In this document: piece after piece, positions 1-58,347 of the stretch
Layout: each line of letters starts with the position of its first letter
Position numbering within the stretch: the stretch's first letter is position 1
NCBI GenBank assembly: GCA_964425275.1
Contig: CAYRLZ010000060.1
Coordinates: 1-58,347 of the forward strand
DNA from: an uncultured bacterium
GTDB lineage: Bacteria; Hydrothermota; Tepidihabitantia; Tepidihabitantales; JBDRVQ01
Reading direction: 5' to 3'
DNA: 58,347 bases
Made by a program: the position numbers and the translations under genes
The notes under the pieces: model-generated
What the model was told of the DNA's origin: nothing
Database searches by the model: none
What the model saw: only the letters and a program-made list of their open reading frames with translations

Positions 1-2694
1 GAAATCCTTAAAACCGCCTCTCCCACGGATATGATTACGGTAATCGTCCGAACCAAAGAGCAAGCCGACCTTACCCTTTTGCCTCCTACTGCCACTTATG
101 ATGAAAAACTTGAATACCTGAAATTCGTTGCCGAAAGGGCGCAGCGAGATATTCTTGCCTATCTCAAAACCGTGAAGGCGACGGATATTAAAAGTTATTC
201 ACTTGTTTCCGACATCGTCTTAAAGACAACACCGGAGGTGATTAAGAAATTAGCCGAAAGGGAAGATGTTGATTTTATTACCGATGACTTTGTGGTAAAG
301 ATTCACGACCACTGGCCAGGCGAGCAAGTTGCGAGGGATGCGACCGATGCCCCGGAGTGGAATATTACTAAGGTGAGTGCGGATGCCTGCTGGGCGGACG
401 GCTATACCGGACAAGGTGTTGTTGTCTCCAACCTTGACACCGGGGTTGATGTCTCCCATCCGGCATTTGGCAACCGGTGGCGCTCAACCGATGGTTGGTT
501 TGATGGTGTCAACGGTCGGACAACTCCCTACGATGACAATGGGCACGGCACCCATACGATGGGAACGATTACCGGTGGTGATGGCTTGGGTCCTTTTACT
601 AATGATATCGGGGTTGCCCCGGGCGCGACCTTCATTGCGGCCAAGGGGTTTAACTCCAGTGGCTCTGGTCAAGCCACCTGGATAATTGCTTGTTTTAACT
701 GGCTTGCCCAGACCGGTCGCCCCAATGTTGTTTCTAATTCCTGGGGAGGTTCCCGCACCACCACTACCTGGTGGCAATATATTGTTAATTTAAGAAACCT
801 AGGGATTGTTGTTGTGGTTTCAATTGGCAACTCTGGTCCTAATGGGTCAACTTCTAACTCACCCGGGAATTTCCCAATAGTGATTGGTGTCGGAGCAACC
901 GATGCCGCTGATAACATCGCCAGTTACTCCAGTCGTGGACCGGCTCCTAACCAAGACCCCTGGAATAACCCAGCTAACTGGCCAAGACCTGACTGGAATT
1001 TAATAAATCCGGCAATATCGGCCCCTGGTTCTGGTGTCCGCTCCGCGGCTCCGGGTGGCGGTTATGCCAGTATGAGCGGCACTTCTATGGCTTGCCCCCA
1101 TGTTGCTGGCGCGGTTGCCTTGATGCTGGAAAAACGGGCTAATATCAGCCCGGATGAGGCATTCAATCTCATTACCGATAATTGTGACCGTCCTTCTCAG
1201 GGTGGGACCTATCCCAACAATAACTATGGCTGGGGAAGATTGAACTGTAAAAAAGTTCTGGATGCAATGGTTCCGGCCAATCGCCCGAATATTCTCCTCT
1301 CCCGAACCGACATAACTGGTGACCCAAATAATAACCACCGCCTTGACCCGGGTGAGACCGGAAATCTTATAACCTATCTCAGAAATACATCAGCCGTTCC
1401 GGCAACCAATTTAAGGGGAATTTTAAGGACTACTGACCCTTATCTGACAATCTCTGATTCTACGGCTAATTATGGAAATGTTGGTGGTCAGGACAGCACC
1501 AATAACTTAACTGACCCCTATGTTTTGACCGCGAGTAGTTCCACACCACCTGGTTATACCGCAAACCTTTCCCTTTACTTAGTTTGCGATGAGACATCCT
1601 GGACCAAACCATTCTCCTTAACCATTGGTCAACCCCCACCGCAACCCGGGCAAAAAATCTGGGGACCAAGGCAGGTTTCCGGAACACCGAGCGGGGCTGG
1701 ACTTTATGGGCTTGCCTATAATCCAACCAATGACCGGATATATGTCTGCCACTTCCGAGCCCGAACCATCTTTATTTATTCCTCTGATTCTTTGCTTACC
1801 TCCTTTGGCACTATCCCAACACCAAACAATGAGACCGCCTGCACTGATATAAAATACTGTGCCTATGACAATACCTTCTGGGTTGCCTCTAATCAGACGA
1901 AACGGGTTTATAAAATATCCGCTACGGGAACGGTTCTTCGGCAATTTGCCAATCCGGCAAACGACTATCCTACTGGACTTTGTTGGGACGAAAACGAAGG
2001 TCTTCTCTATCTGGCTGACCGAAGGGCAGTTGGTGTTCAGCCTGGTTATATCTATGTCGTTGATACCTTGGGCACTCAAATCCGGCGGATGACTATTCCT
2101 TTGAGCGCCAATGTTGGTCCGCGTGGTTTGGCATTAGAAGTGTCAACCGGCAATCCTGACCGACCAACCCTTTGTCACCTCTATACCTCTTTTAATGCCG
2201 CGGGTAATGCAGTTGATAGTGTTGGCGTCTATGAGTTAAAGCGGGATGATATCTCAATCTTGCAGCGCTTTCTTATCACTGAAAGGTATAATGCCCGAGG
2301 TGTTGAATATGACCCAAGGGATGCCAGCCTCTGGGTGACGATAATGGAAATGGCCGCGGGAGGTCCTAATAACTACATCATAAAATATACTGGCTTCCAT
2401 GAGCAGACCGGTGTTGAAGAGCCGAAATTACCGCTCAGAGATATATCGGGTGTGCGTTGTTTTCCCAATCCCTTCAACAAATCCCTAACCATCTCCTATC
2501 AGTTAAAGAAGTCATCGGATGTTCGGGTATCAATCCACGATGTTACTGGGAGAATGCTTACCTGCCTCCAGAAAGGCAAACTGAATTCAGGAATCTATCA
2601 TCACACCTGGAATGGGGAGAATGTCTCCGGTATCTACTTTGTGAATATCCGCACGAATCAGGAGAACCTCTGGTATAAGGTAATCAAATTCTAA
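1..2694 (+). CDS. Secreted subtilisin-like (S8) serine protease with a beta-propeller-like region and a T9SS C-terminal sorting domain. The 5' end probably runs off the window.
   Basis: ORF 31..2694. The frame stays open back to nt 1, and there is no signal peptide at the first in-window Met. Triad motifs DTGVD, HGTHTMGT and GTSMACPHVAG are present. The N-terminal segment looks like a propeptide. The C-terminus (FPNPFNKSLTISY...SGIYFVNI) matches the T9SS type A CTD pattern. Confidence 0.85.
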   Translation, partial: EILKTASPTDMITVIVRTKEQADLTLLPPTATYDEKLEYLKFVAERAQRDILAYLKTVKATDIKSYSLVSDIVLKTTPEVIKKLAEREDVDFITDDFVVKIHDHWPGEQVARDATDAPEWNITKVSADACWADGYTGQGVVVSNLDTGVDVSHPAFGNRWRSTDGWFDGVNGRTTPYDDNGHGTHTMGTITGGDGLGPFTNDIGVAPGATFIAAKGFNSSGSGQATWIIACFNWLAQTGRPNVVSNSWGGSRTTTTWWQYIVNLRNLGIVVVVSIGNSGPNGSTSNSPGNFPIVIGVGATDAADNIASYSSRGPAPNQDPWNNPANWPRPDWNLINPAISAPGSGVRSAAPGGGYASMSGTSMACPHVAGAVALMLEKRANISPDEAFNLITDNCDRPSQGGTYPNNNYGWGRLNCKKVLDAMVPANRPNILLSRTDITGDPNNNHRLDPGETGNLITYLRNTSAVPATNLRGILRTTDPYLTISDSTANYGNVGGQDSTNNLTDPYVLTASSSTPPGYTANLSLYLVCDETSWTKPFSLTIGQPPPQPGQKIWGPRQVSGTPSGAGLYGLAYNPTNDRIYVCHFRARTIFIYSSDSLLTSFGTIPTPNNETACTDIKYCAYDNTFWVASNQTKRVYKISATGTVLRQFANPANDYPTGLCWDENEGLLYLADRRAVGVQPGYIYVVDTLGTQIRRMTIPLSANVGPRGLALEVSTGNPDRPTLCHLYTSFNAAGNAVDSVGVYELKRDDISILQRFLITERYNARGVEYDPRDASLWVTIMEMAAGGPNNYIIKYTGFHEQTGVEEPKLPLRDISGVRCFPNPFNKSLTISYQLKKSSDVRVSIHDVTGRMLTCLQKGKLNSGIYHHTWNGENVSGIYFVNIRTNQENLWYKVIKF

Positions 2695-2714
2695 AAAGAG
2701 GAGAAAAATAAGAA

Positions 2715-2745
2715 GGCGGGAGAGATTTCTCCCGCCTTTTCTTTT
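2715..2745 (+). terminator. Rho-independent terminator, possibly bidirectional
   Basis: GGCGGGAGA (2715-2723), loop GATT, TCTCCCGCC (2728-2736), then TTTTCTTTT. An A-rich run lies on the other side. Confidence 0.7.
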
Positions 2746-2760
2746 ACTTGTGTAAGGCTA

Positions 2761-2928
2761 AGAAGGAGATTTAGAGGAGGACACAGAAAGAGGCACAGGG
2801 AGGGGAAGAAAGAACCTAACAGGGAGCCGGTCAGGAGGAGATAGAGAAGGGGGCTGAGAAAGGAGAAGAGAGGATAAGGAGATAGGGAAAAGGATTAGGG
2901 AAGGGATAGAGAAAGAGACAGGGTAAGA
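2761..2928 (-). repeat. Degenerate distal part of array A1. The 12-nt lattice fades into a polypyrimidine (minus strand) / polypurine (plus strand) tract.
   Basis: The plus strand is almost pure A/G. In-register 12-mers GATAGGGAAAAG, GATTAGGGAAGG, GATAGAGAAAGA and GACAGGGTAAGA lie at 2881-2928. There are many AGGAG/GGA motifs. Confidence 0.7.
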
Positions 2929-3144
2929 GACCGATAATAGCACTCCCAATAGGACGTTTTATAGGACCAAGAATAGCATCACCAATAGCATCCGGAATAG
3001 GACGGAGAATAGGAAAGGGAATAGAACACTCAGTAGGAAAGAGAATAGGATTCCCAATAGGTAAGAGAATAGAATCCTGAATAGAACCCCAAATAGGAAA
3101 GAGAATAGGGATTAGAATAGGACATTTAATACCATCCCGAATAG
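2929..3144 (-). repeat. Array A1: 18 phased 12-nt units with core CTATT (AATAG on the plus strand)
   Basis: Every plus-strand 12-mer from 2929 to 3144 ends in AATAG, with variants AATAC, AGTAG and TATAG. The strand given is the head-first orientation and is inferred. Confidence 0.9.
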
Positions 3145-3207
3145 CACCCCCTATACGACCCCCTATCTTTAAGGGAAAATCCCCTAAGTTTTGGATATTC
3201 AATCACT
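3145..3207 (-). other. A1 head: G-rich 12-mers AAGATAGGGGGT and CGTATAGGGGGT plus a conserved upstream block
   Basis: The minus-strand reading is AGTGATTGAATATCCAAAACTTAGGGGATTTTCCCTTAAAGATAGGGGGTCGTATAGGGGGT. It is homologous to the heads of A2, A3 and A4. Confidence 0.6.
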
Positions 3208-3282
3208 TAATACAAAAAATCGGGCTTAAAAAATATTACTGTCAGTAATATTTTCCTGGTATTCCCTTATGAACTCTTTGGA

Positions 3283-3314
3283 TAAAAAAACGCCCCACCA
3301 AAAAGATGGTGCGT
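3283..3314 (-). terminator. Rho-independent terminator of the Kelch-repeat gene
   Basis: The minus strand reads ACGCACCATCTTTTTGGTGGGGCGT followed by T7. It lies 17 nt after the stop at 3331. Confidence 0.6.
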
Positions 3315-3330
3315 CTCCTTTTCAGTCAGG

Positions 3331-4908
3331 TTATTTTATAACCACAAGTTTCTTATCTTCTTTATAGCCTTTGGTCTTAAACCGCAAGAGATAGATTCCC
3401 GCTGGTAGTCTTCTAATAGTAAATAGACCTTTATTCGTCTTTGCTGAATAGATAACTTCACCTAAGATATTGTAGATTTTTAAGGTCGCCATCTCATTCT
3501 TCGGCCAATTGTAATAAACAGTTGTGAAGCCTCTTGTTGGGTTGGAGTTAATCCGGATAGAAGTCGGGCGACTTAATTCCTGATGAGTTCCGGTATTGGG
3601 CAGTGAGGCAAGTAGAGTCGTCGTTCCGATATATTTATAGATAACATTGGTATTATTCCCCTTAATTGCGTAGATACTGCCGTCAAATGTGCAGAGCCCA
3701 CCGCCACCTTTCACATATTTCCTCTCGCTTCCCTTGGGAATCGTATCCTTAGGAACCCAGGCATCATTTGCCGGGTCATACATCCAGAACTCTTTTGTAT
3801 TATTGCCTTTGAAGGCATAGATTTTGCCATTCCAGAGGGTCATTGCAGCGCCTTCGCCGACCTTTTTACTTTTTCGGCAATAGGGATGGATAAAGGGCAT
3901 ACTCTCTTTTTTCGACCAGGAATCACCTTCTGGGCAGTATTGGTAGAATTCATTATATTTTCCCCGCAGGGCATAGATATAACTTCCATCCGAGACTAAA
4001 CAACTGCCGTCACCGTAACCTCTATCGGTTCCGACAATTTCTCGCGCATCTTTTCTTTTTTCCCAACTGTCGCCGGCGATATTAAACCGATAGAATTCCT
4101 TGGTCTTTGAGCCTTTCAAGAGATAGACAAAACCGTTCTGATAAGCGATGCCGGTTCCACCCTTCAATCCCTTTATCCCTGGGACACTGTCTAACTCCTG
4201 CCAGACAGCCGTTGCCCGGTTATAGCGCCAGAATTCCTTGGTTCCAGTTCCTGGGACAATATAAATATTGGTTAAGCCGTCGTCGGTAATACCCGAGCCT
4301 TTCCTTAGGCCGAGTTTATTTTTAATCGGAATGCTGTCAATCCAGAGTGGTGTGGTTCCTGGGAGGTAGGAATAAAAACTCTTTGTATTGTTCCCTTTTA
4401 TGATATAGATTTTGTCACCGGCGGTAATACACCCGCCACCTTTAATCTTCTTTCCATCACCAGTGGTTGGCACAGTATCGGAAAGTTTCTGCCAGTCGCT
4501 GACCGGTCGCGGGATATTTGCCACAGTCACCGAATCGGTCTTTTTATCATTATCCGGATTTTCATCTAAGTCAAGGCAGGTTGTGCATCGGGTAGTAAAG
4601 GTGCCGAGTGGTTGCGCTACCCACGGGTCAAAATAGACTGTTGTCTCCCAGTTTCGGTAGAGCGTCTTTTCTACGGTTTTTGTGCAGGAATAGGCATCAC
4701 CAATCTTAAAGATGACATCAAACCAGGCTACCGGGTCGGTCCCGACATTTTTAATTCGGGCGCGGGGGATGATTGTATCACCAAGTGGGACAGTGCCGGT
4801 CGGGGCATAGATTCTTATCGTTGCCACATCAAACTCTTCCTGTGCCTCACTACTTGTCAGTAGTCCTAAAATAATAAGTAGGGCAATTACTCCGAGTTTC
4901 TTTTTCAT
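3331..4908 (-). CDS. Secreted Kelch-repeat (beta-propeller) protein with T9SS CTD
   Basis: The ORF is 3331..4965. The preferred start is ATG 4908 (MKKKLGVIALLIILGLL signal peptide) preceded by AGGAGG. Repeated IY..KGNNTKEFW.Y blades are present. The C-terminal CTD contains LKIYNILGEVIY...AGIYLLRF. Confidence 0.8.
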   Translation of the reverse strand: MKKKLGVIALLIILGLLTSSEAQEEFDVATIRIYAPTGTVPLGDTIIPRARIKNVGTDPVAWFDVIFKIGDAYSCTKTVEKTLYRNWETTVYFDPWVAQPLGTFTTRCTTCLDLDENPDNDKKTDSVTVANIPRPVSDWQKLSDTVPTTGDGKKIKGGGCITAGDKIYIIKGNNTKSFYSYLPGTTPLWIDSIPIKNKLGLRKGSGITDDGLTNIYIVPGTGTKEFWRYNRATAVWQELDSVPGIKGLKGGTGIAYQNGFVYLLKGSKTKEFYRFNIAGDSWEKRKDAREIVGTDRGYGDGSCLVSDGSYIYALRGKYNEFYQYCPEGDSWSKKESMPFIHPYCRKSKKVGEGAAMTLWNGKIYAFKGNNTKEFWMYDPANDAWVPKDTIPKGSERKYVKGGGGLCTFDGSIYAIKGNNTNVIYKYIGTTTLLASLPNTGTHQELSRPTSIRINSNPTRGFTTVYYNWPKNEMATLKIYNILGEVIYSAKTNKGLFTIRRLPAGIYLLRFKTKGYKEDKKLVVIK

Positions 4909-4971
4909 AATTCCTCCTTTAGGATTTGTCCCTAACCAAAAGTCCTTCTTTTTTCTCTTCACCACTTTCTA

Positions 4972-4999
4972 AGCATAGCAGAAATTAGAAAAAAGTCAA
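4972..4999 (-). promoter_or_regulatory. sigma70-type promoter for the Kelch gene (about 60-nt leader with SD)
   Basis: Minus strand: TTGACT, 16 nt, TATGCT. Confidence 0.5.
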
Positions 5000-5048
5000 C
5001 GGTTAAAAAAATTCGGGAAGGCTAATTGGCGGTGGTGTGTTGGCAGTC

Positions 5049-5077
5049 TTGACTTTTGGGAAATAAGAGGGTATAAT
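5049..5077 (+). promoter_or_regulatory. sigma70-type promoter, 9 nt upstream of ATG 5087
   Basis: TTGACT (5049-5054), 17 nt, TATAAT (5072-5077). Confidence 0.6.
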
Positions 5078-5086
5078 ATTAAATAG

Positions 5087-6415
5087 ATGAAAGGAAGGCA
5101 AACAGCCACTTATGGAGGATTGGCGGTCAATAGATTAATCTCAATCTCTTGGTGGCGGGCATTCATAATCGGGCAGTTTTTGGGTATGGTGTCGGGATTT
5201 CCAATGTATAATCTCTATTATGGTAATCTCCATTCCCACACATCTTATTCTGATGGTCGGGGCACCCCCCGTCAGGCCTTTGCCTATGCCCGAGATACCG
5301 CCCGGATTCATATCTTGGCAGTAACCGACCACGGTGAGATGCTTTCCTCCGCCGAATGGGAAGATATTAAGAAACAAGCCGATTCCGCCACGAAGCCTGG
5401 TCAATTTTTAGGGCTGGCCGGGTTTGAATGGACAAGTCGGGATGGACATATCAATATCTTTAATACCTCCGATTACACCTCAGCGCATCAAAACCCAACC
5501 GTTGGTTCAATTTATGAGTGGCTGGCAAATAGGAATAATGCAATAGGCCAATTCAACCATCCGGGCGGTCCTTATCTCTTCAATAACTTCCGGCACAGTT
5601 CTATTGGCGATATTTCTATGACTCTTTTTGAAATTCAGAACCGCCACCAAGCCGAGGTTTATTATGTTGCCTTGGATAGTGGCTGGCGGGTTGGGATTTC
5701 AGCAAATCAGGATAATCACTTTCCGGACTGGGGCAAAGGGCATCAACTGACCGGTATCTGGGCCGAGAGTTTAACGAAGAGTTCAATCATTTCGGCGATT
5801 CAAAATAGACGCACCTTTGGAACTCTGGACAGGGATTTTCAACTCTGGTTCAAGGCAAATGACCAATGGATGGGTTCAACCATCCCTAATGGTGAGGTTC
5901 AATTTGAGGTCTTTGCCTTTGACCCGAGCCTTGCCGATTTCATCCGCCGAATTGATATTATAACGAACAATAATGTTGTATTGGATTCCCTTATTTTAGG
6001 TAATACAAATTATGCTCGGTGGCAGACCCGAACCTACACCAATTCGACGGCGAGGAAATATTTCTTTGTCCGGGTAATTGAGAACGATAGTGATTATATC
6101 CTCTCTTCGCCGATATGGACAAAGGGCGGTGGTATCTTAGAAGATGGCGAATATAAAATTTTCCCCAACCCATTTATTTCATCCATTACCTTTAACTTCA
6201 ATTCCATTCACCAGAGAAGTTTAGACGAGATAAAAATCTATTCAGTGAGTGGAAAGGAGATTAAATCCTTCTTACCAAAGTTACCAGTTCGTTGGGCGGG
6301 TGAGGATAAAGCCGGGAAAAAGGTTCCCGCCGGTGTATATTTTGTGGTTTTTAGGATAGGCAATAGCCAGTGGTGTGAAAAGATTATTCGGTTGAATAAA
6401 CCAATAGTAAAATAG
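5087..6415 (+). CDS. PHP-domain metallophosphoesterase-like protein with T9SS CTD
   Basis: YYGNLHSHTSYSDG and AVTDHGE motifs (PHP fold). C-terminal FPNPFISSITF...AGVYFVVF CTD. Confidence 0.75.
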   Translation: MKGRQTATYGGLAVNRLISISWWRAFIIGQFLGMVSGFPMYNLYYGNLHSHTSYSDGRGTPRQAFAYARDTARIHILAVTDHGEMLSSAEWEDIKKQADSATKPGQFLGLAGFEWTSRDGHINIFNTSDYTSAHQNPTVGSIYEWLANRNNAIGQFNHPGGPYLFNNFRHSSIGDISMTLFEIQNRHQAEVYYVALDSGWRVGISANQDNHFPDWGKGHQLTGIWAESLTKSSIISAIQNRRTFGTLDRDFQLWFKANDQWMGSTIPNGEVQFEVFAFDPSLADFIRRIDIITNNNVVLDSLILGNTNYARWQTRTYTNSTARKYFFVRVIENDSDYILSSPIWTKGGGILEDGEYKIFPNPFISSITFNFNSIHQRSLDEIKIYSVSGKEIKSFLPKLPVRWAGEDKAGKKVPAGVYFVVFRIGNSQWCEKIIRLNKPIVK

Positions 6416-6533
6416 TTAGGAGAGATTTTAATTGCTTTCATCTTCCTCACTAATTTGTCAGGAGTAAGAGTCTTTTTATTCCTTTTTGGGTTAAACCGCA
6501 GGGCATTTGCTTCTTTAGGTAAAGTCGATAGCA

Positions 6534-7010
6534 ATGGCGAAATACTGTTTTCGGCCGGGATGCCAGTTTAATTTTATCCAGGGAGAAAAAATGGGCGCTT
6601 GTTACCAATCGGTTTGGATTGCTGGTTCTTTACTTTTAAGATTTTTTCAGTATATATTATTTATGCTATTACTTACTCCCTTTTTCGTCTTTTTCTCGGA
6701 TACGATGGTGGTTAAAAAGGTAGATACGGTTTGTTATAATGAGATTAAGGATAAGTGGATTGCGGAAGATAAGTTCTGGCACTTCGGGATGAGCGTCGCC
6801 TTAGTTGGCTCGTCCTATCATTTATTTAAGTGCCGGCTCAATGAAGAAAAAAATCGGTCAACTATTTTCTCTCTTGGTGGGACATTCTCACTCGGGATTA
6901 TGAAAGAGTTCTGGGATAGAAGCCGACCCAAGGGGCACTTCAGTTATCGGGATATTGTTGTCAACCTATTAGGAATTGGTGTTGGCTATTTGATTTTTAT
7001 CTATGATTGA
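6534..7010 (+). CDS. Small membrane protein of unknown function
   Basis: ORF with hydrophobic segments and a DKFWHF...KEFWD pattern. The start is uncertain. It overlaps the trmI start by 8 nt. Confidence 0.45.
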   Translation: MAKYCFRPGCQFNFIQGEKMGACYQSVWIAGSLLLRFFQYILFMLLLTPFFVFFSDTMVVKKVDTVCYNEIKDKWIAEDKFWHFGMSVALVGSSYHLFKCRLNEEKNRSTIFSLGGTFSLGIMKEFWDRSRPKGHFSYRDIVVNLLGIGVGYLIFIYD

Positions 7011-7803
7011 AGCCGGCGAACTCGTCCTTTTGTATAATTCGGAGAACACCCAGTATTTATTCACTTTGCCCAAAGAAGGGCAGTTTTCTACGCATAAGGG
7101 GAATATCTCATTTGCCGAGGTGCGGGAGAAAGATTTTGGTGATAAGATTTTAAGTTCAACCCATACCCCTTTCTATATCCTCCGGCCGACCCTAAAAGAT
7201 ATTGAGATGAAGGTGAAGCGAAAGACAACAATCATTTATCCCAAGGATGCCGGCTTTATTATCTTAAACTCTCACATCTTTCCCGGGGCAAAGGTATTAG
7301 AAGTGGGAACTGGGTCTGGTGCCTTCACGATAATCTTAGCCAATTTTGTCCGACCCGATGGTAAGGTCTATTCTTATGAAGTTCGGGAAGAGTTCTTAGA
7401 ACTGGCCAGAGAAAATCTGAAAAAGGCACACCTTTTAGAATATGTGGAACTAATCAAGAGAGATGTGGCAAAAGAAGGGTTAAATCTCCCTTCGGTCGGG
7501 CATAAAGGGGAATGGGGTGATTGTGTGTTCGTTGATGTTCCTTCTCCCTGGGAGTTAGTCAGGGAGTGCCACTCCGTCCTAAAAGGTGGGGCGACCTTTG
7601 CTTCGCTCTCCCCGAATATTGAACAGGTGCAAAAGACGGTAAGGGTCTTAGAACTTGAAGGGTTTGTTAGGATAAAGGTCTTTGAGATATTAGAAAGGGA
7701 GGTTATGGTCAGGCTCTCCGGAACAAGACCAAAGGAGAGGGGAATTGTCCATACCGCTTATTTGGTCTTTGCTCAGAAGGTGAAGAAAGATTGGGCAATT
7801 TAG
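7003..7803 (+). CDS. trmI: tRNA (adenine-N1)-methyltransferase, TrmI/Gcd14 family
   Basis: SAM motif VLEVGTGSGAFT, then VFVDVPSPWE and an N-terminal beta domain typical of TrmI. Confidence 0.8.
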   Translation: MIEAGELVLLYNSENTQYLFTLPKEGQFSTHKGNISFAEVREKDFGDKILSSTHTPFYILRPTLKDIEMKVKRKTTIIYPKDAGFIILNSHIFPGAKVLEVGTGSGAFTIILANFVRPDGKVYSYEVREEFLELARENLKKAHLLEYVELIKRDVAKEGLNLPSVGHKGEWGDCVFVDVPSPWELVRECHSVLKGGATFASLSPNIEQVQKTVRVLELEGFVRIKVFEILEREVMVRLSGTRPKERGIVHTAYLVFAQKVKKDWAI

Positions 7804-7805
7804 TA

Positions 7806-8651
7806 ATGGGGCAATTAAGTAAAAAGACTTTTCTATTTTGTTCTTTTATCGGTTTATTGCTCCTCCTTTTTTGCGCACGGGGGACAAAGAAGAAACTATC
7901 CTTACGGGTTGTTTCCCTTGTGCCTAGTATCACTGAGGTAATATTTGCCTTGGGAAAAGAATCGCTTTTGGTTGGCAATACGATATATTGCGATTATCCA
8001 GAAGGGGCAAAGAAAATCTATAAGGTGGGAGATTTTATCAATCCTTCCTTAGAAAAGATAGTTGCCTTAAGACCGGATATCGTCTTTTTAACCTTGCCCG
8101 CCCAGAAGATTATTCAAGAGAAATTGAACACCTTAAAGATAAAGACCTTTGTCTCCCAGCCAAAAGATTTTGAGACAATGCTTGACGAGATAAAAGAAAT
8201 CGGAAGGCAATTAGGGGCAGAGAAGCGGGCTTGCTCTTTGAGCCATTTTTTGCAAGAAGCAAAGGAGAAGATAAGATTTCCCCCAATTAAGGTCTACATT
8301 GAAATCTCTCCCCAGCCAATAATTTCCATCGGAAAGAAATCTTTTCTCTCGGATATTTTGGAAAAACAAGGATTAAAAAATATATTCTCGGACATAGAAG
8401 AGGAATATCCGATAATAAGGATTGAGGATATTATAAAGAGAGACCCAGAGGTTGTCCTTATCCTCCATCCCTTGTCAAGAAAAGAGGAGGTGAAAAAAAG
8501 GCTCGGGTTGGAAAAGGTAAAGGCGGTGCAGAGTGGGCAGATAATTGATGAGATAAATCCTGACCTCTTATTAAGACCGGGACCGAGGATTATTGAAGGA
8601 TTAAAGATGCTCCACTCAATTTTGAGTTCAAAACCGGGGCATGAGAAATAA
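7806..8651 (+). CDS. ABC transporter periplasmic binding lipoprotein (BtuF / iron-siderophore type)
   Basis: ATG at 7806 (the track ORF starts at TTG 7791). Signal peptide with LLLFC lipobox. RVVSLVPSITEVIFALG is typical of cluster A binding proteins. Confidence 0.75.
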   Translation: MGQLSKKTFLFCSFIGLLLLLFCARGTKKKLSLRVVSLVPSITEVIFALGKESLLVGNTIYCDYPEGAKKIYKVGDFINPSLEKIVALRPDIVFLTLPAQKIIQEKLNTLKIKTFVSQPKDFETMLDEIKEIGRQLGAEKRACSLSHFLQEAKEKIRFPPIKVYIEISPQPIISIGKKSFLSDILEKQGLKNIFSDIEEEYPIIRIEDIIKRDPEVVLILHPLSRKEEVKKRLGLEKVKAVQSGQIIDEINPDLLLRPGPRIIEGLKMLHSILSSKPGHEK

Positions 8652-9564
8652 CCCCTCTTTACTCCTCTTTCCTTTAATCGCGATTATTTTTTTATCCCTC
8701 TCCTTAGGACCGGGGGGCGTGAGGGGGGAGATAATTTTTAAGATAAGACTGCCTCGGGTTCTTTTAGGGATTTTTGCCGGCGGGGTCTTATCATTTGTTG
8801 GCGGTGTCTTACAGGGTCTTTTAGAAAATCCGCTCTGCGACCCTTATATCCTGGGTATCGCCTCGGGCGCAACATTTGGCGTTAGTCTTTCCCTCCTCTT
8901 CGGTCACGTCTCCTATTTTTTCATTCCACCTTTTGCCTTTGCCTTTTCGCTTCTCTCCCTCTTTTTTGTTTATACCCTGGCGCAGGTTTCGGGTCGGATT
9001 CAGAAGTTATCCCTTATCCTTTCCGGAGTTCTCATCAGTTTCCTCTTTTCCTCCCTCTCCATTTTGGCGATGACTTTCAGTAAACAGCCCTTGGCACAAA
9101 TTATCTATCTCATTATGGGAAATCTATCGGTTTTATTTTCTCCTTTAACCCTAATGAGTTTTTTGATTGTTTTTATCATTAGTCTCATCTTGCTTTATTT
9201 CCTTTTCTCCTATGCCCAGGAGCTTAATATTTTGTCTACGGGGGAAGAAGCGGCAATCAGTGTTGGTATTGATACCGAGCGACTGGTCCGAATGGTCTTT
9301 ATTATCAGTTCCCTTTTGACTGGTTTTGTCGTCTCTTTTGTTGGCAGTATAAGTTTTGTTGGACTAGTGGTTCCCCATATTGCCCGGGCTCTTTATGGAT
9401 ACGACCATCGGAAAATTCTTCCGGCCTCCTTCCTTTTAGGTTCATCTCTCCTTTTAATTTCGGATATCTTTGCCCGCACGACCGCACCGGTGGAATTACC
9501 TTTAAGTGTCGTCACGGCACTTTTTGGTGTGCCATTTTTCTTTTATCGGTTAAGAAGGTTATAA
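8641..9564 (+). CDS. FecCD/BtuC-family ABC permease
   Basis: Polytopic membrane protein with the conserved FecCD-like C-terminal part (VGLVVPHIAR, LPLSVVTALFGVPFF). Confidence 0.85.
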   Translation: MRNNPSLLLFPLIAIIFLSLSLGPGGVRGEIIFKIRLPRVLLGIFAGGVLSFVGGVLQGLLENPLCDPYILGIASGATFGVSLSLLFGHVSYFFIPPFAFAFSLLSLFFVYTLAQVSGRIQKLSLILSGVLISFLFSSLSILAMTFSKQPLAQIIYLIMGNLSVLFSPLTLMSFLIVFIISLILLYFLFSYAQELNILSTGEEAAISVGIDTERLVRMVFIISSLLTGFVVSFVGSISFVGLVVPHIARALYGYDHRKILPASFLLGSSLLLISDIFARTTAPVELPLSVVTALFGVPFFFYRLRRL

Positions 9565-9585
9565 GCCCAATGATATTCTTTGATT

Positions 9586-10368
9586 ATGGACGCTATTCTT
9601 CTTAAAGAGCTAAGTTTCGGCTATACCAAAGAGAATCTATTTCAGAATTTTTCTCTGAGTATCCCGGAGGGTGATTTTTTGGGTATAATTGGACCAAATG
9701 GCTCAGGCAAGACGACTTTATTAAAGTTAATTGCTGGCCTATTAAAATCTACGAGCGGGCAGGTATTGGTTTTCGGAGAGGACCTTTTTCATCGGAAACC
9801 AAAAGAAAGAGGACGGTTGATTGGTTATATGCCCCAGGAGAGTCACTTCTTATGGAATTTTAAGGTAAAGGAGGTCGTTCTGATGGGTCGGTATCCCTAT
9901 CATAGAAGATTTGAGCGGGAGAAGCGAGAGGATTTTGAGATTGCCGATTTAGCGATGAGATTGACCAATATTATTGATTTGAAAGACCGGGGAATAAATA
10001 ATATCTCAACCGGTGAAAGACAGAGGGCGGTTTTGGCTAGGGTTTTATGCCAGAACCCTAAGATTTTACTCTTAGATGAGGTAACCTCTCATTTAGATAT
10101 TGGTCAGGCGATTGAGATTTTGAGAATCTTACGACACCTCAATACCACTTATAAAATTACCTGTCTCTTTTCGTCCCACGATATAAATTTAGCGGCAATG
10201 GTTGCCAAACGGATTTTACTCCTCGCAAAAGGACAGGTGATTGCCTGTGACCGACCGGATAAGGTTATTCTACCGGAACTATTAGAGAAGGTTTATAGCA
10301 TCCGGCCATTAATCACCACTCACCCTAAATTAAATATCCCTTGGGTTATCCTTAATCTCCGGGAATGA
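9586..10368 (+). CDS. ABC transporter ATP-binding protein (FecE/BtuD type)
   Basis: Walker A GPNGSGKTTLLK, signature STGERQR, Walker B ILLLDE. ATG at 9586. Confidence 0.85.
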   Translation: MDAILLKELSFGYTKENLFQNFSLSIPEGDFLGIIGPNGSGKTTLLKLIAGLLKSTSGQVLVFGEDLFHRKPKERGRLIGYMPQESHFLWNFKVKEVVLMGRYPYHRRFEREKREDFEIADLAMRLTNIIDLKDRGINNISTGERQRAVLARVLCQNPKILLLDEVTSHLDIGQAIEILRILRHLNTTYKITCLFSSHDINLAAMVAKRILLLAKGQVIACDRPDKVILPELLEKVYSIRPLITTHPKLNIPWVILNLRE

Positions 10369-10411
10369 AGTATTTATCTGTCGTCTCATATTTTTATTAT
10401 TCACCCAGGTT

Positions 10412-11599
10412 TTAAAACCTTGTCATTAAGAACACCCAGACTAAACCAATCAGTCCGACGAGGAGAACCGATGGGATAAGTTTTTTATACACGGCACGGG
10501 AATCGGCATTAAAATACTCTTTGGTCAAAAGGAGACAGAAGTGAACTGGTGATAAGAGGACCCCCATATACCCAGCGATATAAAAGATAAGTATGTAAAA
10601 AAGTTTATGGACGAGGGGAATGATACTCATTATTAATGGCAGGGAAAGTCCAACATAAGCCTGGTTTATCCCGGTGGCAAAACCAGTGAGGAAGGGGATA
10701 GTGGTCGCTATCAATATAATAAAGATTGTTTCTAATTTATCAATCTCAGGAAATGAGACACTTTTTATAAATATCTCCTTAAATAAAAATATTAGGAAGA
10801 CAATTAGCAGGATTTTTGCCGAGAAGCCCTTTAGGGTAATTCGTCTCTTTTTATAGATGATGATGAATATTAAGATAAGGGTGGTCAACAAAAGGGCAAT
10901 GAAGGCATCAATTCCAACAATTATCAAAATGGTAATCAAGGCGATGGGCAGAAATGAAAAGAGAAGTTGGAGGTGATTTATTCTTTCGGCGTTTGTGATA
11001 TCGGTAATCATTCGGCTCTCGTCCCGGAGAAAAAAGAGTCCAATGAAAATTGAAATAATGGTGAGGGGAAATAGATAGACCATTAGGGTCTTTATCGGAA
11101 TCCCGGATATTGCCGAAGTGAGTATTAGACCAGGATAAAGTGGCCAGAAGAATTCCCAGATATGTCGGAACCAGTAATTGATATAGGTCTTGGTTACCTC
11201 AGAGATATTTTCCTTCTTTAACTGTATCTCAACCAACGGTGCCGAGAGTAGTGCCCCACCGGGCATTGGCACAAGTCCGATTATTACCGGAGCTAAAAGG
11301 ACAGCGTATCTACGCTTTTTAATCTTAACCAATTCTTTCTCCATCAGATTTAGTAAAGATGAACTCGCCATTAAGCAAGAGAAGATAAGAGAGAGGAATA
11401 CAATACCAATGACCCGCCAGGTATCCCAACTGACGACGGTTTGATAGAAGATATTGAGGAATTCTCTAAGACTTACCCCAAAGAGAATAACCGAAATTAA
11501 ATTTGCGACCAAGAGGACAATCGTCAGGTCTAATTTCCGAAGCATCAAGAGAAGAACCAAAGCAAAGAGGAGGGTTAGTCTCAAGAATACTAACTGCAC
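10412..11599 (-). CDS. Polytopic membrane protein, putative permease
   Basis: 395-aa ORF that is hydrophobic throughout (10 or more predicted TM segments). GTG start at 11599, with an alternative ATG at 11545. Confidence 0.55.
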   Translation of the reverse strand: MQLVFLRLTLLFALVLLLMLRKLDLTIVLLVANLISVILFGVSLREFLNIFYQTVVSWDTWRVIGIVFLSLIFSCLMASSSLLNLMEKELVKIKKRRYAVLLAPVIIGLVPMPGGALLSAPLVEIQLKKENISEVTKTYINYWFRHIWEFFWPLYPGLILTSAISGIPIKTLMVYLFPLTIISIFIGLFFLRDESRMITDITNAERINHLQLLFSFLPIALITILIIVGIDAFIALLLTTLILIFIIIYKKRRITLKGFSAKILLIVFLIFLFKEIFIKSVSFPEIDKLETIFIILIATTIPFLTGFATGINQAYVGLSLPLIMSIIPLVHKLFYILIFYIAGYMGVLLSPVHFCLLLTKEYFNADSRAVYKKLIPSVLLVGLIGLVWVFLMTRF

Positions 11600-11608
11600 A
11601 ATTGGGTC

Positions 11609-12016
11609 TTATAATCTAAGACTTCGAAAATAGTCCCGCAAAATTTTCTTGTGGTCAAAGGCGATTTCTTTTGGGAGGGTGTCTTTGGTAAAGAGCCCCG
11701 TTGCCTGGGCATCGCTTTTTGCCTTTAACTTTCCTTTGCCTTTGCCTGTAAAGACAACCGAGACACAATGGCCTCTCGGGTCTCTTTTTGGTTCAGAATA
11801 GACATGGAACTGTCTCAAATTTCCAATAGTTAATCCGGTTTCCTCTTTTGCCTCTCTTCTGGCGGCCATTTCTACGGTCTCGCCATATTCAACAAATCCG
11901 CCCGGTAAGGCCCAGCCAAAGGGTGGATTCTTTCTCTTGATTAAAACGATTGCGCCTTTATATTCAATAATTATATCAACCGCCAATTTTGGCGAACGAA
12001 ATTTATTATCTAACAT
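11609..12016 (-). CDS. NUDIX hydrolase
   Basis: Nudix box [24 protein letters not shown]. Confidence 0.85.
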
Positions 12017-12019
12017 ATT

Positions 12020-12859
12020 TCAATAATTACTTAGGCACTCGGCCAATGCCTCGCGCCAGTGGCGCAGTTCTTTACCAAATATTTTTTTGTAGCGATTATT
12101 CGCCAGGACCGAAAATTTGGGGCGCGGGGCTGGTCTTTTTAATTCTTCGGTCGTAATTGGGTGAACCTCCTTTTTTATCCCTAGTATCTTAACTATCTCT
12201 TTGGCTAATTGGAACCAGGAAGCGGCGCCGGAGTTTATTAGATGATAAATACCAAAGTGCTCACTGGAAATTAAATTGCTTATTGGTTCGCATAAGTCCT
12301 TGGTGTAAGTTGGCGAACCAATCTGGTCATCCACCACCCTTAATTCTTCTCCCTTTTCTATCTTTTCCTTTAACTGATTGACAAAATTCTTTCCCTCCCG
12401 ACTGTAAAGCCAAGCGGTCCGGACAATGAAATATCTTTTTAATTCTTGGGCAATTGCCCTCTCACCTAAATATTTTGTCCAGCCGTAGTAGTTGATTGGA
12501 TTTGGCGCATCATCCTCGGAGTAAGGGCTTCCCTTTTTGCCATCAAAGACATAATCGGTACTTAAATAAAGAAATTTACAGCCGATTTCTTTTGCCCCGA
12601 AGACCAGATTAAGTGTTCCGCGAAAATTTATTTCATAAGTCTTTTCTTTTTTCATCTCACCTTGGTCAACATCGGTGAAGGCGGCGAGGTGAATAAGGCA
12701 ATCCGGCCTTTCGCTTTTAATTCCTTGAAGGATAATTTTTCTTTTAGTGATATCCATTTCTGGGACGTCCCATTCAATTACTTCTAATTTCTTCGCCCTT
12801 AAATAAGGAGTGAGTTGGCGACCAAGCATTCCCCGGGCACCGGTGACAATTATCTTCAT
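12020..12859 (-). CDS. rfbD: dTDP-4-dehydrorhamnose reductase-like NAD(P)-dependent reductase
   Basis: N-terminal MKIIVTGARGMLG Rossmann motif. The length and the STDYVFDG block are typical of RfbD. Confidence 0.75.
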   Translation of the reverse strand: MKIIVTGARGMLGRQLTPYLRAKKLEVIEWDVPEMDITKRKIILQGIKSERPDCLIHLAAFTDVDQGEMKKEKTYEINFRGTLNLVFGAKEIGCKFLYLSTDYVFDGKKGSPYSEDDAPNPINYYGWTKYLGERAIAQELKRYFIVRTAWLYSREGKNFVNQLKEKIEKGEELRVVDDQIGSPTYTKDLCEPISNLISSEHFGIYHLINSGAASWFQLAKEIVKILGIKKEVHPITTEELKRPAPRPKFSVLANNRYKKIFGKELRHWREALAECLSNY

Positions 12860-12869
12860 TATGGATTTT

Positions 12870-14165
12870 TTAGAAAAGTTTACCCGGGAAACCAGGCAGG
12901 CCCTTAAATTGTTTCAAATGCTTTGTCATCTCTTTGAGCATCTTCATCTCTTTCAGGAGGCGGTTGACTTCCTCAACCGTTGTGCCGCTGCCTTCGGCGA
13001 TCCTTCTTCTTCTTGAGCCATCAATTAGTTCGGGATTTTCTCTCTCCTCTTTGGTCATAGAAAGAATAATTGCCTCCATCCGTTTTAACACTTTTTCATC
13101 CACATCCATCCCTTTCATTCCCGGCATCATTGCCATAAATTTAGAGAGAGAGCCCAGTTTTTTAATTGCCCTTAACTGGGTAAGGATGTCTTCAAGGTTA
13201 AATTTACCTTTAAGAAATTTTTCCGCCATCTTTTTCTGGTCTTCTACTTTCAATTCGGTCTCTACCTTTTCCGCCAGGGATTTTAGGTCGCCCATCCCTA
13301 AAATTCGGCTGGCAATCCGGTCGGGATGGAACTCCTCCAATTCTTCAATCTTTTCTCCGACTCCGACAAAATAGATGGGTACGCCCGTCACCATCCTCAC
13401 CGAAAGGCAGGCACCACCCCGGGCATCACCGTCCAGTTTTGTTATTATACACCCATTGATGCCCAGCCGTTCATTAAATTCCTTTGCCTGATTCACCGCA
13501 TCTTGTCCTACCATCGCATCCACGACCAATAGAATATAATGGGGTTTTATTTTATCTTTTAGCGCTTTTAATTCCGCCATCAATTCTTCATCAATATGGA
13601 GCCGACCGGCGGTATCCAAAATGATAAGATTATTCTTTCGTTCTTGGCTAAATTGCAGCGCCTCCTGAGCGGTTTTTATCGCTGTCTCACTGACCGGAAA
13701 GAAATCAACTTTGCTCCTTTGGGCAAGTAGCGCCAATTGCTCCGAGGCCGCCGGTCGCTTTGGGTCACAGGCGACAAGAAGGGGATTTTTGTTCTTAAAG
13801 CGGAAAGCTAATTTGGCAGCGGTGGTCGTTTTACCAGTTCCCTGTAAACCAACCAGGGCGATGATTAGCGGTTGTGCCTTAAATTCCAGTTTTGCTGGCC
13901 TCTCACCTAAAAGATGCACCATCTCCTTGTATAAGACGACCCTCAATAACTCGCCAGGTCTTATCGCCTCGGTTATCTTCTCTTTGGCTAAACTTCCTTC
14001 TAAACTCTTAATGAATTCACCAACCACCTTATGGTTAACATCAGCGTCTAAAAGCAGTAGCCTCATCTCCCGGAGAAAGGAACTTATCTCCCTGGGGGTT
14101 AACTTACCGTAGCCCAAAAGTTTCCTCTGGATCTTTAGTAATTTATCGGATATTATATCAAACAT
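12870..14165 (-). CDS. ffh: Signal recognition particle protein Ffh
   Basis: GLQGTGKTTTAAKLA, DTAGR and a Met-rich M domain (MMPGMKGM). Confidence 0.95.
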   Translation of the reverse strand: MFDIISDKLLKIQRKLLGYGKLTPREISSFLREMRLLLLDADVNHKVVGEFIKSLEGSLAKEKITEAIRPGELLRVVLYKEMVHLLGERPAKLEFKAQPLIIALVGLQGTGKTTTAAKLAFRFKNKNPLLVACDPKRPAASEQLALLAQRSKVDFFPVSETAIKTAQEALQFSQERKNNLIILDTAGRLHIDEELMAELKALKDKIKPHYILLVVDAMVGQDAVNQAKEFNERLGINGCIITKLDGDARGGACLSVRMVTGVPIYFVGVGEKIEELEEFHPDRIASRILGMGDLKSLAEKVETELKVEDQKKMAEKFLKGKFNLEDILTQLRAIKKLGSLSKFMAMMPGMKGMDVDEKVLKRMEAIILSMTKEERENPELIDGSRRRRIAEGSGTTVEEVNRLLKEMKMLKEMTKHLKQFKGLPGFPGKLF

Positions 14166-14797
14166 TTTAATCCGGCTATTGTTTTCTTATAATCCGAAGA
14201 AGAAAAGAGGAAGGTGCCAACGATTATCATATCAACCCCAACCGCGCGCAAAAGTGGAGTATTTTCATAATTGACACCACCGTCAACCGATATTATTAGT
14301 GGACGATTTACCTTCTGGATTATCGCCTTCAATTTCTTTATCTTGGGAATCACCTCCGGGAGGAATTTCTGACCACCAAAACCCGGATGAACGCTCATTA
14401 CTAAAATGTCTTCAATCTCTTCCAAATAAGGCAGAACCTTCTTATAAGAGGTCTTGGGATTAAGCGCGATTCCGCAGCATTTCTTTTCTTTATGGACAAG
14501 ATTGATGCAATGCCTTACCTTTTTGGTTGCCTCGAGATGAAAGATTATTCCTTCGGAATCGGGAAGGAAGTTCTTAATCATCTTCTCCGGCTCTTTGACC
14601 ATCAGATGGGTAATGATTGGTTTGGTGGCTATCTTTTTCAGACATTTCAGGATTGGTATTCCAAAACTAAGATTCGGCACAAAATGTCCATCCATTACAT
14701 CTAAGTGGAAGCAATCAATTCCCGCCGCTTCCGCTTTTTTAATCTCTTCGGCCAAATAGAGAAAATTACAGTTAAGAATTGATGCTGCGATCTTCAT
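14153..14797 (-). CDS. rpe: Ribulose-phosphate 3-epimerase
   Basis: HLDVMDGHFVPNLSFG and SVHPGFGGQKF motifs. Confidence 0.9.
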   Translation of the reverse strand: MKIAASILNCNFLYLAEEIKKAEAAGIDCFHLDVMDGHFVPNLSFGIPILKCLKKIATKPIITHLMVKEPEKMIKNFLPDSEGIIFHLEATKKVRHCINLVHKEKKCCGIALNPKTSYKKVLPYLEEIEDILVMSVHPGFGGQKFLPEVIPKIKKLKAIIQKVNRPLIISVDGGVNYENTPLLRAVGVDMIIVGTFLFSSSDYKKTIAGLKCLI

Positions 14798-15498
14798 CGC
14801 CGCCGCCCCAAGATGACCATCACCTTTTCACCTTTTTTGATGTTTAGCCCTTCTTCGGGATACTGAAAGATGACCTTCCCGGCGGCCTCTTCGCTCTCTT
14901 GTTCCCTTACTTCATCTAACACTAAGGAGAGACTTTCCACCACCTTTTTAACCTCGGGAAGCGAAAGTCCAATAAGGGTCGGCATCGTGACGAAACCTTC
15001 TTTCTGAGTAAAGAGAATTCTGACCAACTTTCCTTTTTCAATTATCGTTCCCGGCGGCGGCAGGACGGAAAGGATTTCTCCTTCTTTTTCACCGTATACA
15101 GTCTCTATCCGGCCGGTTAATCCCGAGATGGTGAGGATTGACAAAAAATCTTCTATCGTCTTCCCTTGAAAACTGGGGACGATAGTTTTACCTCGTCCCT
15201 TACTTAATGTCAAGTCAACGATTTTTCCCTTTTTTACCGCAACTCCCGGCATCGGGCTTTGGGCGATTACTACCCCTTCCGAATATTGAGGGCTAAAGGC
15301 CAATTCTTTAATCCGCGCCGCTAAACCAACTTTTTTTAATTGGCTTTCAGCCATCAGTTGCGAAAGTCCAATTAGGTTGGGAACTAAAACTGTCCTTGGG
15401 ATTTTTGTCAAGATTGGCATCAGGATAAAGTTTAAGAATAGAAGGGCCGTGATAAAACCAACAAAGCCGCCTAAGAAGAAGACAATAATCTTTCTCAT
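14794..15498 (-). CDS. Membrane-anchored protein with three PASTA-like repeats
   Basis: N-terminal TM segment. Three roughly 65-aa repeats begin VPNLIGL, VPSFQGK and MPTLIGL. Confidence 0.6.
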   Translation of the reverse strand: MRKIIVFFLGGFVGFITALLFLNFILMPILTKIPRTVLVPNLIGLSQLMAESQLKKVGLAARIKELAFSPQYSEGVVIAQSPMPGVAVKKGKIVDLTLSKGRGKTIVPSFQGKTIEDFLSILTISGLTGRIETVYGEKEGEILSVLPPPGTIIEKGKLVRILFTQKEGFVTMPTLIGLSLPEVKKVVESLSLVLDEVREQESEEAAGKVIFQYPEEGLNIKKGEKVMVILGRRR

Positions 15499-16424
15499 TA
15501 GTCGATTGTAAATTTTTCTTTGGGTTTTGGTTTGTAGCCATTTAAGAAGTCTCTCCCAGAAATTGCCTTCTTACCCGCGATTTTTAATTCCTTAATTTTC
15601 AAAAGACCGTCTTTTGCCGAAACTAAAAGTTCGCCATCTTGTTCAACGATTTCGCCGGGGGTGCGGGGTGGATAGGATGTAAGTTCCGATTTTAATAAAA
15701 GGACCTTCTTCCCGCGGAAAAATGTGTAGGCTGTGGGTCGGGGAGAAAAGGCGCGAATTTTATTATGAACTACCACCTTCTTCTCTTGCCAGTTGACCGC
15801 GCGCTCGTCCTTTTTTATTGCCGGGGCGTAGGTAGCAAATTCGGGATTTTGAGGAATTGGTTTTACCTCACCCCGGGTAAGCAACCGTAAGGTTTCACTA
15901 AGGAGTTCAGCGCCGAAAAGAAAAAGTCGTTCTTTTAATTCTCCGTAGGTCTCATTTTCTGAAATCGCCGTCTCTTTTTGGAGAATTATTGGTCCAGCAT
16001 CAATCTCTTCGGTCATAAAGAAGGTCGTAACACCAGTTAGTGTCTCTCCGGCAAGAAGTGCTCTTTGAATTGGCGCTGCCCCACGATATTTAGGCAAAAG
16101 CGAAGGGTGAAGATTAATAAATCCCTTAGGGAAGAGATGCAGGAGGAGAGGTTTAATGAAATGGCGGTAAGAGACCAAAACGGCACAATCAATATTCTCT
16201 CTTCTAATCTGGTCGCTTACTTCAAAAGAGTTGGGGTCTTTCGGGTCAAAGACTTTTATCCCCCTTTTCTGGGCAAAGACTTTAAGGGGTGAAGGCTCTA
16301 ATTTTAAGCCTCTCCCTTTTGGTCGGTCGGGATTAGTGACCACGGCGGCTATCCTAAATTCGCCAGTGAGACGCTCAAGAATCGACACAGCCTGATTGTC
16401 ACCGGAGAAGAATATAACCTTCAC
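15498..16424 (-). CDS. fmt: Methionyl-tRNA formyltransferase
   Basis: GTG start overlapping the def stop. INLHPSLLPKYRGAAPIQ motif. Confidence 0.9.
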   Translation of the reverse strand: MKVIFFSGDNQAVSILERLTGEFRIAAVVTNPDRPKGRGLKLEPSPLKVFAQKRGIKVFDPKDPNSFEVSDQIRRENIDCAVLVSYRHFIKPLLLHLFPKGFINLHPSLLPKYRGAAPIQRALLAGETLTGVTTFFMTEEIDAGPIILQKETAISENETYGELKERLFLFGAELLSETLRLLTRGEVKPIPQNPEFATYAPAIKKDERAVNWQEKKVVVHNKIRAFSPRPTAYTFFRGKKVLLLKSELTSYPPRTPGEIVEQDGELLVSAKDGLLKIKELKIAGKKAISGRDFLNGYKPKPKEKFTID

Positions 16425-16930
16425 TTTGTCTTTTGTTTTATTTCTTCCAGTTTCTTTTCAATGAATTGGCGACGGACTTTACTTAAATAATCAATGAGCA
16501 GTTTTCCATCCAGATGGTCAATTTCATGCTTACAAGCCCGAGCCAAAAGTCCATTGAATTCAAACTCTTTCTTTTCTCCGTTCTCGTCCATTCCTTCAAT
16601 TATTATCCTGGCCGGTCTTTTAATGACTTCACTTATCCCGGGTAGAGAAAGACAGCCCTCTTCTCTTTCTCTGATTCCTTCCTCTTTTATTATCCGGGGA
16701 TTAAGGACGACAATAAATTTTTCCCCGGCGGTTTCTTTAAGCCGAAGGACAAAAAGCCGTTTTTCACTACCCACTTGGTTTCCCGCTAATCCTAAGGCAT
16801 CATAATGTTCAACCGTTTCTTTCATATCGGAGATTAAGTTTCTAATTTCTTCATCAATCTCTCCGATTTCTTTGGTTGCCCGTAAAAGAATTGGGTCAGG
16901 AAAAAGTTTGATCTTTCGCACCCTTCCCAT
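16421..16930 (-). CDS. def: Peptide deformylase
   Basis: GLAGNQVG, EGCLSLPG and HEIDHLDG motifs. Confidence 0.95.
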   Translation of the reverse strand: MGRVRKIKLFPDPILLRATKEIGEIDEEIRNLISDMKETVEHYDALGLAGNQVGSEKRLFVLRLKETAGEKFIVVLNPRIIKEEGIREREEGCLSLPGISEVIKRPARIIIEGMDENGEKKEFEFNGLLARACKHEIDHLDGKLLIDYLSKVRRQFIEKKLEEIKQKTK

Positions 16931-16975
16931 ATAGGCTGGACGCTTTACGCTTGCCGGTCAGTCCTCTCGTGTCGA

Positions 16976-17308
16976 TTACCCTTGTTTGCGGTAGGCGATA
17001 GCCCCTTTTTCTATTTCCATTTTGGTATTTTCATCTATTTTGATAATAAATGTCGTCTCCTTAACTTCCGAGATAACGCCGTGGATGCCCGTTGTTGTCA
17101 CAACCCGGTCGCCTTTTTTGATTTGGGAAATCATCGCTTGGTGTCTCTTCTGTCTTCGTTGTTGGGGTAGGAACATCAGGAAATAGATGACCAGAATTAT
17201 CAGGATAAGAGGTAGTAAAGAGCCGAGCGGATTTCTCGCCGGCGGTTCGGTCTGGGCATAACCGAAAGTAAAAATTACTAAGAGCGTCAATAGCAAAAAT
17301 GTCTTCAT
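16976..17308 (-). CDS. yajC: Preprotein translocase subunit YajC
   Basis: 110 aa, with FLPQQRRQKRHQAMISQIKKGDRVVTTTGIHG typical of YajC. SD GGAGGAC. Confidence 0.85.
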   Translation of the reverse strand: MKTFLLLTLLVIFTFGYAQTEPPARNPLGSLLPLILIILVIYFLMFLPQQRRQKRHQAMISQIKKGDRVVTTTGIHGVISEVKETTFIIKIDENTKMEIEKGAIAYRKQG

Positions 17309-17326
17309 ATGTCCTCCAATAAAAGT

Positions 17327-17902
17327 TTAGACCTGATACAATCGATTTTTTAATATATACTGATAGACTTTTTCGGGCAAGAGATAGCGAACCGATATTC
17401 CACTTTTTATTCTTCGCCTTATCTCTTTGCCACTAATTTCAACCTGGGTGACATCCAAGACCAATGCCCGGGGAAATTTCCTCTGCCGGGCTTCATTAAA
17501 TTTTACTCCAGCCCTACGCATCACGCATATCTTGGCTAACTTAAAAAGTTCGTCGGGTTTTTCCCAATTGCTCAGTTCCAAAAACTGGTCAGTGCCAATA
17601 ATTAAAAAGAGGTTGTCCTTGGGATAGAATCTTTTCAATTCCCTTAGTGTATCAATGGTAAACGATTTACCACCTCGCTCTTTCTCAATTTCTGAAATCT
17701 CAAAATAAGGATTATCTTTTATACTCATCTTCACCATTAGCAAACGTTCCTGATAAGGGGCAAATCTCTTTTTATGGGGTGGATTGAACGTCGGTATAAA
17801 AAACACTTTATCCAGTTTCAGTTTCTGCCGGACCTCTTCGGCAACAATTAAATGACCAATATGAATTGGATTAAATGTCCCGCCAAAGATGCCAATCCGC
17901 AT
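17327..17902 (-). CDS. nadD: Nicotinate-nucleotide adenylyltransferase
   Basis: GGTFNPIHIGH motif. Confidence 0.9.
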   Translation of the reverse strand: MRIGIFGGTFNPIHIGHLIVAEEVRQKLKLDKVFFIPTFNPPHKKRFAPYQERLLMVKMSIKDNPYFEISEIEKERGGKSFTIDTLRELKRFYPKDNLFLIIGTDQFLELSNWEKPDELFKLAKICVMRRAGVKFNEARQRKFPRALVLDVTQVEISGKEIRRRIKSGISVRYLLPEKVYQYILKNRLYQV

Positions 17903-17911
17903 AAGGGCAAT

Positions 17912-18724
17912 TCACATTAGCCGGAGGAGTCTTTTTATCTTTTCTTTAATCTTTTCATCAATCGGCTTCTGAAGTAAATCCTCAAAGATTTCTCGGGCTT
18001 CTTCTTTATTGCCATTTTTTAGGCAAATCTGGCCCAAAAGATAACTGGCCGCCATCGCCGTCGCCGTCTCAGGAAATTCTTTAGCGACATATTCAAAGTA
18101 GGTCTTGGCCGATACCAATTCTCCGGCCTGGTAGTACAAAAACCCGGCATCAAATTCTTTCTTGGCTAAGCGGTTATGAATTTCTATGAGGAGGCTATCC
18201 ATTTTAGAAAGAAAAGGGGAGTCAGGGTAGCGGTCCTTAAAATTGAGAATGAATTCCTTAGCCGTTAGAATTTCATTTTGGTCAAAGGTTTTTTTAGGAA
18301 TGGTGAAAATTACCGCGCAGACATATTTATAACTGGCTTCTTCCTGATATTTACTAACCGGGAAGTTTTTTAGGAAAAAGTCATACTCTTCCTTTGCCAA
18401 AAGATACTCTTTGCTTTTGAAATAACTCTCTGCCAAATAGAACTGGGCGTCTTCTACATAAATACTTCCCGGATGCTTGAAGATTATTTCATTGAAACTC
18501 CTTTTGGCTTCTTTATAATTTCCTTGATTTAGGTATTCTATCCCATTTTTTAGTAGCATCTCGGGTGGCATCGGTGGTTTCGTCAGCGGTCTTCGGGCAC
18601 AGCTCAGAGAGATGATGGCTGCCGCATTTATTAGCCAAAGAAGAAGTCTAATAATAGAATACAATTTACTTAATGGACTATTCTGGGTCATTTGATAGCG
18701 GCAATTTCCCCAAGCAATCTTCAC
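17912..18724 (-). CDS. TPR-repeat outer-membrane assembly lipoprotein, BamD/YfiO-like
   Basis: TPR-like repeats. The size and the position next to housekeeping genes fit. The start is either GTG 18724 or ATG 18691. Confidence 0.55.
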   Translation of the reverse strand: MKIAWGNCRYQMTQNSPLSKLYSIIRLLLWLINAAAIISLSCARRPLTKPPMPPEMLLKNGIEYLNQGNYKEAKRSFNEIIFKHPGSIYVEDAQFYLAESYFKSKEYLLAKEEYDFFLKNFPVSKYQEEASYKYVCAVIFTIPKKTFDQNEILTAKEFILNFKDRYPDSPFLSKMDSLLIEIHNRLAKKEFDAGFLYYQAGELVSAKTYFEYVAKEFPETATAMAASYLLGQICLKNGNKEEAREIFEDLLQKPIDEKIKEKIKRLLRLM

Positions 18725-19533
18725 AGATTTCCGATTACTTCTCTAATGAGGGTGGTCAATTTTGGCTCGGTCTCCCGAGCAATCTGAAGGATTTCTTTTA
18801 GGTCTACTGGTTTCATAGCATCCGGTAATCCCATATCGGTGACGACCGAAAGACCTAATACCTTAATACCAACCTGCCGGGCGACAATCACCTCTGGGAC
18901 AGTTGACATCCCTACTAAATCAGCCCCGAATAATCGGAAAAGACGATACTCAGCAGCGGTCTCCAAGTTCGGACCAGGCACGGCGATATATACTCCTTTA
19001 CGGACAGGAATCTTTAGCTCCAAGGCGGTCTTTTCGGTAAGGGCGATAAGTTCTGGGGCATAGCATTGATACATATCAGGGAAGCGCGGACCAAAATCTG
19101 GATCGGTGAGACCACGCAGTGGATTATCCGGCTGAAAATTTATGTGGTCAGTGATAATGACAATATCTCCGGGTCGGAAGAGTGAATTTAGACCACCAGC
19201 GGCATTGGAGACAATCATAATCTTGACTCCTAATTTTTTCATCAGGCGCACCGGTAGGGTAATCTCGGCCATTGAGTATCCTTCATAATAATGGAAACGT
19301 CCCAGAAAGGCGACGACCGCTCGCTTTTTTATATAACCAAAAATGAGGCTCCCTTCGTGGCTGGCCACCGTTGGTTTTGGGAAGTGGGGGATTTCGCGGT
19401 AAGGGATAATTTTAACCTTCTCAATCTCTTTTACTAACTTTCCGAGGCCAGTGCCAAGGATTATTCCAATCTTAGGCTTAAAATCAGTCTTGGCTCTAAT
19501 CTTTTCAAAACCTTCTTCAATCCAATTTTTCAT
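18721..19533 (-). CDS. Purine nucleoside phosphorylase (PNP/MTAP family)
   Basis: 270 aa, with GTGLGKL, NAAGGLN and GMSTVPEV blocks. Confidence 0.85.
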   Translation of the reverse strand: MKNWIEEGFEKIRAKTDFKPKIGIILGTGLGKLVKEIEKVKIIPYREIPHFPKPTVASHEGSLIFGYIKKRAVVAFLGRFHYYEGYSMAEITLPVRLMKKLGVKIMIVSNAAGGLNSLFRPGDIVIITDHINFQPDNPLRGLTDPDFGPRFPDMYQCYAPELIALTEKTALELKIPVRKGVYIAVPGPNLETAAEYRLFRLFGADLVGMSTVPEVIVARQVGIKVLGLSVVTDMGLPDAMKPVDLKEILQIARETEPKLTTLIREVIGNL

Positions 19534-19572
19534 CTTAAATTCTACTTAATATTTGACCGAAGTCAAGATATG

Positions 19573-22500
19573 TTAACGCGATGGGCAGTGCCTTGGATGC
19601 GTTTCTTCTCTTTTCATTTTTGACATCCAAGATTGATTATTAGTTATCTCGTTTAAGGAATGGACATCAAAGGATTGGGTCTTGGCAAACTTTATTGCCG
19701 AAATCTCTGCCCAGGCGGAATTCAAGACGGTAATAAAAGGTATATTCAATTCTACTGCTAAACGACGCATCAGATAGCCGTCGCGTTTGGCACTGTAGGT
19801 CATAGTTGGGGTATTGATAATGAGGTCAATCTTCTTCTGGCGCATTAAATCTAAGGCATTGGGTGATTTATGTTCGCTGATGCGATAGACCGTCTTAACC
19901 GGAATCCCATTCTCTCGCAGAAATTCAGCGGTCCCTCGGGTAGCAACAATCTTAAAATTGAGGGCAATGAGTTCTTGGGCAAGAGGCACTACCTTTTCCT
20001 TGTCTTCATCCCGCACCGTTAGGTAAACGGTTCCTTCTTTGGCAAATTTATTGTCGGAGAGACAGGCTTTGTAATAGGCGCCACCAAAACTCTTATCAAT
20101 CGCCATCGCCTCACCAGTTGACTTCATCTCCGGTCCTAAGATTGGGTCCACCCCGGGCAATTTGGGAAAAGGAAAGACCGGTGCCTTAATTGAGAAAAAA
20201 CGGTTATTGGTTGACCGGCGATAGTCACCCAAGATTTTGAATTCTCTCAGGGGGCGCCCTAAAATAACTTTTGTGGCAATCTTGGCTAAGGGGATGCCAA
20301 TTGTCTTTGAGACATAAGGGATGGTTCTTGATGCTCGGGGATTTGCCTCCAGGACAAAAACCTCCCCGTCTTTGACGGCCAGTTGAATATTTATCAACCC
20401 CTTGGTATTTAAGGCCCGGGCAATCTTTTTCGTTAGGTTGTTGATTTTCTTAAGCACATCGCCCGAGAGAGAAAAGGGTGGTATGACACAGTAGGAATCC
20501 CCAGAGTGGACGCCAGCCTGTTCAATATGTTCCATTATCCCGGCAATAAATACATCTTGACCATCAGCCAGGGCATCAATATCAACCTCGGTGGCATTGG
20601 CGATATATTTATCAACTAAGACCGGGCATTCCTTAGAAACCCTTACCGCCTTTTGGATGTATTTCTCTAATTCTTCTTCTTCATAGACAATCTCCATTGC
20701 TCGACCGCCCAATACATAACTGGGACGCACCAAGACGGGATAACCAATCTCCTGGGCAATCTTCTTGACTTCTTCAAAATTAAATCCGGTGGCAAACAGC
20801 GGCTGCGGGATACCAAGTTCGCGCAAAAGACTGGAGAATAGTTTACGGTCCTCCGCCCGGTTGATGTCTTCGGGTTGGGTGCCAAGGATTTTGGTCTTTA
20901 ATTTCTGCTCTTTGATAATCCGGGCGAGCGGCATGGCCAGATTAACCGAGGTCTGACCACCAAATTGGAGGATGATACCATAAGGATTTTCTTCGTTAAT
21001 CACCGCTAAGACATCCTCCAGGGTGAGCGGTTCAAAATAGAGTCGGGTGGAGATGTCAAAATCGGTTGAGACTGTCTCCGGATTATTGTTCATCATTATC
21101 GCCTCCATCCCTTCCTCCTTTAAGGCGAGACTGGCATGGACGCAACAGTAGTCAAATTCTATTCCCTGACCGATGCAGATTGGTCCGGAGCCGATAACCA
21201 AGACCCGTTTCTTATTTTGTCTCCTGGGCGCTGATTTATTTCTCTGGGGTGAATTGGTTAAATAGGTTGAATAATAGTAAGGGGTAAAGGCCGCGAATTC
21301 ACCAGCACAGGTGTCAACGATGTTGAATCCCGGATGAAGGTCAAGTGATTGTCGGCGGCTCCTTATCTCCTCCGGAGATTGCTTTGTGATTTGGGCTAAA
21401 TAGTCATCACTGAATCCTAATTTTTTTGCTTTAACTAATAATTCCTCGGTTAGTCCCTCTTTTTTAATTCGCTTCTCAACCGCGACGATATTTTCAATCT
21501 TACTGATGAAGAATTTATCAACCCTTGATAATTGATTTATCTTGGTTTTTGCATAACCGCGCCGCAAAGCCTCGGCAATAGCGAAAATGAATTTGTCGGT
21601 CGGTTCTTCCAGTTCTTTAATCAGTTCATACTCTTTTAAGTTGACTTCTGGTTCCAGCCCGGTTTTGTCAATCTCTAACGACCGAATTGCCTTCAAGAGT
21701 GCCTCTTCAATGGTTGAGCCAATCGCCATCACCTCACCGGTTGATTTCATCTGGGTGCCGATTCTTCTATCAGCTGTTGGAAACTTGTCAAAGGGCCAGC
21801 GGGGAATTTTTACGACAACATAGTCCAGGGCCGGTTCAAAGGCCGCCGAAGTTTTTTTGGTTATGGCATTAGGTATTTCGTCTAAGGTTAGACCAACGGC
21901 AATCTTGGCGGAGACCCGGGCGATTGGATAACCGGTGGCCTTGGAGGCTAAAGCGGAAGAGCGGGATACCCTCGGATTAACCTCAATCACTCGGTATTCC
22001 CATTTTTTGGGATTCACCGCAAACTGGATATTGCAACCACCAGCGATGCCGAGGGCACGGATAATTTTGAGCGAGGCATCCCGCAGGGTTTGATTTTCTT
22101 TGTCGGTCAAGGTCTGAGCCGGAGCGACAACGATACTATCGCCGGTATGAACCCCCATTGGGTTAATATTCTCCATGGAACAAACAATGATACAATTATC
22201 CCGGTCATCCCGAATAACTTCGTATTCAAATTCTTTCCAACCGAGGACACTTTCTTCAATCAAGACCTGGTTGATTGGTGATTGGCTTAGACCCGAGTGG
22301 GCAATTTCGTGCAACTCATCCCAGTTGTTGGCGATACCCGAGCCGGTGCCACCTAAGGTGTAAGCCGGTCGGACTAAGACTGGGAAAGGTATATCCTTTA
22401 ATGCCTGGCGAATCTCAGAGAGGTTGTGACAGGCAATACTCTTTGGAATCGGTTCGGAAATCTTCTGCATTAGCGAACGAAATAATGCGCGATTTTCCGC

Positions 22501-22875
22501 CATCTCAATTGACTGAAAGGTTGAGCCTAAAAGTTCAACCTGGAACTTTTCTAAGACCCCGGCCCGGCTTAATTGATAAGCAAGGTTAAGGGCGGTTTGA
22601 CCGCCAAATCCAGCTAAAATCCCTTGTGGTCTTTCCTTCTCAATAATTTTTGTGATTGATTCAAGGGTGAGTGGTTCAATATATACAATATCGGCTGTTT
22701 CAAAATCGGTCTGAATGGTCGCGGGATTAGAATTGACGATAATCGTCTTATATCCTTCTTCTCTTAATGAACGACTGGCTTGGGAGCCAGAGAAGTCAAA
22801 TTCGGCTGCTTGCCCAATAACAATCGGACCAGAACCGATGATCAGTAATTTTTTGAGGTCGGTCCGTTTAGGCAT
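19573..22875 (-). CDS. carB: Carbamoyl-phosphate synthase large subunit
   Basis: Start taken at ATG 22875 (MPKRTDLKKLLIIGSGPIVIGQA); the track ORF begins at an upstream TTG. Duplicated ATP-grasp halves. Confidence 0.95.
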   Translation of the reverse strand: MPKRTDLKKLLIIGSGPIVIGQAAEFDFSGSQASRSLREEGYKTIIVNSNPATIQTDFETADIVYIEPLTLESITKIIEKERPQGILAGFGGQTALNLAYQLSRAGVLEKFQVELLGSTFQSIEMAENRALFRSLMQKISEPIPKSIACHNLSEIRQALKDIPFPVLVRPAYTLGGTGSGIANNWDELHEIAHSGLSQSPINQVLIEESVLGWKEFEYEVIRDDRDNCIIVCSMENINPMGVHTGDSIVVAPAQTLTDKENQTLRDASLKIIRALGIAGGCNIQFAVNPKKWEYRVIEVNPRVSRSSALASKATGYPIARVSAKIAVGLTLDEIPNAITKKTSAAFEPALDYVVVKIPRWPFDKFPTADRRIGTQMKSTGEVMAIGSTIEEALLKAIRSLEIDKTGLEPEVNLKEYELIKELEEPTDKFIFAIAEALRRGYAKTKINQLSRVDKFFISKIENIVAVEKRIKKEGLTEELLVKAKKLGFSDDYLAQITKQSPEEIRSRRQSLDLHPGFNIVDTCAGEFAAFTPYYYSTYLTNSPQRNKSAPRRQNKKRVLVIGSGPICIGQGIEFDYCCVHASLALKEEGMEAIMMNNNPETVSTDFDISTRLYFEPLTLEDVLAVINEENPYGIILQFGGQTSVNLAMPLARIIKEQKLKTKILGTQPEDINRAEDRKLFSSLLRELGIPQPLFATGFNFEEVKKIAQEIGYPVLVRPSYVLGGRAMEIVYEEEELEKYIQKAVRVSKECPVLVDKYIANATEVDIDALADGQDVFIAGIMEHIEQAGVHSGDSYCVIPPFSLSGDVLKKINNLTKKIARALNTKGLINIQLAVKDGEVFVLEANPRASRTIPYVSKTIGIPLAKIATKVILGRPLREFKILGDYRRSTNNRFFSIKAPVFPFPKLPGVDPILGPEMKSTGEAMAIDKSFGGAYYKACLSDNKFAKEGTVYLTVRDEDKEKVVPLAQELIALNFKIVATRGTAEFLRENGIPVKTVYRISEHKSPNALDLMRQKKIDLIINTPTMTYSAKRDGYLMRRLAVELNIPFITVLNSAWAEISAIKFAKTQSFDVHSLNEITNNQSWMSKMKREETHPRHCPSR

Positions 22876-22905
22876 CTGATACGACTTTTTTATCAAGCAT
22901 AATCA

Positions 22906-23979
22906 TTAGGTCATTTCAATGAATCGTTGGAAAAGAAAAGTGGTATCATTAGGTCCGGGAGAACCTTCGGGATGAAATTGGACGGAGATTATTGGTAAAA
23001 CCCGATGGACCATCCCTTCAACCGTTCCATCATTAACATTGACCCAATTAAATTCAATCTCTTTAATATTTGACGACCGGGTGAGGGCATAGCCATGATT
23101 CTGAGAGGTAATAAATACCTTATTATTCTCTAAACTTTTTACCGGATGATTTACCCCCCGGTGCCCAAACTTCAACTTATAAGTCCTGAGACCCAGGGCA
23201 AGACCAAGAATCTGATGACCGAGACAGATGCCGAATATTGGATAGAGACCCAATAATTTCTTTACCGTTTGAACAGTGGTTGAGAGAATCTCCGGGTGAG
23301 CGGGATTACCCGGACCATTAGAGATAACGATACCTGAGGGATTTATTTTTCTGATTGTTTCAAAGGTAATGTTGTAGGGGGCTTGAATGACCGAAGAGAA
23401 TTTTAGCAGGTTGGTAATGATACTTTTTTTACACCCACAGTCGATCAAAAGAATTTTTTTCTTGTGGTGATTACGGTGGAAGATAATTTTTGGGCAGGAG
23501 ACCTTCCTCACCAAATTTTCGGTATCGGGATAGGGTAGTTTTTTAATCCGCTCTAAGATTTCCCGCCGGTTAAGTGACTTTTTAGTATTGGCGAGGATTG
23601 CCTTCATTGTTCCGTAATATCTTATCTTTAAGGTCAATGCCCTTGTGTCAATACCGCCGATACCCGGGATGCCCGCGGTGGTTAGATATTTAATAAGATT
23701 CTTCCGCCGGTAGGAAGAAAATGCCGGCTCTTTAGTAACCAGCCCCTGAATCTGAATCTTTGGGGACTCGCCCGATTTGGGTGAGAAACCATAATTACCG
23801 ATGAGGGGATAAGTCATTATCAGAATCTGACCGGCATAGGAGGGGTCGGTAAATGCCTCTTCATAGCCGGTCATTGCGGTATTGAAGACAATCTCACCAA
23901 AGACTTCTTTTTCAGCACCAAAGCCAATCCCTTCAATGAAGGTTCCATCTTCCAGAGCGAGGACCCCTTTTGAAACCAT
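22906..23979 (-). CDS. carA: Carbamoyl-phosphate synthase small (glutaminase) subunit
   Basis: GICLGHQ catalytic Cys motif and FHPEGSPGP. Confidence 0.95.
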   Translation of the reverse strand: MVSKGVLALEDGTFIEGIGFGAEKEVFGEIVFNTAMTGYEEAFTDPSYAGQILIMTYPLIGNYGFSPKSGESPKIQIQGLVTKEPAFSSYRRKNLIKYLTTAGIPGIGGIDTRALTLKIRYYGTMKAILANTKKSLNRREILERIKKLPYPDTENLVRKVSCPKIIFHRNHHKKKILLIDCGCKKSIITNLLKFSSVIQAPYNITFETIRKINPSGIVISNGPGNPAHPEILSTTVQTVKKLLGLYPIFGICLGHQILGLALGLRTYKLKFGHRGVNHPVKSLENNKVFITSQNHGYALTRSSNIKEIEFNWVNVNDGTVEGMVHRVLPIISVQFHPEGSPGPNDTTFLFQRFIEMT

Positions 23980-23988
23980 TGGAAATTT

Positions 23989-24016
23989 ATTCTAACGGAA
24001 AAATTTTAATTGTCAA
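23989..24016 (-). promoter_or_regulatory. sigma70-type promoter 9 nt upstream of the carA ATG
   Basis: Minus strand: TTGACA, 16 nt, TAGAAT. There is no SD in the gap. Confidence 0.55.
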
Positions 24017-24061
24017 GAAAGGGCAATGCTCAATGACAAACCTTCTATCGGCAAACACTAA

Positions 24062-25051
24062 TTAAGAGCCCCGACCGCCGAAGAAAACGTAGAGTTGGAA
24101 ATAAGGTCCACTGGGGTTGAAATCAGGTCCGATATTTAAGTCTTCACCGCTTTCATATTTCCAAGAAGATTTGATGGGCAAGAGGATATATCCGCTTTTT
24201 AGACTGAGACCGACAGAAGATATTGGGAAGTCAAAAGATAGAGCCGGTGCTAAGGCTATTCCGCCGGTCGTAACTTTCGCTCCAAAGTTTGGATTTTTAA
24301 GTAGTGAATCAAAACTCGTTGGTGGTATCCGGTTTGGTTTTAGGTGAAAGGTAAACCCACCGCCACCAATCCCTAAGAGAATCCGGGGATTGAAGAATTT
24401 TGTAGAAATGGGAACGAATCCGGCTTCAAAGAATCCGACACCAAAGTTAGCATCAATTACTAAACTTTCACTGGCCACCGTTTGCAAACCCCCGAAGCCG
24501 AAACCACCAATACTCACCTTCCGTATCTGTCCCCAGCCACCACCGCTAAAGTTGAAGAAGTTTTTACTAAGTTGGGATTTGAAATTATAACGGGATAAGA
24601 CGGTATTCACTTTATCAAAATTGAATATCATAAGTGTTGGACCAAAACCACCAAACCCCATGCCCTTAAACTTGGCTCTCATTCTATATGTATGTTTTCT
24701 TTCCGGTTCTAACTCAAATCTCTTTTCTTCACTGCCCCGTAAAACCTTAATCGTAACTCTTTCTTCCGTTTCTTTCCAACAGAGGATTTCTCTAATTGCC
24801 CTTGTATCCTTTACCGGTTTTCCGGCAATCTCTAATACCAAATCACCGGGGAGGATACCGGCCTTTTCCGCTGGGCTATTTTTGATTATTTCTTTAATTA
24901 TGACACCGGTTTCATCTTCGCCAAAACGGATGCCGAGATAAGGAGTACCACAAGGAGAGTGCTTTCTTGAAGGGCACGTTGGACAAGATTTCTCTCCTTC
25001 ATGCGCCCAAAGTAGTCCTGCTAAAAGAATTAAAGGTAAAAGTCTTTTCAT
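24062..25051 (-). CDS. Secreted PDZ-domain protein with a Gly-rich beta-rich C-terminal region
   Basis: Start taken at ATG 25051 (MKRLLPLILLAGLLWA) after GGAGGAGAT. PDZ-like GVIIKEIIKNSPAEKAGILPGDLVLEIAG. Confidence 0.65.
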   Translation of the reverse strand: MKRLLPLILLAGLLWAHEGEKSCPTCPSRKHSPCGTPYLGIRFGEDETGVIIKEIIKNSPAEKAGILPGDLVLEIAGKPVKDTRAIREILCWKETEERVTIKVLRGSEEKRFELEPERKHTYRMRAKFKGMGFGGFGPTLMIFNFDKVNTVLSRYNFKSQLSKNFFNFSGGGWGQIRKVSIGGFGFGGLQTVASESLVIDANFGVGFFEAGFVPISTKFFNPRILLGIGGGGFTFHLKPNRIPPTSFDSLLKNPNFGAKVTTGGIALAPALSFDFPISSVGLSLKSGYILLPIKSSWKYESGEDLNIGPDFNPSGPYFQLYVFFGGRGS

Positions 25052-25348
25052 ATCTCCTCCATTACCCTTCATTATCAATGAATATCTGTGATTGTCAAGA
25101 AGGATGCAATGTATCGATTCTATTCCCAATGTTAGCGAAGGTTATATTCAGTATCCCTTTGGCAAAGAGGGTAATTTAGCGAAAGGAAATAACCGAGAAG
25201 AGGTATTTGTCGTCTTTTCAGCTTAAAGGATAATACTCTTTCACTTTTGAGTTTTCTTCATTCCCCTTTTATCTGAGGAGTAGCCCAGAAAGAGTGGCGA
25301 TTGGGAAGTTGGCATAAAAGTTGCTATTTTAAGTTGGAACGATACCCC

Positions 25349-25377
25349 TTGACAATGGGTTAAAAATTTGGTATAAT
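25349..25377 (+). promoter_or_regulatory. Consensus sigma70-type promoter 13 nt upstream of ATG 25391
   Basis: TTGACA, 17 nt, TATAAT with TGn extension. Confidence 0.65.
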
Positions 25378-25390
25378 ATCTTTTAGAGAT

Positions 25391-26344
25391 ATGGGGAGAG
25401 ACCCAAAGTTGTTGAAGTTTTTGGACCTAATTTTAGATGGGGGATTTTCGGATATCCGACCGGTCTTTGACCCAAAAACCGAAAAACTGGTCCGTTATCC
25501 GGAGATTGAGCAGGCCTTAGAAAAGAATGCGGCTTTTGTCTCCCGACTCATTGAAGACCTAATTCGGCTCGGCTATTTAAAACGGTCATTCCTTTCTAAG
25601 ATGGTAATCTGTCCGGTCTGCAATTCCCCAGATTTGAGGTATCAAACATTCTGTCATAAGTGTGACTCCCCTTATATTGTAAAAATAAAGATGTTAGAAC
25701 ACCTCTTCTGTAATTATGTAGGAAAAGAGGAAGAGTTCCAGAATGGCCAGCGGCTAATCTGTCCCAAATGTCAAAAGGAACTCTTTATTATTGGTGATGA
25801 TTACAATAGCCCGGGATATAATTATCGGTGTTGTGAGTGTGGGGCAATCAGTCCAACCCCAAAAGAGAAATGGTTCTGTCCCAAGTGCGAAAATTTAATT
25901 GAGCGAGAAGAATTGAAAGATGTTATCCTGTTTTCCTATAAGGTAAACCGCCAGGAGATAGAAAGGCTCCGCAGGGAACGATTGCCGCGGGAAAGGATTA
26001 TAAATATCTTAAAGAAAGATGGCTATGAAGTTGAGGAGAATACGAGGCAAGTCGGTCGCTCCGGCGCCGAACATGAGATAGATATCCTGGCAACCAAATA
26101 TTCTGGGTCAACAACTCATCGGTTAGTGATTGGGTTTTCGATAAATGAGACCGAGATTGATTCCGAAGATGTGATAAAACTTTATGCCAAGGGTTATGAT
26201 GTAAATGCCCAGGATGTAATCTTGGTGGCAATTCCGAAACTATCCCCGGATGCCGAGAATTTTGCCCGACACTATCGGATAAAGGTATTTGAAGAGAAGG
26301 ACTTGGAAAGGTTGGAAGAGGAATTTGCTAGCGCCACCCAATAA
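25391..26344 (+). CDS. wHTH-like / multi-zinc-ribbon / PD-(D/E)xK-like nuclease-fold protein
   Basis: CxxC pairs: CPVC..CHKC, CPKC..CCEC, CPKC. C-terminal GRSGAEHEIDILA...VIGFS block resembles Mrr-type restriction-endonuclease folds. Confidence 0.6.
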   Translation: MGRDPKLLKFLDLILDGGFSDIRPVFDPKTEKLVRYPEIEQALEKNAAFVSRLIEDLIRLGYLKRSFLSKMVICPVCNSPDLRYQTFCHKCDSPYIVKIKMLEHLFCNYVGKEEEFQNGQRLICPKCQKELFIIGDDYNSPGYNYRCCECGAISPTPKEKWFCPKCENLIEREELKDVILFSYKVNRQEIERLRRERLPRERIINILKKDGYEVEENTRQVGRSGAEHEIDILATKYSGSTTHRLVIGFSINETEIDSEDVIKLYAKGYDVNAQDVILVAIPKLSPDAENFARHYRIKVFEEKDLERLEEEFASATQ

Positions 26345-26792
26345 AAAAATTTACCTCCCCTTAGTAATCATCTTTTTCTTCGCCGTTGACCAGTTAACGA
26401 AGTATCTGGCAAGGACAAATTTAGAAAGGGTTGGTGATGTGTCGGTGATTGGCAATCTTCTTCGGTTACACCTCGTCTACAATTATCACGGGGTATTCGG
26501 GTTCTCCTTTGGTGACGGTATCATCCTCCGCTATCTCTTGCCAATTGTCGGCATTGCTTTTATCATTCTGTTAAGTCTAAGGGCAAAATCCGGTTTTTCG
26601 TTATTCATTTATGGTTTAATCTTAGGTGGCGCCCTGGGTAATATTTTTGACCGGGTCGTCTTCGGCCGGGTCACTGATTTTATTGATATGGGGATTGGGC
26701 GATGGCGTTGGTGGACTTACAATTTAGCCGATGCCTTTATCGTCATCGGTATCTTTCTTTTACTCTTCTTTCCCGAAAGGAGAAAAGAATGA
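26289..26792 (+). CDS. lspA: Lipoprotein signal peptidase II
   Basis: VDQLTK, GNIFDR and YNLADAFI motifs. There is no ATG; the start is TTG 26289 or TTG 26325. Confidence 0.85.
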   Translation: MKRRTWKGWKRNLLAPPNKKIYLPLVIIFFFAVDQLTKYLARTNLERVGDVSVIGNLLRLHLVYNYHGVFGFSFGDGIILRYLLPIVGIAFIILLSLRAKSGFSLFIYGLILGGALGNIFDRVVFGRVTDFIDMGIGRWRWWTYNLADAFIVIGIFLLLFFPERRKE

Positions 26793-27961
26793 AAAGGGTC
26801 TATCTTGATTATAACTCCTCCACACCTCTGGATAAGAGGGTGAAGGAGGCAATGGAAGAATTTTTGGGTGAGAAATTTGGTAATCCGTCTAATCTCCATT
26901 CCTTTGGTCGGGAGACCCGGGAGGGGATTGAGCAGGCAAGGAAAAGAGTGGCGGAGTTCCTTTCGGCTTCACCGGATGAAATCTTCTTCACCTCCGGGGG
27001 AACCGAAGCCAATAATTGGGCAATTAAAGGACTGGCATTTCGGGCATTAGAGGAAGGGAAAAATAAGCGACACATTATTACGACCAGTATTGAACACCAT
27101 TCAATTCTTCATACCACAGAATTCTTAGAGAAACTTGGTTTTCAGGTCACTTATCTACCACCGGACCGATACGGTATGATTTCACCCTCGGCGGTGAAAG
27201 AGGCAATAAGGGATGATACCTTATTAGTCTCCATAATGCACAGCAACAATGAGATTGGGACAATCCAACCAATCAAGGAGATTGCCCAGATAACTCGTTC
27301 GTTTGGTGTTTATCTTCATACCGATGCCGTGGCCTCGGCAGGGAAGGTAGATTTAAGTGTGAAGGAAATGGGGGTTGATTTACTAACAATCTCGGGGCAT
27401 AAGATTCACGGTCCAAAAGGTGTTGGGGTATTGTATATCAAAAGGGGGCAAAAGATGGAAAATCTGATTCACGGCGGTAGCCATGAACAAGGTTTCCGTT
27501 CCGGGACTGAAAATCTCTACGGGATTGTTGGCTTAGGCAAAGCCTGTGAAATCGCGAAGAAGGAGATGAAAGAACAAGGGGAAAGGATAAAGGGATTAAG
27601 GGATTATCTGGAGTCTGAGATAAGAAAGAGGATTCCGGAGGTAATCTTTAATGGACACCCCGAGCAACGAATTGGTAATACAACCAGTGTCTCAATTGGC
27701 TATATTGAAGGCGAGGCGCTCTTAATGAATTTAGATATGGAGGGGATTGCTGTCTCTTCGGGTTCGGCTTGCTCGGCCGGTGAGGTCTCCCATGTGATCA
27801 AGGCGATTGGCTTGCCACCAGAGTTTATAAACTCAACAATAAGATTTAGTCTCGGAAGAGAGAATACAAAGGAGGAGATTGATTTTGTGGTTGCCGTCTT
27901 AGAAAGGGTGGTGAAGCGACTGCGCGCTATATCGCCACTCTGGAAGAAGCGAGGTAATTGA
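26789..27961 (+). CDS. iscS: Cysteine desulfurase (IscS/NifS family)
   Basis: ATG 26789 overlaps the lspA stop. SGHKIHGPKGVG (PLP Lys) and SSGSACS (active Cys). Confidence 0.9.
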   Translation: MKRVYLDYNSSTPLDKRVKEAMEEFLGEKFGNPSNLHSFGRETREGIEQARKRVAEFLSASPDEIFFTSGGTEANNWAIKGLAFRALEEGKNKRHIITTSIEHHSILHTTEFLEKLGFQVTYLPPDRYGMISPSAVKEAIRDDTLLVSIMHSNNEIGTIQPIKEIAQITRSFGVYLHTDAVASAGKVDLSVKEMGVDLLTISGHKIHGPKGVGVLYIKRGQKMENLIHGGSHEQGFRSGTENLYGIVGLGKACEIAKKEMKEQGERIKGLRDYLESEIRKRIPEVIFNGHPEQRIGNTTSVSIGYIEGEALLMNLDMEGIAVSSGSACSAGEVSHVIKAIGLPPEFINSTIRFSLGRENTKEEIDFVVAVLERVVKRLRAISPLWKKRGN

Positions 27962-28431
27962 TGGAAGAGATAAAAGAAGAATCAATATTAAGGGTTTTGG
28001 AAACCTTATCATCAATGCCAGTGGAAGAGGCCGGGGAGCTAATTCTGAAGATGGAAGAGGAACAACCAGGTATGGTAAACTACCTCCTCCAATCATCGGG
28101 CGAATTAAATTATGCGGAGCAAGAGATTCTTCTTTATTTGGGGATGGTTATCTGGCTGGTTATGGCCAAGGGTGAGAAGGAATTTCCCCAAATTACTCAG
28201 GAGGAATTAGAGCAAAGTTTGGAGGATAATTTTAAGGCGATTAGGAACATCCCTCTGGAGAAAGAAAAGATTGAAGACTGGACGATTAAGATGCTTGAGA
28301 CCTATCCCCAGCCCGCGGTTTTAGCCTTCGTTTTAGATACCTTGGTTGGAGAGGAGCGGATAAGAGAAGAAAATAAAGGGCAGATTTTTGTTCACCTTAA
28401 GGCGTTGATTGACCGATTTGATAAGGAATAA
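27961..28431 (+). CDS. Acidic hypothetical protein
   Basis: ORF coupled to the iscS stop (TGATG). No recognisable motif. Confidence 0.5.
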   Translation: MEEIKEESILRVLETLSSMPVEEAGELILKMEEEQPGMVNYLLQSSGELNYAEQEILLYLGMVIWLVMAKGEKEFPQITQEELEQSLEDNFKAIRNIPLEKEKIEDWTIKMLETYPQPAVLAFVLDTLVGEERIREENKGQIFVHLKALIDRFDKE

Positions 28432-28434
28432 CCT

Positions 28435-29361
28435 TTATTGCCCCAAAGCGAACATTTCTTTTATTGTCTTAAAAGATTCCTTAACGAACCAAGGGAATTT
28501 CCCATAAGAGGCATACCAGGTTTTTAACCATTCTCTTGTCTCTTTATCACCGGGATTACCACTACCAATTGTCATTCCGGCAATCTGATATTTAGGATTT
28601 CTCTTTATTTCTTCAATTACCTTCTCTCGGAATCTTTTGGATACGATGGCGGCCGTCTTTACCTCCAGATATTTCTCATCAGCATTTTTTTCAATAATAA
28701 CCTCGGTTCCTTTCTTTTTGAGTAAATCCAAGTCCCTTCGGAATAACGCACCGATTTGGTAATCATCAAGGACGAGGCGAAGATTTTCGATTCGGGTATT
28801 ATTTTTTAGTAAGCGGTTGATAATCTTCTGATAACCGCGGTCAATTAGGCGATTGAGATTATATTTATCAATCTGGCGGGGTTGGAGTTCTTGGTTGATA
28901 TAGATAAATCCCTTTTCTTTAAGTTTAATCAGTTTCTCAAAGATTCTATCCCAGTAGGCAAAACTCCGCTTCTTTTTCGTATCAGCTGGTCCGATGATTG
29001 AGTCAATACTTGGGAAAATCTCAGCCGGGAATAGGACCCCGGTCAGAATGGTTGGTCCGATAATCTCTCCCTTACCCGTTTCATCAAGTCCAAGAAGAAA
29101 GTCCTTTGTTGGTAAGATATATTTCGGACCAGCAATGGCCGCGATTTTTGACCAGATGGTAATGACCTTTGAGTCATTAGAGGGGGGGGAATAGAGGGTT
29201 CCTTTTTTATAATAGATTAAAGTCGCATCAAAGAATTTAACCCGCCACACTTCATAAGGGTTTTTTATTGCCTCTTCCCACCCTCCTTTTTTAAGGAGAT
29301 AATTTTTAATCCTCTCGGCGATTGCCCCTTTAACTTTCTGCCAGGTTCTTCCGCTATGCAT
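28435..29361 (-). CDS. rnhC: Ribonuclease HIII-like
   Basis: GLDETGKGEIIGP (the DE.GKG motif of RNase HII/HIII), about 300 aa, with an extra N-terminal domain. Confidence 0.7.
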   Translation of the reverse strand: MHSGRTWQKVKGAIAERIKNYLLKKGGWEEAIKNPYEVWRVKFFDATLIYYKKGTLYSPPSNDSKVITIWSKIAAIAGPKYILPTKDFLLGLDETGKGEIIGPTILTGVLFPAEIFPSIDSIIGPADTKKKRSFAYWDRIFEKLIKLKEKGFIYINQELQPRQIDKYNLNRLIDRGYQKIINRLLKNNTRIENLRLVLDDYQIGALFRRDLDLLKKKGTEVIIEKNADEKYLEVKTAAIVSKRFREKVIEEIKRNPKYQIAGMTIGSGNPGDKETREWLKTWYASYGKFPWFVKESFKTIKEMFALGQ

Positions 29362-29374
29362 ATTTTATTTTTCA

Positions 29375-29403
29375 ATTATAGGGAGAGAATTGATAGCCGT
29401 CAA
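29375..29403 (-). promoter_or_regulatory. sigma70-type promoter 13 nt upstream of the rnhC ATG
   Basis: Minus strand: TTGACG, 17 nt, TATAAT. Confidence 0.6.
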
Positions 29404-29636
29404 CTATAATATACGATGCCTGGAGTTTCCCCAAAAATTAGAGGTAAATTTAAGTAAGTCTTTGGTATTTCGAAAGATAAGAAAATCATTCTCTTGTTTT
29501 TAGAGGGAAGCTCCTTCCCCAAAATTTATGCCAAAACCGTATTTCCGTCCCTTTTTGTATTAAAATTTAGTGAAACACTTTGAGCGGATTTTTACTCTAT
29601 ATTTAGATATGAGAAAAAGGCTAATTTTATTAAGTA

Positions 29637-29808
29637 TTGTTAAATCAATAACTTATATTTTTTGGCAATTTATATCGGGAGGTAAAAATGAAAGGATTAA
29701 ACTGACACCTAAGGCGTAAAGCGTAGAGCGTTAAACGTATAGCGTATTTTCTAATTCGCACCGCAGGGGATTTTTCTTTTTGGAAAGGGGGGAGTGCTAC
29801 AGGGGGTG
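29637..29808 (+). other. A2 leader/head
   Basis: TTGTTAAATCAATAACTTATATTTTTTGG (29637-29665). Five GCGTA-like heptads (29713-29746). GGGGATTTTTCTTTTTGGAAAGGGGGGAGTGCTACAGGGGGT (29766-29808) is homologous to the A1 head. Confidence 0.55.
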
Positions 29809-30024
29809 CTATTCGGGATGGTATTAAATGCCCTATTTTCTACCCTATTCTCTTGCCTATTCGGAATTCTATTCGGTAGCCTATTCTCTTGCCTATTGGT
29901 AATTCTATTCTTTATCCTATTGAGCGTTCTATTCCCTTTCCTATTAGGAGTTCTATTCTCGGTCCTATTGGGGATGCTATTGTGAGTTCTATTCTCTTTC
30001 CTATTCTATGTTCTATTCTTGGAG
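29809..30024 (+). repeat. Array A2: 18 phased 12-nt units with core CTATT
   Basis: CTATT (once GTATT) occurs at 29809 + 12n for n = 0..17. Collinear with A1. Confidence 0.9.
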
Positions 30025-30071
30025 AAGTAGAGAATTTAATTCTGATTTATTTTATTATGGATAATTGAAGA

Positions 30072-31100
30072 TTAAGGTAATTTATCGCCCGCCAGTTGCC
30101 CACAGCCGGCTAAAATATCAGTTCCCCGACTTTTTCTAACCGTTATGATGTAGGGGAATATCTGGTAAAGAAGACCAGCAAATCGTTCTATTTCTCTTTT
30201 GGTCGGCGCCTTAAAATCACATCCGGGAAAAGGATTAAAGGGAATGAGATTTATCTTGCTCGGGATTCCTTTTAAGGTCTTTGCCAAAAGCCGAGCATCG
30301 GCTTCACTATCGTTCAAACCTTTAATTAAGACATACTCAAATGTCACCCGCTTCTTTTTCTGTTTGACATAATAATGTAGGGACTTCATCAACTCCGCGA
30401 TTGGGTATTTTTCATTTATCGGGATAAGAAAGCTACGGATTTCGTCTCTTGGTGAATTTAGTGAGACCGCTAACTTCACATTCTCTGGAGAATCGGCTAA
30501 CTCGTAAATCTTGTCAATGATGCCTACCGTGGAGATAGTTATCTTTCGTTGACCAATCTTAAACCCGAAATTGGAACTTAAAATCTTAACCGCCTTTATC
30601 ACTTCGTCTAAGTTTAGGAGTGGTTCGCCCATTCCCATAAAGACGATATTGGTCACCTTACCGACTATTTTTTTTATCATCAGTACCTGTTCGCTAATCT
30701 CATAAAATTTAAGGTTTCTTTTGAAACCAATTCTCGCGGTATAACATAATTTACAGCCCAAGGGACAGCCGACCTGGGAAGAGAGGCAGACGGTTTTTCG
30801 GTCCTCTTCGGGGATAAAGACCGATTCGATCTTATGACCGTCAGGAAGGGAAAAGAGAAATTTTTGGGTTTTGTCTTTTCCCTCAACTCTGCTCTCTAAT
30901 CTTAAAACCGGGATAGCAAAGTTATCTTTCAGAAATCTTCGCTTATTTTGAGCGATGTCGGTCATCGCCGAAAAATCTTCGGCGCCCTTTTGCCAGAGCC
31001 AGAGAAATATCTGGTTAGCCAAATAGGGTTTATAACCCCAGTCTCTTACCGCGGCTCGGAGTTCTTCCAGGGTAAAGGATTTAATTAACTTCTTGGCCAC
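30072..31100 (-). CDS. rlmN: 23S rRNA/tRNA (adenine-C2)-methyltransferase RlmN (radical SAM)
   Basis: CPLGCKLC radical-SAM cluster motif and MGMGEPL. GTG start. Confidence 0.9.
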   Translation of the reverse strand: MAKKLIKSFTLEELRAAVRDWGYKPYLANQIFLWLWQKGAEDFSAMTDIAQNKRRFLKDNFAIPVLRLESRVEGKDKTQKFLFSLPDGHKIESVFIPEEDRKTVCLSSQVGCPLGCKLCYTARIGFKRNLKFYEISEQVLMIKKIVGKVTNIVFMGMGEPLLNLDEVIKAVKILSSNFGFKIGQRKITISTVGIIDKIYELADSPENVKLAVSLNSPRDEIRSFLIPINEKYPIAELMKSLHYYVKQKKKRVTFEYVLIKGLNDSEADARLLAKTLKGIPSKINLIPFNPFPGCDFKAPTKREIERFAGLLYQIFPYIITVRKSRGTDILAGCGQLAGDKLP

Positions 31101-31109
31101 TAAGAGTTT

Positions 31110-32285
31110 CTATTCCTCACGGGTGGCAAAGTTGAGCACTAACCCTAATAGGATAAAGTTGGCTAAGAGAGAAGAACCACCATAGGAGATAAAGGGTAAG
31201 GTGATACCGGTCACCGGCAGGATTCCTAAGACCATACTGATATTTACGGTGATATGATAGAGAAAGAGCCCTAAGGCACCGGCAATGATGAGAAGGGTTG
31301 TCTCATCTCGGATTAACCGGATGAGTTGCAAGAGATTGTGGATAAAGAAGAGAAATAAACTGATTAAGATGAGTGAACCGAAAAGCCCAAATTCTTCGCC
31401 GATGGTGGTAAAGATAAAATCGGTATGCCGATTGGGGATAAATTCCAAGCGCGCCATCTTTCCTTTAAGATAGCCCTTGCCGAATAAAAGACCGGAGCCA
31501 ATTGCGACCTTTGATTGAAAGGTACTCCAACCAATTCCTTTGGTGTCAAAGGAAGGGGAGAGGAAGCCTAAAATCCGCGCCTTTTGATAGTCTTTTAAGC
31601 ACTTAAAGAAAAGGGGGGTGAAAAGACCAAAGAGGGAGTTGATGCCTAAACTAATCAGAAATTGGGAGAGGTTGGCCTTTAAGTAGAGAATGAGGCAGAG
31701 AAAAGAGAAATAGATTATCCAACTGATAAAGGATAGCCCAAAAAGGAGAGAAAAGAGCGGGGAGAAGAGGAGGAAGATTTCAAAGGGACGAATCCCCTTA
31801 AAATAAAGGACAGCGGCAAAGATGGCAAAAAAGGAGAGGGAAGAACCCAGGTCCGGTTGGGTTAAGACTAAAGAAAAAGGCAAAAGGATAATTAAGGCCG
31901 GGGTGAAGAGTGAGGAAAAGGAGAAGGAAAACTTCTTTTTATCTTTGACCACCCGGGCTAAAAAGAGAATGGTGAAGACCTTAGCTAATTCCGAAGGCTG
32001 GAGGCTTAATTGACCGATTGTTATCCACCTCTTCACCTCACCTTGGTTTAAGAGAAGAGTAATTAAAAGTAAAAGGATAGAAAGGATATAAAGAAGCGGA
32101 GAGAGACTAATGAGAATCCTCTTTTCCGTCCGATAGGCAAAGAAAAAAATTGGCAAGGCGATAAGTAGCCAGAGGAGTTGGCGAAAGAGATAGGTCCGAC
32201 CACTGGCACTATAAATCGCTAAAAGGCCAATGCCGGTTAAGAGGAGGGCTAAAAGGAAGATAGTTCTAAATCTCGTCCGACGCAT
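31110..32285 (-). CDS. rodA: Rod shape-determining SEDS protein RodA
   Basis: FtsW/RodA/SpoVE-type polytopic protein located directly downstream of mrdA. Confidence 0.9.
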   Translation of the reverse strand: MRRTRFRTIFLLALLLTGIGLLAIYSASGRTYLFRQLLWLLIALPIFFFAYRTEKRILISLSPLLYILSILLLLITLLLNQGEVKRWITIGQLSLQPSELAKVFTILFLARVVKDKKKFSFSFSSLFTPALIILLPFSLVLTQPDLGSSLSFFAIFAAVLYFKGIRPFEIFLLFSPLFSLLFGLSFISWIIYFSFLCLILYLKANLSQFLISLGINSLFGLFTPLFFKCLKDYQKARILGFLSPSFDTKGIGWSTFQSKVAIGSGLLFGKGYLKGKMARLEFIPNRHTDFIFTTIGEEFGLFGSLILISLFLFFIHNLLQLIRLIRDETTLLIIAGALGLFLYHITVNISMVLGILPVTGITLPFISYGGSSLLANFILLGLVLNFATREE

Positions 32286-32305
32286 AACTGATTCAAGGCG
32301 AGAGA

Positions 32306-34069
32306 TTAATCTAAGTTAAAATAACGGCGGAATATTCTTTGGGCAATTGGTGCGGCATAGGTGCCACCGGCTCCGACATTTTCAATTAAGACCAAGACAA
32401 CTAGGGTTGGATTTCCTTTTGGTCCGTAACCACAGAACCAGGCATGGTCAGGTCCAGCCGGATTTTGCGCGGTTCCAGTTTTACCGCAAATCGTAATCTC
32501 TGGAATAAAAGCCGCCTGACCGGTTCCCCGCTCCACACCAAAGTATAACCCATCTTCAATAACCCTGAGATATTCCTGAGGAAGCGATATCTGCCTTTTT
32601 TGGGGATAATAGATATAGGTTGTATCATTACCGTTTGGCACCGGTCGGAAATTAGGCAGTGAGTCCAAAAACGGTGGGTGGTAAATTCGGGAGGGGAATT
32701 TTATTGAGTCAACAAGATGGGGTTGATAAATCTCGCCCGAACGAGCAATTGCACAATAGAAAAGGACTAATTGCAGTGGTGTGACTAAAATCTCTCCCTG
32801 ACCAATTGATAGATTTAAGACAATCCCCTTGGGGTATTTCCCCGAAAATTTTTTCTGCAGATATTCTGGAGTTGGGAGATTCCCTCCGCTTTCTTCTGGG
32901 AGGTCAATGCCGGTCTTTTTCCCAAAAGGAAATTCCTGAGCCATTTGGACAATCGCCTCTAAACCAGTAGCCAGCCCGGCCTGATAGAAATAGGTATTGC
33001 AGGATTGGGCAATGGCGTCAACCAGATTTAGGCTACCGTGGCTAGTCCAGCAACGAAAATATCTATTGCCAAATTTATAACTACCAGCACAGGGTTGAAA
33101 GCGACGATTTTTGTCTAAAACCCCCTTTTTCATTCCCGCCAGCGCCACCAGTGGCTTAAAGGTAGAACCCGGTGGGAATTGGGCCTGGGTTGCCCGATTA
33201 AAGAAAGGCTTTAAGGGATTATTTTTTACCACTTCCCACTTCTCTTTCAAGAGGGGAAAAAGAAAGAGGTTAGGGTCAAAATGAGGTTTGGAATAGAGGA
33301 GGACGACCCGGCCATCATTGGGGTTCAGGGCAATACAACAGCCTTTTTTATAATTGGCAAATAACGATTCGCAAAGAAGAAAGAGGTCAAGGTCTAAACT
33401 GAGATAAAGGTCACAGCCGGCAATTGGTCTAATCTCTTTCACCTCCGGTAGATTGCCAATTTCCCTCCCCCGGGCATCCACCTCCACCAGCCGCATACCG
33501 TCCTTACCCTTTAGGCATTTTTCGTATTCCTTTTCTATACCTTGCTTTCCCAAAAAATCATCAATCCGATAGGTGGTATCTCTTTCTAATTCTTCTCGGG
33601 TAATTTTATTTAAGAAGCCCAGGGGATGAGAAAGAATTGGGTAGGGGTAATAGCGCAAGGGCTTCACATCCAAACTTATCCCACGCCGCGAGATTAACCG
33701 TTCTTCAATTGTTAGGACTTTTTCCTTTGGGAGGTTGGAGATTATTTCAACCGGTGTCCAGGAGTTATTTCCGGAAATTGAATTAAAATCAATTGGCAAG
33801 AGATGTTGTAATTCCCGGAGGGCGATGGAATCAACCTCGCGGGGGATAATGGAAAGTGAGAAGGAAGGTTTCACATCGGCAACGATTCGCCCCCGGCGGT
33901 CAAATATTCTTCCCCGGGGCGCCTTCAAATATTGCCGCCGAATACTCTGAAAGTTAGAAAAACGATGGTATCTTGGACCAGCGATTACCTGGAGATAGGT
34001 GAGTCGGATGGTAAATAAGAGAGATAGCCCAAGGGAGAGATAAAAGAATGTCTTTAACCGCTTGGTCAT
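32306..34069 (-). CDS. mrdA: Penicillin-binding protein 2 (elongation transpeptidase)
   Basis: STFKP active-site motif (PPGSTFKPL), an SxN motif and KTGTA. Confidence 0.9.
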   Translation of the reverse strand: MTKRLKTFFYLSLGLSLLFTIRLTYLQVIAGPRYHRFSNFQSIRRQYLKAPRGRIFDRRGRIVADVKPSFSLSIIPREVDSIALRELQHLLPIDFNSISGNNSWTPVEIISNLPKEKVLTIEERLISRRGISLDVKPLRYYPYPILSHPLGFLNKITREELERDTTYRIDDFLGKQGIEKEYEKCLKGKDGMRLVEVDARGREIGNLPEVKEIRPIAGCDLYLSLDLDLFLLCESLFANYKKGCCIALNPNDGRVVLLYSKPHFDPNLFLFPLLKEKWEVVKNNPLKPFFNRATQAQFPPGSTFKPLVALAGMKKGVLDKNRRFQPCAGSYKFGNRYFRCWTSHGSLNLVDAIAQSCNTYFYQAGLATGLEAIVQMAQEFPFGKKTGIDLPEESGGNLPTPEYLQKKFSGKYPKGIVLNLSIGQGEILVTPLQLVLFYCAIARSGEIYQPHLVDSIKFPSRIYHPPFLDSLPNFRPVPNGNDTTYIYYPQKRQISLPQEYLRVIEDGLYFGVERGTGQAAFIPEITICGKTGTAQNPAGPDHAWFCGYGPKGNPTLVVLVLIENVGAGGTYAAPIAQRIFRRYFNLD

Positions 34070-34518
34070 GGGGCAAAGAAGGTACGGTGGGTGATTTTTC
34101 TTATCAGTTTCGTAAAGGGGATTGCCAAGATAAGGGTGAGAACCAATTTTATAAGATGGAAGCCACCCAAAAGACCTTTTAAGAGTAAAGAGAAAAAGAG
34201 GATTAAAAGAAGATAGAAATAAGAAGGGATTAGGTAGTTTTTTAAAGAACTTAAAGCAAAAGATAATAGGGTGAAAAAGAGAGAATAGCGACCAAAAAAT
34301 GAAGGTAGGAGATGGTCAGATAAGAACCCCAAAAAGAAACCAAGTAAAGAGGCAATCAAGGGTGAAAAGGTCAGGGAGGATAAGATGAGAAAGATGAGAG
34401 AGAATTCTGGGCAATAGAAAGGAAAGATAGTTTCTATAGTAAAAAAGAGATAAAGCAGAATAAAGGTAAGAATGAGATAGAGAGGAGAGATTTCCTTTTT
34501 CTCTATGTCCCGAAGCAT
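34066..34518 (-). CDS. mreD: Rod shape-determining protein MreD
   Basis: Small polytopic membrane protein between mreC and mrdA. Confidence 0.7.
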   Translation of the reverse strand: MLRDIEKKEISPLYLILTFILLYLFFTIETIFPFYCPEFSLIFLILSSLTFSPLIASLLGFFLGFLSDHLLPSFFGRYSLFFTLLSFALSSLKNYLIPSYFYLLLILFFSLLLKGLLGGFHLIKLVLTLILAIPFTKLIRKITHRTFFAP

Positions 34519-34534
34519 TGAATTGGAAAGTCCC

Positions 34535-35386
34535 TTATTTGATCTTTATGACATCGGGGATTTTTAGTTCCAGTTCTTTGATAATTCTTTCCATCTCGGT
34601 TTTCTCCAATGCCTTTTCCTTTCTCTCGGTCTTGGTGATTAGATAGACCGCATCAATTTTTAATAGGTCAACCACTGGTTGAATATCAACATCTAAGAAG
34701 AGTTCCTTGGTTGGGGTGATTTTTTTAATTAGGCCAACGATTAGACCCTTGGGGAATATTCCCCCTTCGCCGGCGGTTAATAAAGTATCACCAACTTTAA
34801 GGTCACAGTCCGAAGGGATATAGGCAAGTTTTATATCTTTGCCCGAGGCGGAGATGAGACCAAGGTAGCGAGTTCGCCAATTTAAGGTAGCAATTTTTAG
34901 ATAGGGGGAATGAAAGGTTTCAACGACCGAGAAGTGATCACCAGCCTTTATCACCTTACCCACAATCCCTTCGGGGACAACCGCTGGCTGATTTTCGTAG
35001 ACGCTGTCTCTTTTGCCTTTGTCAATGAGTAAAAAGCAACGTAAAGAGTGGTCGCGCCCGATTATATTAGCCCGCACCAAGGAGGCCGGGGAGGGTAATT
35101 CATATTCGGTCTTTTCCCATAGGGGAAACGAATCGGGAGTATTCGCCCTTTCTTTTAGGGCATTCCGGAGGTAGGCGATTTGGATATTTAGGGCGGTGAG
35201 TTTTTTTTCTAACTCGTCTCGTTTATCTTTTAATTCTCGGAGATAGAGGAGTCTACTTTTTATAGAGGAGGGCACAAAGAGGACAAATTTTTGGGTGAAG
35301 GAACTAAATTGGAGTTTCGTATTTTGGGGAAGAAAGAAGAGAACGGCCGCGATAATGATGAGGATAGAAGGAGACCATCTTCTCAT
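34535..35386 (-). CDS. mreC: Rod shape-determining protein MreC
   Basis: N-terminal TM segment, a coiled coil, and beta domains with the GIVGKV / GIFPKGL pattern. Confidence 0.85.
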   Translation of the reverse strand: MRRWSPSILIIIAAVLFFLPQNTKLQFSSFTQKFVLFVPSSIKSRLLYLRELKDKRDELEKKLTALNIQIAYLRNALKERANTPDSFPLWEKTEYELPSPASLVRANIIGRDHSLRCFLLIDKGKRDSVYENQPAVVPEGIVGKVIKAGDHFSVVETFHSPYLKIATLNWRTRYLGLISASGKDIKLAYIPSDCDLKVGDTLLTAGEGGIFPKGLIVGLIKKITPTKELFLDVDIQPVVDLLKIDAVYLITKTERKEKALEKTEMERIIKELELKIPDVIKIK

Positions 35387-35417
35387 TTACATTTTACGCC
35401 TCGGGCGTCAGGCATCA

Positions 35418-36458
35418 TTATTCGGTGGTTGGTAAGAATAATTTAGCGTATCTTCGGATGTCCTCTAAGATCTTCCCCGCGCCCAGGACAACACAGTCTA
35501 CTGGATTCTGGGGGATATGAACCGCAAGACCGGTCTCTTCGGAGATGAGGGTATCAATCCCTTTCAATAAAGAACCACCGCCGGCCATATAGATACCCCG
35601 GTCAACGATATCCGCGGCCAGTTCCGGTGGTGTTCTCTCTAAGGCTTGTCTTATTGCGTCAATTATTAAAGAGATTGGTTCTTCTAAGGCCTCTCTGATT
35701 TTGGAGGCGGTGACCTTTATCGTCTTGGGGATTCCGGAGACTAAGTCCCGCCCCTTTACCTCGCATTGTTCATCTTCACCGGTGGCGTAGGCCGAGGCAA
35801 TTTTAATCTTAACCATCTCCGCCATCTGTTCGCCAATTATTAAGTTGTAATTCTTCTTCACATAGTTGATAATTGCCTCATCCATTTCATCACCCGCCAC
35901 CCTTATGGAGATGGCGTTGACGATGCCAGAAAGGGCGATGACAGCAATTTCGGTTGTCCCGCCACCGATGTCAATTATCATACTGCCGGTTGGGTCTTCA
36001 ACGGGTAGTCCGACGCCCAGGGCCGCAGCAATCGGTTCCGAGACGAGATAAATCTCTCGGGCACCACAGGCCTCTACCGAATCCCGAACCGCGCGCTTTT
36101 CGACTCCGGTAATTCCGGAGGGCACGCAGATAACAACCCTGGGTCGCACAAACATCCGTTTCTTTTGAACCTTTTGGATAAAATAATGGAGCATCACCTC
36201 AACTAGTGCAAAGTCAGCAATCACCCCATCTTTCATTGGTCTAATTGCCCGCATCCCTTCCGGGGTTCTACCGAGCATCTTCTTTGCTTCCAATCCGACC
36301 GCGACCGGTTTGTGGTCTCGTTCTTCAATGGCGACGATTGATGGCTCGCGCAGGAGAATTCCCTTTTCCTTCACATAGATGAGGGTAGAGGAAGTGCCCA
36401 GGTCAATTGCCAGGTCATTAGAAAACCTTTCCTTAATATCTTTAAATAGTCCAAGCAT
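35418..36458 (-). CDS. mreB: Actin-like rod shape protein MreB
   Basis: DLGTSSTLIY, DIGGGTTE and other actin-fold motifs. Confidence 0.95.
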   Translation of the reverse strand: MLGLFKDIKERFSNDLAIDLGTSSTLIYVKEKGILLREPSIVAIEERDHKPVAVGLEAKKMLGRTPEGMRAIRPMKDGVIADFALVEVMLHYFIQKVQKKRMFVRPRVVICVPSGITGVEKRAVRDSVEACGAREIYLVSEPIAAALGVGLPVEDPTGSMIIDIGGGTTEIAVIALSGIVNAISIRVAGDEMDEAIINYVKKNYNLIIGEQMAEMVKIKIASAYATGEDEQCEVKGRDLVSGIPKTIKVTASKIREALEEPISLIIDAIRQALERTPPELAADIVDRGIYMAGGGSLLKGIDTLISEETGLAVHIPQNPVDCVVLGAGKILEDIRRYAKLFLPTTE

Positions 36459-36464
36459 TAGAAT

Positions 36465-36492
36465 AGAATAAGATAAATTTTTGATTTGTCAA
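36465..36492 (-). promoter_or_regulatory. Candidate promoter 6 nt upstream of the mreB ATG
   Basis: Minus strand: TTGACA, 16 nt, TATTCT. Confidence 0.45.
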
Positions 36493-36509
36493 CTACCCAA
36501 AAAGGTCGT

Positions 36510-36557
36510 GGTCAATATGTTCCTGAACGCTTTTAGAAGACTCTAAAATCTCCTCTT
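36510..36557 (-). promoter_or_regulatory. Conserved element R1 containing the perfect palindrome TTTTAGA-AGAC-TCTAAAA (36531-36548)
   Basis: About 80% identical by hand alignment to 40451-40497. Sits upstream of the mreB promoter. Confidence 0.45.
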
Positions 36558-36575
36558 CCGTAACTAAATAAAATA

Positions 36576-36906
36576 TTAGGGGCGGAAATAGAATTCGTAA
36601 TCATCAGTCTGATGAGACCTCTCGACGAAGGGATTATCTTTTGGATGCCCTTTGCGGATAATCTTTCTTTCTACTCAACATAATTATAGACCAAAAATGG
36701 GCAAGCCTTCTTTTTCCAAAACCCGTTTCTTTGGAGATTTTCTAAAAGTGTCGGCCGGGCAAATTCTTATTAAGGTCTCCTTTTTGACGGTAAGATAAGG
36801 TTTTAAGATAAAAACCGCCATAACTTGCTGCCTCCTTAATTTGCGTAAAGAATGTTTTACTCTTAATCTTCATTTTAACCGATTGCCAATTGGCACTCCA
36901 TACCAT
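36576..36906 (-). pseudogene. Decayed DDE (rve/integrase-core) transposase remnant
   Basis: Minus-strand fragments lie in different frames. One is MVWSANWQSVKMKIKSKTFFTQIKEAASYGGFYL (W-Q-x-D-like core start). The other is KGHPKDNPFVERSHQTDDYEFY (the P..NG.VERSH..D.EEFY signature). Stops and frameshifts lie between them. Confidence 0.45.
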
Positions 36907-36967
36907 CTTTATCTTATCCAAGATTTTATTGTAATCAAAGCATCATTATAGCCAAATGAAAAAGAAC

Positions 36968-36995
36968 TTGACAAGCGGTTTTATTCTATTATAGT
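36968..36995 (+). promoter_or_regulatory. sigma70-type promoter of tRNA-Leu
   Basis: TTGACA, 16 nt, TATAGT, ending 8 nt before the mature tRNA 5' end. Confidence 0.6.
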
Positions 36996-37003
36996 GAGAG
37001 TAA

Positions 37004-37087
37004 GCCGAGGTGGCGGAATTGGCAGACGCGCTAGGCTCAGGACTTAGTGGGTTTCCACCCGTAGGGGTTCAAATCCCCTCCTCGGCA
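37004..37087 (+). tRNA. tRNA-Leu (anticodon CAG), type II with a long variable arm; CCA not encoded
   Basis: Hand-folded cloverleaf. Acceptor GCCGAGG/CCTCGGC. Anticodon stem CTAGG/CTTAG with loop CTCAGGA. 15-nt variable arm. T arm AGGGG-TTCAAAT-CCCCT. Confidence 0.9.
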
Positions 37088-37105
37088 GTCCGACGGCTAT
37101 AAGAT

Positions 37106-38071
37106 ATGCCTTTGCCTCATCCGTTGAATTTAGCCCAGAAGCCAACACCAATTCAGAGAATAGAATTCCATAATCTTTTCCTCCATATTAAGCGCGATGA
37201 TTTGACCGGTTTAATCACCTCGGGCAATAAGATAAGAAAGTTAGAATTTTTAATGAGCGACGCCTTAAATAAAAAGGCGCAGGTGATAATTACCTGCGGC
37301 AATATCCAGTCAAATCATGTTCGGGCAACTTTATATGTGGCAAATCTCTTAGGATTAAAAGGGGTAGCAATCCTTAAAGGCAAGCGGCCAGAAATCCCAG
37401 AGGGAAATACCTTCTTGGATTATCTCTTTACCGACGAAGTCTATTTCTTAAACGAAAGAGAATATGAGAGGCGCGAAGAATTGGCAAAGGCAATCGGCGA
37501 AGATTATAAAAAGAAAGGTCTTAATGCCTATTTCATTCCCACGGGCGGCTCCAATGGTATTGGTGCCCTCGGTTATCTAGGGGCGATGGAGGAGATGGTC
37601 GGTTATATAAAAGAGAATGGGATAGATGCTATCTTCTGTGCGGTCGGTTCGGGCGGAACTTATGCCGGACTGCTCATTGGTAAATATTCTTTTGATATCG
37701 CGGCACCAATCTATGGAATTCTCGTTGATGAAACCCGGGAGTATTTTTTGGCCAAGGTAAAGAATATAATTAAGGAAACCGAGATTATCTTAGAAAAGAG
37801 GTTAGATATTAGGGAAGAAGATATGGTTTTCATTGAGGGCTATAAAGGCGCTGGTTATGCGATTCCTTATAAAGAAGAGGTTGCGATTATCTGGGAACTG
37901 GCCAGGAAGGGTATCCTTTTAGACCCGGTCTATACGGGAAAGGCCTTTTATGGAATGATTAAAGAGAAGAATAATTTAGGTTATCATAATCCATTATTCA
38001 TCCATACCGGCGGGATATTTTCGCTTTTCGGGTTTAAGGAAGAAATTCTAAGATACAAACCATTAGGTTAA
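37106..38071 (+). CDS. PLP-dependent D-cysteine desulfhydrase / ACC deaminase family enzyme
   Basis: SGNKIRKLEF (PLP-Lys motif of this family) and the GGSNGIG / GSGGT glycine loops. Confidence 0.8.
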   Translation: MPLPHPLNLAQKPTPIQRIEFHNLFLHIKRDDLTGLITSGNKIRKLEFLMSDALNKKAQVIITCGNIQSNHVRATLYVANLLGLKGVAILKGKRPEIPEGNTFLDYLFTDEVYFLNEREYERREELAKAIGEDYKKKGLNAYFIPTGGSNGIGALGYLGAMEEMVGYIKENGIDAIFCAVGSGGTYAGLLIGKYSFDIAAPIYGILVDETREYFLAKVKNIIKETEIILEKRLDIREEDMVFIEGYKGAGYAIPYKEEVAIIWELARKGILLDPVYTGKAFYGMIKEKNNLGYHNPLFIHTGGIFSLFGFKEEILRYKPLG

Positions 38072-38083
38072 TTCTAACGGAGT

Positions 38084-39121
38084 TCAATTATCGCCTCTTA
38101 TTAAGCGGACAAACTCCTTAACTAATCGGCCCGCCTTCTCTTTTTTAATTATTTTGCCCTTCTGGAATATGACCCCACTGTTTCGGCCGCAGGCGATGCC
38201 ATAATCGGCTTGGGAGGCCTCACCTGGTCCATTCACCTCACAGCCCATCACGGCAATCCGTAAATACCTCTTTAAGTCCTTTAACTCCCGCTTAACTTCC
38301 TTAGCCACTTTAATTAAATTAACCTCACACCGGCCACAAGTTGGGCAGGAGATAAAGATTGGTTTTATTTGGCGTAATCCTAATCCTTGCAGAATCTCAT
38401 AAGCGGCATCTACCTCCAGAACCGAATCACCGGTTAAGGAGACGCGCATCGTGTCGCCGATTCCCTCTAAGAGAAGCGGGGCTAAGGAGAGGGCACTTCT
38501 TATTCCGCCTTCAAAAGGGAGCCCGGCCTCGGTTAAGCCCAGGTGAAGGGGGTAGGGATATTTCTCTGAGATTTTCCGATTGATTTCTATCAATTCCTGT
38601 GGGATGGTGGTCTTTGCCGAGATGACGATTAAGGAGAAATGGTTTTTTTCAAATTGGTTTACCACCTTATCTAATAGAGAAAAGAGTTTATCATGATAAG
38701 AACTGGTGCGGAAGGAACCGGTGTTTAAACCAATCCTTATCGGGATTTCCTTATCCCTTGCGAGCCGACATATTTCTCGCCACTTCCATTCTTCTTTTAT
38801 ATTGGCGGGGTTAATTCTTATTTTGTCAAGACCTCTTTTTATTCCTTCAATTGCCAATTGATAATTAAAATGGATATCGCCAACTAAAGGAAGAGTAGTT
38901 TTTGCCTTTATTTTTGGGATTGCCTCTAAGTCCTCTTCATCTTTTATTGCCAGTCGGCAGATTTCGCAATTGGCCAGTTCCAATCGCTTTATCTCTTTAA
39001 CTACCTTTAACCAGTTCGCGGTTTTTGATTTGGTCATTGATTGCACACGGATTGGGTTAAAATTGCCAATTTTTATCCGGCCGATTTTAATCTCCTTGGT
39101 CGGGCGACGTTTGCTCTTCAT
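38084..39121 (-). CDS. ispG: 4-hydroxy-3-methylbut-2-en-1-yl diphosphate synthase
   Basis: Start taken at ATG 39121 (MKSKRRPTKEIKIG), which removes the overlap with murA. The CPTCGRC and GCEVNGPGE cluster motifs are present. Confidence 0.9.
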   Translation of the reverse strand: MKSKRRPTKEIKIGRIKIGNFNPIRVQSMTKSKTANWLKVVKEIKRLELANCEICRLAIKDEEDLEAIPKIKAKTTLPLVGDIHFNYQLAIEGIKRGLDKIRINPANIKEEWKWREICRLARDKEIPIRIGLNTGSFRTSSYHDKLFSLLDKVVNQFEKNHFSLIVISAKTTIPQELIEINRKISEKYPYPLHLGLTEAGLPFEGGIRSALSLAPLLLEGIGDTMRVSLTGDSVLEVDAAYEILQGLGLRQIKPIFISCPTCGRCEVNLIKVAKEVKRELKDLKRYLRIAVMGCEVNGPGEASQADYGIACGRNSGVIFQKGKIIKKEKAGRLVKEFVRLIRGDN

Positions 39122-39122
39122 T

Positions 39123-40385
39123 TTATTCTCTAACCCGTTGGATATTGGCACCGAGGGAATTTAATTTTTCTTCCAGGTTTTCATAACCGCGGTCTAAATG
39201 ATAGATCCGAGAGATGACTGTCTCCCCTTTTGCCGCAAGACCGGCAATGACCAAACAGGCACTGGCCCTTAAATCAGAAGCCATAACCGGTGCCCCGGAC
39301 AATTTTGCCACGCCATCAATTATTGCGGTATTGTCGGTTATGGTAATCTTTGCTCCGAACCGCTGCAGTTCAACCGCGTGCATCAGGCGGTCCTCAAATA
39401 TCGTCTCGGTTATCACACTCCGCCCTTGGGCCGTAGTTAAAAGCGCCATAACCTGGGCCTGCATATCGGTCGGGAAACCGGGATAAGGGGCAGTAGTAAT
39501 GGTCGTCGGTTTAAGTTCCTGGGATACGGCCACCCTGATTTTATCTTTATCTTCTTCTACCTTGACACCGCATTCTCTTAATTTCACCAGGACCGTGGTT
39601 AAGTGCTCCGGGAGGCAATTTTCAATCTCAATCTCTCCCTTGGTTATTGCTGCGGCACAGGCAAAGGTTCCGGCTTCAATCCGGTCGGGAATTGGCTGAT
39701 ATTCCACACCTTCCAATCTTTTACTGCCAGTGACTTCTATCCTGAGTGTCCCGGCACCACTTATCTTTGCCCCCATCTTATTTAAGAAATTTGCCAGGTC
39801 AACAATCTCCGGCTCACAGGCGGCACCATAGATTACCGTCTTGCCACAGGCCAAGGTTGCCGCCATTAGACAATTGGCGGTAGCACCGACCGAAGTCCCC
39901 TTGGCTCCTTCTAAGCATAGTTCCGCGCCCATTAACTGACGGGTCTCACTAATCACATAACCACCTTCTACCTTAATATCGGCACCTAAGGCTTGTAGCC
40001 CCTTTAAATGCAAATCTACTGGACGGGGACCAATGGCACAGCCACCAGGTAAAGAGACCTTTGCCCTTTTATACTTTGCTAAAAGTGGTCCTAAAACAAA
40101 AAAACTGGCCCGCATCTGGCGCACGATTTCATAACCAGCGCAGAGGTTATCTATCTTAGAGGCATCAATGATTAGGTCTTTATTTTCTCTCCTAATTTTT
40201 ACCCCGAGGGAGGTGAGGAGATTAATCATTGTTTTCACATCAACCAGATTGGGAACATTGCGCAGGCGGACCGGTGAATCGGCAAGGAGTGATGCCGCCA
40301 TTAATGGCAAAATAGAATTCTTGGCGGTAGAGACTCGGACCTTTCCCTTTAACCGGGTTTCTCCTTTAATAACAAACTTATCCAT
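39123..40385 (-). CDS. murA: UDP-N-acetylglucosamine 1-carboxyvinyltransferase
   Basis: MDKFVIKGETRLKGKVRVSTAKNS at the N-terminus, the PGGCAIG active-site Cys loop, and 420 aa. Confidence 0.95.
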   Translation of the reverse strand: MDKFVIKGETRLKGKVRVSTAKNSILPLMAASLLADSPVRLRNVPNLVDVKTMINLLTSLGVKIRRENKDLIIDASKIDNLCAGYEIVRQMRASFFVLGPLLAKYKRAKVSLPGGCAIGPRPVDLHLKGLQALGADIKVEGGYVISETRQLMGAELCLEGAKGTSVGATANCLMAATLACGKTVIYGAACEPEIVDLANFLNKMGAKISGAGTLRIEVTGSKRLEGVEYQPIPDRIEAGTFACAAAITKGEIEIENCLPEHLTTVLVKLRECGVKVEEDKDKIRVAVSQELKPTTITTAPYPGFPTDMQAQVMALLTTAQGRSVITETIFEDRLMHAVELQRFGAKITITDNTAIIDGVAKLSGAPVMASDLRASACLVIAGLAAKGETVISRIYHLDRGYENLEEKLNSLGANIQRVRE

Positions 40386-40450
40386 CCCCTATTTTCATAA
40401 AAAAATAAGATTAGTCAAGGAAGGGGGGTAGATTATTCACCGGCGGTCAT

Positions 40451-40497
40451 AGTCAATATCTCCCTTGCGGTTTTTAGAAGACTCTAAAACTCCTCTT
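40451..40497 (-). promoter_or_regulatory. Conserved element R2, second copy of the TTTTAGA-AGAC-TCTAAAA palindrome (40472-40489)
   Basis: Paralogue of 36510-36557. Lies upstream of a weak candidate murA promoter (minus strand: TTGACT = rc 40413-40418, 16 nt, GAAAAT). Confidence 0.45.
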
Positions 40498-40643
40498 TGG
40501 ATCGCCCAATCACCAAGCAAAGACCTTTAATGCCTCGTAATGCCTCGCGGAAATCACCACCAGAAAGCCCCTGCTTTCTTTAGAGGTTTAAGGTATAAAA
40601 TCATATTTTATGCCCCTGTGCCGGTTTTTATCACAAAAACCTG

Positions 40644-40835
40644 ATTTTCAATTAGACTTGGAATTAGAAAGAGAATTAGAGAGAGAATTACTAACCCAAT
40701 TAGTTAAAGAATTAGTCTGACAATTAGACACTTAATTACCCTTTCGGTTTGGCAGAGGATTAGTTAGAGAATTAGACAGTAAATTAGGCATTCAATTAGG
40801 CTGGGGATTACGTAAAGAATTAGATAATAAATTAG
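40644..40835 (-). repeat. Array A3: 16 phased 12-nt units with core CTAATT (AATTAG on the plus strand)
   Basis: ATTAG/ATTAC occurs on the plus strand at 40651 + 12n. One unit lacks the core (CAAACCGAAAGG). Confidence 0.9.
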
Positions 40836-40911
40836 ACCCAAAAGGCAACCCAGAGGGCTACCCCCTATCTTTCTTAAAAAATCAAATAAGTTATGTTAAA
40901 TCAAAGACTTA
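40836..40911 (-). other. A3 head: conserved block plus AAGATAGGGGGT, AGCCCTCTGGGT and TGCCTTTTGGGT
   Basis: About 90% identical by hand alignment to 50376-50450. Confidence 0.6.
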
Positions 40912-41005
40912 GGAGTAAAAATCGGACCTTGAAAACTATAACTATTGTTATAGAACTTTTGTTCGGGTCGTAATTAATATGTTTCCCTTGTGGTATGTGG
41001 ATATC

Positions 41006-41034
41006 TTGACAAGGGGAAAAATTTCCTCTATTAT
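41006..41034 (+). promoter_or_regulatory. sigma70-type promoter 6 nt upstream of ATG 41041
   Basis: TTGACA, 17 nt, TATTAT. Confidence 0.6.
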
Positions 41035-41040
41035 ATTTTT

Positions 41041-41544
41041 ATGAAAATCCCCAAACTTATTTATCTTTTTTTCTTTGCCCTGGTATTTGTCTCGGCGCAG
41101 AAGATTGAGACAAAGAGAGCAAAAAATTTCACCCTACCTAATATTGAGAAACAAAGGGTTACCCTTGACTCCTGCCTAAAGAAAGGTCCGGTCTTCATCA
41201 GTTTCTGGGCACTTTGGTGCAAACTCTGTATTGACGAACTGGATGCCTTTAAGGCCGTCTATGAGGAATTTGAGACCTTAGGACTTCAGGTCTTGGCGAT
41301 TTCCGAAGATGGTCCGCAAGCGACCGGAAAGATAAAGCCTTTTATCACTAATAGAAAGTGGCGCTATAATGTCCTCTTAGACCCAACGAATAAGGTGAAA
41401 AACTTATATGCGGTTAAGACAATGCCGACCAGTTTTTTGATTGATAAAAGTGGCCATATTGTCTATCAGCATACCGGATACAAAAAAGGCGATGAGAACA
41501 AAATAAGAGAAAAAATAAAGGCAATGTTTGAAAAGACTGAATGA
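41041..41544 (+). CDS. Secreted TlpA/AhpC-like thioredoxin-fold thiol:disulfide oxidoreductase
   Basis: Start at ATG 41041 (signal peptide MKIPKLIYLFFFALVFVSA). WALWCKLC redox motif. Confidence 0.8.
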   Translation: MKIPKLIYLFFFALVFVSAQKIETKRAKNFTLPNIEKQRVTLDSCLKKGPVFISFWALWCKLCIDELDAFKAVYEEFETLGLQVLAISEDGPQATGKIKPFITNRKWRYNVLLDPTNKVKNLYAVKTMPTSFLIDKSGHIVYQHTGYKKGDENKIREKIKAMFEKTE

Positions 41545-43022
41545 AGATTGGCTTAAAAAATTCCCATTTACTCTTTGCCTTTTTTTCCTTAGCGCCTTTT
41601 CTCTTTGCTCAGGAAGAATCACTTCCGGTTGTTGAGCCACCCGTTGGCTTAAATATATCTGGTTCAACCAAAACCGAATACTGGTTCTGGCTCGGAAAAG
41701 ATAGTCTAACTCGTAAAACCGAGCATTTTGAGACGAATACCTCACTCATTATTAATTACGAAAATTTTAATCTTATGGGAAATCTCTTTCTCTACGAACC
41801 TTCCCGTCCTAAGAACCCCTTACGATTGCTCGGCGGGAGTTTTGCCTACCGGACCCCTTCAATAGAACTCACCTTGGGTGATTTCTATTCCCTTTTCGGC
41901 CGAGGACTCTGTCTCCGCTCCTATTACGATGAGAATTTTCGTTATGACAAAAGACTTTTTGGCTTTCTCGCCTGGGGTGAGTTTAAGGGGCAGGAAATCC
42001 GGATCCTATCGGCTCGTCCCCAAAATATTATCTTCCGCGAAAATACCTATTCCTTGGAAAACGATACTACGGATTTATTGAGAGGGGTTGAGTTTAGTTC
42101 TTCTTTAATTCCCTATTTAGAATTGAGCGGACGTTATGTCCGTCTCAATAAGGAAAAAGACCTAACCCCCCAGGCATTTACTGAAATCTTTGGTCCGGGT
42201 CTTTTGCTTAATTACAAATCTCTTGAGTTCTATTATGAATATGCCCACAAGTTGCAGACCCGGGAGATAGTTGGCGGTCGTAAAAAAGGAAAGGGGCATT
42301 ACTTAACCCTCTCTTTTTCTTCGGCGCTCTTTGGCATTCTCTTAGAATATGAGGATTATGATTCAATTGACCTCGGGGGAACCGGATTCCGATATAATGA
42401 CCCACCGACACCAATCAAGAAAGGGATTTCCATCAATCGGGGAACCGATGAACGGGGCTTTGGCATAAATCTCCATTCATCGCTATCCTCTCTAAGATTA
42501 GAGGGAAACTATGCCTGGTTTTATACCCACAAAAAAGATAAGGGGATAAGGGAGATTCTGGGAAAGGCCGAGGTGGATTTCTTTAACCAATTTACACCGG
42601 TATTTACCTTTGAGCATCTAAAGACCACAGGGATTGAGGAAGGGAGTGTCTTCCGTCAAGAATGGAAGCCAGGGGTAGAGGTTAGTTTTAATCTGGGGGA
42701 GAAAAATTTTAAACTGGAAGGAAATGTAAATTTTGTCCGGGAAGGCAATACTTCTTACCAGGAAAGACAGTATTCTTTGTCGAGTGATGTCTTGCCAATT
42801 CTCTCTCTCAGTTTTTCCTCAGAAGAGGCAACCAAGGGAGTAAAGCGGTATGATTATCAAAAAAGATGGTTAATCGCTGAAGGCACTTTAACCTTAACCG
42901 ATAATTTATCTTTAAGGTTGCGCCTCGGACAAGAAAAGGGTGGGCTGGTCTGTTCCGGTGGTGTCTGTCGCTATGAACCGCCATTCTTTGGAATAAAGTC
43001 AGTTTTATTGATGCGCTTTTAG
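41541..43022 (+). CDS. Putative outer-membrane beta-barrel protein, function unknown
   Basis: Signal peptide, alternating beta-strand pattern, and a C-terminal aromatic residue (...LLMRF). Confidence 0.5.
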   Translation: MKIGLKNSHLLFAFFSLAPFLFAQEESLPVVEPPVGLNISGSTKTEYWFWLGKDSLTRKTEHFETNTSLIINYENFNLMGNLFLYEPSRPKNPLRLLGGSFAYRTPSIELTLGDFYSLFGRGLCLRSYYDENFRYDKRLFGFLAWGEFKGQEIRILSARPQNIIFRENTYSLENDTTDLLRGVEFSSSLIPYLELSGRYVRLNKEKDLTPQAFTEIFGPGLLLNYKSLEFYYEYAHKLQTREIVGGRKKGKGHYLTLSFSSALFGILLEYEDYDSIDLGGTGFRYNDPPTPIKKGISINRGTDERGFGINLHSSLSSLRLEGNYAWFYTHKKDKGIREILGKAEVDFFNQFTPVFTFEHLKTTGIEEGSVFRQEWKPGVEVSFNLGEKNFKLEGNVNFVREGNTSYQERQYSLSSDVLPILSLSFSSEEATKGVKRYDYQKRWLIAEGTLTLTDNLSLRLRLGQEKGGLVCSGGVCRYEPPFFGIKSVLLMRF

Positions 43023-43024
43023 AA

Positions 43025-43162
43025 ATGAGGCGGTGGCAATTTTTAATTTTTCTTTCCTTAGGAGTGTTATTACTGGCACTTGGCCTTTTTTCTTCTGGTT
43101 TTATTGAGGTTTTTAAGGCGGGTTCTCTGCTCTGTCTCTCCTGTATGGGACTTGGATTATGA
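43025..43162 (+). CDS. Possible 45-aa membrane micro-protein with a CLSC motif
   Basis: Not in the supplied track (under 60 aa). The ATG is 3 nt after the previous stop. The stop overlaps the next ATG (ATGA at 43159-43162). Sequence: MRRWQFLIFLSLGVLLLALGLFSSGFIEVFKAGSLLCLSCMGLGL. Confidence 0.35.
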   Translation: MRRWQFLIFLSLGVLLLALGLFSSGFIEVFKAGSLLCLSCMGLGL

Positions 43163-44097
43163 GGCGACATCGCTTTGGACAGATTATCTCTTTAATCCTT
43201 CTCAACTTATATATTTGGGGATTTTTTCAAAAGAATCTCATCTACACCGGGATTTTTAAGGGCTTTTTGCAACCAATCTTACACTGCTGGAGCACACCGA
43301 CGACACTTTTTTCCTGTCCGCTGGGTGCCTTTCAACACTTTATTACCCTTCATCTTCTACCACTTTATCCATTGGGTCTTATTATTTTAGTTGCCGCTTT
43401 TATTGGTCGAATGCCCTGCGGTTGGGTTTGTCCCTTTGGGCTCTTGCAGGATATTCTCTATAAAATTCGCCTTTTTCGGTGGCGACTGCCGACCTCGGTA
43501 AATCTCTTCGGTCTAATCTTGGGGATAATTGCCGGCTACTTTGCGGGTCGCTATAAATTTGATTTAGGAATTTTTGTTGGGTTGCCCTTAGCAGTCTTCT
43601 TAGGATTCATTCTGGGCAAACTTCCAATAAAATTCCCAACAAATTATCTGAAATATCTCTTCCTTTTGGTATTTGCTATCCTCCTTGCCTATTACACGAC
43701 CGAACCCTGGTTTTGCAAAATTTGTCCAGCCGGAACCTTAGAAGCGGGCATCCCTTTGGTTCTCTGGGACCCAGAAAACTATTTGAAGGCAATGGTTGGT
43801 TCTTTCTTCTATTTTAAGGTCTTTATTTTAGGATTTCTTCTAATCAATTTTTTAGCACTAAAAAGACCATTCTGTCGGGCGATGTGTCCGGTCGGGGCAA
43901 TCTATTCCCTTAGCAATCGGGTGAGCCTTTTCCATTTGGAAAAGAAAGAAATTGATTGTCGGGGATGTTCTCTTTGTGAGAAGGTATGTCCAATGGCTAT
44001 CCCGGTAAAGAAGATCCCGAAAGATTTGGATTGTATCCGTTGTTTAGAGTGTTATTATCGCTGTCCGAGAAAGTCAATCGTGATAAAGTGGGGATAG
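43159..44097 (+). CDS. Polytopic 4Fe-4S ferredoxin-type membrane protein (NapH/MauN-like)
   Basis: CPFG-type motifs in TM loops. C-terminal CRGCSLCEKVCP and CIRCLECYYRCP. Confidence 0.75.
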   Translation: MRRHRFGQIISLILLNLYIWGFFQKNLIYTGIFKGFLQPILHCWSTPTTLFSCPLGAFQHFITLHLLPLYPLGLIILVAAFIGRMPCGWVCPFGLLQDILYKIRLFRWRLPTSVNLFGLILGIIAGYFAGRYKFDLGIFVGLPLAVFLGFILGKLPIKFPTNYLKYLFLLVFAILLAYYTTEPWFCKICPAGTLEAGIPLVLWDPENYLKAMVGSFFYFKVFILGFLLINFLALKRPFCRAMCPVGAIYSLSNRVSLFHLEKKEIDCRGCSLCEKVCPMAIPVKKIPKDLDCIRCLECYYRCPRKSIVIKWG

Positions 44098-44113
44098 TTG
44101 GGTTTTAAGGAAT

Positions 44114-45013
44114 ATGTTGGGGTATGGTGGCCGCTCTTCTTTGGGGATAAAACCGAAGTGGTTAAAAACTCATTTACCCGGCGGTAAAGATTACTCTTTG
44201 GTTATAAGAACTTTAAGGGAATTAAATCTTCATACAGTCTGTGAAGAGTCCCGCTGTCCTAATCTTGGCAAGTGCTTTGGACGCCGGACGGCGACAATTA
44301 TGATTTTAGGAAAGGTTTGCACCCGGCACTGCCATTTCTGTTCGGTAAGACCAGGAAATCCCGAAAGGGTTGATGAAAAAGAACCAGAGAAGGTAGCCCA
44401 GGCCATAAAAAAATTGGGGCTAAAATATGTCGTCATCACTTCGGTTACGCGCGATGACTTAGAAGATGGTGGGGCCGGGCAATTTGCCGAAACGATAAAG
44501 GCAATCAAGAGGGTTGATGCCGAATGCCGGGTGGAGGTGCTAATTCCTGACTTTAAGGGCATTGAAGAGAGGATAGAAAAGGTCATCTCAGCTAATCCCG
44601 AGGTGATTGGACATAACATAGAAACGACAAGGGCATTGACGCCCGTCATCAGGGATAAACGGGCAAGTTATGACCTATCCCTTACCGTTTTGCGTTATAT
44701 CAACCAAAGGGCACCAGGAATAATTAAAAAGAGCGGATTGATGGTCGGTTTGGGTGAGACGGAAAGAGAAGTTATCTCAGCCTTAGAAGATTTAAGAGAA
44801 TGCGACGTAGATATTGTTACGATTGGTCAATACCTACCACCTACAAGATTTAATCCGCCGGTGAAGAAATTCTACAACGAGGCGGAGTTCAATTCCCTAA
44901 CCAAAATTGGAAAGGCGATTGGTTTTAAGGAAATTCTTGCCGGTCCTTTGGTCCGGAGTTCTTACCAAGCGGAAGAGATATTTAAGGCAATCATTAATTC
45001 TAAATCCCACTGA
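44114..45013 (+). CDS. lipA: Lipoyl synthase
   Basis: CEESRCPNLGKC and CTRHCHFC cluster motifs. Confidence 0.95.
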   Translation: MLGYGGRSSLGIKPKWLKTHLPGGKDYSLVIRTLRELNLHTVCEESRCPNLGKCFGRRTATIMILGKVCTRHCHFCSVRPGNPERVDEKEPEKVAQAIKKLGLKYVVITSVTRDDLEDGGAGQFAETIKAIKRVDAECRVEVLIPDFKGIEERIEKVISANPEVIGHNIETTRALTPVIRDKRASYDLSLTVLRYINQRAPGIIKKSGLMVGLGETEREVISALEDLRECDVDIVTIGQYLPPTRFNPPVKKFYNEAEFNSLTKIGKAIGFKEILAGPLVRSSYQAEEIFKAIINSKSH

Positions 45014-45047
45014 CTATTTTCTTAGCGAATGTCTAGCGTCAAAGATA

Positions 45048-45076
45048 TTGACAAAACTCTGGTGTTCTTGTATTAT
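45048..45076 (+). promoter_or_regulatory. sigma70-type promoter 8 nt upstream of ATG 45085
   Basis: TTGACA, 17 nt, TATTAT. Confidence 0.55.
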
Positions 45077-45084
45077 AACTTTTA

Positions 45085-46380
45085 ATGAGCAAAGAAGAAG
45101 AGGTTTTAGTTGGTGATTTAAGGGGTTTAATTCTGATACAGGGCGTTATCCTAAGCGTCCTTTTTTTTATTCCCGGAATTCTTCTTCACCTTTCTTTCCC
45201 TTATTTAATTAGTCTTTATTTAATATTCTTCCTTTTCAGTTATCTCTCGGGCGTCTTTGATACGCAATTTCCGCCGTTTTACGGTCTTAATCTAAGAACT
45301 CAGGTCTTATTCTTTTTGGCAATTGGAATCTCATTCTTGATTAAGAAGACCTTCACCTTAAATACCACTTTGCCTCTGCCTTTCTGGGTTATCTTTTGGT
45401 TTTATCTTGCGCTTTTTGAACCTGGGCTTTCTTTAATTTTTAGTCGGAAGAGAAAAATTCCGGTGCTTTTAGTTTGGGATAAGAAAACCAATCCAAAACC
45501 GAAGGTTTTGCCTGAATGTGATTTTTCCTCTCAGGAGATAATTATGGTTGAAGATTTGGCGAATTACTTAAATAAAGCTGCTGACCCCTTGGGTCGGATA
45601 AAAAAATTCCCGGCGGTAGTTATTTATAGTAAAAAAATTTCCGCTTCGCAAATTAGAGATTTGGCCAAGAGGTATCTTAGTGATTTTTACCTCTTGAAAT
45701 CTTTTAGCCTCACCAACTATTTCCTGGGGCAGAGGATGAGGCGAATAACTTCTCTTTCTCGGCTCAGTCTCTCTCTCCGTCTGAAACGGATTATTGATAT
45801 AATTCTCAGTCTTTTATTACTCACTCTCTTCTCACCCCTGCTTTTATTTTTTGCCCTCTGCATAAAATTAGATAGCCCGGGTTCGGTTTTCTATCGGCAT
45901 AAACGAATCGGACGGAATGGCCGGAGTTTCTATCTATTAAAGTTTCGCACGATGTTTCAGGATGCGGATAAGCGATTGGCGAGTGTCTTGGCCGCTAATC
46001 CCCGATTAAGAGAGGAGTTTCAACAGATTTACAAATTAAAAAATGACCCCCGGGTAACGGCCATCGGTCGCGTTTTCCGTCATTACAGTCTGGATGAAAT
46101 CCCGCAGCTAATTAATGTCCTCAAAGGCGAGATGAGTTTAGTTGGGCCGCGACCGATTGTTGAGGAGGAGATTGGCTATTATCAAAATGCCTCAATCTTA
46201 CCGTTTAAGTTTTTTCCCGGGGTAACTGGGCTCTGGCAGATTTCCGGAAGGACCGATACCACTTATGAAAAACGAGTAAGATTGGCGGAAAAATATTGTC
46301 AAGAGTGGAACCTTTGGCGTGATATTAAGATTCTCTTTAAGACGATTCCGGCGGTTCTTTCTAAAAAAGGCGCCTATTAA
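45085..46380 (+). CDS. Polyprenyl-phosphate glycosyl-1-phosphate transferase (bacterial sugar transferase family)
   Basis: N-terminal TM region. C-terminal KRIIDI...[13 protein letters not shown]...KFRTM...DPRVT...[21 protein letters not shown]. Confidence 0.85.
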
Positions 46381-46391
46381 ATATTTTAGCG

Positions 46392-47588
46392 ATGCGACGG
46401 ATAAAACTTGGTAAGCGATTTATCATTATCTACTTTGTGTTTGGTTCCTGTCTTTTGGCAATTTTCTGGTTTTTCTTCTCCGCCCAGCTGCTAAAAAGAT
46501 TAGCGGAGGAGACTGAGGTCCGCTCCCGAATTTTTGCCAAGTATATGTCCCGAATCACAGAGGCGATGGAGGCCAGTTCCACGGAATTGGATATAATCTT
46601 TGAAGAGGTGATTAAGAAGATTGACTTTCCCTTAATGCTCACCGATGACCAGGGCAATATTGTGAGTTACCGGAATTTGGGCAAAAATCTCTCGCTCAAG
46701 GATTTACAGAGGATAAAAGAACGATTGGGGCGAAGGCAAAAGCCAATCCCCCTTACCTTTGTTAGCGAAGAAGGCGAGCAGTTTTTGGGTGAGATATATT
46801 ATGGGCAATCAAAGACCGCCCAGTTTGTTTCACTTTTTCCTTATCTCCAGATTTTCTTTCTCGTCGTCTTTCTACTAATTGGCGGGTGGGCAATCGTCGT
46901 TTATAAAAGACGGGAAGAAGAGAAGTTGTGGACATTTTTAGCCAAGGAGACCGCGCACCAATTGGCGACCCCCCTCTCTTCTTTTTCCGGCTGGCTGGTA
47001 AATCTCCAGTCCACTAATCCGCAAATTGTCAAGGAGATGGAGGCGGATATTGAACGAATGAGCCGGGTATTAGAAAGATTCTCCCGCATCGGACAGACAC
47101 CTAAATTATCCCCCTGTTCAATCAAAGAGGTGATTGAAGAGACCTATCATTTTATCCAACGAAGAACACCCCAGAATATCAATATGGTTCTCAATATTAA
47201 GGAGGATGCCTCACTTCTCCTGGATGAAGTCTTATTATCCTGGAGTTTAGAGAATCTCTTAAAAAATAGTATTGATGCCATCGGCCAAAAACCCGGGGCG
47301 ATTATCTTAAACGCCCAAAAGGAGCCGGGCGGCCGATATTATAAAATTTCTATAACCGATACCGGTGAAGGAATATCCCACAAGAAAAAGAAGGAGATAT
47401 TTTCCCCAGGGATAACAACTAAGAAATATGGCTGGGGTGTTGGTTTGCCCCTGGCGAAAAGAATTGTTGAGGAATACCATAAAGGAAAATTGGTTTTGGT
47501 TGAATCAAAAAAGGGGAAGACAATTTTTTCTATCCTTTTACCCTTAGGAGGTATTGAACGGAAAAATTATGCGGGTCCTCTGGATTGA
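46392..47588 (+). CDS. Membrane sensor histidine kinase (PorY-like by context)
   Basis: Two TM segments flank an approximately 110-aa loop. H box ETAHQLATPL, N box LKNSIDA, G boxes DTGEG and GWGVGL. Confidence 0.85.
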   Translation: MRRIKLGKRFIIIYFVFGSCLLAIFWFFFSAQLLKRLAEETEVRSRIFAKYMSRITEAMEASSTELDIIFEEVIKKIDFPLMLTDDQGNIVSYRNLGKNLSLKDLQRIKERLGRRQKPIPLTFVSEEGEQFLGEIYYGQSKTAQFVSLFPYLQIFFLVVFLLIGGWAIVVYKRREEEKLWTFLAKETAHQLATPLSSFSGWLVNLQSTNPQIVKEMEADIERMSRVLERFSRIGQTPKLSPCSIKEVIEETYHFIQRRTPQNINMVLNIKEDASLLLDEVLLSWSLENLLKNSIDAIGQKPGAIILNAQKEPGGRYYKISITDTGEGISHKKKKEIFSPGITTKKYGWGVGLPLAKRIVEEYHKGKLVLVESKKGKTIFSILLPLGGIERKNYAGPLD

Positions 47589-49080
47589 TGATGAGATTGA
47601 ATTACTGAACCCCTATATCTATCTCTTAAAGGAGAGGGGCTACGAGGTGGATACGGCGGCTAATGGTCCGGATGGCTTGCGGCTCGTTACGACCAAAGGC
47701 TATGATTTGATATTCGTTGACCAGATGATGCCCGGGGTAGAAGGCCTGGCGGTGGTGGAGGCAATTAAAGGCTTTGACCCTTCCGCGGTGATTGTGATGG
47801 TGACAAAATTGGGTGAAGAGGAACTGATGGAGGAGGCTTATTCTAAATTAGTGGACGATTTCATCGTCAAGCCTTTCTCTCCTCATCAGATAATCTCGGT
47901 GGTGAAGCGATTATTAGAGAAGAGAAAGATTATTACTGAAAAGTTGACCCGAGACTATCTTGCGTTCCTGCGGGAGGAGAGGAATTTTAATTCCTTTACC
48001 GAATGGCGTGATTATTACCTCCGATTGATCCGTTGGCGATTTCTCATTGAAAGATTTGGCGAAGAGAGTTTAAAAGAGACCCTAGGTGATATTCAGCGAC
48101 AGGCGAATGATGACTTTGCTTGCTTTGTGGAGGAGATTTATCCCTCCTGGTTGGAGGGAAAAGAAGAGCCACCGCTTTTATCCCATAAGGTCTTTGGTAA
48201 TCTTTTGGCACCTTATCTTCGAGAAAAACCGTTATACTTCTTTATCTTTGATTCAATGCGGCTTGACCAGTGGTATCTTTTAGTTCCCCTCCTAAAAGAA
48301 TACTTCAATATCCGACAATTTTACTATCTATCAATCTTACCTTCGGCGACGCCCTATTCCCGCAATGCCTTGCTCTCCGGACTTTTGCCCTTAGAAATTC
48401 ATACCCGATATCCTAATCTCTGGGTTTTTGATGAGATGGGACAGAACCGTTACGAGAAAGAACTCCTCGCCAAACTTTTGGCCCAAGAGAAAATTGGTGG
48501 CCCTTGGTTTTATTTGAAGGCGACGAAGAGTGAAGATATTGAAGAACAGAGGGGAATGCTCTTACGGAAGGATGTCCGATTTGCCTGTATCGTAGTAAAT
48601 TTTCTTGACTTTCTTCTCCATGCGGCCAGACCGGCTAAGCCGCTGGAGGATATTTTGGAAAACGAAAGTTCTTTCTTACAACTGACCCGAACCTGGTTTG
48701 CCAATTCACCCTTCTTTGAATTTATCAAGGAATTGGCGAATCAGGACTGCCGGGTGATAATTACTACTGACCATGGTTTCATCAAGGTCAAAAGACCAAC
48801 CATCATCTTTGGTGATATGGAAATATCATCCAATCTCCGATACAAACATGGCTCGGCTTTAAGGACAGAGGGGCGAAATGCCCTGCTCGTTTTTCCGGAG
48901 AGGCTTGGATTACCCAAGGCCAGCCCAGATGAGAAGATGGCGATTGCCAAATCCGATTTTTATTTCATCTACCCGACAAAACCGACTCAATACGAAAGGA
49001 CCTATAAATTTACCTACCAGCACGGTGGTATATCTCTGGAGGAGATGATTCTGCCTTTGGGGATCTTAGAGAAGCGGTGA
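47569..49080 (+). CDS. porX: Response regulator with CheY receiver and PglZ/alkaline-phosphatase-superfamily domain (PorX-like)
   Basis: Start at ATG 47569 (MRVLWIDDE). Receiver Asp in IFVDQMMPG. C-terminal PglZ-like blocks (FFIFDSMRLDQW, ITTDHGF). Confidence 0.75.
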   Translation: MRVLWIDDEIELLNPYIYLLKERGYEVDTAANGPDGLRLVTTKGYDLIFVDQMMPGVEGLAVVEAIKGFDPSAVIVMVTKLGEEELMEEAYSKLVDDFIVKPFSPHQIISVVKRLLEKRKIITEKLTRDYLAFLREERNFNSFTEWRDYYLRLIRWRFLIERFGEESLKETLGDIQRQANDDFACFVEEIYPSWLEGKEEPPLLSHKVFGNLLAPYLREKPLYFFIFDSMRLDQWYLLVPLLKEYFNIRQFYYLSILPSATPYSRNALLSGLLPLEIHTRYPNLWVFDEMGQNRYEKELLAKLLAQEKIGGPWFYLKATKSEDIEEQRGMLLRKDVRFACIVVNFLDFLLHAARPAKPLEDILENESSFLQLTRTWFANSPFFEFIKELANQDCRVIITTDHGFIKVKRPTIIFGDMEISSNLRYKHGSALRTEGRNALLVFPERLGLPKASPDEKMAIAKSDFYFIYPTKPTQYERTYKFTYQHGGISLEEMILPLGILEKR

Positions 49081-50129
49081 TGCGTTTTATTGAATTGCCA
49101 TTGATGTCTTTGGAGATGAAGCCCGGGCTGGTTCGTTTTACCACACCGCTGATTATCGAACCGAAGGGTCTAAAATCCCTGGCGGAAGATTTCTTTAATC
49201 TATTTAAGGAGAAGATTTATCCCGAGGCAAAAAAACTTGGCGCGCCCAAGAAGGAGGCAAATGCCGATACCTTCCCTATCTATTTAACCAATCGGGAAAT
49301 TGCCTACCTAAATTTTGTCTATGATATCGACCACACCCGATTATCCTTTGAGACCCCTAAAAAAGAACTCACCGAGCCTTTATTCCGGCTTTTGCGGGAA
49401 CAGCGAATAATCAAACCGGACTTAGAGTATATTCGGGAGAAGGTCTTCGGTGGACTACGGGAGGTGGTGGCCGCTTTACTCTGGCAGGTCGGGGCGATAA
49501 AGGTTAGTCTCGGTGATATCAGACCATTCTTTAAGGTTGACGAGCGGAAAAACCAGAGCCCAATTTATATTGATGTGAAGTGCTTGCCTAACTTTCCTCT
49601 GGTCTTTGATTTTTTAATCAGCCAGTCGGCCTTAATCCTCCAACACTACGATTTTGACCTCATCTGTGGGATTGAAGCCGGCAGTATCGCCTTTGCCACT
49701 GCCCTGGCTCAGAAGTTTAACCGACCAAGTTTCTTTGCCCGTCGGGAGCGACGTTACCCTGAGGCATCACTCTTGGAAGGGATAAAAGACCACGAGATTT
49801 TTAAGAAAAAGGTTTTGCTCTTTGATGATACGATTGTTAAGGGCTGGACAAAGCGGCGCGTGGTTGAAGCCCTGCGGCAAAAGGGGGCAATCTGTGAATA
49901 TACCTTTGTCATCTTTGACCGTCTGCAAGGAGGGAAGGAAGACCTTTTGGCCTTAGACTGTCAGTTACTCTCTTTAACCGACCGTGATGCCCTCCTTTCC
50001 AAAAGGATTCCGAAGGCCATCACTTTACTTACAGAAATGGAATATAAGGAAATTCTGGAATACTTCGCTGACCCAAAGAAGTGGCATAATAAAAAAGGTT
50101 TCCCTTATTTTGAGTTGAAACCAAAGTAA
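49077..50129 (+). CDS. Type I phosphoribosyltransferase (orotate-PRTase-like) with an unassigned N-terminal extension of about 125 aa
   Basis: PRPP motif VLLFDDTIVKGWT. PyrE-like SPIYIDVKCL block. The start overlaps the porX-like stop (ATGA-type overlap: ATG 49077-49079, TGA 49078-49080). Confidence 0.7.
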   Translation: MMRFIELPLMSLEMKPGLVRFTTPLIIEPKGLKSLAEDFFNLFKEKIYPEAKKLGAPKKEANADTFPIYLTNREIAYLNFVYDIDHTRLSFETPKKELTEPLFRLLREQRIIKPDLEYIREKVFGGLREVVAALLWQVGAIKVSLGDIRPFFKVDERKNQSPIYIDVKCLPNFPLVFDFLISQSALILQHYDFDLICGIEAGSIAFATALAQKFNRPSFFARRERRYPEASLLEGIKDHEIFKKKVLLFDDTIVKGWTKRRVVEALRQKGAICEYTFVIFDRLQGGKEDLLALDCQLLSLTDRDALLSKRIPKAITLLTEMEYKEILEYFADPKKWHNKKGFPYFELKPK

Positions 50130-50159
50130 AAAATTAAACACTTATCTCTTTACTTCCTC

Positions 50160-50375
50160 CTAATCAATTAGGTAGAGAATTAGACTCGGAATTAGACTAT
50201 CAATTAGACCGAGAATTAGACAGAGGATTAGCCACAGGAGTACTTCTTCCATTAGTTAGAGAATTAGGATGGCGATTAGACACTTAATTAGCCTTTCGGT
50301 TAGAAAAAGAATTAGTTAGAGAATTAGCCGCTCAATTAGTATCTGGATTAGGCGGAGAATTACACCGAGAATTAA
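50160..50375 (-). repeat. Array A4: 18 phased 12-nt units with core CTAATT
   Basis: ATTAG or a variant occurs on the plus strand at 50167 + 12n. It contains the same core-less unit CTAACCGAAAGG followed by CTAATTAAGTGT as A3. Confidence 0.9.
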
Positions 50376-50450
50376 ACCCGGAAGGCGACCCAGAGGGCAA
50401 CCCCCTATCTTTTTAAAAAATCCCATAAGTTCTGTTAAATCAAAGGCTTA
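50376..50450 (-). other. A4 head: conserved block plus AAGATAGGGGGT, TGCCCTCTGGGT and CGCCTTCCGGGT
   Basis: See the A3 head. The minus-strand reading is TAAGCCTTTGATTTAACAGAACTTATGGGATTTTTTAAAAAGATAGGGGGTTGCCCTCTGGGTCGCCTTCCGGGT. Confidence 0.6.
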
Positions 50451-50471
50451 TACCAAAAAAGGGTATTTGGA

Positions 50472-50507
50472 AACCGGAAGTATATTTCTGGAAGTATACT
50501 TCTGGTT
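50472..50507 (-). terminator. Long hairpin between the lnt-C25 gene and the A4 head; possible terminator
   Basis: AACCGGAAGTATA / TATACTTCTGGTT arms (one G-T pair) with a 10-nt loop. On the minus strand a T6 run follows only after 12 nt, so this is not canonical. Confidence 0.3.
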
Positions 50508-50685
50508 AATTTTGCAACAGGTGATAATTTACTGGCTATAAATTTGGCTCTTCATAACTTCCCGGGAGGAGACCTTTGAAAAAGGCCTGATGATAGCGAT
50601 AAAAGCAAGATGGACATATCGTTAATAGAGGGGTTAAGACTTTTTCACTGTTGACAAAATCTCTTTCCGGGTAATCTTGGGTGGG

Positions 50686-53600
50686 TTATTTTATCAAAAT
50701 CACCTTTCGGGAGATAGAGAAATCCTTGGTCTGTAAAGAGAAGAAATAGATACCGGGTGGTAGGCTTCTTTTTCTCTGGTCTTTGCCATCCCATGTTGCC
50801 GTATAAATGCCCGGCTCTTTCACACCCCTGGTTATTGGCCGAACCAAACGACCGGTAATATCATAGATGTTTAATGATAGCCACTGTCGGTTGGGGATTT
50901 GGTACCGGATATTTGTCCTTTGCCGAAATGGATTGGAGTAAGTCAAACTGAATAACGGGCTTTCATAGGGGAGATAATTAGGTGCGGTCACGGTTATGAT
51001 GATTTCGTCCCTTTCTTCTCCGTTGATTGGGAATTTTATCTGCCCATCTTTATCGGTAGTGCCGTAATAGTAGAAATCCGGTGAGAGGGGTTTTGTTAGA
51101 CAGACCAATGCCTTTGGGATTGGTTGGCCGGTGATACTATCCTTTACCTCAACGACAAAAATCTGGGAACCCAAAAATTTATGAGAAACAACCATCGGTT
51201 TTGGGACCTTGGTCCAGATATTCAGTTCCGGGTCACCTAAAAGGCTCCACTCCCGATAGAAATATTCGTTAGCGTCTCCGGAATAGGGAGGAGAGGCGAT
51301 GCTATCCTTGCCTCTTAGAAATGCCTTCCCCAAAATTAAATTATCATTAACCATAACCGTCCGGAGGAAGGTTCGGACGAACCGACCGCGCCAGCGGCCA
51401 AAGCCGCCACCGAGCTGGGTTCCGAAAAAGGCCACGGCACCCTTTAAGTCTTCTCCTCCCCCTTTCACCCGCAGCCACCGCTCACCAACCGTGTTTTCAC
51501 TCTTAAAGATTGTATGGCAGGAACCAGAGATAATTATTGGCAATTTATAACCATTCTGTAACCTTTCGTCCTCCGGCTCAACCGTGAAGGGATAGGCCCA
51601 GTTGCCTGAGGCATGCCCCCGATAGAGAACGAGACTGCTTCCTTCATTTAAGGAGGCGATTATATCATCGGCATCGTCATATCCTTGATGACCAAAGAGT
51701 GTGTCGTTAAAGATTGTGTCAACCTTTGAATAGCGGAGACGGAGGATTGAATCATCATAAGGGAACTCCTCGCTATAAATTGGGTTAGCCGGTCGGCCGC
51801 CAAAGTCCCACATAAATATCAGCGTCGCCCTTTTATACCAGAGGGTATCTTCTCTTTTTGGGAAGCGCTCATAGGTTAAAATCTTTTGCACCATCGTCTG
51901 ACATTCGTCAACATTCCGACAGGGAAGTCGTCCGACCGGTATCTCCGCCCGGTAATCGCCTTCCATATCACCATAAAAATTGTCGCCCAATAAGAGTTGG
52001 TAAGAGTAATAAAGGGAGTCCCCGGGTGGGATATAATTTTTATCCCCAACCAGAAGGAGATACTCCGGACCGATAGATTTTATAATCCTCTTTATTGAAT
52101 CCGGCGAGGCACGATAAGGAACCTTTACAATCTCGGCCTTTACCCCTTTCTTGGTCTTCCACTCTTTTAATGGCTGGAGGGCATCAAAAAACTTCTCATT
52201 AGTGATTATAAGATAACGGCAATCAGTAGCGCCATTGACGATTACCGCACTAAATACAAAAATTAAAAGTCCAACCGACTTCCTCCGATGCAAGCTACCG
52301 CCGGCCATTCTCAGAATGAGAATGATTATTGAAAGATAGATAAACCAATCACCAAATCGCAAATAGAAAGTAGAGGGTAATGGTTTCGGAAGATTTCCGT
52401 AAAGAACCATTTCGGTAAAGAGGGGGGTCTTTTTAATCACCTCACCATAAGGAGAGACGATTAAAGAAATTCCATTATTCGCCGAGCGCAGAAGTGGTTT
52501 CCCCAATTCCACACTCCTCATTACCGCTAACTCGCAATGCTGATAAGGTCCGGGTGTCTTACCAAACCAACCGTCATTGGTAATATTTACCAGAAGGTCG
52601 GCTCCCCTTAAAACAAATTCCCGGGTTAAATCCGGAAAAATTGACTCAAAACAGATAAGGCAACTGGCTTTAGCCAAAGGGGTGGAAAAGACGGTGAATT
52701 CCTTTCCTGGGGTAAAATTTCCCATATCCGCGGTAGCAAAGGGCTTAAAAATTGGGAACTTGTCAATGTAAGGAATCCTTTCGGAGAAAGGGACCGGATG
52801 AATCTTCTTATAAATTCCGGTAATGCCATTTTCCGGGTCAATCAAAACCGCGCCGTTAAAGTAAGCGTTATCCTCATAGATTGGTGTTCCGATTAAGATA
52901 TAGACCCCGTAAGTCTGGCTAATTCTTAAAAACTCATCTTTTAGCCAAATCTCTTTGGTCAAATCAAATAAGGAGGCGGTCTCCGGATAGATTAAAAGGA
53001 AAGGCTTTTCTTTTATCGCCTCTTGAGTCAATTGGAGTAAAGAGCGGATATTCTCTTCTATCGTGCTTCTATCCCCCTTCTCATTCGGGCTGACATTGGG
53101 CTGAATGATTGCCACCTTAAAATTATTCTCTACCCCTTTCATTCGCAAAAGACCATAGGAAAGAGGAATGAGAAAGGTGAGGATTAAAGTTATCGCCCAT
53201 CTTTTCTTTCTGGTAAAGAGTAATTGATAGATTATAAGATTTAAAAAAACGACAAAGGCGGAAAGACCATAGACACCGGTGATGGAGGCGAATTGGATTA
53301 AGGGCAAATAAGGGGTCTGGGTATAACCCAAAAGACCCCAGGGAAAGCCAATCTCTGACTTTGTGCGGATAAACTCAAGGAGTGCCCAGAGCAAAGGGGC
53401 GATAAATAATCCGAACTTCTTCACCCCCAAACCAAAGACCAATCCGTAGAGACCAAAATAACCAAAGAGGACGAAAACTCCAAGGTAGAGAAGAAATTTC
53501 GTCTTCTCCAAAACCGGCACGACCAAAAAATAAAGCCACCAGAGATGAAAAAGGGCAAAGAGGAAAAAGAAGAGGAAGGAATAAAAGAGTGCCTTTTTGA

Positions 53601-53733
53601 GCGATGACTTTGTAATCAAATAAAAGAGCGGGACTAAGGAGAAGTAGGCGAGGAAGCGGAAGGGAAAAGGGGAAAAGGCAAGGTTTAAGGCGAAGGGCGA
53701 GAGAAAGAAAAGAACTTTCCCAAACTTACCCAT
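50686..53733 (-). CDS. lnt: In-frame fusion of apolipoprotein N-acyltransferase (Lnt), C25 gingipain-like cysteine peptidase and T9SS CTD
   Basis: Residues 1-475 hold 8 TM segments and a CN-hydrolase domain (IYPETA, CLICFES, NITNDGWF). From Met476 (nt 52308) there is a signal-peptide-like segment, then C25 blocks (YLLLVGD..IP, VGRLP, YRGHASGNW, IIISGSCHT). The C-terminal CTD contains NIYDITGRLV...PGIYFFSL. Confidence 0.8.
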   Translation of the reverse strand: MGKFGKVLFFLSPFALNLAFSPFPFRFLAYFSLVPLFYLITKSSLKKALFYSFLFFFLFALFHLWWLYFLVVPVLEKTKFLLYLGVFVLFGYFGLYGLVFGLGVKKFGLFIAPLLWALLEFIRTKSEIGFPWGLLGYTQTPYLPLIQFASITGVYGLSAFVVFLNLIIYQLLFTRKKRWAITLILTFLIPLSYGLLRMKGVENNFKVAIIQPNVSPNEKGDRSTIEENIRSLLQLTQEAIKEKPFLLIYPETASLFDLTKEIWLKDEFLRISQTYGVYILIGTPIYEDNAYFNGAVLIDPENGITGIYKKIHPVPFSERIPYIDKFPIFKPFATADMGNFTPGKEFTVFSTPLAKASCLICFESIFPDLTREFVLRGADLLVNITNDGWFGKTPGPYQHCELAVMRSVELGKPLLRSANNGISLIVSPYGEVIKKTPLFTEMVLYGNLPKPLPSTFYLRFGDWFIYLSIIILILRMAGGSLHRRKSVGLLIFVFSAVIVNGATDCRYLIITNEKFFDALQPLKEWKTKKGVKAEIVKVPYRASPDSIKRIIKSIGPEYLLLVGDKNYIPPGDSLYYSYQLLLGDNFYGDMEGDYRAEIPVGRLPCRNVDECQTMVQKILTYERFPKREDTLWYKRATLIFMWDFGGRPANPIYSEEFPYDDSILRLRYSKVDTIFNDTLFGHQGYDDADDIIASLNEGSSLVLYRGHASGNWAYPFTVEPEDERLQNGYKLPIIISGSCHTIFKSENTVGERWLRVKGGGEDLKGAVAFFGTQLGGGFGRWRGRFVRTFLRTVMVNDNLILGKAFLRGKDSIASPPYSGDANEYFYREWSLLGDPELNIWTKVPKPMVVSHKFLGSQIFVVEVKDSITGQPIPKALVCLTKPLSPDFYYYGTTDKDGQIKFPINGEERDEIIITVTAPNYLPYESPLFSLTYSNPFRQRTNIRYQIPNRQWLSLNIYDITGRLVRPITRGVKEPGIYTATWDGKDQRKRSLPPGIYFFSLQTKDFSISRKVILIK

Positions 53734-53781
53734 CTTTAATTATAACAGAAAATTGAGAAAAAGGAAGAGAAAATTTCCTTC

Positions 53782-53943
53782 TTAAAAATTTTTGCCTTTT
53801 TCACCATAATATTCCTTTATCTTTTGGGTCAAGCCGTTTGCTAATTCTTTATAAGGAGTGGCTTGTTGAGTCTTAAAATATCTAATCAGAAGTTTTAAGG
53901 TAGAGCCATCTCGGAACACTGCTTTTATGCTCCTTCTTCCCAT
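53782..53943 (-). CDS. Possible 53-codon ORF overlapping the 3' end of the candidate endonuclease gene
   Basis: Not in the track (under 60 aa). Sequence: MGRRSIKAVFRDGSTLKLLIRYFKTQQATPYKELANGLTQKIKEYYGEKGKNF. No SD seen. Confidence 0.2.
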   Translation of the reverse strand: MGRRSIKAVFRDGSTLKLLIRYFKTQQATPYKELANGLTQKIKEYYGEKGKNF

Positions 53944-54665
53944 AACTTCTCGTTATCCAAAATTTTCCTCCAAGTTCTTAATTCTAAATCTTTCACTTCT
54001 TCAAAACTTTTTTCCGGTGTCGCGTCAAAATTAATTTCTGGTAAGCCTGGTAAATTTTCTTTCCACTTTTTAAACCAAGAGAGGATATTATTCCATATCT
54101 CAGGATGCTTTAAATATTTAAATAATTCTTCGCCATAAAAAAGATGGAGTTTAACGCCGTAGAATTTTTCGAGTCTTTTAAGTTGCTGAAGATAATAATT
54201 TTCATTTTTAGAAAGGCCGGGGTCTATAAAATACATAAAACCTACTAATTGTGAGCCGTGTCTTTTATGTAAAATTTCAATCTTCGTTTCAAAATTAGAT
54301 ATCTGCCCTTGCTTTTTAGTAGAATCATGGTCGTCTCTTACCTTTTGCTCAACGAAATAATATATGCGTCCATCCGTAAAATACTGGTCTAATGCTAATG
54401 TTTCGCCACTTTCGTTTACTATACTTTTAGATAAAATTCTAAAGCCAAGGGATTTCAGGATTTCTTCTATTATTTCTTCAAGGGCGTCTCCCATTCGTAT
54501 TTCATGAGATTGAAGAAGGTGTTGTAAAATTTTTGCTCCTGGTTTTGTTGGTCTAAATAAACCGATAAAACGTTCTGGGTTCTCCGCAATTCGCCGCAAA
54601 AGTTCTTTTTTCTCACCTTCAAATATATGTTTGTTCAAAATCGAAGAAAATGCCTTGTAATTCAT
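53925..54665 (-). CDS. Candidate type II restriction endonuclease (PD-(D/E)xK-like)
   Basis: Contains D93...E106-x-K108 (LALDQYF...YYFVEQKVRDD). It is the last gene of a methyltransferase operon. Confidence 0.45.
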   Translation of the reverse strand: MNYKAFSSILNKHIFEGEKKELLRRIAENPERFIGLFRPTKPGAKILQHLLQSHEIRMGDALEEIIEEILKSLGFRILSKSIVNESGETLALDQYFTDGRIYYFVEQKVRDDHDSTKKQGQISNFETKIEILHKRHGSQLVGFMYFIDPGLSKNENYYLQQLKRLEKFYGVKLHLFYGEELFKYLKHPEIWNNILSWFKKWKENLPGLPEINFDATPEKSFEEVKDLELRTWRKILDNEKLWEEGA

Positions 54666-54694
54666 TCGTTCCTCCTGACTTCACATAGTCTTAA

Positions 54695-55168
54695 TCACTT
54701 CTTATATTTTTCAATGTAATACTCCTCTGAGTAAGATGGCAAATCCTCCTTAGAAATAATTTCAAACTCAATCTTATTCTCATGAAGAAATTTAGTTATG
54801 CTTAGTAAAGGGAGATCTAAAAAATAAATTTTATTTACGTCGCTATACTCAAATTTTACATTCTTACCTCTCCATTCCGCTTCCCAGAAGGGCATGTCAT
54901 AAAAATCTTGGCTATTTTCTTCCACATCGTACCGATAAGGATAAATTTTGTTTTTCTCCATTAAGCGTCTTGCCGATAATTCAATTATTACATCACCGTA
55001 GAAAGAAAGATAATCGCTCAAAATATCCGAAAAGCTAATAGTATCTTCGTCATAGCCACTTATTCGCCTTCCTTTTGGAGTAAAAACTTTTTCTTCCAGT
55101 ATAGCAATAAGGTTACTTAGAGATGTTGCGTGATATAAATACTTTGGGAAATTGCCTCCTTTTTTCAT
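54695..55168 (-). CDS. Unknown 157-aa protein inserted between the methyltransferase and the candidate endonuclease
   Basis: The start overlaps the MTase stop (ATGA). N-terminal LYHATSLSNLIAILEE and central WEAEWR motifs. Confidence 0.6.
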   Translation of the reverse strand: MKKGGNFPKYLYHATSLSNLIAILEEKVFTPKGRRISGYDEDTISFSDILSDYLSFYGDVIIELSARRLMEKNKIYPYRYDVEENSQDFYDMPFWEAEWRGKNVKFEYSDVNKIYFLDLPLLSITKFLHENKIEFEIISKEDLPSYSEEYYIEKYKK

Positions 55169-56121
55169 TCAACCACCTCTAAGTTTAGATAATTGTTTAT
55201 GTATTTTTTACCTGTAAATGATAAGTCAAGTATCTTTAATGAACATTTAAACCTTTGTTCTATGCCTTTTACATACTTCGGATTGACTTCGATCATAACG
55301 AAATCCCTTTTTAATGCCTGTGCCACATATCCAGTTGTTCCTGTCCCCGCTACAGGGTCCAAAACCAAATCTCCTTCCTTGGTCGATACCAAAATCACTC
55401 TCCTAAGAAGTTCTATCGGTTTTTGTGTAGAGTGTAGCTTTTTCCCACTTTCATCTTTTAGTCTTTCATCACCCCAGCAGAGAGGTAAAACCCAAACATT
55501 TGCACCAACTTTTCCGATGCCAAACCTTTTGGCGTATTCTTTATTAAAAGTGTATCCCTTAACATGTTTATCCTTTACCGCCCAAATTAAGGTCTCGGTA
55601 GCATTTGTGAACCTCACACCTAACCAATTGGGCATTGGGTTGGTCTTTACCCAAATCACATCGTTGAGAATCCAATAGCCTAAATCTTGCATAATTTTCC
55701 CAATTCTAAAAATGCTGTGGTAAGTAGCAATAACCCAAATTGTAGCAGTTTTTTTCATTACTCTTTTTACCTCCGTGAGCAATTTTTTGATAAATTCATC
55801 GTATTCTTGAAAAGAGGAAAATTTATCCCATTCGTCATTTACCCCTTCAACAACAGTTTTTACCTTCCACCGTCTTAATTCTTTATTTGGTAACTGCAAA
55901 AAATAAGGCGGGTCAATAAAAACCATGTCAAAGACCTCGTCTTCTATTCTTGGGAGAACCTGGAAGGTGTCGCCTAAGATAACTTTATTTCTGATTTCGT
56001 CAATTTTATAAATAGCCTTCCGGTCATTATCCTTTACCAATATCCTCCTACCTTTTCTTTGGCGTCTTTCGTATTTAAACAGAATTTCCTGTTTGGTTTT
56101 AGATTTATCTTTTTCTCCCAT
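55165..56121 (-). CDS. Beta-class N6-adenine (or N4-cytosine) DNA methyltransferase, CcrM/M.HinfI-like
   Basis: FIDPPYF first, then IWVIATYHSIFRIG, NDVIWVKTNPMPN, FTNATETLIWA, HSTQKP and DPVAGTGTTG. This circularly permuted motif order is that of beta-class enzymes. Confidence 0.9.
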   Translation of the reverse strand: MGEKDKSKTKQEILFKYERRQRKGRRILVKDNDRKAIYKIDEIRNKVILGDTFQVLPRIEDEVFDMVFIDPPYFLQLPNKELRRWKVKTVVEGVNDEWDKFSSFQEYDEFIKKLLTEVKRVMKKTATIWVIATYHSIFRIGKIMQDLGYWILNDVIWVKTNPMPNWLGVRFTNATETLIWAVKDKHVKGYTFNKEYAKRFGIGKVGANVWVLPLCWGDERLKDESGKKLHSTQKPIELLRRVILVSTKEGDLVLDPVAGTGTTGYVAQALKRDFVMIEVNPKYVKGIEQRFKCSLKILDLSFTGKKYINNYLNLEVVE

Positions 56122-56126
56122 ATTGC

Positions 56127-56753
56127 CTACCTACTTTTCCTAATGACCCGATTGCCGACAATCGCTAACTTTCCTTCGCAGAAGAGTTTTATCGCCTCCT
56201 TATAAGCCAAATGCTCTTCTTTTAATACCCGCTCCGCTAAACTCTCAACCGTATCGTCGTCCTTCACCTCCACCACCCTTTGGAGAATGATCGGTCCGCC
56301 GTCAACATCCTCGGTGACAAAATGGACCGAACAGCCGGAAAACTTTGCCCCGGAAGCCAGAACCGCCTCGTGGACATTTTCGCCATATAAACCCTTAAAT
56401 GCCGGCAAGAGTGCCGGATGGATATTCATTATCCGACCGCGATAGTGATTGACGAAGTAAGGGGAGAGGACGCGCATAAAACCCGCTAAGCAGACCAAAT
56501 CTACCCGCCTTTTATCTAATTCTTCAATCAGTGCCCTTTCAAATTCCTCACGGCTGGAAAATGCCTTATGCGAGATAAAAAGGGCCGGGATATTATGCCT
56601 TCTTGCCCTTTCTAAGGCGTAGGCATCCTTCTTATTACTGATGACGACAACCACCTCAGCCGGAATCTCTTTTCTTTCACAGGCATTAATGATTGCCTGT
56701 AAGTTCGTTCCCCCTCCGGAAACCAAAACACCAACCCTTTTCTTTTCGGCCAT
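56127..56753 (-). CDS. purN: Phosphoribosylglycinamide formyltransferase
   Basis: VLVSGGGTNLQAII, INIHPALLP and the active-site Asp region. Confidence 0.95.
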   Translation of the reverse strand: MAEKKRVGVLVSGGGTNLQAIINACERKEIPAEVVVVISNKKDAYALERARRHNIPALFISHKAFSSREEFERALIEELDKRRVDLVCLAGFMRVLSPYFVNHYRGRIMNIHPALLPAFKGLYGENVHEAVLASGAKFSGCSVHFVTEDVDGGPIILQRVVEVKDDDTVESLAERVLKEEHLAYKEAIKLFCEGKLAIVGNRVIRKSR

Positions 56754-56758
56754 AACTT

Positions 56759-56786
56759 ATGATATTAAAAAAAACTTGGCTGTCAA
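56759..56786 (-). promoter_or_regulatory. sigma70-type promoter 5 nt upstream of the purN ATG
   Basis: Minus strand: TTGACA, 16 nt, TATCAT. Confidence 0.55.
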
Positions 56787-56789
56787 CTG

Positions 56790-56817
56790 TTGACTTTTTT
56801 TGAATTTTTGGTATAAT
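56790..56817 (+). promoter_or_regulatory. Divergent sigma70-type promoter; its -35 box lies 3 bp from the purN -35 box
   Basis: TTGACT, 16 nt, TATAAT with TGn extension. Confidence 0.6.
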
Positions 56818-57036
56818 ATTATTCCTAAGGAACGAAAAGTTGCCTTAGGAAAATATAAATAAAACTGGTGGTCGAGAAGGTGGTCCAAATCAGATTAGGT
56901 AATGAGAAGAGCAAATTGCCAAAAGAAAGGTAGCGGTGCCACCGTTACCTTATTACAAATATCGGCCTTTGCTCATCGCTGTCATCATTTGCAAAGAGGT
57001 TCTCTTTTTATGGCAGAAGAATCTGCCAAGGAGGGA

Positions 57037-58347
57037 ATGATGTCAAGGATTAAATTTCCCATTTTTATCTTAATCTTAGCCAGTATTGCGCTAGCGCAAA
57101 ACTGGGTTTACGGACCTGTTCATCCGGTTGGAAGACACCGATGGGATGCCGAATACTTTCCAACGACGAATAAGGTCTACTTCTTCCCGGGAAGAATTTC
57201 TACTACCTACTATAACGAAATCTATAGTTATGACCCAGTTACGCAGGCCTATTCCGGCGTTCTTAATAGTCTGCCAATAGCCATTGCCAACTATGATATC
57301 TGCTTGCTCCGTGATGATTATGACCTACCAGCCGGCGACACCTATGGACTTTATTGCATTGCCGGGAGTATCTCCGGTGGATATACGAATGCGGTTCAAG
57401 TTTACTACCCGGTTACTAATCAGACAAGGATAATAACAACTGACCCTTATGGACTTGCTTATGGTGCTGTTACGGCGGTGGTCTGTGACAATAAAATCTA
57501 TGCCTTCGGTGGCTTTGCTGGTGGTCCTCCGACGAACCAGGGATGGGTTTATGACCCCAGTGCACCTCCCGGCACACGCTGGACGCCTCTACCCAATCTG
57601 CCCTTAGCCCGATGCTATATGATGGGTGCGGTCGTTGATAGTTTTGTCTATGCACTGGGTGGTGATACATCTGACGGTGTGTCTTTGTATCCTCGGAGTG
57701 AATGCTGGAGGCTTAATACCCGGAATCTCGGAGAAGGCTGGCAGGCAATCACTCCTCTCCCTTATCCGACCGATCAATCAAGGGCTTTCGGTTTTAGTAG
57801 CCGAAGTCCTTATGGCTTTGAAAAATGCATCATCGTTGCCGGCCGCGGGTATTGGCCATCTGAATCAAACGAGAGTTTCATCTACAATACCCAAACTAAT
57901 GTCTGGACAACATTTCCTAATCTAATTCAGGCACGACGCAACCACGCTGGGGCATTCATACCCGGAACCCAAAATAGTAACGGTATCCCCGGAATCTGGG
58001 TTTGGGGTGGAAGGCAGGGAAGTGACCTTACCTGCTTAACTCAGTCCGAATACTATCAACTAAGATATACGGTGCGGGATGTCGGTGTGACAAAGATTAT
58101 AGAGCCAACCGGGATGAAAGAATTGAACACCCTGGTTATTCCGGCTTGCTCGGTCTATAACTTTGGCAATACCACTGAGAGTTATACAGTTCGGATGAAG
58201 ATTGGGATACACTATGACAGCACAGTCAGTGTCTCGGGTCACGCTCCCGGAGAGTATCTTTATATTACATTTCCGGAATGGATTGCTGGTCCGGTGGGAA
58301 CACGGACGGTCTCCTGTTCAACCGAACTTGACGGTGATATTGACCAA
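57037..58347 (+). CDS. Secreted Kelch-like beta-propeller protein followed by CARDB-like domain(s); the 3' end runs off the window
   Basis: Not in the track because it has no stop in the window. It is open for 437 codons from ATG 57037 after AAGGAGGG. Signal peptide MMSRIKFPIFILILASIALA. Repeated IYAFGG / VYALGG blades. DVGVTKIIEP...VYNFGN is CARDB-like. Confidence 0.75.
   Translation, partial: MMSRIKFPIFILILASIALAQNWVYGPVHPVGRHRWDAEYFPTTNKVYFFPGRISTTYYNEIYSYDPVTQAYSGVLNSLPIAIANYDICLLRDDYDLPAGDTYGLYCIAGSISGGYTNAVQVYYPVTNQTRIITTDPYGLAYGAVTAVVCDNKIYAFGGFAGGPPTNQGWVYDPSAPPGTRWTPLPNLPLARCYMMGAVVDSFVYALGGDTSDGVSLYPRSECWRLNTRNLGEGWQAITPLPYPTDQSRAFGFSSRSPYGFEKCIIVAGRGYWPSESNESFIYNTQTNVWTTFPNLIQARRNHAGAFIPGTQNSNGIPGIWVWGGRQGSDLTCLTQSEYYQLRYTVRDVGVTKIIEPTGMKELNTLVIPACSVYNFGNTTESYTVRMKIGIHYDSTVSVSGHAPGEYLYITFPEWIAGPVGTRTVSCSTELDGDIDQ

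Follow-up and report, generated by a model that had tools for sequence, protein, structure and literature searches.

Several described bacterial systems resemble in part the repeat array reported here. The CsrB/CsrC, RsmX/Y/Z and CrcZ transcripts are non-coding RNAs of a few hundred nucleotides that carry 8-22 motif copies, frequently occur as paralogues and bind one protein multivalently; these motifs (GGA or A-rich CA) are irregularly spaced and mostly sit in hairpin loops. In the trp leader recognized by TRAP, 11 (G/U)AG triplets are arranged around an 11-mer ring, so that regular single-stranded motifs match the number of subunits; there the 11 repeats recur every 5-6 nt, act in cis as the 5' leader of an operon and serve a known protein. 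The partition centromeres parC (with ParR) and tubC (with TubR) consist of strictly spaced head-to-tail repeats, each 10-12 bp long, carry a cooperative protein filament and overlap a promoter; they hold 4-10 iterons, with one site per replicon beside the par or tub genes. The pneumococcal BOX A-B(n)-C elements, REP/BIME and ERIC are intergenic and multi-copy, measure a few hundred bp, follow a head-repeat-tail plan and break assemblies; their units are tens of bp long and form hairpins, and strains differ in how many copies they have and where these lie. ToxI and CRISPR loci place a direct-repeat array behind a leader or promoter within one transcript, the ToxI units being structured, 34-36 nt long and located beside a toxin gene, and the CRISPR repeats measuring 23-50 nt, with spacers of ~30 nt and accompanying cas genes.

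The locus analysed here, array A1, lies in a window of 58,347 nt (the whole stretch of DNA that was analysed) from an uncultured bacterium. It belongs to a family of non-coding phased repeats that occurs in many copies and several classes in a clade of candidate division WOR-3, and this family is previously undescribed: nothing relevant to such arrays was found in the literature that was searched, and the array matched nothing in Rfam, either at the gathering threshold or at E <= 10. Its parts and boundaries are as follows.

2711-2740, both strands: intrinsic terminator working in both directions, shared with the S8 protease gene that converges on the element
2761-2929, minus strand: tail, the remnant of a third-class, near-pure C/T array that has lost its own leader and is joined to the class-1 array
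2930-3145, minus strand: class-1 body of 18 in-phase 12-nt units
3146-3169, minus strand: G-rich head, AAGATAGGGGGT (3169-3158) followed by CGTATAGGGGGT (3157-3146), both in phase
3170-3255, minus strand: conserved 86-nt leader, GATTTTT...TAAGT..TTGAnT...ACTTA..GGATTTT...
3232-3252, minus strand: class-1-specific perfect palindrome AATATTACTGACAGTAATATT, then a T-run, at the 5' edge of the conserved element
3295-3311, minus strand: terminator of the upstream Kelch/T9SS gene, a boundary outside the element

Read on the minus strand, 3169-2930 is a 12-nt array without gaps, head then body, and its sequence and coordinates agree with those given by the first-pass annotation. Class-1 units have the form [C/G/T]CTATT, five variable nucleotides and T; the core is exactly CTATT in 15 of the 18 body units, the three variants being GTATT, CTACT and CTATA. 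The strict 12-nt periodicity that had been described is borne out by autocorrelation, since identity at lag 12 reached 0.594 in the body against 0.28 +/- 0.027 (maximum 0.39) in 2000 shuffles. Lags 24, 36 and 48 likewise gave 0.59, and the remaining lags 0.17-0.32. The proposed alternation of pyrimidine-rich and purine-rich spacers also held for CTATT arrays as a class (Y-to-R 42 times and R-to-Y 37 times vs 8 Y-to-Y), as did the proposed polarity, the array keeping a fixed orientation relative to its conserved leader and head.

The conserved part extends beyond 3207, the leader running from ~3255 to 3170. Inside the leader is an inverted repeat, TAAGT-N15-ACTTA, and the centre of the palindrome AATATTACTGACAGTAATATT, CTGACA, aligns with the -35 element TTGACA of the homologue L178. 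Perfect palindromes of 18-21 bp, each specific to its class, are found at a fixed distance upstream of the arrays. As for the two terminators said to box the element in, terminator-like hairpins are indeed present at both places, but each is the terminator of a neighbouring gene. Only 6 of 18 family members have a terminator in the sense orientation within 220 nt, so it was rejected as a feature of the family.

The tail contains 85% C+T (7% G and 43% C), and its 12-nt period is weaker yet significant (0.52 vs 0.37 +/- 0.037, with 0 shuffles as high). Rather than the decaying end of a single array, it represents a distinct third-class array that is free-standing in L154 and L162, where it possesses its own leader and terminator; the homologue of the tail is the free-standing array at ~4971-5100 of L154. 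Judged from these sequences, A1 is a fusion of a third-class array onto a class-1 array.

A sliding scan of the 58-kb window identified exactly four period-12 arrays, and none at lags 9-11, 13-15 or 18. The three besides A1 are:

29782-30021, plus strand: A2, class-1 paralogue whose head is a variant form, 5'-truncated and without the conserved leader, with an in-frame TAG in the 'Ile' frame
40644-40963, minus strand: A3, class 2, core CTAATT, with a leader carrying the class-2 palindrome CTATAACAATAGTTATAG
50160-50474, minus strand: A4, class 2, core CTAATT, leader present

At least 20 further arrays were found in related WOR-3 contigs, and 18 of 23 matches to the head pattern in metagenomes were real arrays. 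The classes have the cores CTATT, CTAATT or YTAAT, in addition to the near-pure C/T class. Each array comprises ~20-21 units, indels involve whole 12-nt units only, and a leader of ~90 nt is common to the copies other than the truncated A2. Scanning genome contigs with the head pattern returned chance matches only, the species representatives lacking this exact head, and a body-only pattern (CTATT x4) was too unspecific to serve as a family search. A phage or plasmid origin was likewise discarded, as there were no blastn matches and the pattern matches in viral contigs were all due to chance. The arrays fragment WOR-3 metagenome assemblies and give rise to spurious 'hypothetical protein' calls (P0122, P0125 and P0126).

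Three of the four window arrays face a convergent gene, and the downstream genes are convergent or housekeeping. The flanking genes encode an S8 protease, a Kelch protein, RNase HII, RlmN, an EPSP-synthase-family enzyme, AhpC, a phosphoribosyltransferase and an Lnt-C25 fusion. No recurrent gene was found adjoining the arrays, T9SS cargo genes being simply common, and neither cas genes nor par/tub-like genes adjoin them.

That the stretch is non-coding, as first annotated, is borne out by stop statistics, fixed wobble codons and protein searches. Stop codons are avoided in none of the six frames. Positions that would be wobble positions are fixed (CCT 93/94, GCT 40/40, TCT 48/48, ATT 171/187, CTA 132/137), while the same codons in the window's real genes account for 19%, 15%, 27%, 45% and 8%, respectively. 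No protein family for the array was detected in 5.8 billion proteins; a search of 1.84 billion proteins returned one spurious read-through ORF as the sole homologue, along with three unrelated low-complexity proteins, and Pfam gave no match. Coding in any of the six frames is rejected by the stops, the codon usage, the lack of a start codon and these two large protein searches. In particular, it is very improbable that the array encodes a small protein of tetrapeptide repeats, which would read (P/S/A)-I-x-x when xCT ATT is taken in frame and would be initiated at a non-canonical start behind the SD-like AGGGGGU. In its favour, 12 nt corresponds to four codons; a 123-aa ORF is open at 2831-3202, the 'Ile' frame is without stops in 9 of 10 class-1 arrays, and the head resembles two Shine-Dalgarno sequences, each with an in-frame AUA or AUU 4 nt further on. 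However, position-specific base composition accounts for the scarcity of stops in class 1 (2 observed vs 4.8 expected, P = 0.1), and class 2 has 18 in-frame stops vs 16.6-16.8 expected. In-frame stops lie directly upstream of the head, ATG, GTG and TTG are absent, the fixed codon choice is unlike that of the window's real genes, and no gene was called across the array in the JGI contig. The 58-aa ORF called in L178 matches only its near-identical orthologue.

The locus is kept beside the Kelch gene in the relatives L159, L155, L177, L178 and L182. Between A1 and its orthologue in L159, core positions are 94-100% identical and the leader 98.8%, while spacer positions 9-12 are 47-63% identical, near the level seen at the third positions of Kelch-gene codons (64%). 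The element is real, non-coding and vertically conserved, with its core, phase and leader under selection.

The transcript proposed earlier stands as plausible in so far as perfect TTGACA-N17-TATAAT promoters are present in L178/L182 and L180, 60-70 nt upstream of the head and reading into the array; in the lineage of the window itself, the promoter does not match sigma-70 well. Because perfect promoters in distant homologues point into the array, transcription is likely, and it is plausible that A1 itself would be transcribed from its leader. In L178/L182 and L180 a hairpin and T-run are also found at the far end of the array. No conserved RNA structure was detected in the arrays (RNAalifold, -16.7 and -13.4 kcal/mol over ~290 nt) or in the leader (-2.9 kcal/mol), and neither showed covariation. 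Fold z-scores were within the range of dinucleotide shuffles; mononucleotide shuffles overstated structure. Folding is weaker in the purine-rich, C/U-rich and class-3 arrays than in 96-100% of random genome segments, and many arrays are depleted in C or in G. For class 1, G-U pairs let the sense strand fold better than its antisense counterpart, which makes some RNA structure possible. Local pairing of neighbouring Y and R units into hairpins was dismissed, the excess being marginal (complementarity at 1.5 of 3 positions vs 1.3 when shuffled), and pairing between head and C/U tail, between class 1 and class 3 or between purine-rich and pyrimidine-rich arrays of one genome did not exceed the level set by composition (z -1.0 to +0.4). 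A weak CsrC match covers the terminator at 2650-2753, outside the array.

The best reading of these observations, a tentative one with a little under an even chance, is that the array provides an unstructured RNA on which an oligomeric protein would find multivalent binding sites in phase. The element comprises a highly conserved AT-rich leader of ~90 nt with promoter-like elements, the G-rich head (AAGATAGGGGGT in A1) and ~21 units of 12 nt, each with an A/T-rich core of 5-6 nt (CTATT, CTAATT or YTAAT) and then a spacer with almost no constraint on its evolution. Transcription from the leader would produce a largely unstructured RNA of ~250-350 nt, which may act as a sponge or scaffold; its partner would be an RNA-binding protein, oligomeric or filament-forming, that would nucleate at the head or leader and then contact one core every 12 nt. 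Spacer composition swaps between purine-rich and pyrimidine-rich while the core and phase persist, and this survival fits a spacer that is only a linker. A more specific version, possible though unlikely as a whole, is that the arrays are genes for a 'ruler' or scaffold RNA, present in tens of copies per genome in the WOR-3 clade, whose ~21 units template a homo-oligomeric filament or ring of defined size, with the leader and head nucleating it. One subunit (or half-dimer) would then occupy each 12-nt unit, and the core classes (CUAUU, CUAAUU and C/U-only) might recruit different paralogous proteins.

The conservation of a leader without structure, together with the perfect palindromes, has the look of DNA protein-binding sites, and on this point a role at the DNA level fits equally well. 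A sequence-specific protein nucleating at the class-specific palindrome or leader might polymerise cooperatively over 12-bp iterons of duplex DNA, as in ParR-parC or TubR-tubC, or the array might be a datA-like titration site or a nucleoid-organising site; taken overall this is possible but unlikely. The class-specific palindromes at their fixed upstream distance, the inverted repeat within the leader and the near-identity of a leader with no predicted RNA structure all speak for it. So do the strict phase and fixed unit number, which suit a protein filament on DNA, and the inconsistent terminators; the tubC centromere likewise consists of 12-bp iterons. It has more difficulty with the consensus promoters that fire into the arrays of L178/L182 and L180, and with spacer swaps around an oriented core, which alter duplex geometry and would be minor for a single-stranded linker. 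The arrays adjoin housekeeping genes and genes for T9SS cargo rather than par/tub-like genes, and several arrays of at least three classes in 58 kb would be unusual for a centromere.

Spread of a modular BOX/REP-like repeat, built of leader, internal tandem units and tail, through intergenic regions, selfish or neutral and without a dedicated cellular function, is improbable. Such an origin would accommodate the multiple intergenic copies with unrelated flanks, the breaking of assemblies at those copies, the truncation of A2, the fusion in A1 and the transposase fragments beside one pair of arrays. Yet orthologous copies stay beside the Kelch gene across species and genera, strong purifying selection acts on the core, phase and leader as the spacers drift, no indels of 1-2 nt have accumulated despite ~30% divergence, and neither terminal inverted repeats nor target-site duplications were seen. 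Still less probable is the suggestion, made for the tail in the first-pass annotation, that C/U-rich RNA serves in Rho loading or pairs with Shine-Dalgarno sequences. A Rho-loading module would be rut-like, with YC dinucleotides 12 nt apart. Rho binds ~12-13 nt per subunit, and C residues ~12 nt apart are a proposed feature of rut sites. The window arrays are unstructured and untranslated and contain more C than G (C/G 1.3-1.95 in the bodies of A1-A4 and 6 for the tail), intrinsic terminators are present in few arrays, and position frequencies place a pyrimidine before C2 (class 1) or C1 (class 2) in ~70-74% of units. A rut site is expected to be a C-rich, G-poor, unstructured and untranslated RNA at least 70-80 nt long; the tail of A1 has this character, and the bodies show it weakly. 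As a general role, Rho loading is contradicted by L178 and L180, which share phase, head and core and have purine-rich spacers; with C at only 4-9% and G at 24-30%, their composition is the reverse of that of a rut site. Shine-Dalgarno pairing was rejected, as an SD-like motif precedes 5 of 34 genes vs 4.4 expected by chance, so that SD usage in this genome is not above chance; the lack of specific head-tail or between-class complementarity noted above also tells against the suggestion.

If the preferred reading of a phased RNA scaffold is true, several loci in every 60 kb of an uncultured phylum, WOR-3, are given over to such elements. Their only conserved features, the leader, the 5-6 nt core and the exact 12-nt phase, would point to a molecular partner that is itself periodic, and no similar elements have been described. 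This would represent a new architecture in bacterial non-coding RNA and nucleoprotein biology, apart from CsrB-type sponges, TRAP, CRISPR, ToxI and centromeres, and the 'ruler' RNA, if real, would be a ribonucleoprotein architecture without a described bacterial counterpart. The array RNA or DNA may also provide a well-defined bait with which to find the protein partner even though these organisms cannot be cultured.

Set against the known systems, the arrays differ from CRISPR in a core of 5-6 nt and a spacer of 6-7 nt, and they contain neither repeats of 23-50 nt with unique spacers of similar length nor cas genes. Repeats of 34-37 nt upstream of an endoribonuclease toxin gene, as expected of a ToxI-like locus, are likewise absent, the units being 12 nt long with no associated gene. 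The arrays share with REP/BIME/BOX elements a multi-copy, intergenic distribution among unrelated flanks; unlike REP/BIME-type units, which are imperfect palindromes folding into stable stem-loops, theirs are 12 nt long and form no hairpins, the only palindrome being in the leader, and purifying selection keeps the units in order where orthologous copies occur. As in partition centromeres, there are short direct iterons, spaced at 12 bp without exception, but no partition operon adjoins them and the sites are more than one or a few: four arrays, each of ~21 units, occupy 58 kb, and they fall into at least three classes with strong inward promoters. Compared with CsrB-type RNAs, the spacing is exactly 12 nt without hairpins, the motif is CUAUU or CUAAUU in ~21 units behind a long conserved leader, and there is no matching Rfam model. 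The Rfam Csr/Rsm covariance models gave no match at the gathering threshold, and GGA occurs only 5 times in the 18 units of A1, 0 times in A3 and once in A4. The 9-11 (G/U)AG triplets, 2-3 nt apart in an operon leader, that define a TRAP site are not found in the arrays, which unlike TRAP sites have a 12-nt period and ~21 units, stand alone and occur in many copies. For the strict phase itself, TRAP is nonetheless the best mechanistic analogy.

Four arrays of in-phase 12-nt units, classed by the core of the unit, were recovered by a lag-12 scan of the window, and no array was found at any other lag.

A1, 3169-2930, minus strand, core CTATT (class 1)
A2, 29782-30021, plus strand, core CTATT (class 1)
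A3, 40871-40644, minus strand, core CTAATT (class 2)
A4, 50411-50160, minus strand, core CTAATT (class 2)

The first-pass annotation had described A1 as a head, 18 CTATT units of strict period and a tail between two terminators, and this description proved accurate. Read on the minus strand, A1 is an unbroken series of 12-mers without gaps, in which a head of two G-rich units, AAGATAGGGGGT then CGTATAGGGGGT, is followed by 18 units of the form (C/G/T)CTATT-N5-T. The period-12 autocorrelation that had been proposed gave a lag-12 identity well above that of shuffled sequence (0.594 vs 0.28 +/- 0.027); lags 24, 36 and 48 equalled lag 12, and no lag apart from these was prominent. The tail below 2929 (C+T 85%, G 7%) retains a weaker yet significant 12-nt period, and terminator-like hairpins flank the array at 2711-2740 and 3295-3311.

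In loci L154 (and L175) and L162 of related bacteria, the class-1 array closes with a clean terminator and is followed by an almost pure C/T array of a third class with a leader motif of its own. The A1 tail can be aligned to this third-class array, starting at GGTCTCTTACCCTGT, which identifies A1 as a fusion that no longer contains the end of the first array, the terminator or the second leader. The polarity noted earlier, a conserved head and a decaying far end, is thus an artefact of the fusion. Fragments of an IS3-type transposase or integrase, at L154 3655-4337, lie just upstream of the class-1/class-3 array pair of that locus.

Judged by homologues of the adjacent Kelch/T9SS protein, the source organism belongs to candidate division WOR-3, and the identical sequence is carried by JGI contig Ga0212092_1000343, with no gene calls over the array. 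A metagenome scan with the head pattern returned 23 loci, 18 of them genuine arrays, of both classes and from two metagenomes; the pattern gave only chance matches in genomes (one per species) and in viral contigs, and blastn against phage and plasmid collections gave no match. The head AAGATAGGGGGT is common to A1, A3 and A4, and the ~95 nt that precede the head are conserved as a leader between paralogues despite unrelated flanks. This leader opens with a perfect palindrome specific to its class (AATATTACTGnCAGTAATATT in class 1, CTATAACAATAGTTATAG in class 2) and a T-run, and continues as GATTTTT...CTAAGTCTTTGATTTnACAnnACTTAnnGGATTTTT...AAGATAGGGGGT. These palindromes, which may act as operators, as promoter elements or as insulating terminators, lie with their T-run ~83 nt upstream of every head:

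3232-3252, palindrome and T-run
40927-40944, palindrome and T-run
L154 4447-4467, palindrome and T-run

A2, which lacks the conserved leader, resembles a truncated copy; about five 7-nt units (GCGTAAA, GCGTAGA, ...) occupy the leader's usual place directly upstream of it, at 29710-29746. Arrays hold ~20-21 units throughout, and differ in length by whole 12-nt units. The first base of a class-1 unit is C, G or T, the next five are CTATT and the last is T in 78% of units. Class-2 units begin with CTAATT, and both classes have almost no C at positions 8, 10 and 11. The class-1 spacers tend to alternate between pyrimidine-rich (Y) and purine-rich (R) types, with 42 Y-to-R and 37 R-to-Y against 8 Y-to-Y transitions. 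Several metagenome contigs (L155, L156, L157, L162 and L177) stop within an array or where its leader lies. The arrays thus interrupt assembly, and counts of copies per genome come out too low.

Contigs surrounding more distant Kelch homologues bear arrays too.

L178 (GCA_039801905.1) and L182 (GCA_965649285.1), orthologous loci whose array is flanked by the Kelch gene and an rml-like operon
L180 (GCA_039801945.1), array upstream of rpmF
L179 (GCA_965649285.1), additional array

The heads of all four are homologous (…ACAGGGGATGG…) and precede 18-19 in-phase units built on the core YTAAT. Their spacers are purine-rich in L178 (4% C), its orthologue L182 and L180 (9% C), and almost pure C/U in L179. 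The array is absent from five other loci of relatives (L181, L183, L184, L186 and L187). Ahead of the L182 array, positions 1802-11437 hold three successive pairs of an unknown gene (370-689 aa) and a Kelch/T9SS gene, which look like a two-gene cassette amplified in tandem.

The array is kept beside the Kelch gene in relatives: L159 and L155 carry the orthologous locus, Kelch gene and array, from a related species, and L177 terminates in the same leader. Between A1 and L159, identity is 98.8% over the gap-free 86-nt leader, 96% in the head, 94-100% at core positions and 89-94% at unit positions 7-8, the two spacer bases that determine the Y or R type. It is 47-63% at positions 9-12, compared with 64% at third and ~87% at first and second codon positions of the Kelch gene, and thus spacer positions 9-12 evolve close to neutrality. 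The leader, core, first two spacer bases and phase are under purifying selection.

A gene for a repeat protein is suggested by the 123-aa ORF at 2831-3202, whose (P/S/A)-I-x-x frame is stop-free in nine of ten class-1 arrays. Against column-wise shuffles, which preserve position-specific base composition, this openness is not exceptional (2 stops vs 4.8 expected, P = 0.1); class 2 carries 18 in-frame stops (16.6-16.8 expected), and none of the remaining frames is clean. The would-be wobble positions are fixed, unlike those of the window's real genes: CCT (Pro) 93/94 vs 19%, GCT (Ala) 40/40 vs 15%, TCT (Ser) 48/48 vs 27%, ATT (Ile) 171/187 vs 45% and CTA (Leu) 132/137 vs 8%. The head holds no ATG, GTG or TTG, and several copies have in-frame stops directly upstream of it. 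No homologue of the ORF was found among 5.8 billion clustered proteins, and when 1.84 billion representatives were searched exhaustively with HMMER, the only related sequence was a spurious read-through ORF across a class-1/class-3 pair, returned alongside three unrelated low-complexity proteins. A 58-aa ORF called by NCBI within a homologous array matches only its near-identical orthologue. The constraint on the arrays acts on nucleotides rather than amino acids; the earlier non-coding assignment is borne out, the two protein searches found no protein family, and a repeat-protein gene is highly improbable. Arrays nevertheless yield spurious ORFs and database "hypothetical proteins":

L154 4514-4795, minus strand, 93-aa xxNR repeat antisense to the array
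L178 2240-2416 (plus) and L179 5622-5792 (plus), gene calls of 56-58 aa in NCBI MAGs
P0122, 178-aa read-through of a class-1/class-3 pair

Transcription of the sense strand has strong, though indirect, evidence behind it, because perfect TTGACA-N17-TATAAT promoters lie 60-70 nt upstream of the head in L178/L182 and L180, pointing into the array, with a hairpin and T-run downstream. In the window lineage the palindrome occupies the promoter's place, its centre CTGACA aligning with the -35 element of those loci, and no good sigma-70 match was found there; a sense-oriented terminator follows just 6 of 18 arrays. RNAalifold found neither conserved structure nor covariation in the arrays (-16.7 and -13.4 kcal/mol, ~290 nt) or the leader (-2.9), and single-sequence fold energies are inside the dinucleotide-shuffle range. 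Of random 240-nt genome segments, 96-100% fold more than the purine-rich, C/U-rich and class-3 arrays do; class 2 lies mostly at the low-structure end (7-33% of segments fold less) and class 1 is average. Complementarity is marginal between neighbouring Y and R units, and at composition level between head and tail, class 1 and class 3, or purine- and pyrimidine-rich arrays of one genome.

Across classes and genera, the invariants are the leader and head, a short A/T-rich core, the exact 12-nt phase and ~21 units, while spacers, whether purine-rich, pyrimidine-rich or alternating, drift freely. This is the pattern expected if a periodic partner, which would be an oligomer or filament of fixed subunit pitch, contacts a core every 12 nt, with the spacer as a mere linker. 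We tentatively favour an unstructured RNA platform, sponge or scaffold, at somewhat below even chances, because the arrays are read from consensus promoters pointing into them and many of the arrays are depleted in C or G, which prevents folding. A DNA-level array, ParR/parC- or TubR/tubC-like, or a titration locus, is a serious if less probable alternative, given a leader that is unstructured, almost invariant and full of palindromes. A BOX-like selfish repeat is unlikely, as orthologous loci are retained and selection keeps leader, core and phase. Less likely still are the Rho loading and Shine-Dalgarno pairing once suggested for the tail: as a general role the former fails on the C-poor L178 and L180, and the latter on Shine-Dalgarno usage at chance level (5 of the 34 ATG-start ORFs of the whole window, 4.4 expected). 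In several window genes a TATAAT-like hexamer precedes the ATG by just 10-20 nt, suggesting that their 5' leaders are short or missing.

Elsewhere in the window, a single 1015-aa ORF (50686-53733, minus strand) joins LNT_N and CN_hydrolase domains (apolipoprotein N-acyltransferase) to a C25 gingipain-like peptidase, a FlgD-Ig domain and a T9SS C-terminal sorting domain, an unusual fusion of an inner-membrane enzyme with a secreted protease.

Rfam holds no family matching the arrays, and a limited literature search found nothing relevant. The arrays lack the defining features of CRISPR arrays, ToxI-type antitoxins, Csr/Rsm sRNAs, TRAP sites and REP/BIME/BOX elements, and share with partition centromeres only strictly spaced iterons; tubC iterons, Rho site size and the motif spacing of TRAP and CsrB served as background. 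We rate the architecture as new in kind. Should the partner prove to be a conventional regulator that binds RNA, it would count instead as a further variety of protein sponge. Mechanistically, the favoured RNA platform comes nearest to the TRAP-binding leader in its phase and to CsrB or CrcZ in its multivalency.

Follow-up and report, generated by a model that had tools for sequence, protein, structure and literature searches.

The window, a 58,347-nucleotide stretch of DNA from an uncultured WOR-3 lineage, carries four tandem arrays of 12-base units, two with the core CTATTC and two with the core CTAATT (Table 1). All 18 units of A2, the array under study, read exactly as given in the original prediction, and its paralog A1 likewise has 18 clear units. 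CTATT recurring at a period of 12 bases has 32 matches in the window, versus none in 100 shuffles. The arrays are strongly strand-asymmetric (58-67% pyrimidine), with C above G (0.20-0.24 versus 0.10-0.19).

Table 1. Coordinates of the arrays, their leaders and associated features in the window.
Feature	Position	Strand	Description
A1 tail	2746..2928	-	CT-rich; decayed 12-base units, reaching a bidirectional terminator at 2711-2740
Array A1	2929..3144	-	18 units, core CTATT(C); collinear paralog of A2; orthologous to arrays in L127 and L119
A1 leader	3145..3263	-	25-base palindrome (3230-3254), then T run; ends AAAGATAGGGGGTCGTATAGGGGGTG, in phase with the array
A2-specific heptads	29710..29746	+	Five TAARGCG repeats, in the place of the palindrome and distal leader of other copies
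Proximal A2 leader	29765..29808	+	G runs GGGGATTTTT...GGGGGGAGTGCTACAGGGGGTG; sole part of the A2 leader homologous to other CTATT-type copies
Array A2 (finding under study)	29809..30024	+	18 units of 12 bases, core CTATT(C)
Array A3	40644..40835	-	16 units, core CTAATT
A3 leader	40836..40968	-	Palindrome (40936-40953), then T run; conserved block TAAGTCTTTGATT (40899-40911); AAAGATAGGGGGT
Array A4	50160..50375	-	18 units, core CTAATT; collinear with A3
A4 leader	50376..50505	-	Conserved to about 50459; IHF-consensus block 50438-50450; palindromic 14-base duplication 50476-50505

It had been proposed that A1 and A2 correspond unit by unit, with a single whole-unit indel between them, and a formal unit-aware alignment bears this out: units 1-11 pair one to one, A2 unit 12 is skipped, and A1 units 12-17 are matched with A2 units 13-18. 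The alignment scores 27, versus 12.0 +/- 2.6 for shuffled unit order (z = 5.9), and none of 1,000 unit-order shuffles reaches the A1/A2 score. A3 and A4 are collinear by the same type of alignment (z = 3.7). Over the seven variable positions of a unit, positional homologs differ at 2.3, whereas non-homologous unit pairs differ at 4.45; units within one array, with about 4.4 differences in 7, are not homogenized. Indels among the six CTATT-type homologs comprise whole 12-base units. The proposed collinear paralogy with changes of length in whole units has statistical support, and it extends to orthologs in other genomes.

The heptads reported in front of A2 are real (period 7, 5.3 copies) and, as had been claimed, are lacking in the other copies, whose leaders align to A2 only from position -44 onward. 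Most copies of the element have a palindrome followed by a T run, resembling an intrinsic terminator. In several copies the palindrome is perfect and its loop is at most one base long, and the arms vary in sequence between copies while complementarity is kept. A single genome contains three different palindromes, which excludes one common operator. Within the leader, conservation is highest in the block TAAGTnnTTGATT; like the TAAGTCTTTGATT block of A3, it is the reverse complement of the IHF consensus, WATCAANNNNTTR. This match to the consensus was noticed post hoc; it is exact in A3, A4 and most metagenome copies and absent from A1, and the chance expectation for a leader is about 0.01. The window has 10 matches in all, three of them in element leaders, with 4.25 expected window-wide. 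The idea of a G-quadruplex at the leader junction was dropped, since conservation of the G runs does not extend to every copy.

A2 belongs to a hitherto undescribed family of dispersed, intergenic, non-coding elements of about 330 bases, specific to a lineage of uncultured WOR-3 bacteria. Eleven further arrays were recovered from metagenome contigs of candidate division WOR-3, among them arrays with a third core, CTACCC, and the order of parts is fixed in all copies: palindrome, conserved leader, G-run junction, then 16-20 units. The perfect palindrome lies at a fixed distance of -110 to -119 from the array, usually with a T run after it. The leader spans about 70-110 bases and ends in a junction of ATAGGGGGT-type G-run units that are already in array phase. 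The 12-base direct units have a 5-6 base core (CTATTC, CTAATT or CTACCC) and a position-specific remainder. One core phase is maintained throughout some 19 arrays comprising more than 300 units. Homologs mostly differ in length by whole units, and the only clear departure is a 13-base unit, with a 1-base insertion, in the CTACCC-type ortholog L269. Under coding constraint, indels of 3, 6 or 9 bases would be tolerated as well, and an RNA sponge would accept any indel at all. In the lineage of L170 and L260 the strand that carries CTA has the opposite orientation with respect to the TAGGGGGT leader; the leader similarity on which this inversion is based is modest (z = 3.6-4.2).

The elements occupy convergent, divergent and tandem intergenic regions, and no constant neighboring gene was found among the loci; neighbors include housekeeping genes and genes for T9SS substrates, with an XRE-family helix-turn-helix gene only beside L170-type arrays. 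When RlmN neighborhoods were compared, the A2 site proved not to be conserved in relatives with 57-68% identical RlmN. The same comparison revealed the CTACCC-type arrays. No homologous arrays were found in IMG/VR, plasmids or phages, where the CTATTC-periodic matches on viral contigs are near-identical simple repeats. A search of genome contigs with a periodic pattern of five CTAWT cores gave, among the matches listed, ordinary tandem repeats only. The part of the literature covered by our search holds no description of such arrays.

On another reading the element would be a selfish or neutral repeat, of the MITE or minisatellite kind, that has come to occupy harmless intergenic sites, does nothing for the host and owes the similarity of its copies to recent spread or gene conversion. 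We consider this unlikely, although several observations fit it: the contexts are dispersed and unrelated, homology ends sharply at about -120 to -139 and at the end of the array, L131, which at 89% identity is nearest to A2, occupies a non-syntenic site, arrays decay at their distal end as in the A1 tail, and the A2 leader has been partly replaced. Against it, the units are not homogenized within an array as noted above, array length is held at 16-20 units, and inspection revealed no terminal inverted repeats, no transposase gene and no target duplications (the latter judged by eye at the copy ends). The comparison of orthologs also speaks against it. Between A1 and its syntenic ortholog L127, the leader is 98% identical, the core is identical at 88 of 90 positions, and the variable positions at 91 of 126 (0.72); in the flanking gene, 4-fold sites, taken as the reference, are identical at only 0.52 (Fisher p = 0.008). 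The corresponding values for L170 and L260 are 0.67 versus 0.55 (p = 0.014); the four L170-type orthologs are likewise conserved, and in them the junction block is invariant. Collinearity holds across genomes, such that orthologous arrays keep their unit order. The suggestion that the variable 7-mers are inherited, and are not spacer-like acquisitions, is thereby strengthened, as unit-specific 7-mers are more conserved between species than neutral sites. These comparisons show that the element is kept by purifying selection acting on the nucleotides, that is, on the DNA or RNA sequence itself.

The earlier argument that the repeat is non-coding was built on mismatched reading frames, and it stands in part. 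A1 is indeed stop-free only in the xCT-ATT (Pro-Ile) frame, which has a TAG in A2 unit 6. The Leu-Phe (CTA-TTC) frame does contain a TAA in A1 unit 3, but A2, said to be open in that frame, is open over its full length in no frame: a TGA in unit 15 ends the open reading frame at 29794..29985. A frame mismatch between two copies is also too weak on its own to decide the matter, since in five of the six CTATT-type arrays the Leu-Phe frame starts at a conserved ATG in unit 1 and stays open until a stop somewhere in units 13-17, so that A1 could be a pseudogene. The non-coding conclusion is instead upheld by independent tests.

Taken at face value, the open Leu-Phe frames of the CTATT-type arrays would encode a small, wholly hydrophobic membrane peptide, M-V-L-N-A-(L-F/L-small-hydrophobic)n, of 47-62 residues and resembling a type I toxin. 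In keeping with such a peptide, the conserved unit-1 ATG is preceded by GGGGG, four of the five open arrays have, close to their 3' end, a unit reading CTATAAA or CTATAGA, which supplies the closing stop in three of them, and both differences between unit 10 of A1 and of A2 (CTACTGAGTGTT versus CTATTGAGCGTT) are synonymous in the Leu-Phe frame. The pattern of substitution argues otherwise. Pooled pN/pS is about 1 in both frames (1.0 in Leu-Phe, 1.01 in Pro-Ile), in answer to the suggested check for codon constraint; substitutions show no 3-base periodicity and no excess at third codon positions, and synonymous variation is never seen in the core codons. By position in the unit, substitution rates range from 0 to 0.07 within the core and from 0.24 to 0.39 at positions 6-12. 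Arrays of the CTAATT and CTACCC types share the leader and are closed or frameshifted in the equivalent frames: those with CTAATT contain stops, and the 13-base unit of L269 would be a frameshift in a coding reading. The number of stops in the arrays is that predicted from base composition. Searches of 5.8 billion clustered and 1.84 billion representative proteins gave no homolog of either ORF product, the three weak matches being unrelated low-complexity proteins. Gene callers left the array region empty on a full-length contig copy (L165) and, on a shorter copy (L166), their sole call across the array was a fragment of 50 residues, truncated where the contig ends. A peptide product is thus highly improbable, and the combined sequence tests show that the element does not code for protein.

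We also looked for signs that the element acts as a structured or independently transcribed RNA. Only a tRNA reaches the Rfam gathering score in the window, and the A2 locus gives nothing meaningful at E <= 10. The arrays fold with no excess stability over shuffled sequences (z = +1.3, +1.8, -0.8 and +0.8), and the RNAalifold covariation terms, which answer the proposed check for RNA pairing, are positive, that is, a penalty, on both strands; the sole structural exception is the leader palindrome, with arms that remain complementary despite differing in sequence. Hairpins with a 24-base super-period (AUUCUC pairing with GGGAAU) were considered and are not supported by the folding or alifold tests. 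Complementarity of array and leader segments to other parts of the window does not exceed the chance level. No canonical promoter was found in the conserved leader in either orientation, although TTGACA-17-TATAAT promoters are obvious elsewhere in this genome, and inspection by eye gave no convincing match to sigma-54, sigma-28, ECF-type or Bacteroidetes-type motifs. An intrinsic terminator follows the array in only four of 15 elements.

These results bear on the possibility, which we regard as doubtful, that the array is an unstructured non-coding RNA serving as a sponge or scaffold, in which each of some 18 single-stranded CUAUU/CUAAU motifs on the transcript would be the site for a single subunit of an RNA-binding protein. 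Such an RNA might work in the manner of CsrB/RsmZ or CrcZ, or might load a ring- or filament-forming protein with a fixed footprint, a suggestion held with the same doubt. CsrB itself has about 18 GGA-containing repeats in about 350 nucleotides. The likeness lies in some 18 short motifs within a non-coding element of about 300 nucleotides (220-330 nucleotides here) with several paralogs per genome. Folding no better or worse than shuffled sequence is what single-stranded display predicts, and the strong strand asymmetry, the near-invariant leader with conservation as in RNA genes, the terminator-like hairpin that is part of the conserved element and has stems that covary between copies, and the presence of copies between convergent genes, a location that would suit nothing but an independent unit, all agree with it. 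On the other side, the conserved part has no recognizable promoter in either orientation, there is no Rfam match, terminators seldom follow the array, and the conserved hairpin, read on the strand where it has its T run, precedes the array. The core contains neither a GGA nor a CA motif, and, unlike CsrB, RsmZ and CrcZ, the WOR-3 arrays display CUAUU/CUAAU without hairpin loops, at a rigid 12-nucleotide spacing and with conserved unit order. A sponge would need neither that spacing nor conserved unit-specific sequences, and the inversion of the core strand relative to the leader in L170/L260 also counts against it.

A second reading at the RNA level, that the pyrimidine-rich strand is an idealized Rho-loading (rut) site for Rho-dependent termination between transcription units, is very unlikely in our estimation, and equally so the accompanying mechanism, in which YC dinucleotides would be presented every 12 nucleotides or so on unstructured RNA with more C than G. 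The six primary sites of Rho bind YC dinucleotides spread over some 70-80 nucleotides. The arrays are unstructured and C exceeds G in them; from base counts, unit junctions form YC in about 80% of cases in CTATT arrays and about 70% in CTAATT arrays, and the C-rich strand is co-directional with the upstream gene in A1, A4, L127 and L170/L260. About half of the copies, however, have no co-directional upstream gene, several arrays lie directly upstream of the promoter of a co-oriented gene, and for a rut site 18 units in a conserved order would be unnecessary, as would a leader that is 98% conserved.

The explanation that we put first, tentatively, is that the array is a phased multi-site platform for a protein bound to double-stranded DNA, with one protomer per 12-base step. 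An oligomerizing, sequence-specific protein would begin assembly at the leader and form a nucleoprotein filament like that on an iteron or centromere. Because a step of 12 bp differs from the helical repeat of about 10.5 bp per turn, successive sites would spiral around the DNA, and the position-specific half of each unit might tune local affinity or DNA shape. Possible roles include chromosome organization, insulation between transcription units and titration of a factor. Like iterons and centromeres, the arrays consist of direct repeats with a fixed spacing near the helical repeat, which over more than 300 units is broken once. Further observations point to DNA over RNA: the lack of a canonical leader promoter together with a terminator in so few elements; the absence of excess folding energy or covariation on either strand; the inverted core strand of L170/L260; the perfect palindromes with almost no loop; the post hoc match of the leader block to the reverse-complement IHF consensus; and the occurrence in all three types of intergenic site without a constant neighbor. 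On balance, we infer that binding to double-stranded DNA is slightly favored over an unstructured RNA sponge.

Several observations count against this DNA platform. The strand asymmetry is more typical of features that are read on one strand, and the palindrome with its T run is terminator-like in most copies. The Pfam scan yielded no partition, replication-initiator or helix-turn-helix genes in the window, and no cognate-protein gene (Rep, ParR or TubR) was found beside the arrays. Iteron and centromere arrays described to date have far fewer units, adjoin the genes of their binding proteins and are not known to be scattered across a chromosome. The nearest parallels are the iteron- and centromere-like systems parC/ParR and tubC/TubR; the iterons of tubC are short direct repeats bound by the filament-forming DNA-binding protein TubR (PMC6009700). 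These systems and the WOR-3 arrays share short direct repeats in blocks with a fixed spacing of about 11-12 bp and, given length changes in whole units, preservation of phase. In parC and tubC the protein binds cooperatively and spreads along the repeats, which for the WOR-3 arrays is proposed only. The WOR-3 arrays differ in being chromosomal, dispersed and multicopy, in having 16-20 units versus about 4-14, in having no adjoining par, tub or rep genes, and in having a position-specific half-unit that is conserved between species.

The layout also invites comparison with CRISPR: a conserved AT-rich leader stands at one end, here with an IHF-consensus block, constant and variable segments alternate, and the array is polar, with degenerate distal units. 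A CRISPR array can nevertheless be rejected, as the period is 12 bases (6 + 6) versus about 60-70, CRISPR repeats being about 23-55 bases long with unique spacers, and the repeats are non-palindromic. Unlike spacers, the variable parts are inherited, shared collinearly by paralogs and orthologs, and compositionally patterned; the Pfam matches in the window include no cas genes, with 46 of about 51 long ORFs scanned directly and four of the other five covered by families recorded for the same genes. Among other repeats, REP/BIME elements with IHF sites, MIRU and the cyanobacterial STRR heptamers are dispersed and intergenic, with functions that are largely unknown or architectural, and they resemble the present element either in combining a palindrome with an IHF-like site (BIME-1/RIP) or in having short tandem units (STRR, MIRU). 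To our knowledge, none of them joins a long phased array to a conserved leader some 110 bases in length, and none has units that are individually conserved rather than homogenized. ToxI, the antitoxin of type III toxin-antitoxin systems, has 2-6 near-identical units of about 36 nucleotides, followed by a terminator and the toxin gene. It too is a non-coding element of tandem direct repeats and acts through protein binding, but the WOR-3 arrays show none of its traits in unit size, near-identity, copy number or the terminator and toxin gene. Type III antitoxin arrays were dropped, as were a replication origin, DnaA or CtrA boxes, primase CTA initiation sites, IS200/IS605 ends, and the origin stem-loops of circular Rep-encoding ssDNA viruses of the geminivirus or circovirus type.

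It is possible, and we hold this with a little less assurance than the DNA platform itself, that the family represents a bacterial genetic element of a new class, in which a 12-base array with rigid phase, nucleated at the leader and made up of position-specific units, would assemble a defined nucleoprotein or ribonucleoprotein filament, similar to CRISPR in layout and unrelated in mechanism, with several diverged cores across WOR-3. What is known of uncultured phyla such as WOR-3 comes almost entirely from protein-coding genes, and here a non-coding family is clearly under selection, with a leader that evolves far more slowly than the neighboring genes, a unit order kept across species, and no match to any RNA family, mobile element or repeat class with which it was compared. 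If the arrays are a phased protein-binding scaffold, they imply an unknown DNA- or RNA-binding system in the WOR-3 lineage, and its cognate protein could be sought through phylogenetic profiling, candidates being the XRE-family gene beside the L170-type arrays and homologs of HU/IHF. In practical terms, 12-base tandem repeats yield long spurious ORFs, which annotation pipelines should leave uncalled.

Arrays A1 and A2, two of the four arrays of 12-base units in the window (see table), are homologous unit by unit. When units were aligned on their seven non-core positions, with gaps allowed only as whole units, units 1-11 paired one to one, A2 unit 12 was skipped, and A1 units 12-17 matched A2 units 13-18. 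The alignment scored 27, versus 12.0 +/- 2.6 for shuffled unit order, and none of 1,000 shuffles scored as high, bearing out the original prediction of collinearity broken by a one-unit indel; the listed A2 units were also reproduced exactly. Positional homologues differ at 2.3 of seven positions, compared with 4.45 for other unit pairs. CTATT at a 12-base period gave 32 matches in the window versus 0 in 100 shuffles. A3 and A4 are also mutually collinear (z = 3.7). All four arrays are intergenic and have the leader, the conserved DNA preceding the array, on the same side; A2 retains just its last 44 bases.

Coordinates of the arrays and of other features in the window and in related loci.
Feature	Coordinates	Strand	Remarks
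Array A1	2929-3144	-	18 units matching A2
A1 tail	2746-2928		
Array A2	29809-30024	+	18 units x 12 bases
A2 heptads	29710-29746		TAARGCG
Promoter-like site	29662-29689		TTGGCA-16-AAAAAT
Array A3	40644-40835	-	core CTAATT
Array A4	50160-50375	-	core CTAATT
T9SS sorting-domain genes	31-2694, 3331-4965, 50686-53733, L170:6503-8890		C-terminal domain
XRE-family helix-turn-helix gene	L170:9282-9974, L260:554-1237, L267:3345-4049, L269:5287-5991		
45-base direct repeat	36504-36548, 40445-40489		80% identical
TackOD1/Mrr-like gene	25391-26344		
N6/N4 DNA methylase gene	55165-56121		
Two ORFs without Pfam match	53925-55168		

When metagenomes were scanned for the leader motif AAAGATAGGGGGTNGNNNNNNGGGT, 46 loci were returned, 11 of which, all from two JGI samples, are true homologues (five CTATT-type and six CTAATT-type, with 16-20 units apiece). 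Pairwise BLAST shows homology from about -110 to -139 ahead of the array through to the array end, which gives the element a length of about 330 bases. The window corresponds to ENA contig ERZ27245602:k141_41281, and homologues of its RlmN are annotated as candidate division WOR-3. Sampling of RlmN neighbourhoods in these relatives uncovered a third core type, CTACCC + 6N, in four orthologous loci (L170, L260, L267/L268 and L269). Their arrays are collinear, with unit order kept among orthologues, and each terminates in the same invariant block, GGCTACCCCCTRAGCCGC..ATACCGCTACCCCGCCATACCCCC, the counterpart of the ATAGGGGGT junction in the window elements. The three core types are linked by the L260 array, which also holds CTATTC and CTAATC units.

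From leader to array, the element consists of a perfect palindrome, the leader, AAAGATAGGGGGT and the units. The palindrome starts 110-119 bases ahead of the array and its arms vary by copy (AAAATATTACTG/CAGTAATATTTT, CTATAAC/GTTATAG and GTTAGTTA/TAACTAAC), with further different palindromes in L152 and, from the alignment of CTACCC-type loci, L267; symmetry, rather than one particular sequence, therefore seems to be kept. A run of T follows the palindrome in most copies, and the leader contains the near-invariant blocks AAGnCCGATTTTT, TAAGTnnTTGATT, AACTTA and GATTTT. CTATT-type elements have a further ATAGGGGGT 12 bases after AAAGATAGGGGGT, already in array phase. Core positions 1-5 of the units are almost invariant, and conservation declines gradually from position 6 to 12. 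The core keeps to a single 12-base phase throughout some 19 arrays comprising over 300 units. As proposed originally, length changes between homologues are of whole units, the sole clear exception being one 13-base unit in L269. Distal units are decayed, and the CT-rich tail of A1, 180 bases long, consists of degenerate 12-base units, which suggests that the array formerly comprised about 30 units or that decay proceeds from the distal end. The predicted A2-specific heptads are real: five stand in place of the palindrome and distal leader, with a weak promoter-like site just upstream. In L127, a second, partial leader-like motif, AAAGAGATAGGGGTATAAGGAGATTTT, occurs at about 1060-1090, some 70 bases past the distal end of the array.

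A1 and the related locus L127 are syntenic; the product of the flanking gene has Kelch repeats and a sorting domain for type IX secretion (T9SS). The two proteins are 72% identical, with 0.52 of 4-fold sites identical, while the leaders are 98% identical over 119 bases and the arrays agree at 88/90 core and 91/126 (0.72) variable unit positions (Fisher p = 0.008, variable positions versus 4-fold sites). For L170 and L260, identity is 0.52-0.60 at 4-fold sites in three flanking genes, compared with 0.67 at non-CTA array positions (p = 0.014) and about 95% at the junction. Because leader and unit identity exceeds that of 4-fold sites, and units of one array are not homogenised (4.3-4.6 differences per 7), purifying selection at the nucleotide level maintains both the unit-specific sequences and the leader, the latter being, on these comparisons, by far the most constrained part. 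That the element is instead a selfish repeat we consider unlikely. Searches of plasmids, phages and IMG/VR found nothing similar to the arrays.

The arrays had been called non-coding from the mismatched open frames of A1 and A2. This argument is suggestive but insufficient, because in five of six CTATT arrays the Leu-Phe (CTA-TTC) frame begins at a conserved ATG and stays open until a stop in units 13-17, with a wholly hydrophobic product; coding was therefore tested directly. The frame assignments themselves were right, except that no frame of A2 stays open over the full array, its Leu-Phe frame being ended by a TGA in unit 15. Pooling all aligned homologous units gave a pN/pS of 1.00 for the Leu-Phe frame and 1.01 for the Pro-Ile (CCT-ATT) frame. 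Across all six frames the ratio spans 0.5-1.1; some of these frames are closed by a stop in each unit, so that the low values stem from the invariance of the core. Mismatches along the unit are not concentrated at third codon positions, the core has no synonymous variation (CTA, TTC, CCT and ATT are fixed), and stops per frame agree with the column-shuffle expectation. In L269 the frame is shifted with respect to the orthologous arrays. No homologue of either ORF product was found by shared 5-residue words in a 5.8-billion-cluster protein collection, and the Leu-Phe product had just three matches among 1.84 billion representatives, all unrelated low-complexity proteins. The CTATT type alone might encode a hydrophobic peptide, but this is highly improbable; the CTAATT arrays have the same leader, yet carry stops in the frame in register with either candidate. 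We conclude that the arrays are non-coding, and the original prediction stands overall, on stronger grounds than its own. What emerges is a genuine, selected and previously undescribed non-coding family from an uncultured phylum; each element is modular, keeps a rigid 12-base register and has units specific to their position.

On such an array an oligomerising protein would find a binding site at every 12-base step, and its assembly would be nucleated at the leader. We tentatively favour double-stranded DNA as the bound form, because promoter and terminator signals are lacking, as is RNA structure. Textbook promoters exist in the genome (TTGACA-17-TATAGT before a tRNA, TTGACA-17-TATAAT at about 25350), but none of this type was found in the conserved leader in either orientation; an intrinsic terminator follows the array in only 4/15 elements. 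In 7/15 the next gene has a strong promoter that begins 9-80 bases past the distal end of the array. The array matches no Rfam family, neither strand shows excess folding stability or covariation, and no complementarity to the rest of the window was found. Double-stranded DNA is also favoured because in one lineage, L170/L260, the CTA core is found on the other strand with respect to the TAGGGGGT junction, because the loop of several palindromes is only 0-1 base long, and because the leader holds a putative IHF-like block: TAAGTnnTTGATT is the IHF consensus on the opposite strand, and of the 10 consensus matches in the window, against 4.25 expected there overall, three fall in element leaders. 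Finally, the element is indifferent to neighbour orientation, its neighbours being unrelated housekeeping or T9SS-secreted-protein genes in all relative orientations. An unstructured RNA sponge or scaffold is a serious rival, if rather unlikely in itself, given the strong strand asymmetry, the terminator-like look of the hairpin and a leader conserved like an RNA gene. A Rho-loading array is very unlikely.

The closest functional likeness is to iteron and centromere arrays (parC, tubC), direct repeats with protein spreading along them (PMC6009700), although of the defining features of iteron arrays only the spacing was recognised in the element. It is also similar to multi-site sponge RNAs and, in layout, to CRISPR (leader, polarity, alternating constant and variable segments). 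CRISPR, CsrB-type RNA and a coding gene were each rejected, as the element lacks their defining features. It may conceivably be a new class of element altogether, although we consider this rather unlikely.

In CTACCC-type loci, an XRE-family helix-turn-helix gene begins directly past the element, and the palindrome, which differs between orthologues (L170 versus L267), sits between -35-like (CTTGAY) and -10-like sequences of this gene. The XRE-family protein is a candidate partner. T9SS sorting-domain genes flank A1 (on both sides), A4, and the L142 and L170-type arrays; with each set of orthologous loci counted singly, the excess over background is marginal.

Elsewhere in the window, TackOD1 and Mrr-like nuclease domains are fused in one gene, and an N6/N4 DNA methylase gene adjoins two ORFs without Pfam match; both may be defence-related and unconnected with the arrays. 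The 545-base spacer between mreB and a tRNA gene contains, at about 36600-36630, a string resembling a hammerhead ribozyme core (CTGATGAG...CGAA), which matched no Rfam family even at E <= 1. Two minus-strand cell-wall genes, mreB (start 36458) and murA (start 40385), are each preceded at a distance of about 50-100 bases by a copy of the 45-base direct repeat, which may be a common 5' leader or regulatory element of the two.

Follow-up and report, generated by a model that had tools for sequence, protein, structure and literature searches.

In the 58,347-nt stretch of DNA analysed here (the window), the murA gene lies on the minus strand at 39123–40385 (Pfam EPSP_synthase, E = 3e-108) and a divergent gene with an AhpC/TSA-Redoxin domain annotation lies on the plus strand at 40990–41544. 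The initial annotation placed an array of CTAATT repeats, here called A3, between murA and this tlpA-like gene and oriented toward murA, and we found the same geometry. The promoter-like sequence TTGACA-17-TATTAT at 41006–41034 was also found again.

Read on the minus strand from 40835 to 40644, A3 consists of 16 units of 12 nt, in agreement base for base with the units listed previously. Each unit has a CTAATT core followed by a 6-nt spacer. The core is exact in 11 of the 16 units and 15 of them conform to NTAATY, the sole exception being unit 8 (CAAACCGAAAGG). Given the frequency of the hexamer on that strand, 11 in-register copies of CTAATT among 16 units have a probability of ∼4e-32. The lag-12 autocorrelation excess of A3 was 0.36, compared to a window background of 0.008 ± 0.043 (z = 8.3), and Tandem Repeats Finder returned rows of period 12 and period 48 at this location. 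The odd middle unit, which had been singled out for lacking the core, proved to be a conserved feature: CTAACCGAAAGG, or a near variant, is found at the same position in A4 (see below) and in most other CTAATT-type copies. The whole array was present at 100% identity in an independent Logan assembly (SRR5216256), and A3 is therefore not an assembly artefact.

The conserved element extends from ∼40963 (leader) to ∼40620 (tail hairpin). The interval first marked, 40644–40911, does contain the array but covers only part of this element. At the upstream edge of the leader is an operator-like palindrome, CTATAAC-AATA-GTTATAG (40936–40953, minus strand), which is kept in 5 of 7 CTAATT-type leaders. 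The promoter-like leader module itself, TAAGTCTTTGATTTAACATAACTTATTTGATTTTTTAAGAAAGAT followed by AGGGGGT (40860–40913, minus strand), was delimited by an nhmmer profile and a leader alignment; the profile, built from seven leaders, matched the A3 leader with E = 1.6e-13 and elsewhere matched family members only. Next comes a G-rich head of 31 nt, AGGGGGTAGCCCTCTGGGTTGCCTTTTGGGT (40836–40866, minus strand), which shares the 12-nt register of the array and is near-invariant among CTAATT-type copies. In the minus-strand reading the array (40644–40835) is directly preceded by ...AAAGATAGGGGGTAGCCCTCTGGGTTGCCTTTTGGGT. The element ends in a tail (40621–40643, minus strand) with the hairpin GGTTTTT-GTGAT-AAAAACC (40641–40623). 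As no U tract follows this hairpin, it is not a canonical terminator. This hairpin and a second one, AGAAAGC-AGGG-GCTTTCT, had both been noted earlier, as had the tandem repeat TAATGCCTCG x2 at 40528–40547, and all three are present. No open reading frame of at least 40 aa overlaps 40644–40911 besides the flanking genes, which bears out the earlier statement that the array lacks long reading frames.

We noted that one Logan contig (L002) starts at window position 40877, exactly 30 nt upstream of the first A3-specific head base, which distinguishes the A3 head (GGGTTGCC) from other CTAATT-type heads (GGGTCGCC). If the Logan assembler uses k = 31, as we presume, the contig end would be a de Bruijn branch point, and a further copy with the same leader and head would then be expected in that sample.

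Four homologous elements in the window

The window contains exactly four period-12 arrays (A1 to A4). These align end to end: the upstream block and the G-rich head are common to all, the unit counts are close, and spacers at corresponding positions resemble each other. The head consensus of the four elements, AGGGGGT.....TC.GG.T.G..TT, is itself in 12-nt register. The arrays differ in their cores: A3 and A4 have CTAATT, A1 has (C/T/G)CTATT and A2 has CTATT.

A1 is of the CTATT type and occupies 2711–3210 on the minus strand, with the leader at 3158–3210, the head at 3122–3152 and 16 units at 2930–3121. Its array continues into a pyrimidine-rich tail (2750–2929, minus strand), which is homologous to the tail of a third, CCTTAC type described below, and the element ends at a strong bidirectional terminator (2711–2740). 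With the terminator of the upstream gene on its other side, A1 is thus bracketed by terminators, an arrangement that would fit an independent transcription unit.

A2 (29520–30023, plus strand) is also of the CTATT type and has a long leader, termed class b, followed by the head (29801–29831) and 16 units (29832–30023). Within the leader are a promoter-like block (∼29620–29665), the sequence GGGAGG-N5-ATG (29677–29690) and five GCGTARA heptads (29710–29746). The blastn matches of A2 to 14 metagenome copies cover 29520–30020. The five tandem heptads read GCGTAAA GCGTAGA GCGTTAA ACGTATA GCGTATT, are found at the same position in four metagenome copies (L254, L267, L273 and L276) and may constitute a separate protein-binding site.

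A4 (50163–50505, minus strand) is a CTAATT-type paralogue of A3, with the leader at 50400–50451, the head at 50376–50406 and ∼18 units down to ∼50163. It also has a palindromic site (50476–50505), GGAAGTATACTTCT x2, the sequence of which differs from that of the A3 palindrome. The A3 (40936–40953) and A4 (50476–50505) palindromes are at the same position, ∼90 nt upstream of the head, and with their different sequences they look like operator sites of differing specificities.

Metagenome copies and graded conservation

The columns that are invariant in all four window heads were used as a search signature, GATTTTN{8,28}AGGGGGTNNNNNTCNGGNTNGNNTT. This gave 33 metagenome matches and no match in viral contigs. 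In all 23 matches from the JGI samples Ga0209102 and Ga0129301 a period-12 array immediately follows the head. The remaining 10 matches, from other samples, have no array, which is consistent with the ∼14 matches that we estimated would arise by chance. Removal of duplicates leaves 25 unique copies, four of them in the window; 18 are of the CTATT type and 7 of the CTAATT type. The 21 copies beyond the window come from two JGI metagenomes with related WOR-3 species. At the DNA level it is the elements alone that match between the window and these copies (75–87% identity over 320–500 nt), and the flanks do not. The exception is L247, an orthologue of the A1 locus with 79% identity including the adjacent Kelch gene. 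From the matching of the elements alone, and from the identity of 79% at L247, the source organisms are related species and not the same strain. A1 and L247 are the only orthologous pair, and the site is occupied in both species.

A third variant has the same leader module, followed by units with a CCTTAC core that decay into a pyrimidine tract; at several loci it forms a second array. We located this type in L256 (∼4400–4900, minus strand), L270 (4900–5250, plus strand), L271 (1340–1650, plus strand), L275 (∼6300–6700, minus strand) and L252 (from ∼348). The CCTTAC-type array, with its long polypyrimidine tail, often comes immediately after an element of the CTATT type, and in window A1 a CTATT array seems to have been fused to a tail of this kind (2750–2929). 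An apparent swap of core types at one locus (L276 compared with L278) was withdrawn, as the two share only a 190-nt downstream module.

In searches of GTDB genomes and viral contigs with array patterns rather than the head (CTATT x4 at 12-nt spacing and CTAATT x3 + TAATT, respectively), the matches listed were unrelated tandem repeats from many phyla and giant viruses, with no WOR-3 genome and no head motif among them. The family is known so far only from one lineage of candidate division WOR-3.

All copies have a common layout of a promoter-like leader, the 31-nt G-rich head, ∼16–18 phased 12-nt units and a short tail, which in some copies is followed by a terminator. The elements are 0.32–0.5 kb long. 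Each unit consists of a core of 5–6 nt and a semi-conserved 6-nt spacer, and there are no indels within arrays. Between non-orthologous copies, conservation begins 100–190 nt upstream of the head and ends 20–35 nt past the array. One leader module, TAAGT..TTGATTT.ACA..ACTTA...GATTTTT, is found in all leader classes and with all three core types. To this the CTAATT-type leaders add a palindromic, operator-like site. In the CTATT type, class a and class b leaders have an extra insert of ∼150 nt with a conserved GGAGG-N5-ATG, and class b has the five GCGTARA heptads in addition.

The degree of conservation is graded along the element. In an alignment of 16 CTATT copies, pairwise identity averaged 0.98 in the head, 0.95 in the core, 0.68 in the spacers and 0.41 in the flank following the array, compared with 0.30 for random sequence. 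The spacers have a position-specific consensus, which holds across copies and core types alike. Spacers rich in pyrimidine (CTCTNN) tend to alternate with spacers rich in purine (GGNNAT), in 261 of 400 cases compared with 208 ± 10 expected, an indicative figure only because the copies are not independent. Judged from sequence comparison, the gradient from head to core, spacer and flank points to purifying selection or sustained gene conversion. The high identity of the head alone is no proof of selection, since the copies share descent and may also have undergone gene conversion.

A simple scan found no sigma-70-type promoter in the leaders of A1, A4 and A3, and the term 'promoter-like' is therefore used for the leaders on grounds of conservation and position only. 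About half of the copies have a divergent gene upstream, so that these copies cannot be 3′ UTRs.

Relation to murA, reading frames and RNA folding

The position of A3 relative to murA had implied a link between the two. If A3 were a cis-regulatory 5′ leader of murA, a transcript starting at ∼40875–40900 would read through the array and control murA. The array is indeed co-oriented with murA, it lies 259 nt upstream of the murA start and no canonical terminator separates them. Against this, at least 25 copies, A3 among them, are dispersed beside unrelated genes in all orientations; the genes downstream of the four window arrays, for example, are murA, rlmN, a phosphoribosyltransferase gene and an S8 peptidase gene. 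In addition, murA has a promoter-like site of its own downstream of the array, found by scanning (TTGACT-16-GAAAAT, 40418–40391). The murA homologs identify the source of the window as an uncultured bacterium of candidate division WOR-3. The comparison of orthologous murA upstream regions that the initial annotation had proposed showed no array at any of six loci with 75–60% identity (L003–L006, L279–L281). Upstream of murA these loci have secG, a nitroreductase gene or, abutting murA without a gap, a gene of the phosphoglycerate-mutase type, and none of the six has a tlpA-like gene beside murA. An identical murA/tlpA arrangement without an array was therefore not encountered literally, because the arrangement itself is not conserved. 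Neither a period-12 array nor the leader motif occurs anywhere in the ∼92 kb of other WOR-3 DNA that these loci comprise. With no conserved association to murA across the six loci, A3 does not belong to a class of murA 5′ leaders or riboswitches. A role as the murA leader is not supported and we consider it very improbable. For the question first raised at this locus the practical outcome is negative: A3 is not a murA regulatory element.

Genes for two BrxC/BrxD-family (BREX-like) ATPases come after murA-gcpE in GCA_039801985.1, the closest NCBI relative (L003, 3272–5877). This murA neighbourhood is not syntenic with the window.

The flanks of the four window copies consist of housekeeping or T9SS-cargo genes, and flanking proteins in the window carry T9SS sorting domains. 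Among all 25 copies, T9SS-cargo proteins are the sole recurrent neighbours (7 of 25, as a raw count). Neither the window nor the surroundings of the other copies contain a gene for a candidate partner.

The arrays could also be read as a gene family for peptides with a four-residue repeat, (P/S/A)-I-x-x or (L/V)-I-x-x in frame 0 or, for the CTATT type, a hydrophobic L-F-x-x peptide in frame 1. Frame 0 (xCT ATT) is free of stop codons in 17 of the 25 copies. For the CTATT type, frame 1 offers an ATG within the head and is mostly interrupted by just one stop (16 of 18 copies), which in L271, read by hand, is the TAA of unit 15 (CCTATAAAGAGC). Hand translation of two class a/b copies (window A2 and one of class a) placed the ATG of the leader in frame with the array. 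However, these same two copies have 2–4 in-frame stops between the leader ATG and the array. Where the frame is open, this is explained by the composition of the arrays, because sequence with 60–68% pyrimidine rarely forms stop codons. For the CTAATT type, frame 0 contains 12 in-frame stops compared with 11 expected, and frame 1 has a TAA in nearly every unit. The distribution of substitutions is the reverse of that in a coding repeat: the first codon of the core is CCT, TCT or GCT in 295 of 306 units, with T as the third base in 302 of 306 and a first base that varies freely. A search of the frame-0 translation against 5.8e9 proteins found no homolog. The arrays are non-coding, because the synonymous sites of the core are invariant while the first positions vary and because stops in the CTAATT type occur at the rate expected by chance. 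Together with the lack of a protein homolog, the codon pattern and the stops indicate that selection acts on nucleotides. Substitution at synonymous sites, an intact reading frame with a start codon and homologous proteins, as in a protein-coding tandem repeat, were all lacking, and a coding family is already largely refuted and very unlikely. Since frame 0 is free of stops in so many copies, annotation pipelines could nevertheless miscall the arrays as genes.

A genuine coding repeat of the same period looks different. Five period-12 arrays of AATAG in a Rickettsiaceae MAG (CBDBTV010000005.1; L089) are unrelated to the WOR-3 elements and encode GKIE repeats, in perfect copies inside reading frames of 420 aa. 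The region concerned (124–5427) has four tandem paralogous genes of ∼420 aa each with perfect GGTAAAATAGAA (G-K-I-E) repeats.

In the class a/b leaders, GGAGG-N5-ATG opens a mini-ORF of 3–5 codons (MRG* or MKGLN*) ∼110 nt upstream of the head. This was seen in the window at 29677–29690 and in L251, L256, L260, L262, L264, L265, L267, L270, L271, L273 and L276. It may represent a genuine mini-ORF, a site for ribosome loading or a vestige.

Folding of the A3 RNA was no better than that of shuffled controls (z = −0.37), and A2 folded worse than its shuffled controls in both the sense (z = +1.59) and the antisense direction (z = +1.51). For an alignment of 16 copies, the covariation term of the consensus fold was only −1.18, and it contained one 3-bp helix with two compensatory sequences. 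We also considered hairpins formed between neighbouring units, in which AUUCUC pairs with GGGAAU and alternate cores lie in the loops. For the CTATT type, offsets of +1 and −1 were equivalent; for the CTAATT type the complementarity is absent, so that such pairing is not family-wide. The arrays have a GC skew of −0.24 and the pyrimidine content given above, whereas the window is balanced. The array is best described as avoiding structure.

Possible roles of the family

The whole window gave only one Rfam 15 hit at the gathering threshold, a tRNA at 37004–37087. In permissive mode, the best matches in the A2 and A3 regions had E-values of 1.1 or worse and scores far below gathering level. There was no similarity to the element in plasmid and phage collections or in viral contigs. 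By these searches, by the protein search and the Pfam-annotated context, and by general knowledge, the element family is undescribed.

The reading that we prefer, tentatively and with somewhat less than even confidence, is that the elements give rise to self-transcribed, unstructured, pyrimidine-rich RNAs that act as a phased multivalent platform for a protein binding single strands. Each copy would be transcribed from its own leader as a stand-alone RNA that is pyrimidine-rich and deliberately unstructured. In its role as a phased multivalent sponge or scaffold, this RNA would be bound by a protein with affinity for single-stranded nucleic acid, which would nucleate on the invariant head and then occupy one core per 12 nt, giving ∼17 protomers per RNA, and the three cores would correspond to three specificities or to a single tolerant one. 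Candidate partners are Rho, which binds unstructured, pyrimidine-rich RNA with C in excess over G at ∼12 nt per subunit, and proteins of the cold-shock, S1 and KH types. We favour a stand-alone transcript because of the polarity and strand asymmetry of the elements, the bracketing terminators, the RBS-like site in some leaders and the avoidance of structure. The closest functional analogy to this mechanism is provided by sRNAs of the CsrB/RsmZ type. These are ∼350 nt long and titrate one RNA-binding protein, CsrA, through ∼18–22 copies of a short motif; the motif, GGA, is presented in hairpin loops at irregular spacing, and there are 1–5 such genes per genome. The elements share with them the many motif copies per RNA but differ in having no hairpins, a strict 12-nt phase, a nucleation-like head, dozens of copies and three cores. 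They do not belong to the CsrB/RsmZ class, as their cores are CTAATT, CTATT and CCTTAC, without excess structure. Counting against the RNA platform are the lack of a candidate partner gene near any copy and of a sigma-70-type promoter in the A1, A3 and A4 leaders, and the three cores mean that the model requires three binders or some other recognition mode. A simple sponge is further disfavoured by the spacers, which are constrained too and alternate between pyrimidine-rich and purine-rich; a sponge needs neither.

Alternatively, the array could act as double-stranded DNA, with a protein such as a winged-helix or ribbon-helix-helix dimer binding one core per 12 bp and forming a helical filament on ∼200 bp. 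The head and leader would then be a nucleation or operator site, and the role could be chromosome organization, a partition-like function or local transcriptional control. The strictly constant 12-bp phase of the direct repeats, without indels, would suit such an array, as would the failure to find RNA structure, the palindromic operator-like sites and the five 7-bp GCGTARA repeats of the class-b leader. There are also iteron precedents: the tubC centromere, bound by TubR, has 12-bp iteron arrays, and ParR or omega bind arrays of 6–11-bp iterons. The elements resemble tubC and parC in having short direct repeats at constant spacing (16–18 units of exactly 12 bp), and the period is identical to that of tubC. 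However, the tubC, parC/ParR and omega-heptad arrays have 4–20 repeats and lie beside partition genes on plasmids or phages, whereas the present family has ∼17 units at each of dozens of intergenic sites on the chromosome, and its elements are strongly strand-asymmetric and made polar by their leader and head. A partition centromere does not match the location of the copies, which have chromosomal housekeeping flanks and no plasmid, phage or viral-contig counterpart. The dispersal of the copies is unlike that of centromeres, no DNA-binding or partition genes are adjacent, a 12-bp period is out of phase with the 10.5-bp helix, and neither the GC skew nor the polar layout with terminators is needed by a double-stranded site. 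We regard a DNA-level role as possible but doubtful. A selfish or neutral dispersed repeat of the MITE, BOX or MIRU kind, without a host function and with its periodicity a relic of its origin, is in our view unlikely. It would account for a family that is multi-copy, intergenic, lineage-restricted and absent from the ∼92 kb of other WOR-3 genomes. It would also account for its mosaic nature, as seen in the combination of leader classes a, b, c and d with different arrays, in the joining of a CTATT array to a type-3 tail in A1 and in the 190-nt downstream module common to L276 and L278. The pneumococcal BOX, mycobacterial MIRU, REP/BIME and Correia elements likewise occur in many intergenic copies and are mosaic and lineage-specific, and some of them have internal tandem modules and promoter activity. 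Their internal repeats are 40–100 nt long, variable in number and usually structured, in contrast to the unstructured 12-nt units found here, with their roughly fixed number and position-specific spacers. The retention of ∼17 units and of these spacers between copies and core types is unlike slippage-prone minisatellites. Further points against a selfish repeat are that the A1 locus has kept its position between species with an identity (79%) about equal to that of the adjacent coding gene, and that the conservation gradient suggests purifying selection or sustained gene conversion. Terminal inverted repeats, which define MITEs, are absent; only weak AT-rich pairs occur, away from the element boundaries.

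The succession of a leader and of constant cores with variable hexamers, at multiple loci per genome, might also recall a guide-RNA array of the CRISPR or TIGR type. Like type III antitoxin RNAs (ToxI) and CRISPR or TIGR arrays, which are transcribed as tandem arrays behind a leader or promoter, the elements have their array behind a leader. Those systems have periods of at least 36 nt and lie beside a partner gene, and CRISPR and TIGR spacers are unique; both the period and the adjacency to a partner gene thus differ. A ToxI-like array would have repeats of ∼34–45 nt upstream of a gene for a ToxN-type endoribonuclease, but here the period is 12 nt and the downstream genes are of other kinds. 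In place of the ∼23–50-nt repeats and unique spacers of similar length in a CRISPR array, there is a 6-nt core and a 6-nt spacer, and from one copy or species to another these short 'spacers' show position-by-position conservation. The repeats lack a hairpin. The annotated window proteins near the arrays include none that is cas-like, and T9SS-tail proteins are the only recurrent neighbour family of the 25 copies. Given the conservation of the spacers, a guide-RNA array appears already effectively refuted, and we consider it extremely improbable.

A more far-reaching and distinctly speculative possibility, which we think has no great probability, is that the elements are 'molecular rulers'. 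The head would nucleate a cooperative, directional protein filament on the RNA (or DNA) that advances by one protomer per 12 nt over ∼17 steps, with three orthogonal core codes giving three assemblies. If so, bacterial ribonucleoprotein or chromatin-like particles of a new class would be encoded at dozens of loci in an uncultured phylum. If the elements are transcribed platforms, they would constitute a new architecture of regulatory or scaffold RNA that is strictly phased, unstructured and multi-copy with interchangeable core 'codes', and the arrays would provide a sequence handle for fishing out the partner protein. We know of no cultured members of the WOR-3 phylum and of almost no RNA biology described for it. 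Were they DNA iterons or selfish repeats, they would still be an unusually regular repeat family and a useful lineage marker.

Several other genes in the window deserve mention. A protein of 1015 aa (50686–53733, minus strand) is an unusual fusion in which LNT_N and CN_hydrolase domains (apolipoprotein N-acyltransferase) are joined to a peptidase domain of the C25 (gingipain) type and to a sorting tail of the T9SS. At 53925–56121 on the minus strand, an N6/N4 DNA methylase gene (55165–56121) and two subsequent ORFs of 157 and 246 aa, which lack a Pfam match, may form a restriction-modification or defence cassette. The protein encoded at 25391–26344 (plus strand) joins a TackOD1 domain (Thaumarchaeal output domain 1) to a restriction endonuclease domain of the Mrr type and may be a defence or signalling effector. 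At 46392–49080 (plus strand), a gene for a histidine-kinase-like ATPase protein precedes one in which a response-regulator receiver is fused to a PglZ domain. The gene after the receiver-PglZ fusion encodes a phosphoribosyltransferase-domain protein (49077–50129), and it ends 18 nt from A4.

Follow-up and report, generated by a model that had tools for sequence, protein, structure and literature searches.

Results

The A4 locus

The window, by which we mean the whole 58,347-nt stretch of DNA analysed here, carries on its minus strand an array of 12-nt repeats (A4), the neighbours of which proved to be those described in the original prediction: a phosphoribosyltransferase gene coupled to a PorX-like gene on one side, and the hairpin and the lnt-C25 gene on the other. 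The locus contains the following features:

47554–49080: response-regulator-PglZ (PorX-like) gene, the end of which overlaps the start of the phosphoribosyltransferase gene by 4 nt
49077–50129, plus strand: phosphoribosyltransferase gene, convergent with A4
50090–50159, minus strand: putative 3′ end region of an A4 transcript, with an AU-rich hairpin followed by AAGGGAAACCTTTTTT
50160–50375, minus strand: A4 body, 18 units of 12 nt, each with the core CTAATT and a 6-nt semi-variable spacer
50280–50303, minus strand: landmark pair CTAACCGAAAGG + CTAATTAAGTGT (A4 units 7–8), conserved in the arrays A3 and L188
50376–50411, minus strand: G-rich head of three units in the 12-nt register of the array, AAGATAGGGGGT TGCCCTCTGGGT CGCCTTCCGGGT
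50412–50443, minus strand: promoter-like box TTGATTTAACAGAACTTATGGGATTTTTTAAAA, at a fixed distance to the head
50476–50505, no strand assigned: palindromic hairpin between the lnt-C25 gene and the box, followed by a T-run on the plus strand
50686–53733, minus strand: LNT_N/CN_hydrolase/Peptidase_C25/Por_Secre_tail fusion gene

The 18 minus-strand units, read from 50375 down to 50160, agreed letter for letter with those originally listed. CTAAT occurs 14 times in this interval with all spacings being multiples of 12, and the last two positions of the unit are mostly G (position 11) and T (position 12). The pattern CTAAT-N7-CTAAT-N7-CTAAT gave 12 matches in the window, all on the minus strand within A3 or A4, and 0 matches in 100 dinucleotide-preserving shuffles. 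When a column-conservation detector was applied to the whole window across periods 8–16, period 12 alone scored, and only at four loci (2916–3163, 29789–30050, 40617–40845, and 50157–50394); the same four places were returned by Tandem Repeats Finder. The periodicity of A4 greatly exceeds chance expectation and is confined to period 12. Its register begins upstream of 50375, in the three G-rich units at 50411–50376, and within the head a GGGGG/CCCUC stem closes a 3-nt loop.

The box has a sigma-70-like geometry (TTGATT, 17 nt, hexamer) with TTTTTT as the second hexamer; it differs from the canonical promoter TTGACA-N17-TATAAT, which is common upstream of this organism's genes, and was not scored as a canonical sigma-70 promoter in a promoter scan. 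An ECF-like reading of the box, GAACTT-N16-AGATA, is a conjecture. Within the window, the box was present upstream of A1, A3, and A4 only, and transcription of A4 would probably start near GATAGG. At the other end, the 50090–50159 region extends into the final codons of the convergent phosphoribosyltransferase gene and received no score in a terminator scan.

Pfam scans of 50 ORFs, essentially all of the large non-overlapping ones in the window, detected no partition or repeat-binding gene, no cas domains, and no candidate RNA-binding protein gene. Terminal inverted repeats and transposase genes were not seen, and no replication origin or GC-skew switch hinting at a centromere role was found in the window.

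Paralogous and homologous arrays

Four paralogous loci (A1–A4) are located among housekeeping genes within 58 kb and have a common layout of box, in-phase G-rich head, and body of 16–18 units. The other three loci are as follows:

2713–3202, minus strand: A1, with the box (3202), a head with two AUAGGGGGU units, and about 18 xCTATT units (3145–2929)
29785–30024, plus strand: A2, with a degenerate box, a head, and 18 xCTATT units
40644–40904, minus strand: A3, with the box (40904), the head (40871–40836), and 16 CTAATT units (40835–40644)

A1, A2, and A4 are each convergent with a neighbouring gene. The CT-rich tail of A1, of about 190 nt, ends at a strong terminator (2738–2713), and the terminator of the gene upstream of A1 is located at 3311–3295, ahead of the box. 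According to per-position counts, the core positions are 83–100% invariant against variable spacers. The period is 12 for both the 5-nt core (CTATT+7) and the 6-nt core (CTAATT+6), and the indels within the window-type arrays are all exactly 12 nt, i.e., whole units.

Homologues were found on other WOR-3 contigs in unrelated gene contexts. The matches listed in a metagenome scan with the head pattern belonged mostly to an unrelated G-rich inverted-repeat element, with the true homologues L136 and L188 among them. A scan of genome contigs with CTAWT-N7 repeated four times gave, among the matches listed, only simple satellites and coding repeats; scans of viral contigs gave no copy of box plus head, and only unrelated repeats for the array pattern. 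The L136 array is 91% identical to A2 over 215 nt, and a terminator (4831–4853) lies there between the array gene and a second gene with the same box; L188, from another organism, is ~80% identical to A3 and A4. The orientation of the body relative to the box is identical in all six window-type loci (6/6). CU-rich siblings are present in L248 and L369–371.

At the loci of relatives that are syntenic for MurA, RlmN, or the phosphoribosyltransferase, the arrays of the window are absent, and this absence, together with the varied contexts, indicates that the array unit behaves like a gene in its own right. Owing to intrinsic terminators, those that bracket A1 and the one in L136, the loci resemble independent transcription units. 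The synteny comparison around these genes also turned up the arrays L374 and L380, as well as the CU-rich siblings in L248 and L369.

L374 and L380 have the same promoter-head geometry and the same 12-nt period, but their body core, (G/A)UAG(C/A), is the reverse complement of the CUA-type cores, and their bodies are G-rich on the promoter-sense strand. In this orthologous pair the array is 65% identical and the head ~95%, against 40–61% at the 4-fold sites of the flanking genes (array identity above 4-fold-site identity, p = 3 × 10−5). An XRE-type HTH gene is divergently adjacent in L374, L380, and L381, an adjacency limited to that lineage, and in L381 the head alone remains. Given invariant cores among variable spacers, indels of 12 nt only, a constant period, and the conservation of L374/L380, selection appears to act both on the nucleotides and on the phase of the arrays.

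Collinearity of the arrays

As had been claimed from A3 and A4, the pair CTAACCGAAAGG + CTAATTAAGTGT of A4 corresponds to CAAACCGAAAGG + GTAATTAAGTGT of A3, with CTAATTCTCTAA one unit further up in both arrays, and the match of CTAATTCCGAGT in A4 to CTAATTCCAAGT in A3 is correct. The refutation check, a unit-level alignment of spacer halves evaluated against 5000 permutations of unit order, upheld collinearity of A3 and A4 past the head (p = 0.0026), but not when the two landmark units were removed (p = 0.13), so the signal between the paralogues comes mostly from the landmark and its immediate neighbours. Unprompted, MAFFT aligned A3 and A4 with one gap only, of exactly 12 nt; relative to A4, A3 has one extra unit ahead of the landmark. 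In L188 the core-less landmark occupies the same unit, the units of the array align one by one with those of A4 (p < 2 × 10−4), and the collinearity of A3 with L188 gave p = 2 × 10−4. The collinearity of the three arrays supports a constraint on the entire molecule, beyond the repeated core, in agreement with the whole-molecule selection originally proposed; it is the A3–A4 collinearity, the landmark in L188, and its unit-for-unit match to A4 that speak for it.

The proposed role of the landmark itself did not hold. Formation of a local hairpin by CCGAAAGG was rejected, as the landmark regions fold no better than shuffles (z of +0.3, +0.7, and +1.4) and the L188 counterpart, CCGAAAGU, has a minimum free energy of 0; nor does the landmark divide the arrays into two halves, the splits being 6+2+10, 7+2+7, and 6+2+8 units. 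As an alternative, the landmark may pair at long range with head unit 3 in a candidate 8-bp helix (CCUUNNGG with CCGAAAGG). RNAalifold independently predicted this helix, which was 92% paired in three sequences and showed no compensatory change among them.

Coding potential and RNA structure

All frames of A3, A4, and L188 are interrupted by stops, of which two fall at conserved units, and even the best frame holds 1–3 stops and no start codon. Coding potential was rejected on either strand by frame analysis, according to which the arrays are non-coding. The idea of a rare-codon CUA array was also examined; CUA accounts for 9% of Leu codons.

Rfam 15 at gathering thresholds detected only a tRNA, and a scan of 50000–50700 by E-value gave chance-level matches only. 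A global secondary structure was rejected, because the folding energies equal those of shuffles (z of +0.18 for A4 and −0.42 for A3, the other two values being +1.0 and −1.0). RNAalifold found no compensatory change in the CTATT family; for the CTAATT family it found three, located in a doubtfully aligned 3′ stretch and with a covariation term near zero. The lack of a stable fold would fit single-stranded display of the motif.

Discussion

The arrays probably constitute a family of non-coding RNA genes of the candidate division WOR-3 that has apparently not been described before. Tentatively, we prefer to read A4 as a small RNA with a gene of its own, the ~18 single-stranded and evenly spaced motifs of which would be recognised by a binder that is cooperative or oligomeric. 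Its RNA, of ~250–330 nt and presumably transcribed from the minus strand, would start from the family-specific promoter box (50443–50412), near GATAGGGGG, with a short G-rich 5′ head containing a stem-loop and then a weakly structured tail. The tail would offer ~18 single-stranded copies of CUAAUU with invariant 12-nt spacing, and could act as a multivalent platform for a polymerising, ring- or filament-shaped binder with one protomer per 12 nt. Such an RNA may sequester or scaffold its presumed protein partner, and the sister RNAs with other cores (YCUAUU, CU-rich) may serve related specificities. Among the properties of the loci, the array and its phase, the paralogy, orthology, and collinearity of the copies, the whole-unit indels of window-type arrays, their non-coding status, the lack of a stable fold, and the terminators bracketing A1 and the L136 array are direct observations. 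On the opposite side, the reverse-complement core in L374/L380 is unpredicted by a single-stranded-motif model, the second hexamer of the box is poor, and no array has a candidate RNA-binding protein gene linked to it. Moreover, we know of no sponge RNA that needs strict phasing, so the proposed phase mechanism lacks a direct bacterial precedent.

A more general, and in our opinion doubtful, possibility is a new class of "phased-repeat RNA", in which the 12-nt register, and not the fold, would be the functional feature. The RNA would then serve as the template of a ribonucleoprotein polymer, helical or ring-shaped with one protomer per unit, or, alternatively, as half of a complementary-RNA zipper in which CUA-type bodies would pair in register with UAG-type bodies such as that of L374. 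The swappable cores (CUAAUU, YCUAUU, GGUAGC, CU-rich) would be address codes for different partners. A dedicated non-canonical promoter for the whole set would, in that case, point to a WOR-3-wide regulatory or structural system without a described counterpart.

The main rival to an RNA platform is a DNA iteron array, in which a cooperative DNA-binding protein would coat the double-stranded 12-bp repeats as a filament that regulates or organises the adjacent promoter or region, the transcript being incidental. We regard this as unlikely, although tandem direct repeats with an invariant short core and strict spacing, a period that stays constant despite the change in core length, and the 12-bp iterons known from TubR/tubC are all in its favour. 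It also gains weight from the reverse-complement core of L374/L380 relative to the same promoter and head, since a double-stranded site tolerates such a reversal, and the XRE-type HTH gene divergently adjacent in L374, L380, and L381 fits it as well. At the same time, the arrays of the window lie in a chromosomal housekeeping context without a linked partition or repeat-binding gene, the units are gene-like and terminator-bracketed, the body keeps its orientation to the box in 6/6 window-type loci, the orthologues conserve the spacer halves and the landmark too, and a 12-bp period does not match the DNA helical repeat. An RNA-RNA pairing platform is, in our view, distinctly unlikely: by base-pairing of its phased, pyrimidine-rich body with purine- or G-rich sequences, such as its own or sibling G-rich heads, L374-type G-rich array RNAs, or Shine-Dalgarno-like mRNA regions, the RNA would serve as an antisense sponge or build intermolecular networks. 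In a by-eye reading, the A4 head AGAUAGGGGGUU can pair at 12 positions (three of them G-U) with a stretch made up of unit 13 and the first part of unit 14 (AAUCCUCUGUCU), and this head-body helix appears in the minimum-free-energy, centroid, and consensus folds; the A1/A2 head units AUAGGGGG are complementary to CCUAU cores, the landmark to head unit 3, and the L374/L380 bodies are of the complement type with the same 12-nt period. However, a G-run is promiscuous and finds a partner in any CU-rich stretch, so the complementarity lacks specificity; the helices are without compensatory changes, folding energies equal those of shuffles, both complementary array types were not seen within one genome, and few genes here have a Shine-Dalgarno sequence.

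A decoy or super-site for a general transcription or RNA-decay factor with a preference for pyrimidine-rich RNA at regular spacing (Rho hexamer, NusA KH domains, or RNase E-type nucleases) is a specific version of the protein-platform idea and seems to us improbable. Rho primary sites comprise about 10–13 nt per protomer, and rut sites have been reported to contain a regularly spaced C at intervals of about 12 nt; the window arrays are untranslated, unstructured, and richer in C than in G, and each core contains AUU. But the invariant core of 5–6 nt is much more selective than a YC dinucleotide would be, on the promoter-sense strand the L374/L380 bodies are rich in G, and a strong rut site would end its own transcript. 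That the arrays are a functionless minisatellite or a mobile-element remnant in intergenic DNA is very improbable. Several copies per genome, non-syntenic loci among relatives, and the head left alone in L381 would be expected of such an element, but the units are not identical copies like those of replication-slippage satellites, the cores remain invariant while the spacers diverge, only whole-unit indels occur in window-type arrays, L374/L380 array identity lies above that of 4-fold sites (p = 3 × 10−5), box and head are conserved with fixed spacing, and neither terminal inverted repeats nor transposase genes were observed. Hardly credible is a protein with a 4-residue repeat, (L-I-x-x)n if read from the minus strand or (L-x-x-E)n from the plus strand. 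Twelve nucleotides do equal 4 codons, one frame is fully open in each of A1, L136a, and L374, and the public-database "protein" P0362 is such a translation; but a pyrimidine-rich sequence can be open by chance, the best frames of A3, A4, and L188 contain 1–3 stops, some at conserved units, and no start codon, and within the core it is the third codon positions that are invariant and the first that vary. In addition, the chance ORF over A1, used as the query of an exhaustive protein search, gave 4 weak matches, with P0362 as the sole translated homologous locus.

If transcribed, the arrays would be multi-copy RNA genes of an uncultivated phylum in which the conserved property is a metric and not a secondary structure, with the exact 12-nt spacing surviving whole-unit indels and changes in core length. 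Comparative RNA discovery mostly seeks covarying helices and would miss such a class. A defined RNA bait could be used to retrieve an oligomeric RNA- or DNA-binding protein from WOR-3 and related lineages, and the dedicated promoter motif could be used to define a regulon. If their action is instead at the DNA level, they would represent iteron arrays on the chromosome that are unusually long and present in an unusual number of copies.

Comparison with known systems

Like the CsrB/RsmY/RsmZ- and CrcZ-type RNAs, the arrays would be stand-alone non-coding units with many copies of a short motif, paralogues in one genome, and a presumed titration function. The motifs of the CsrB/Rsm-type RNAs are GGA (or A-rich in CrcZ), irregularly spaced and mostly located in hairpin loops, whereas the arrays have CUAAUU/CUAUU at exact 12-nt spacing over 16–18 units and no stable hairpins are predicted. 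The repeated motif CTAATT gave per-position counts without a GGA (ANGGA) core, structure in excess of shuffles or supported covariation was lacking (A4 z +0.18, A3 z −0.42), and no covariance model of this type in Rfam 15 matched.

ToxI-like type III antitoxins are also tandem-repeat non-coding RNAs with their own promoter, but have units of ~34–45 nt, pseudoknot folds, and a location directly upstream of the toxin gene. The array units are 12 nt, their contexts vary, and no endoribonuclease gene is adjacent, the neighbours of A4 being the phosphoribosyltransferase and Lnt-C25 fusion genes. CRISPR arrays differ as well, with repeats of 23–50 nt, unique spacers of similar length, and cas genes, against a 6-nt core and a 6-nt spacer conserved between species here, and the open frame with a start codon that a protein-coding repeat would have in all homologues is interrupted by stops in A3, A4, and L188. 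Rut regions would resemble the window arrays in being untranslated, weakly structured, and richer in C than in G (C 22% and G 14% in A4, without excess structure), and the ~12-nt spacing would suit one site for each Rho protomer. However, rut sites have neither an invariant 5–6-nt core nor a strict phase, both of which the arrays possess, and the related L374/L380 bodies are G-rich, that of L374 on the promoter-sense strand.

The iteron centromeres and operators (TubR/tubC 12-bp repeats, ParR/parC, omega heptads) comprise about 4–10 repeats beside partition or repressor genes on plasmids or phages. They share with the arrays tandem direct repeats of ~7–12 bp with a conserved core, which in their case are cooperatively bound into a filament, and the 12-bp unit length matches that of tubC. 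The arrays differ in having 16–18 units, in their occurrence as four copies amid chromosomal housekeeping genes with gene-like promoter/terminator boundaries, and in the lack of a linked binder gene, since no gene for a binder or partition NTPase was adjacent to them among the 50 ORFs scanned in the window.

The TRAP tract of the Bacillus trp leader consists of 11 (G/U)AG triplets with 2–3-nt spacers (period 5–6) in the 5′ leader of the regulated operon. A4 differs in its period of 12, its 18 units, its CUAAUU core, and its position as a separate unit, as A4, A1, and A2 are convergent with their neighbours and not 5′ leaders; no TRAP-like gene was seen. Both would nevertheless be single-stranded RNA with a regularly spaced short motif, which in the case of TRAP wraps an oligomeric ring with one motif per protomer, and by this analogy the TRAP tract appears to be the best mechanistic model for why phase would matter in the arrays.

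Results

The 18 twelve-base units previously listed for array A4 were present on the minus strand (50375-50160), where CTAAT occurred 14 times and all spacings were multiples of 12. The pattern CTAAT-N7-CTAAT-N7-CTAAT was matched 12 times across the window, each time within A3 or A4, and in none of 100 dinucleotide-preserving shuffles. Among periods 8–16, period 12 alone scored in the window with a phase detector (threshold, at least four columns invariant in at least 8 of 9 successive units), doing so at only four loci (2916-3163, 29789-30050, 40617-40845, and 50157-50394), with which Tandem Repeats Finder agreed. The core is xCTATT with a 6-nt spacer (i.e., CTATT plus 7) in the paralogous arrays A1 and A2, and CTAATT plus 6 in A3 and A4; the core length thus differs, yet the period is constant at 12. 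Core positions were 83–100% invariant by per-position counts; spacer positions were mixed, with a bias restricted to positions 11–12, toward G-U.

The 12-nt register extended upstream of the first CTAATT unit of A4, into a head that is preceded by a promoter-like box:

50411-50376, minus strand: A4 head, three G-rich in-phase units AAGATAGGGGGT TGCCCTCTGGGT CGCCTTCCGGGT
50443-50412, minus strand: A4 box, TTGATTTAACAGAACTTATGGGATTTTTTAAAA, upstream of the head

Both elements are also present in A3; A1 carries an A4-type box and a variant head with two AUAGGGGGU units, and the box of A2 is degenerate. Within the window, the box is confined to these arrays. Its geometry is sigma-70-like (TTGATT, 17 nt, a hexamer, then 7–8 nt before the head), and a consensus promoter scan gave it no score. 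Host protein genes typically have a near-consensus TTGACA-N17-TATAAT directly upstream of the start codon; because the second hexamer of the box is TTTTTT or TTTTCC, unlike that arrangement, the box is, on its sequence, a family-specific element and not a housekeeping promoter.

A1 is flanked by two terminators, that of the upstream gene (3311-3295) and a strong one of its own (2738-2713), and in the metagenome contig L136 a terminator lies between two tandem box-headed genes. The orientation of the repeat body relative to the box was identical in all six window-type loci. We infer that the arrays are probably transcription units. For A4, no canonical terminator was scored in the terminator scan; AU-rich hairpins and AAGGGAAACCUUUUUU lie 10–70 nt past its last unit. 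Additionally, A1 (3225-3250, minus) and L136 (4452-4475, plus) share a perfect palindrome, AATATTACTG(A/T)CAGTAATATT, with a T-run after it, ~45 nt upstream of their boxes; at the equivalent place A3 has another palindrome, CTATAAC..GTTATAG, followed by the shared CCGATTTTT. They may act as an upstream terminator, or as an operator that forms part of the unit.

Genomic context

The window is ordinary chromosome, with genes for Ffh, MreBC, PBP2, RodA, RlmN, MurA, IspG, CarAB, Fmt/Def, and several T9SS-type cargo proteins, and without a GC-skew switch. Candidate division WOR-3 is the annotated source of homologues of the flanking proteins phosphoribosyltransferase, MurA, and RlmN. The phosphoribosyltransferase gene is convergent with A4, and its stop codon lies 30 nt from the array. 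This gene ends an apparent operon (46392-50129, plus) of a histidine kinase, a response regulator with a PglZ domain (PorX-like), and a 350-aa phosphoribosyltransferase-domain protein, the last two genes overlapping by 4 nt; in relatives at 72–76% identity, ClpC and BamA come after the phosphoribosyltransferase instead. Upstream of A4, on the same strand and separated from it by a palindromic hairpin, is the Lnt-C25 fusion gene (50686-53733, minus), a single 1015-aa ORF comprising apolipoprotein N-acyltransferase (LNT_N + CN_hydrolase), a C25 peptidase domain, and a T9SS C-terminal sorting domain. Such joining of a lipoprotein-maturation enzyme to a gingipain/PorU-like protease is unusual. The window also encodes a protein with TackOD1 and Mrr-type restriction endonuclease domains (25391-26344, plus), an N6/N4 DNA methylase (55165-56121), and a tRNA (37004-37087, plus), the latter being the sole Rfam gathering-level match in the window. 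Since the TTGACA-N17-TATAAT promoters end only ~5–10 nt before the start codon (e.g., 5087, 18721-19533, 22906-23979, 35418-36458, and 45085) and Shine-Dalgarno sequences are found at few window genes, the source organism seems to make wide use of leaderless or very short-leader mRNAs.

Relatives of the arrays

Two large collection scans mostly matched noise; the metagenome scan gave two true homologues, L136 and L188, among the matches listed. L188 contains the box, the head, and 16 CTAATT units, and is ~80% identical to A3 and to A4 over ~270 nt. The first gene of L136 contains the box, the head, and ~19 xCTATT units, its array being 91% identical to A2 over 215 nt and 78% to A1. Past the intrinsic terminator that follows (4831-4853), a second gene has the same box, a GGGTATCG head, and a CU-rich body with weaker 12-nt periodicity, which is the counterpart of the CT-rich tail fused to A1. 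This tail (2750-2930, minus) corresponds to L136 4870-5260 (plus), a separate gene with its own box and head, and is likewise separate in the locus translated as P0362, a database "protein" that is the read-through translation of another L136-type locus. A1 therefore looks like a fusion after loss of the intervening terminator and promoter. L248 and L369-371 also contain similar CU-rich genes, with the box and a GATAGGGG-type head.

Because the flanks of L136 and L188 have nothing in common with the window, and the window's arrays are absent from relatives' loci syntenic for phosphoribosyltransferase, MurA, or RlmN, the array unit behaves as its own gene that moves or turns over. The head-pattern matches listed also included >100 copies of an unrelated dispersed element in L126-L245 (metagenomes Ga0307488/Ga0307489; e.g., L155 490-700), with ~45-nt inverted repeats (GGGGCTTACACTCGTCCACTTTTCGGCTCAAC...) around 5–10 G-rich units of ~11–12 nt (TTTAGGGGGTGT). 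The element resembles a MITE that encloses a G-rich array; these contigs have many other short-period repeats as well.

In contigs L374-377 and L380, a period-12 array lies between a gene of no assigned function and an HTH-RlmN operon. Its highly conserved end (minus strand), TTGATT-N17-GATATT-N7-TAGGGGGTATGGCGGGGTAGCGGTATAGG, shares geometry and head with the window arrays (nhmmer E=2e-7). Relative to the promoter, the body is G-rich, with the core (G/A)UAG(C/A)(C/A), the reverse complement of CUA-type cores; opposite-strand units, e.g., GCTATCTCCCGT, resemble the window's sense units. Expansion of a G-rich head-type unit may have produced the body, AGCC-NNNN-GGGU being also the form of A3/A4 head units 2–3, or the orientation of the body may have been flipped relative to the promoter. 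In either case, because this body is G-rich, a pyrimidine-rich single strand is not universal to the family; the head and the 12-nt phase remain universal. In the RlmN-syntenic L381 (640-870, minus), only the promoter and degenerate head of an L374-type array gene remain, the body is absent, and an ORF-like stretch without assigned identity occupies its expected place.

Collinearity and selection

Collinearity was assessed by unit-level alignment on the 6-nt spacer halves only, against 5000 unit-order permutations. Registered from the head, A4 and L188 match unit for unit, and A3 carries one additional unit ahead of the landmark, a pair including the core-less unit (A4 units 7–8, 50280..50303, minus).

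Collinearity of the CTAATT arrays (p, all units; p, landmark units removed)
A3-A4: 0.0026; 0.13
A4-L188: <2e-4; <2e-4
A3-L188: 2e-4; 0.006

Unit-blind MAFFT alignment placed a single gap of exactly 12 nt in the CTAATT arrays, and the CTATT family has two further indels, each of exactly 12 nt. Given these permutation tests and gaps, the claimed A3-A4 collinearity is real, and the landmark is conserved, also across organisms (A3, A4, L188); without the landmark units the A3-A4 pair lost significance (p=0.13), its signal being mostly the landmark region.

Selection was calibrated on the syntenic pair L374/L380. Fourfold degenerate sites of five genes flanking the array were 40–61% identical. The array was 65% identical (p=3e-5 against 0.5) and its non-core positions 63% (p=0.005), both figures being approximate owing to a crude unit-level alignment with the first few units 1 nt out of register and one 11-nt gap. 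At one end, ~65 nt were ~95% identical.

Coding potential and RNA structure

All six frames of A3, A4, and L188 contain stops, those of the best sense frame, (L-I-x-x)n, falling in conserved CTCTAA units. Within the core, the third codon position is invariant and a first position variable, which counts against coding. As judged from these frames, the arrays are non-coding. A1, L136a, and L374 have one open frame each, attributed to chance openness of pyrimidine-rich repeats.

Minimum free energies of the array RNAs equalled those of shuffles (z-scores: A4, +0.18; A3, -0.42; A2, +1.0; L374 minus strand, -1.0). For the CTATT family, RNAalifold found zero compensatory pairs; for the CTAATT family it gave a covariation term near zero and only three such pairs, all in a doubtfully aligned 3' stretch. 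The hairpin suggested for the CCGAAAGG unit was not borne out (local folds, z +0.3 to +1.4; L188 variant CCGAAAGU, 0 kcal/mol). Two long-range helices recurred in the predictions, joining head unit 3 (CCUUNNGG) to the landmark (CCGAAAGG; 92% paired vs 25–67% with the partner slid, with no compensatory change) and the head G-run to a CU-rich unit two-thirds down the body. Both are candidates and neither is established, since the G-run pairs with almost any CU-rich unit.

Discussion

Any mechanism has to accommodate an invariant short core, a 12-nt phase over 16–18 units that survives indels and core-length changes, little structure, gene-like boundaries, and several paralogues with different cores. 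Our tentative reading, short of an even chance, is that A4 specifies a small RNA that would display single-stranded sites at regular spacing, to be occupied by a putative cooperative, ring- or filament-forming binder. TRAP at the trp leader is the nearest mechanistic analogue, and CsrB/RsmZ the nearest functional one. A DNA-level reading is kept in play mainly because of the reversed cores in L374/L380: a double-stranded iteron array, for which tubC offers a 12-bp precedent, is consistent with that orientation, but the genomic context and gene-like boundaries argue against it, and we consider it unlikely.

A platform for RNA-RNA pairing is somewhat less likely still, and a decoy for a general factor such as Rho is improbable. 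A neutral satellite is more improbable again, and a coding repeat, set beside the stops in every frame of A4, is very improbable.

Where testable, A4 lacked the features that define Csr/Rsm RNAs, TRAP tracts, ToxI arrays, CRISPR arrays, and plasmid centromeres, and no Rfam 15 family matched the array. Judged on Rfam 15, the family apparently lies outside those described, although it may have been reported elsewhere. We regard A4 as a new architectural variant within multivalent repeat RNAs or, should it act at the DNA level, within iteron arrays.
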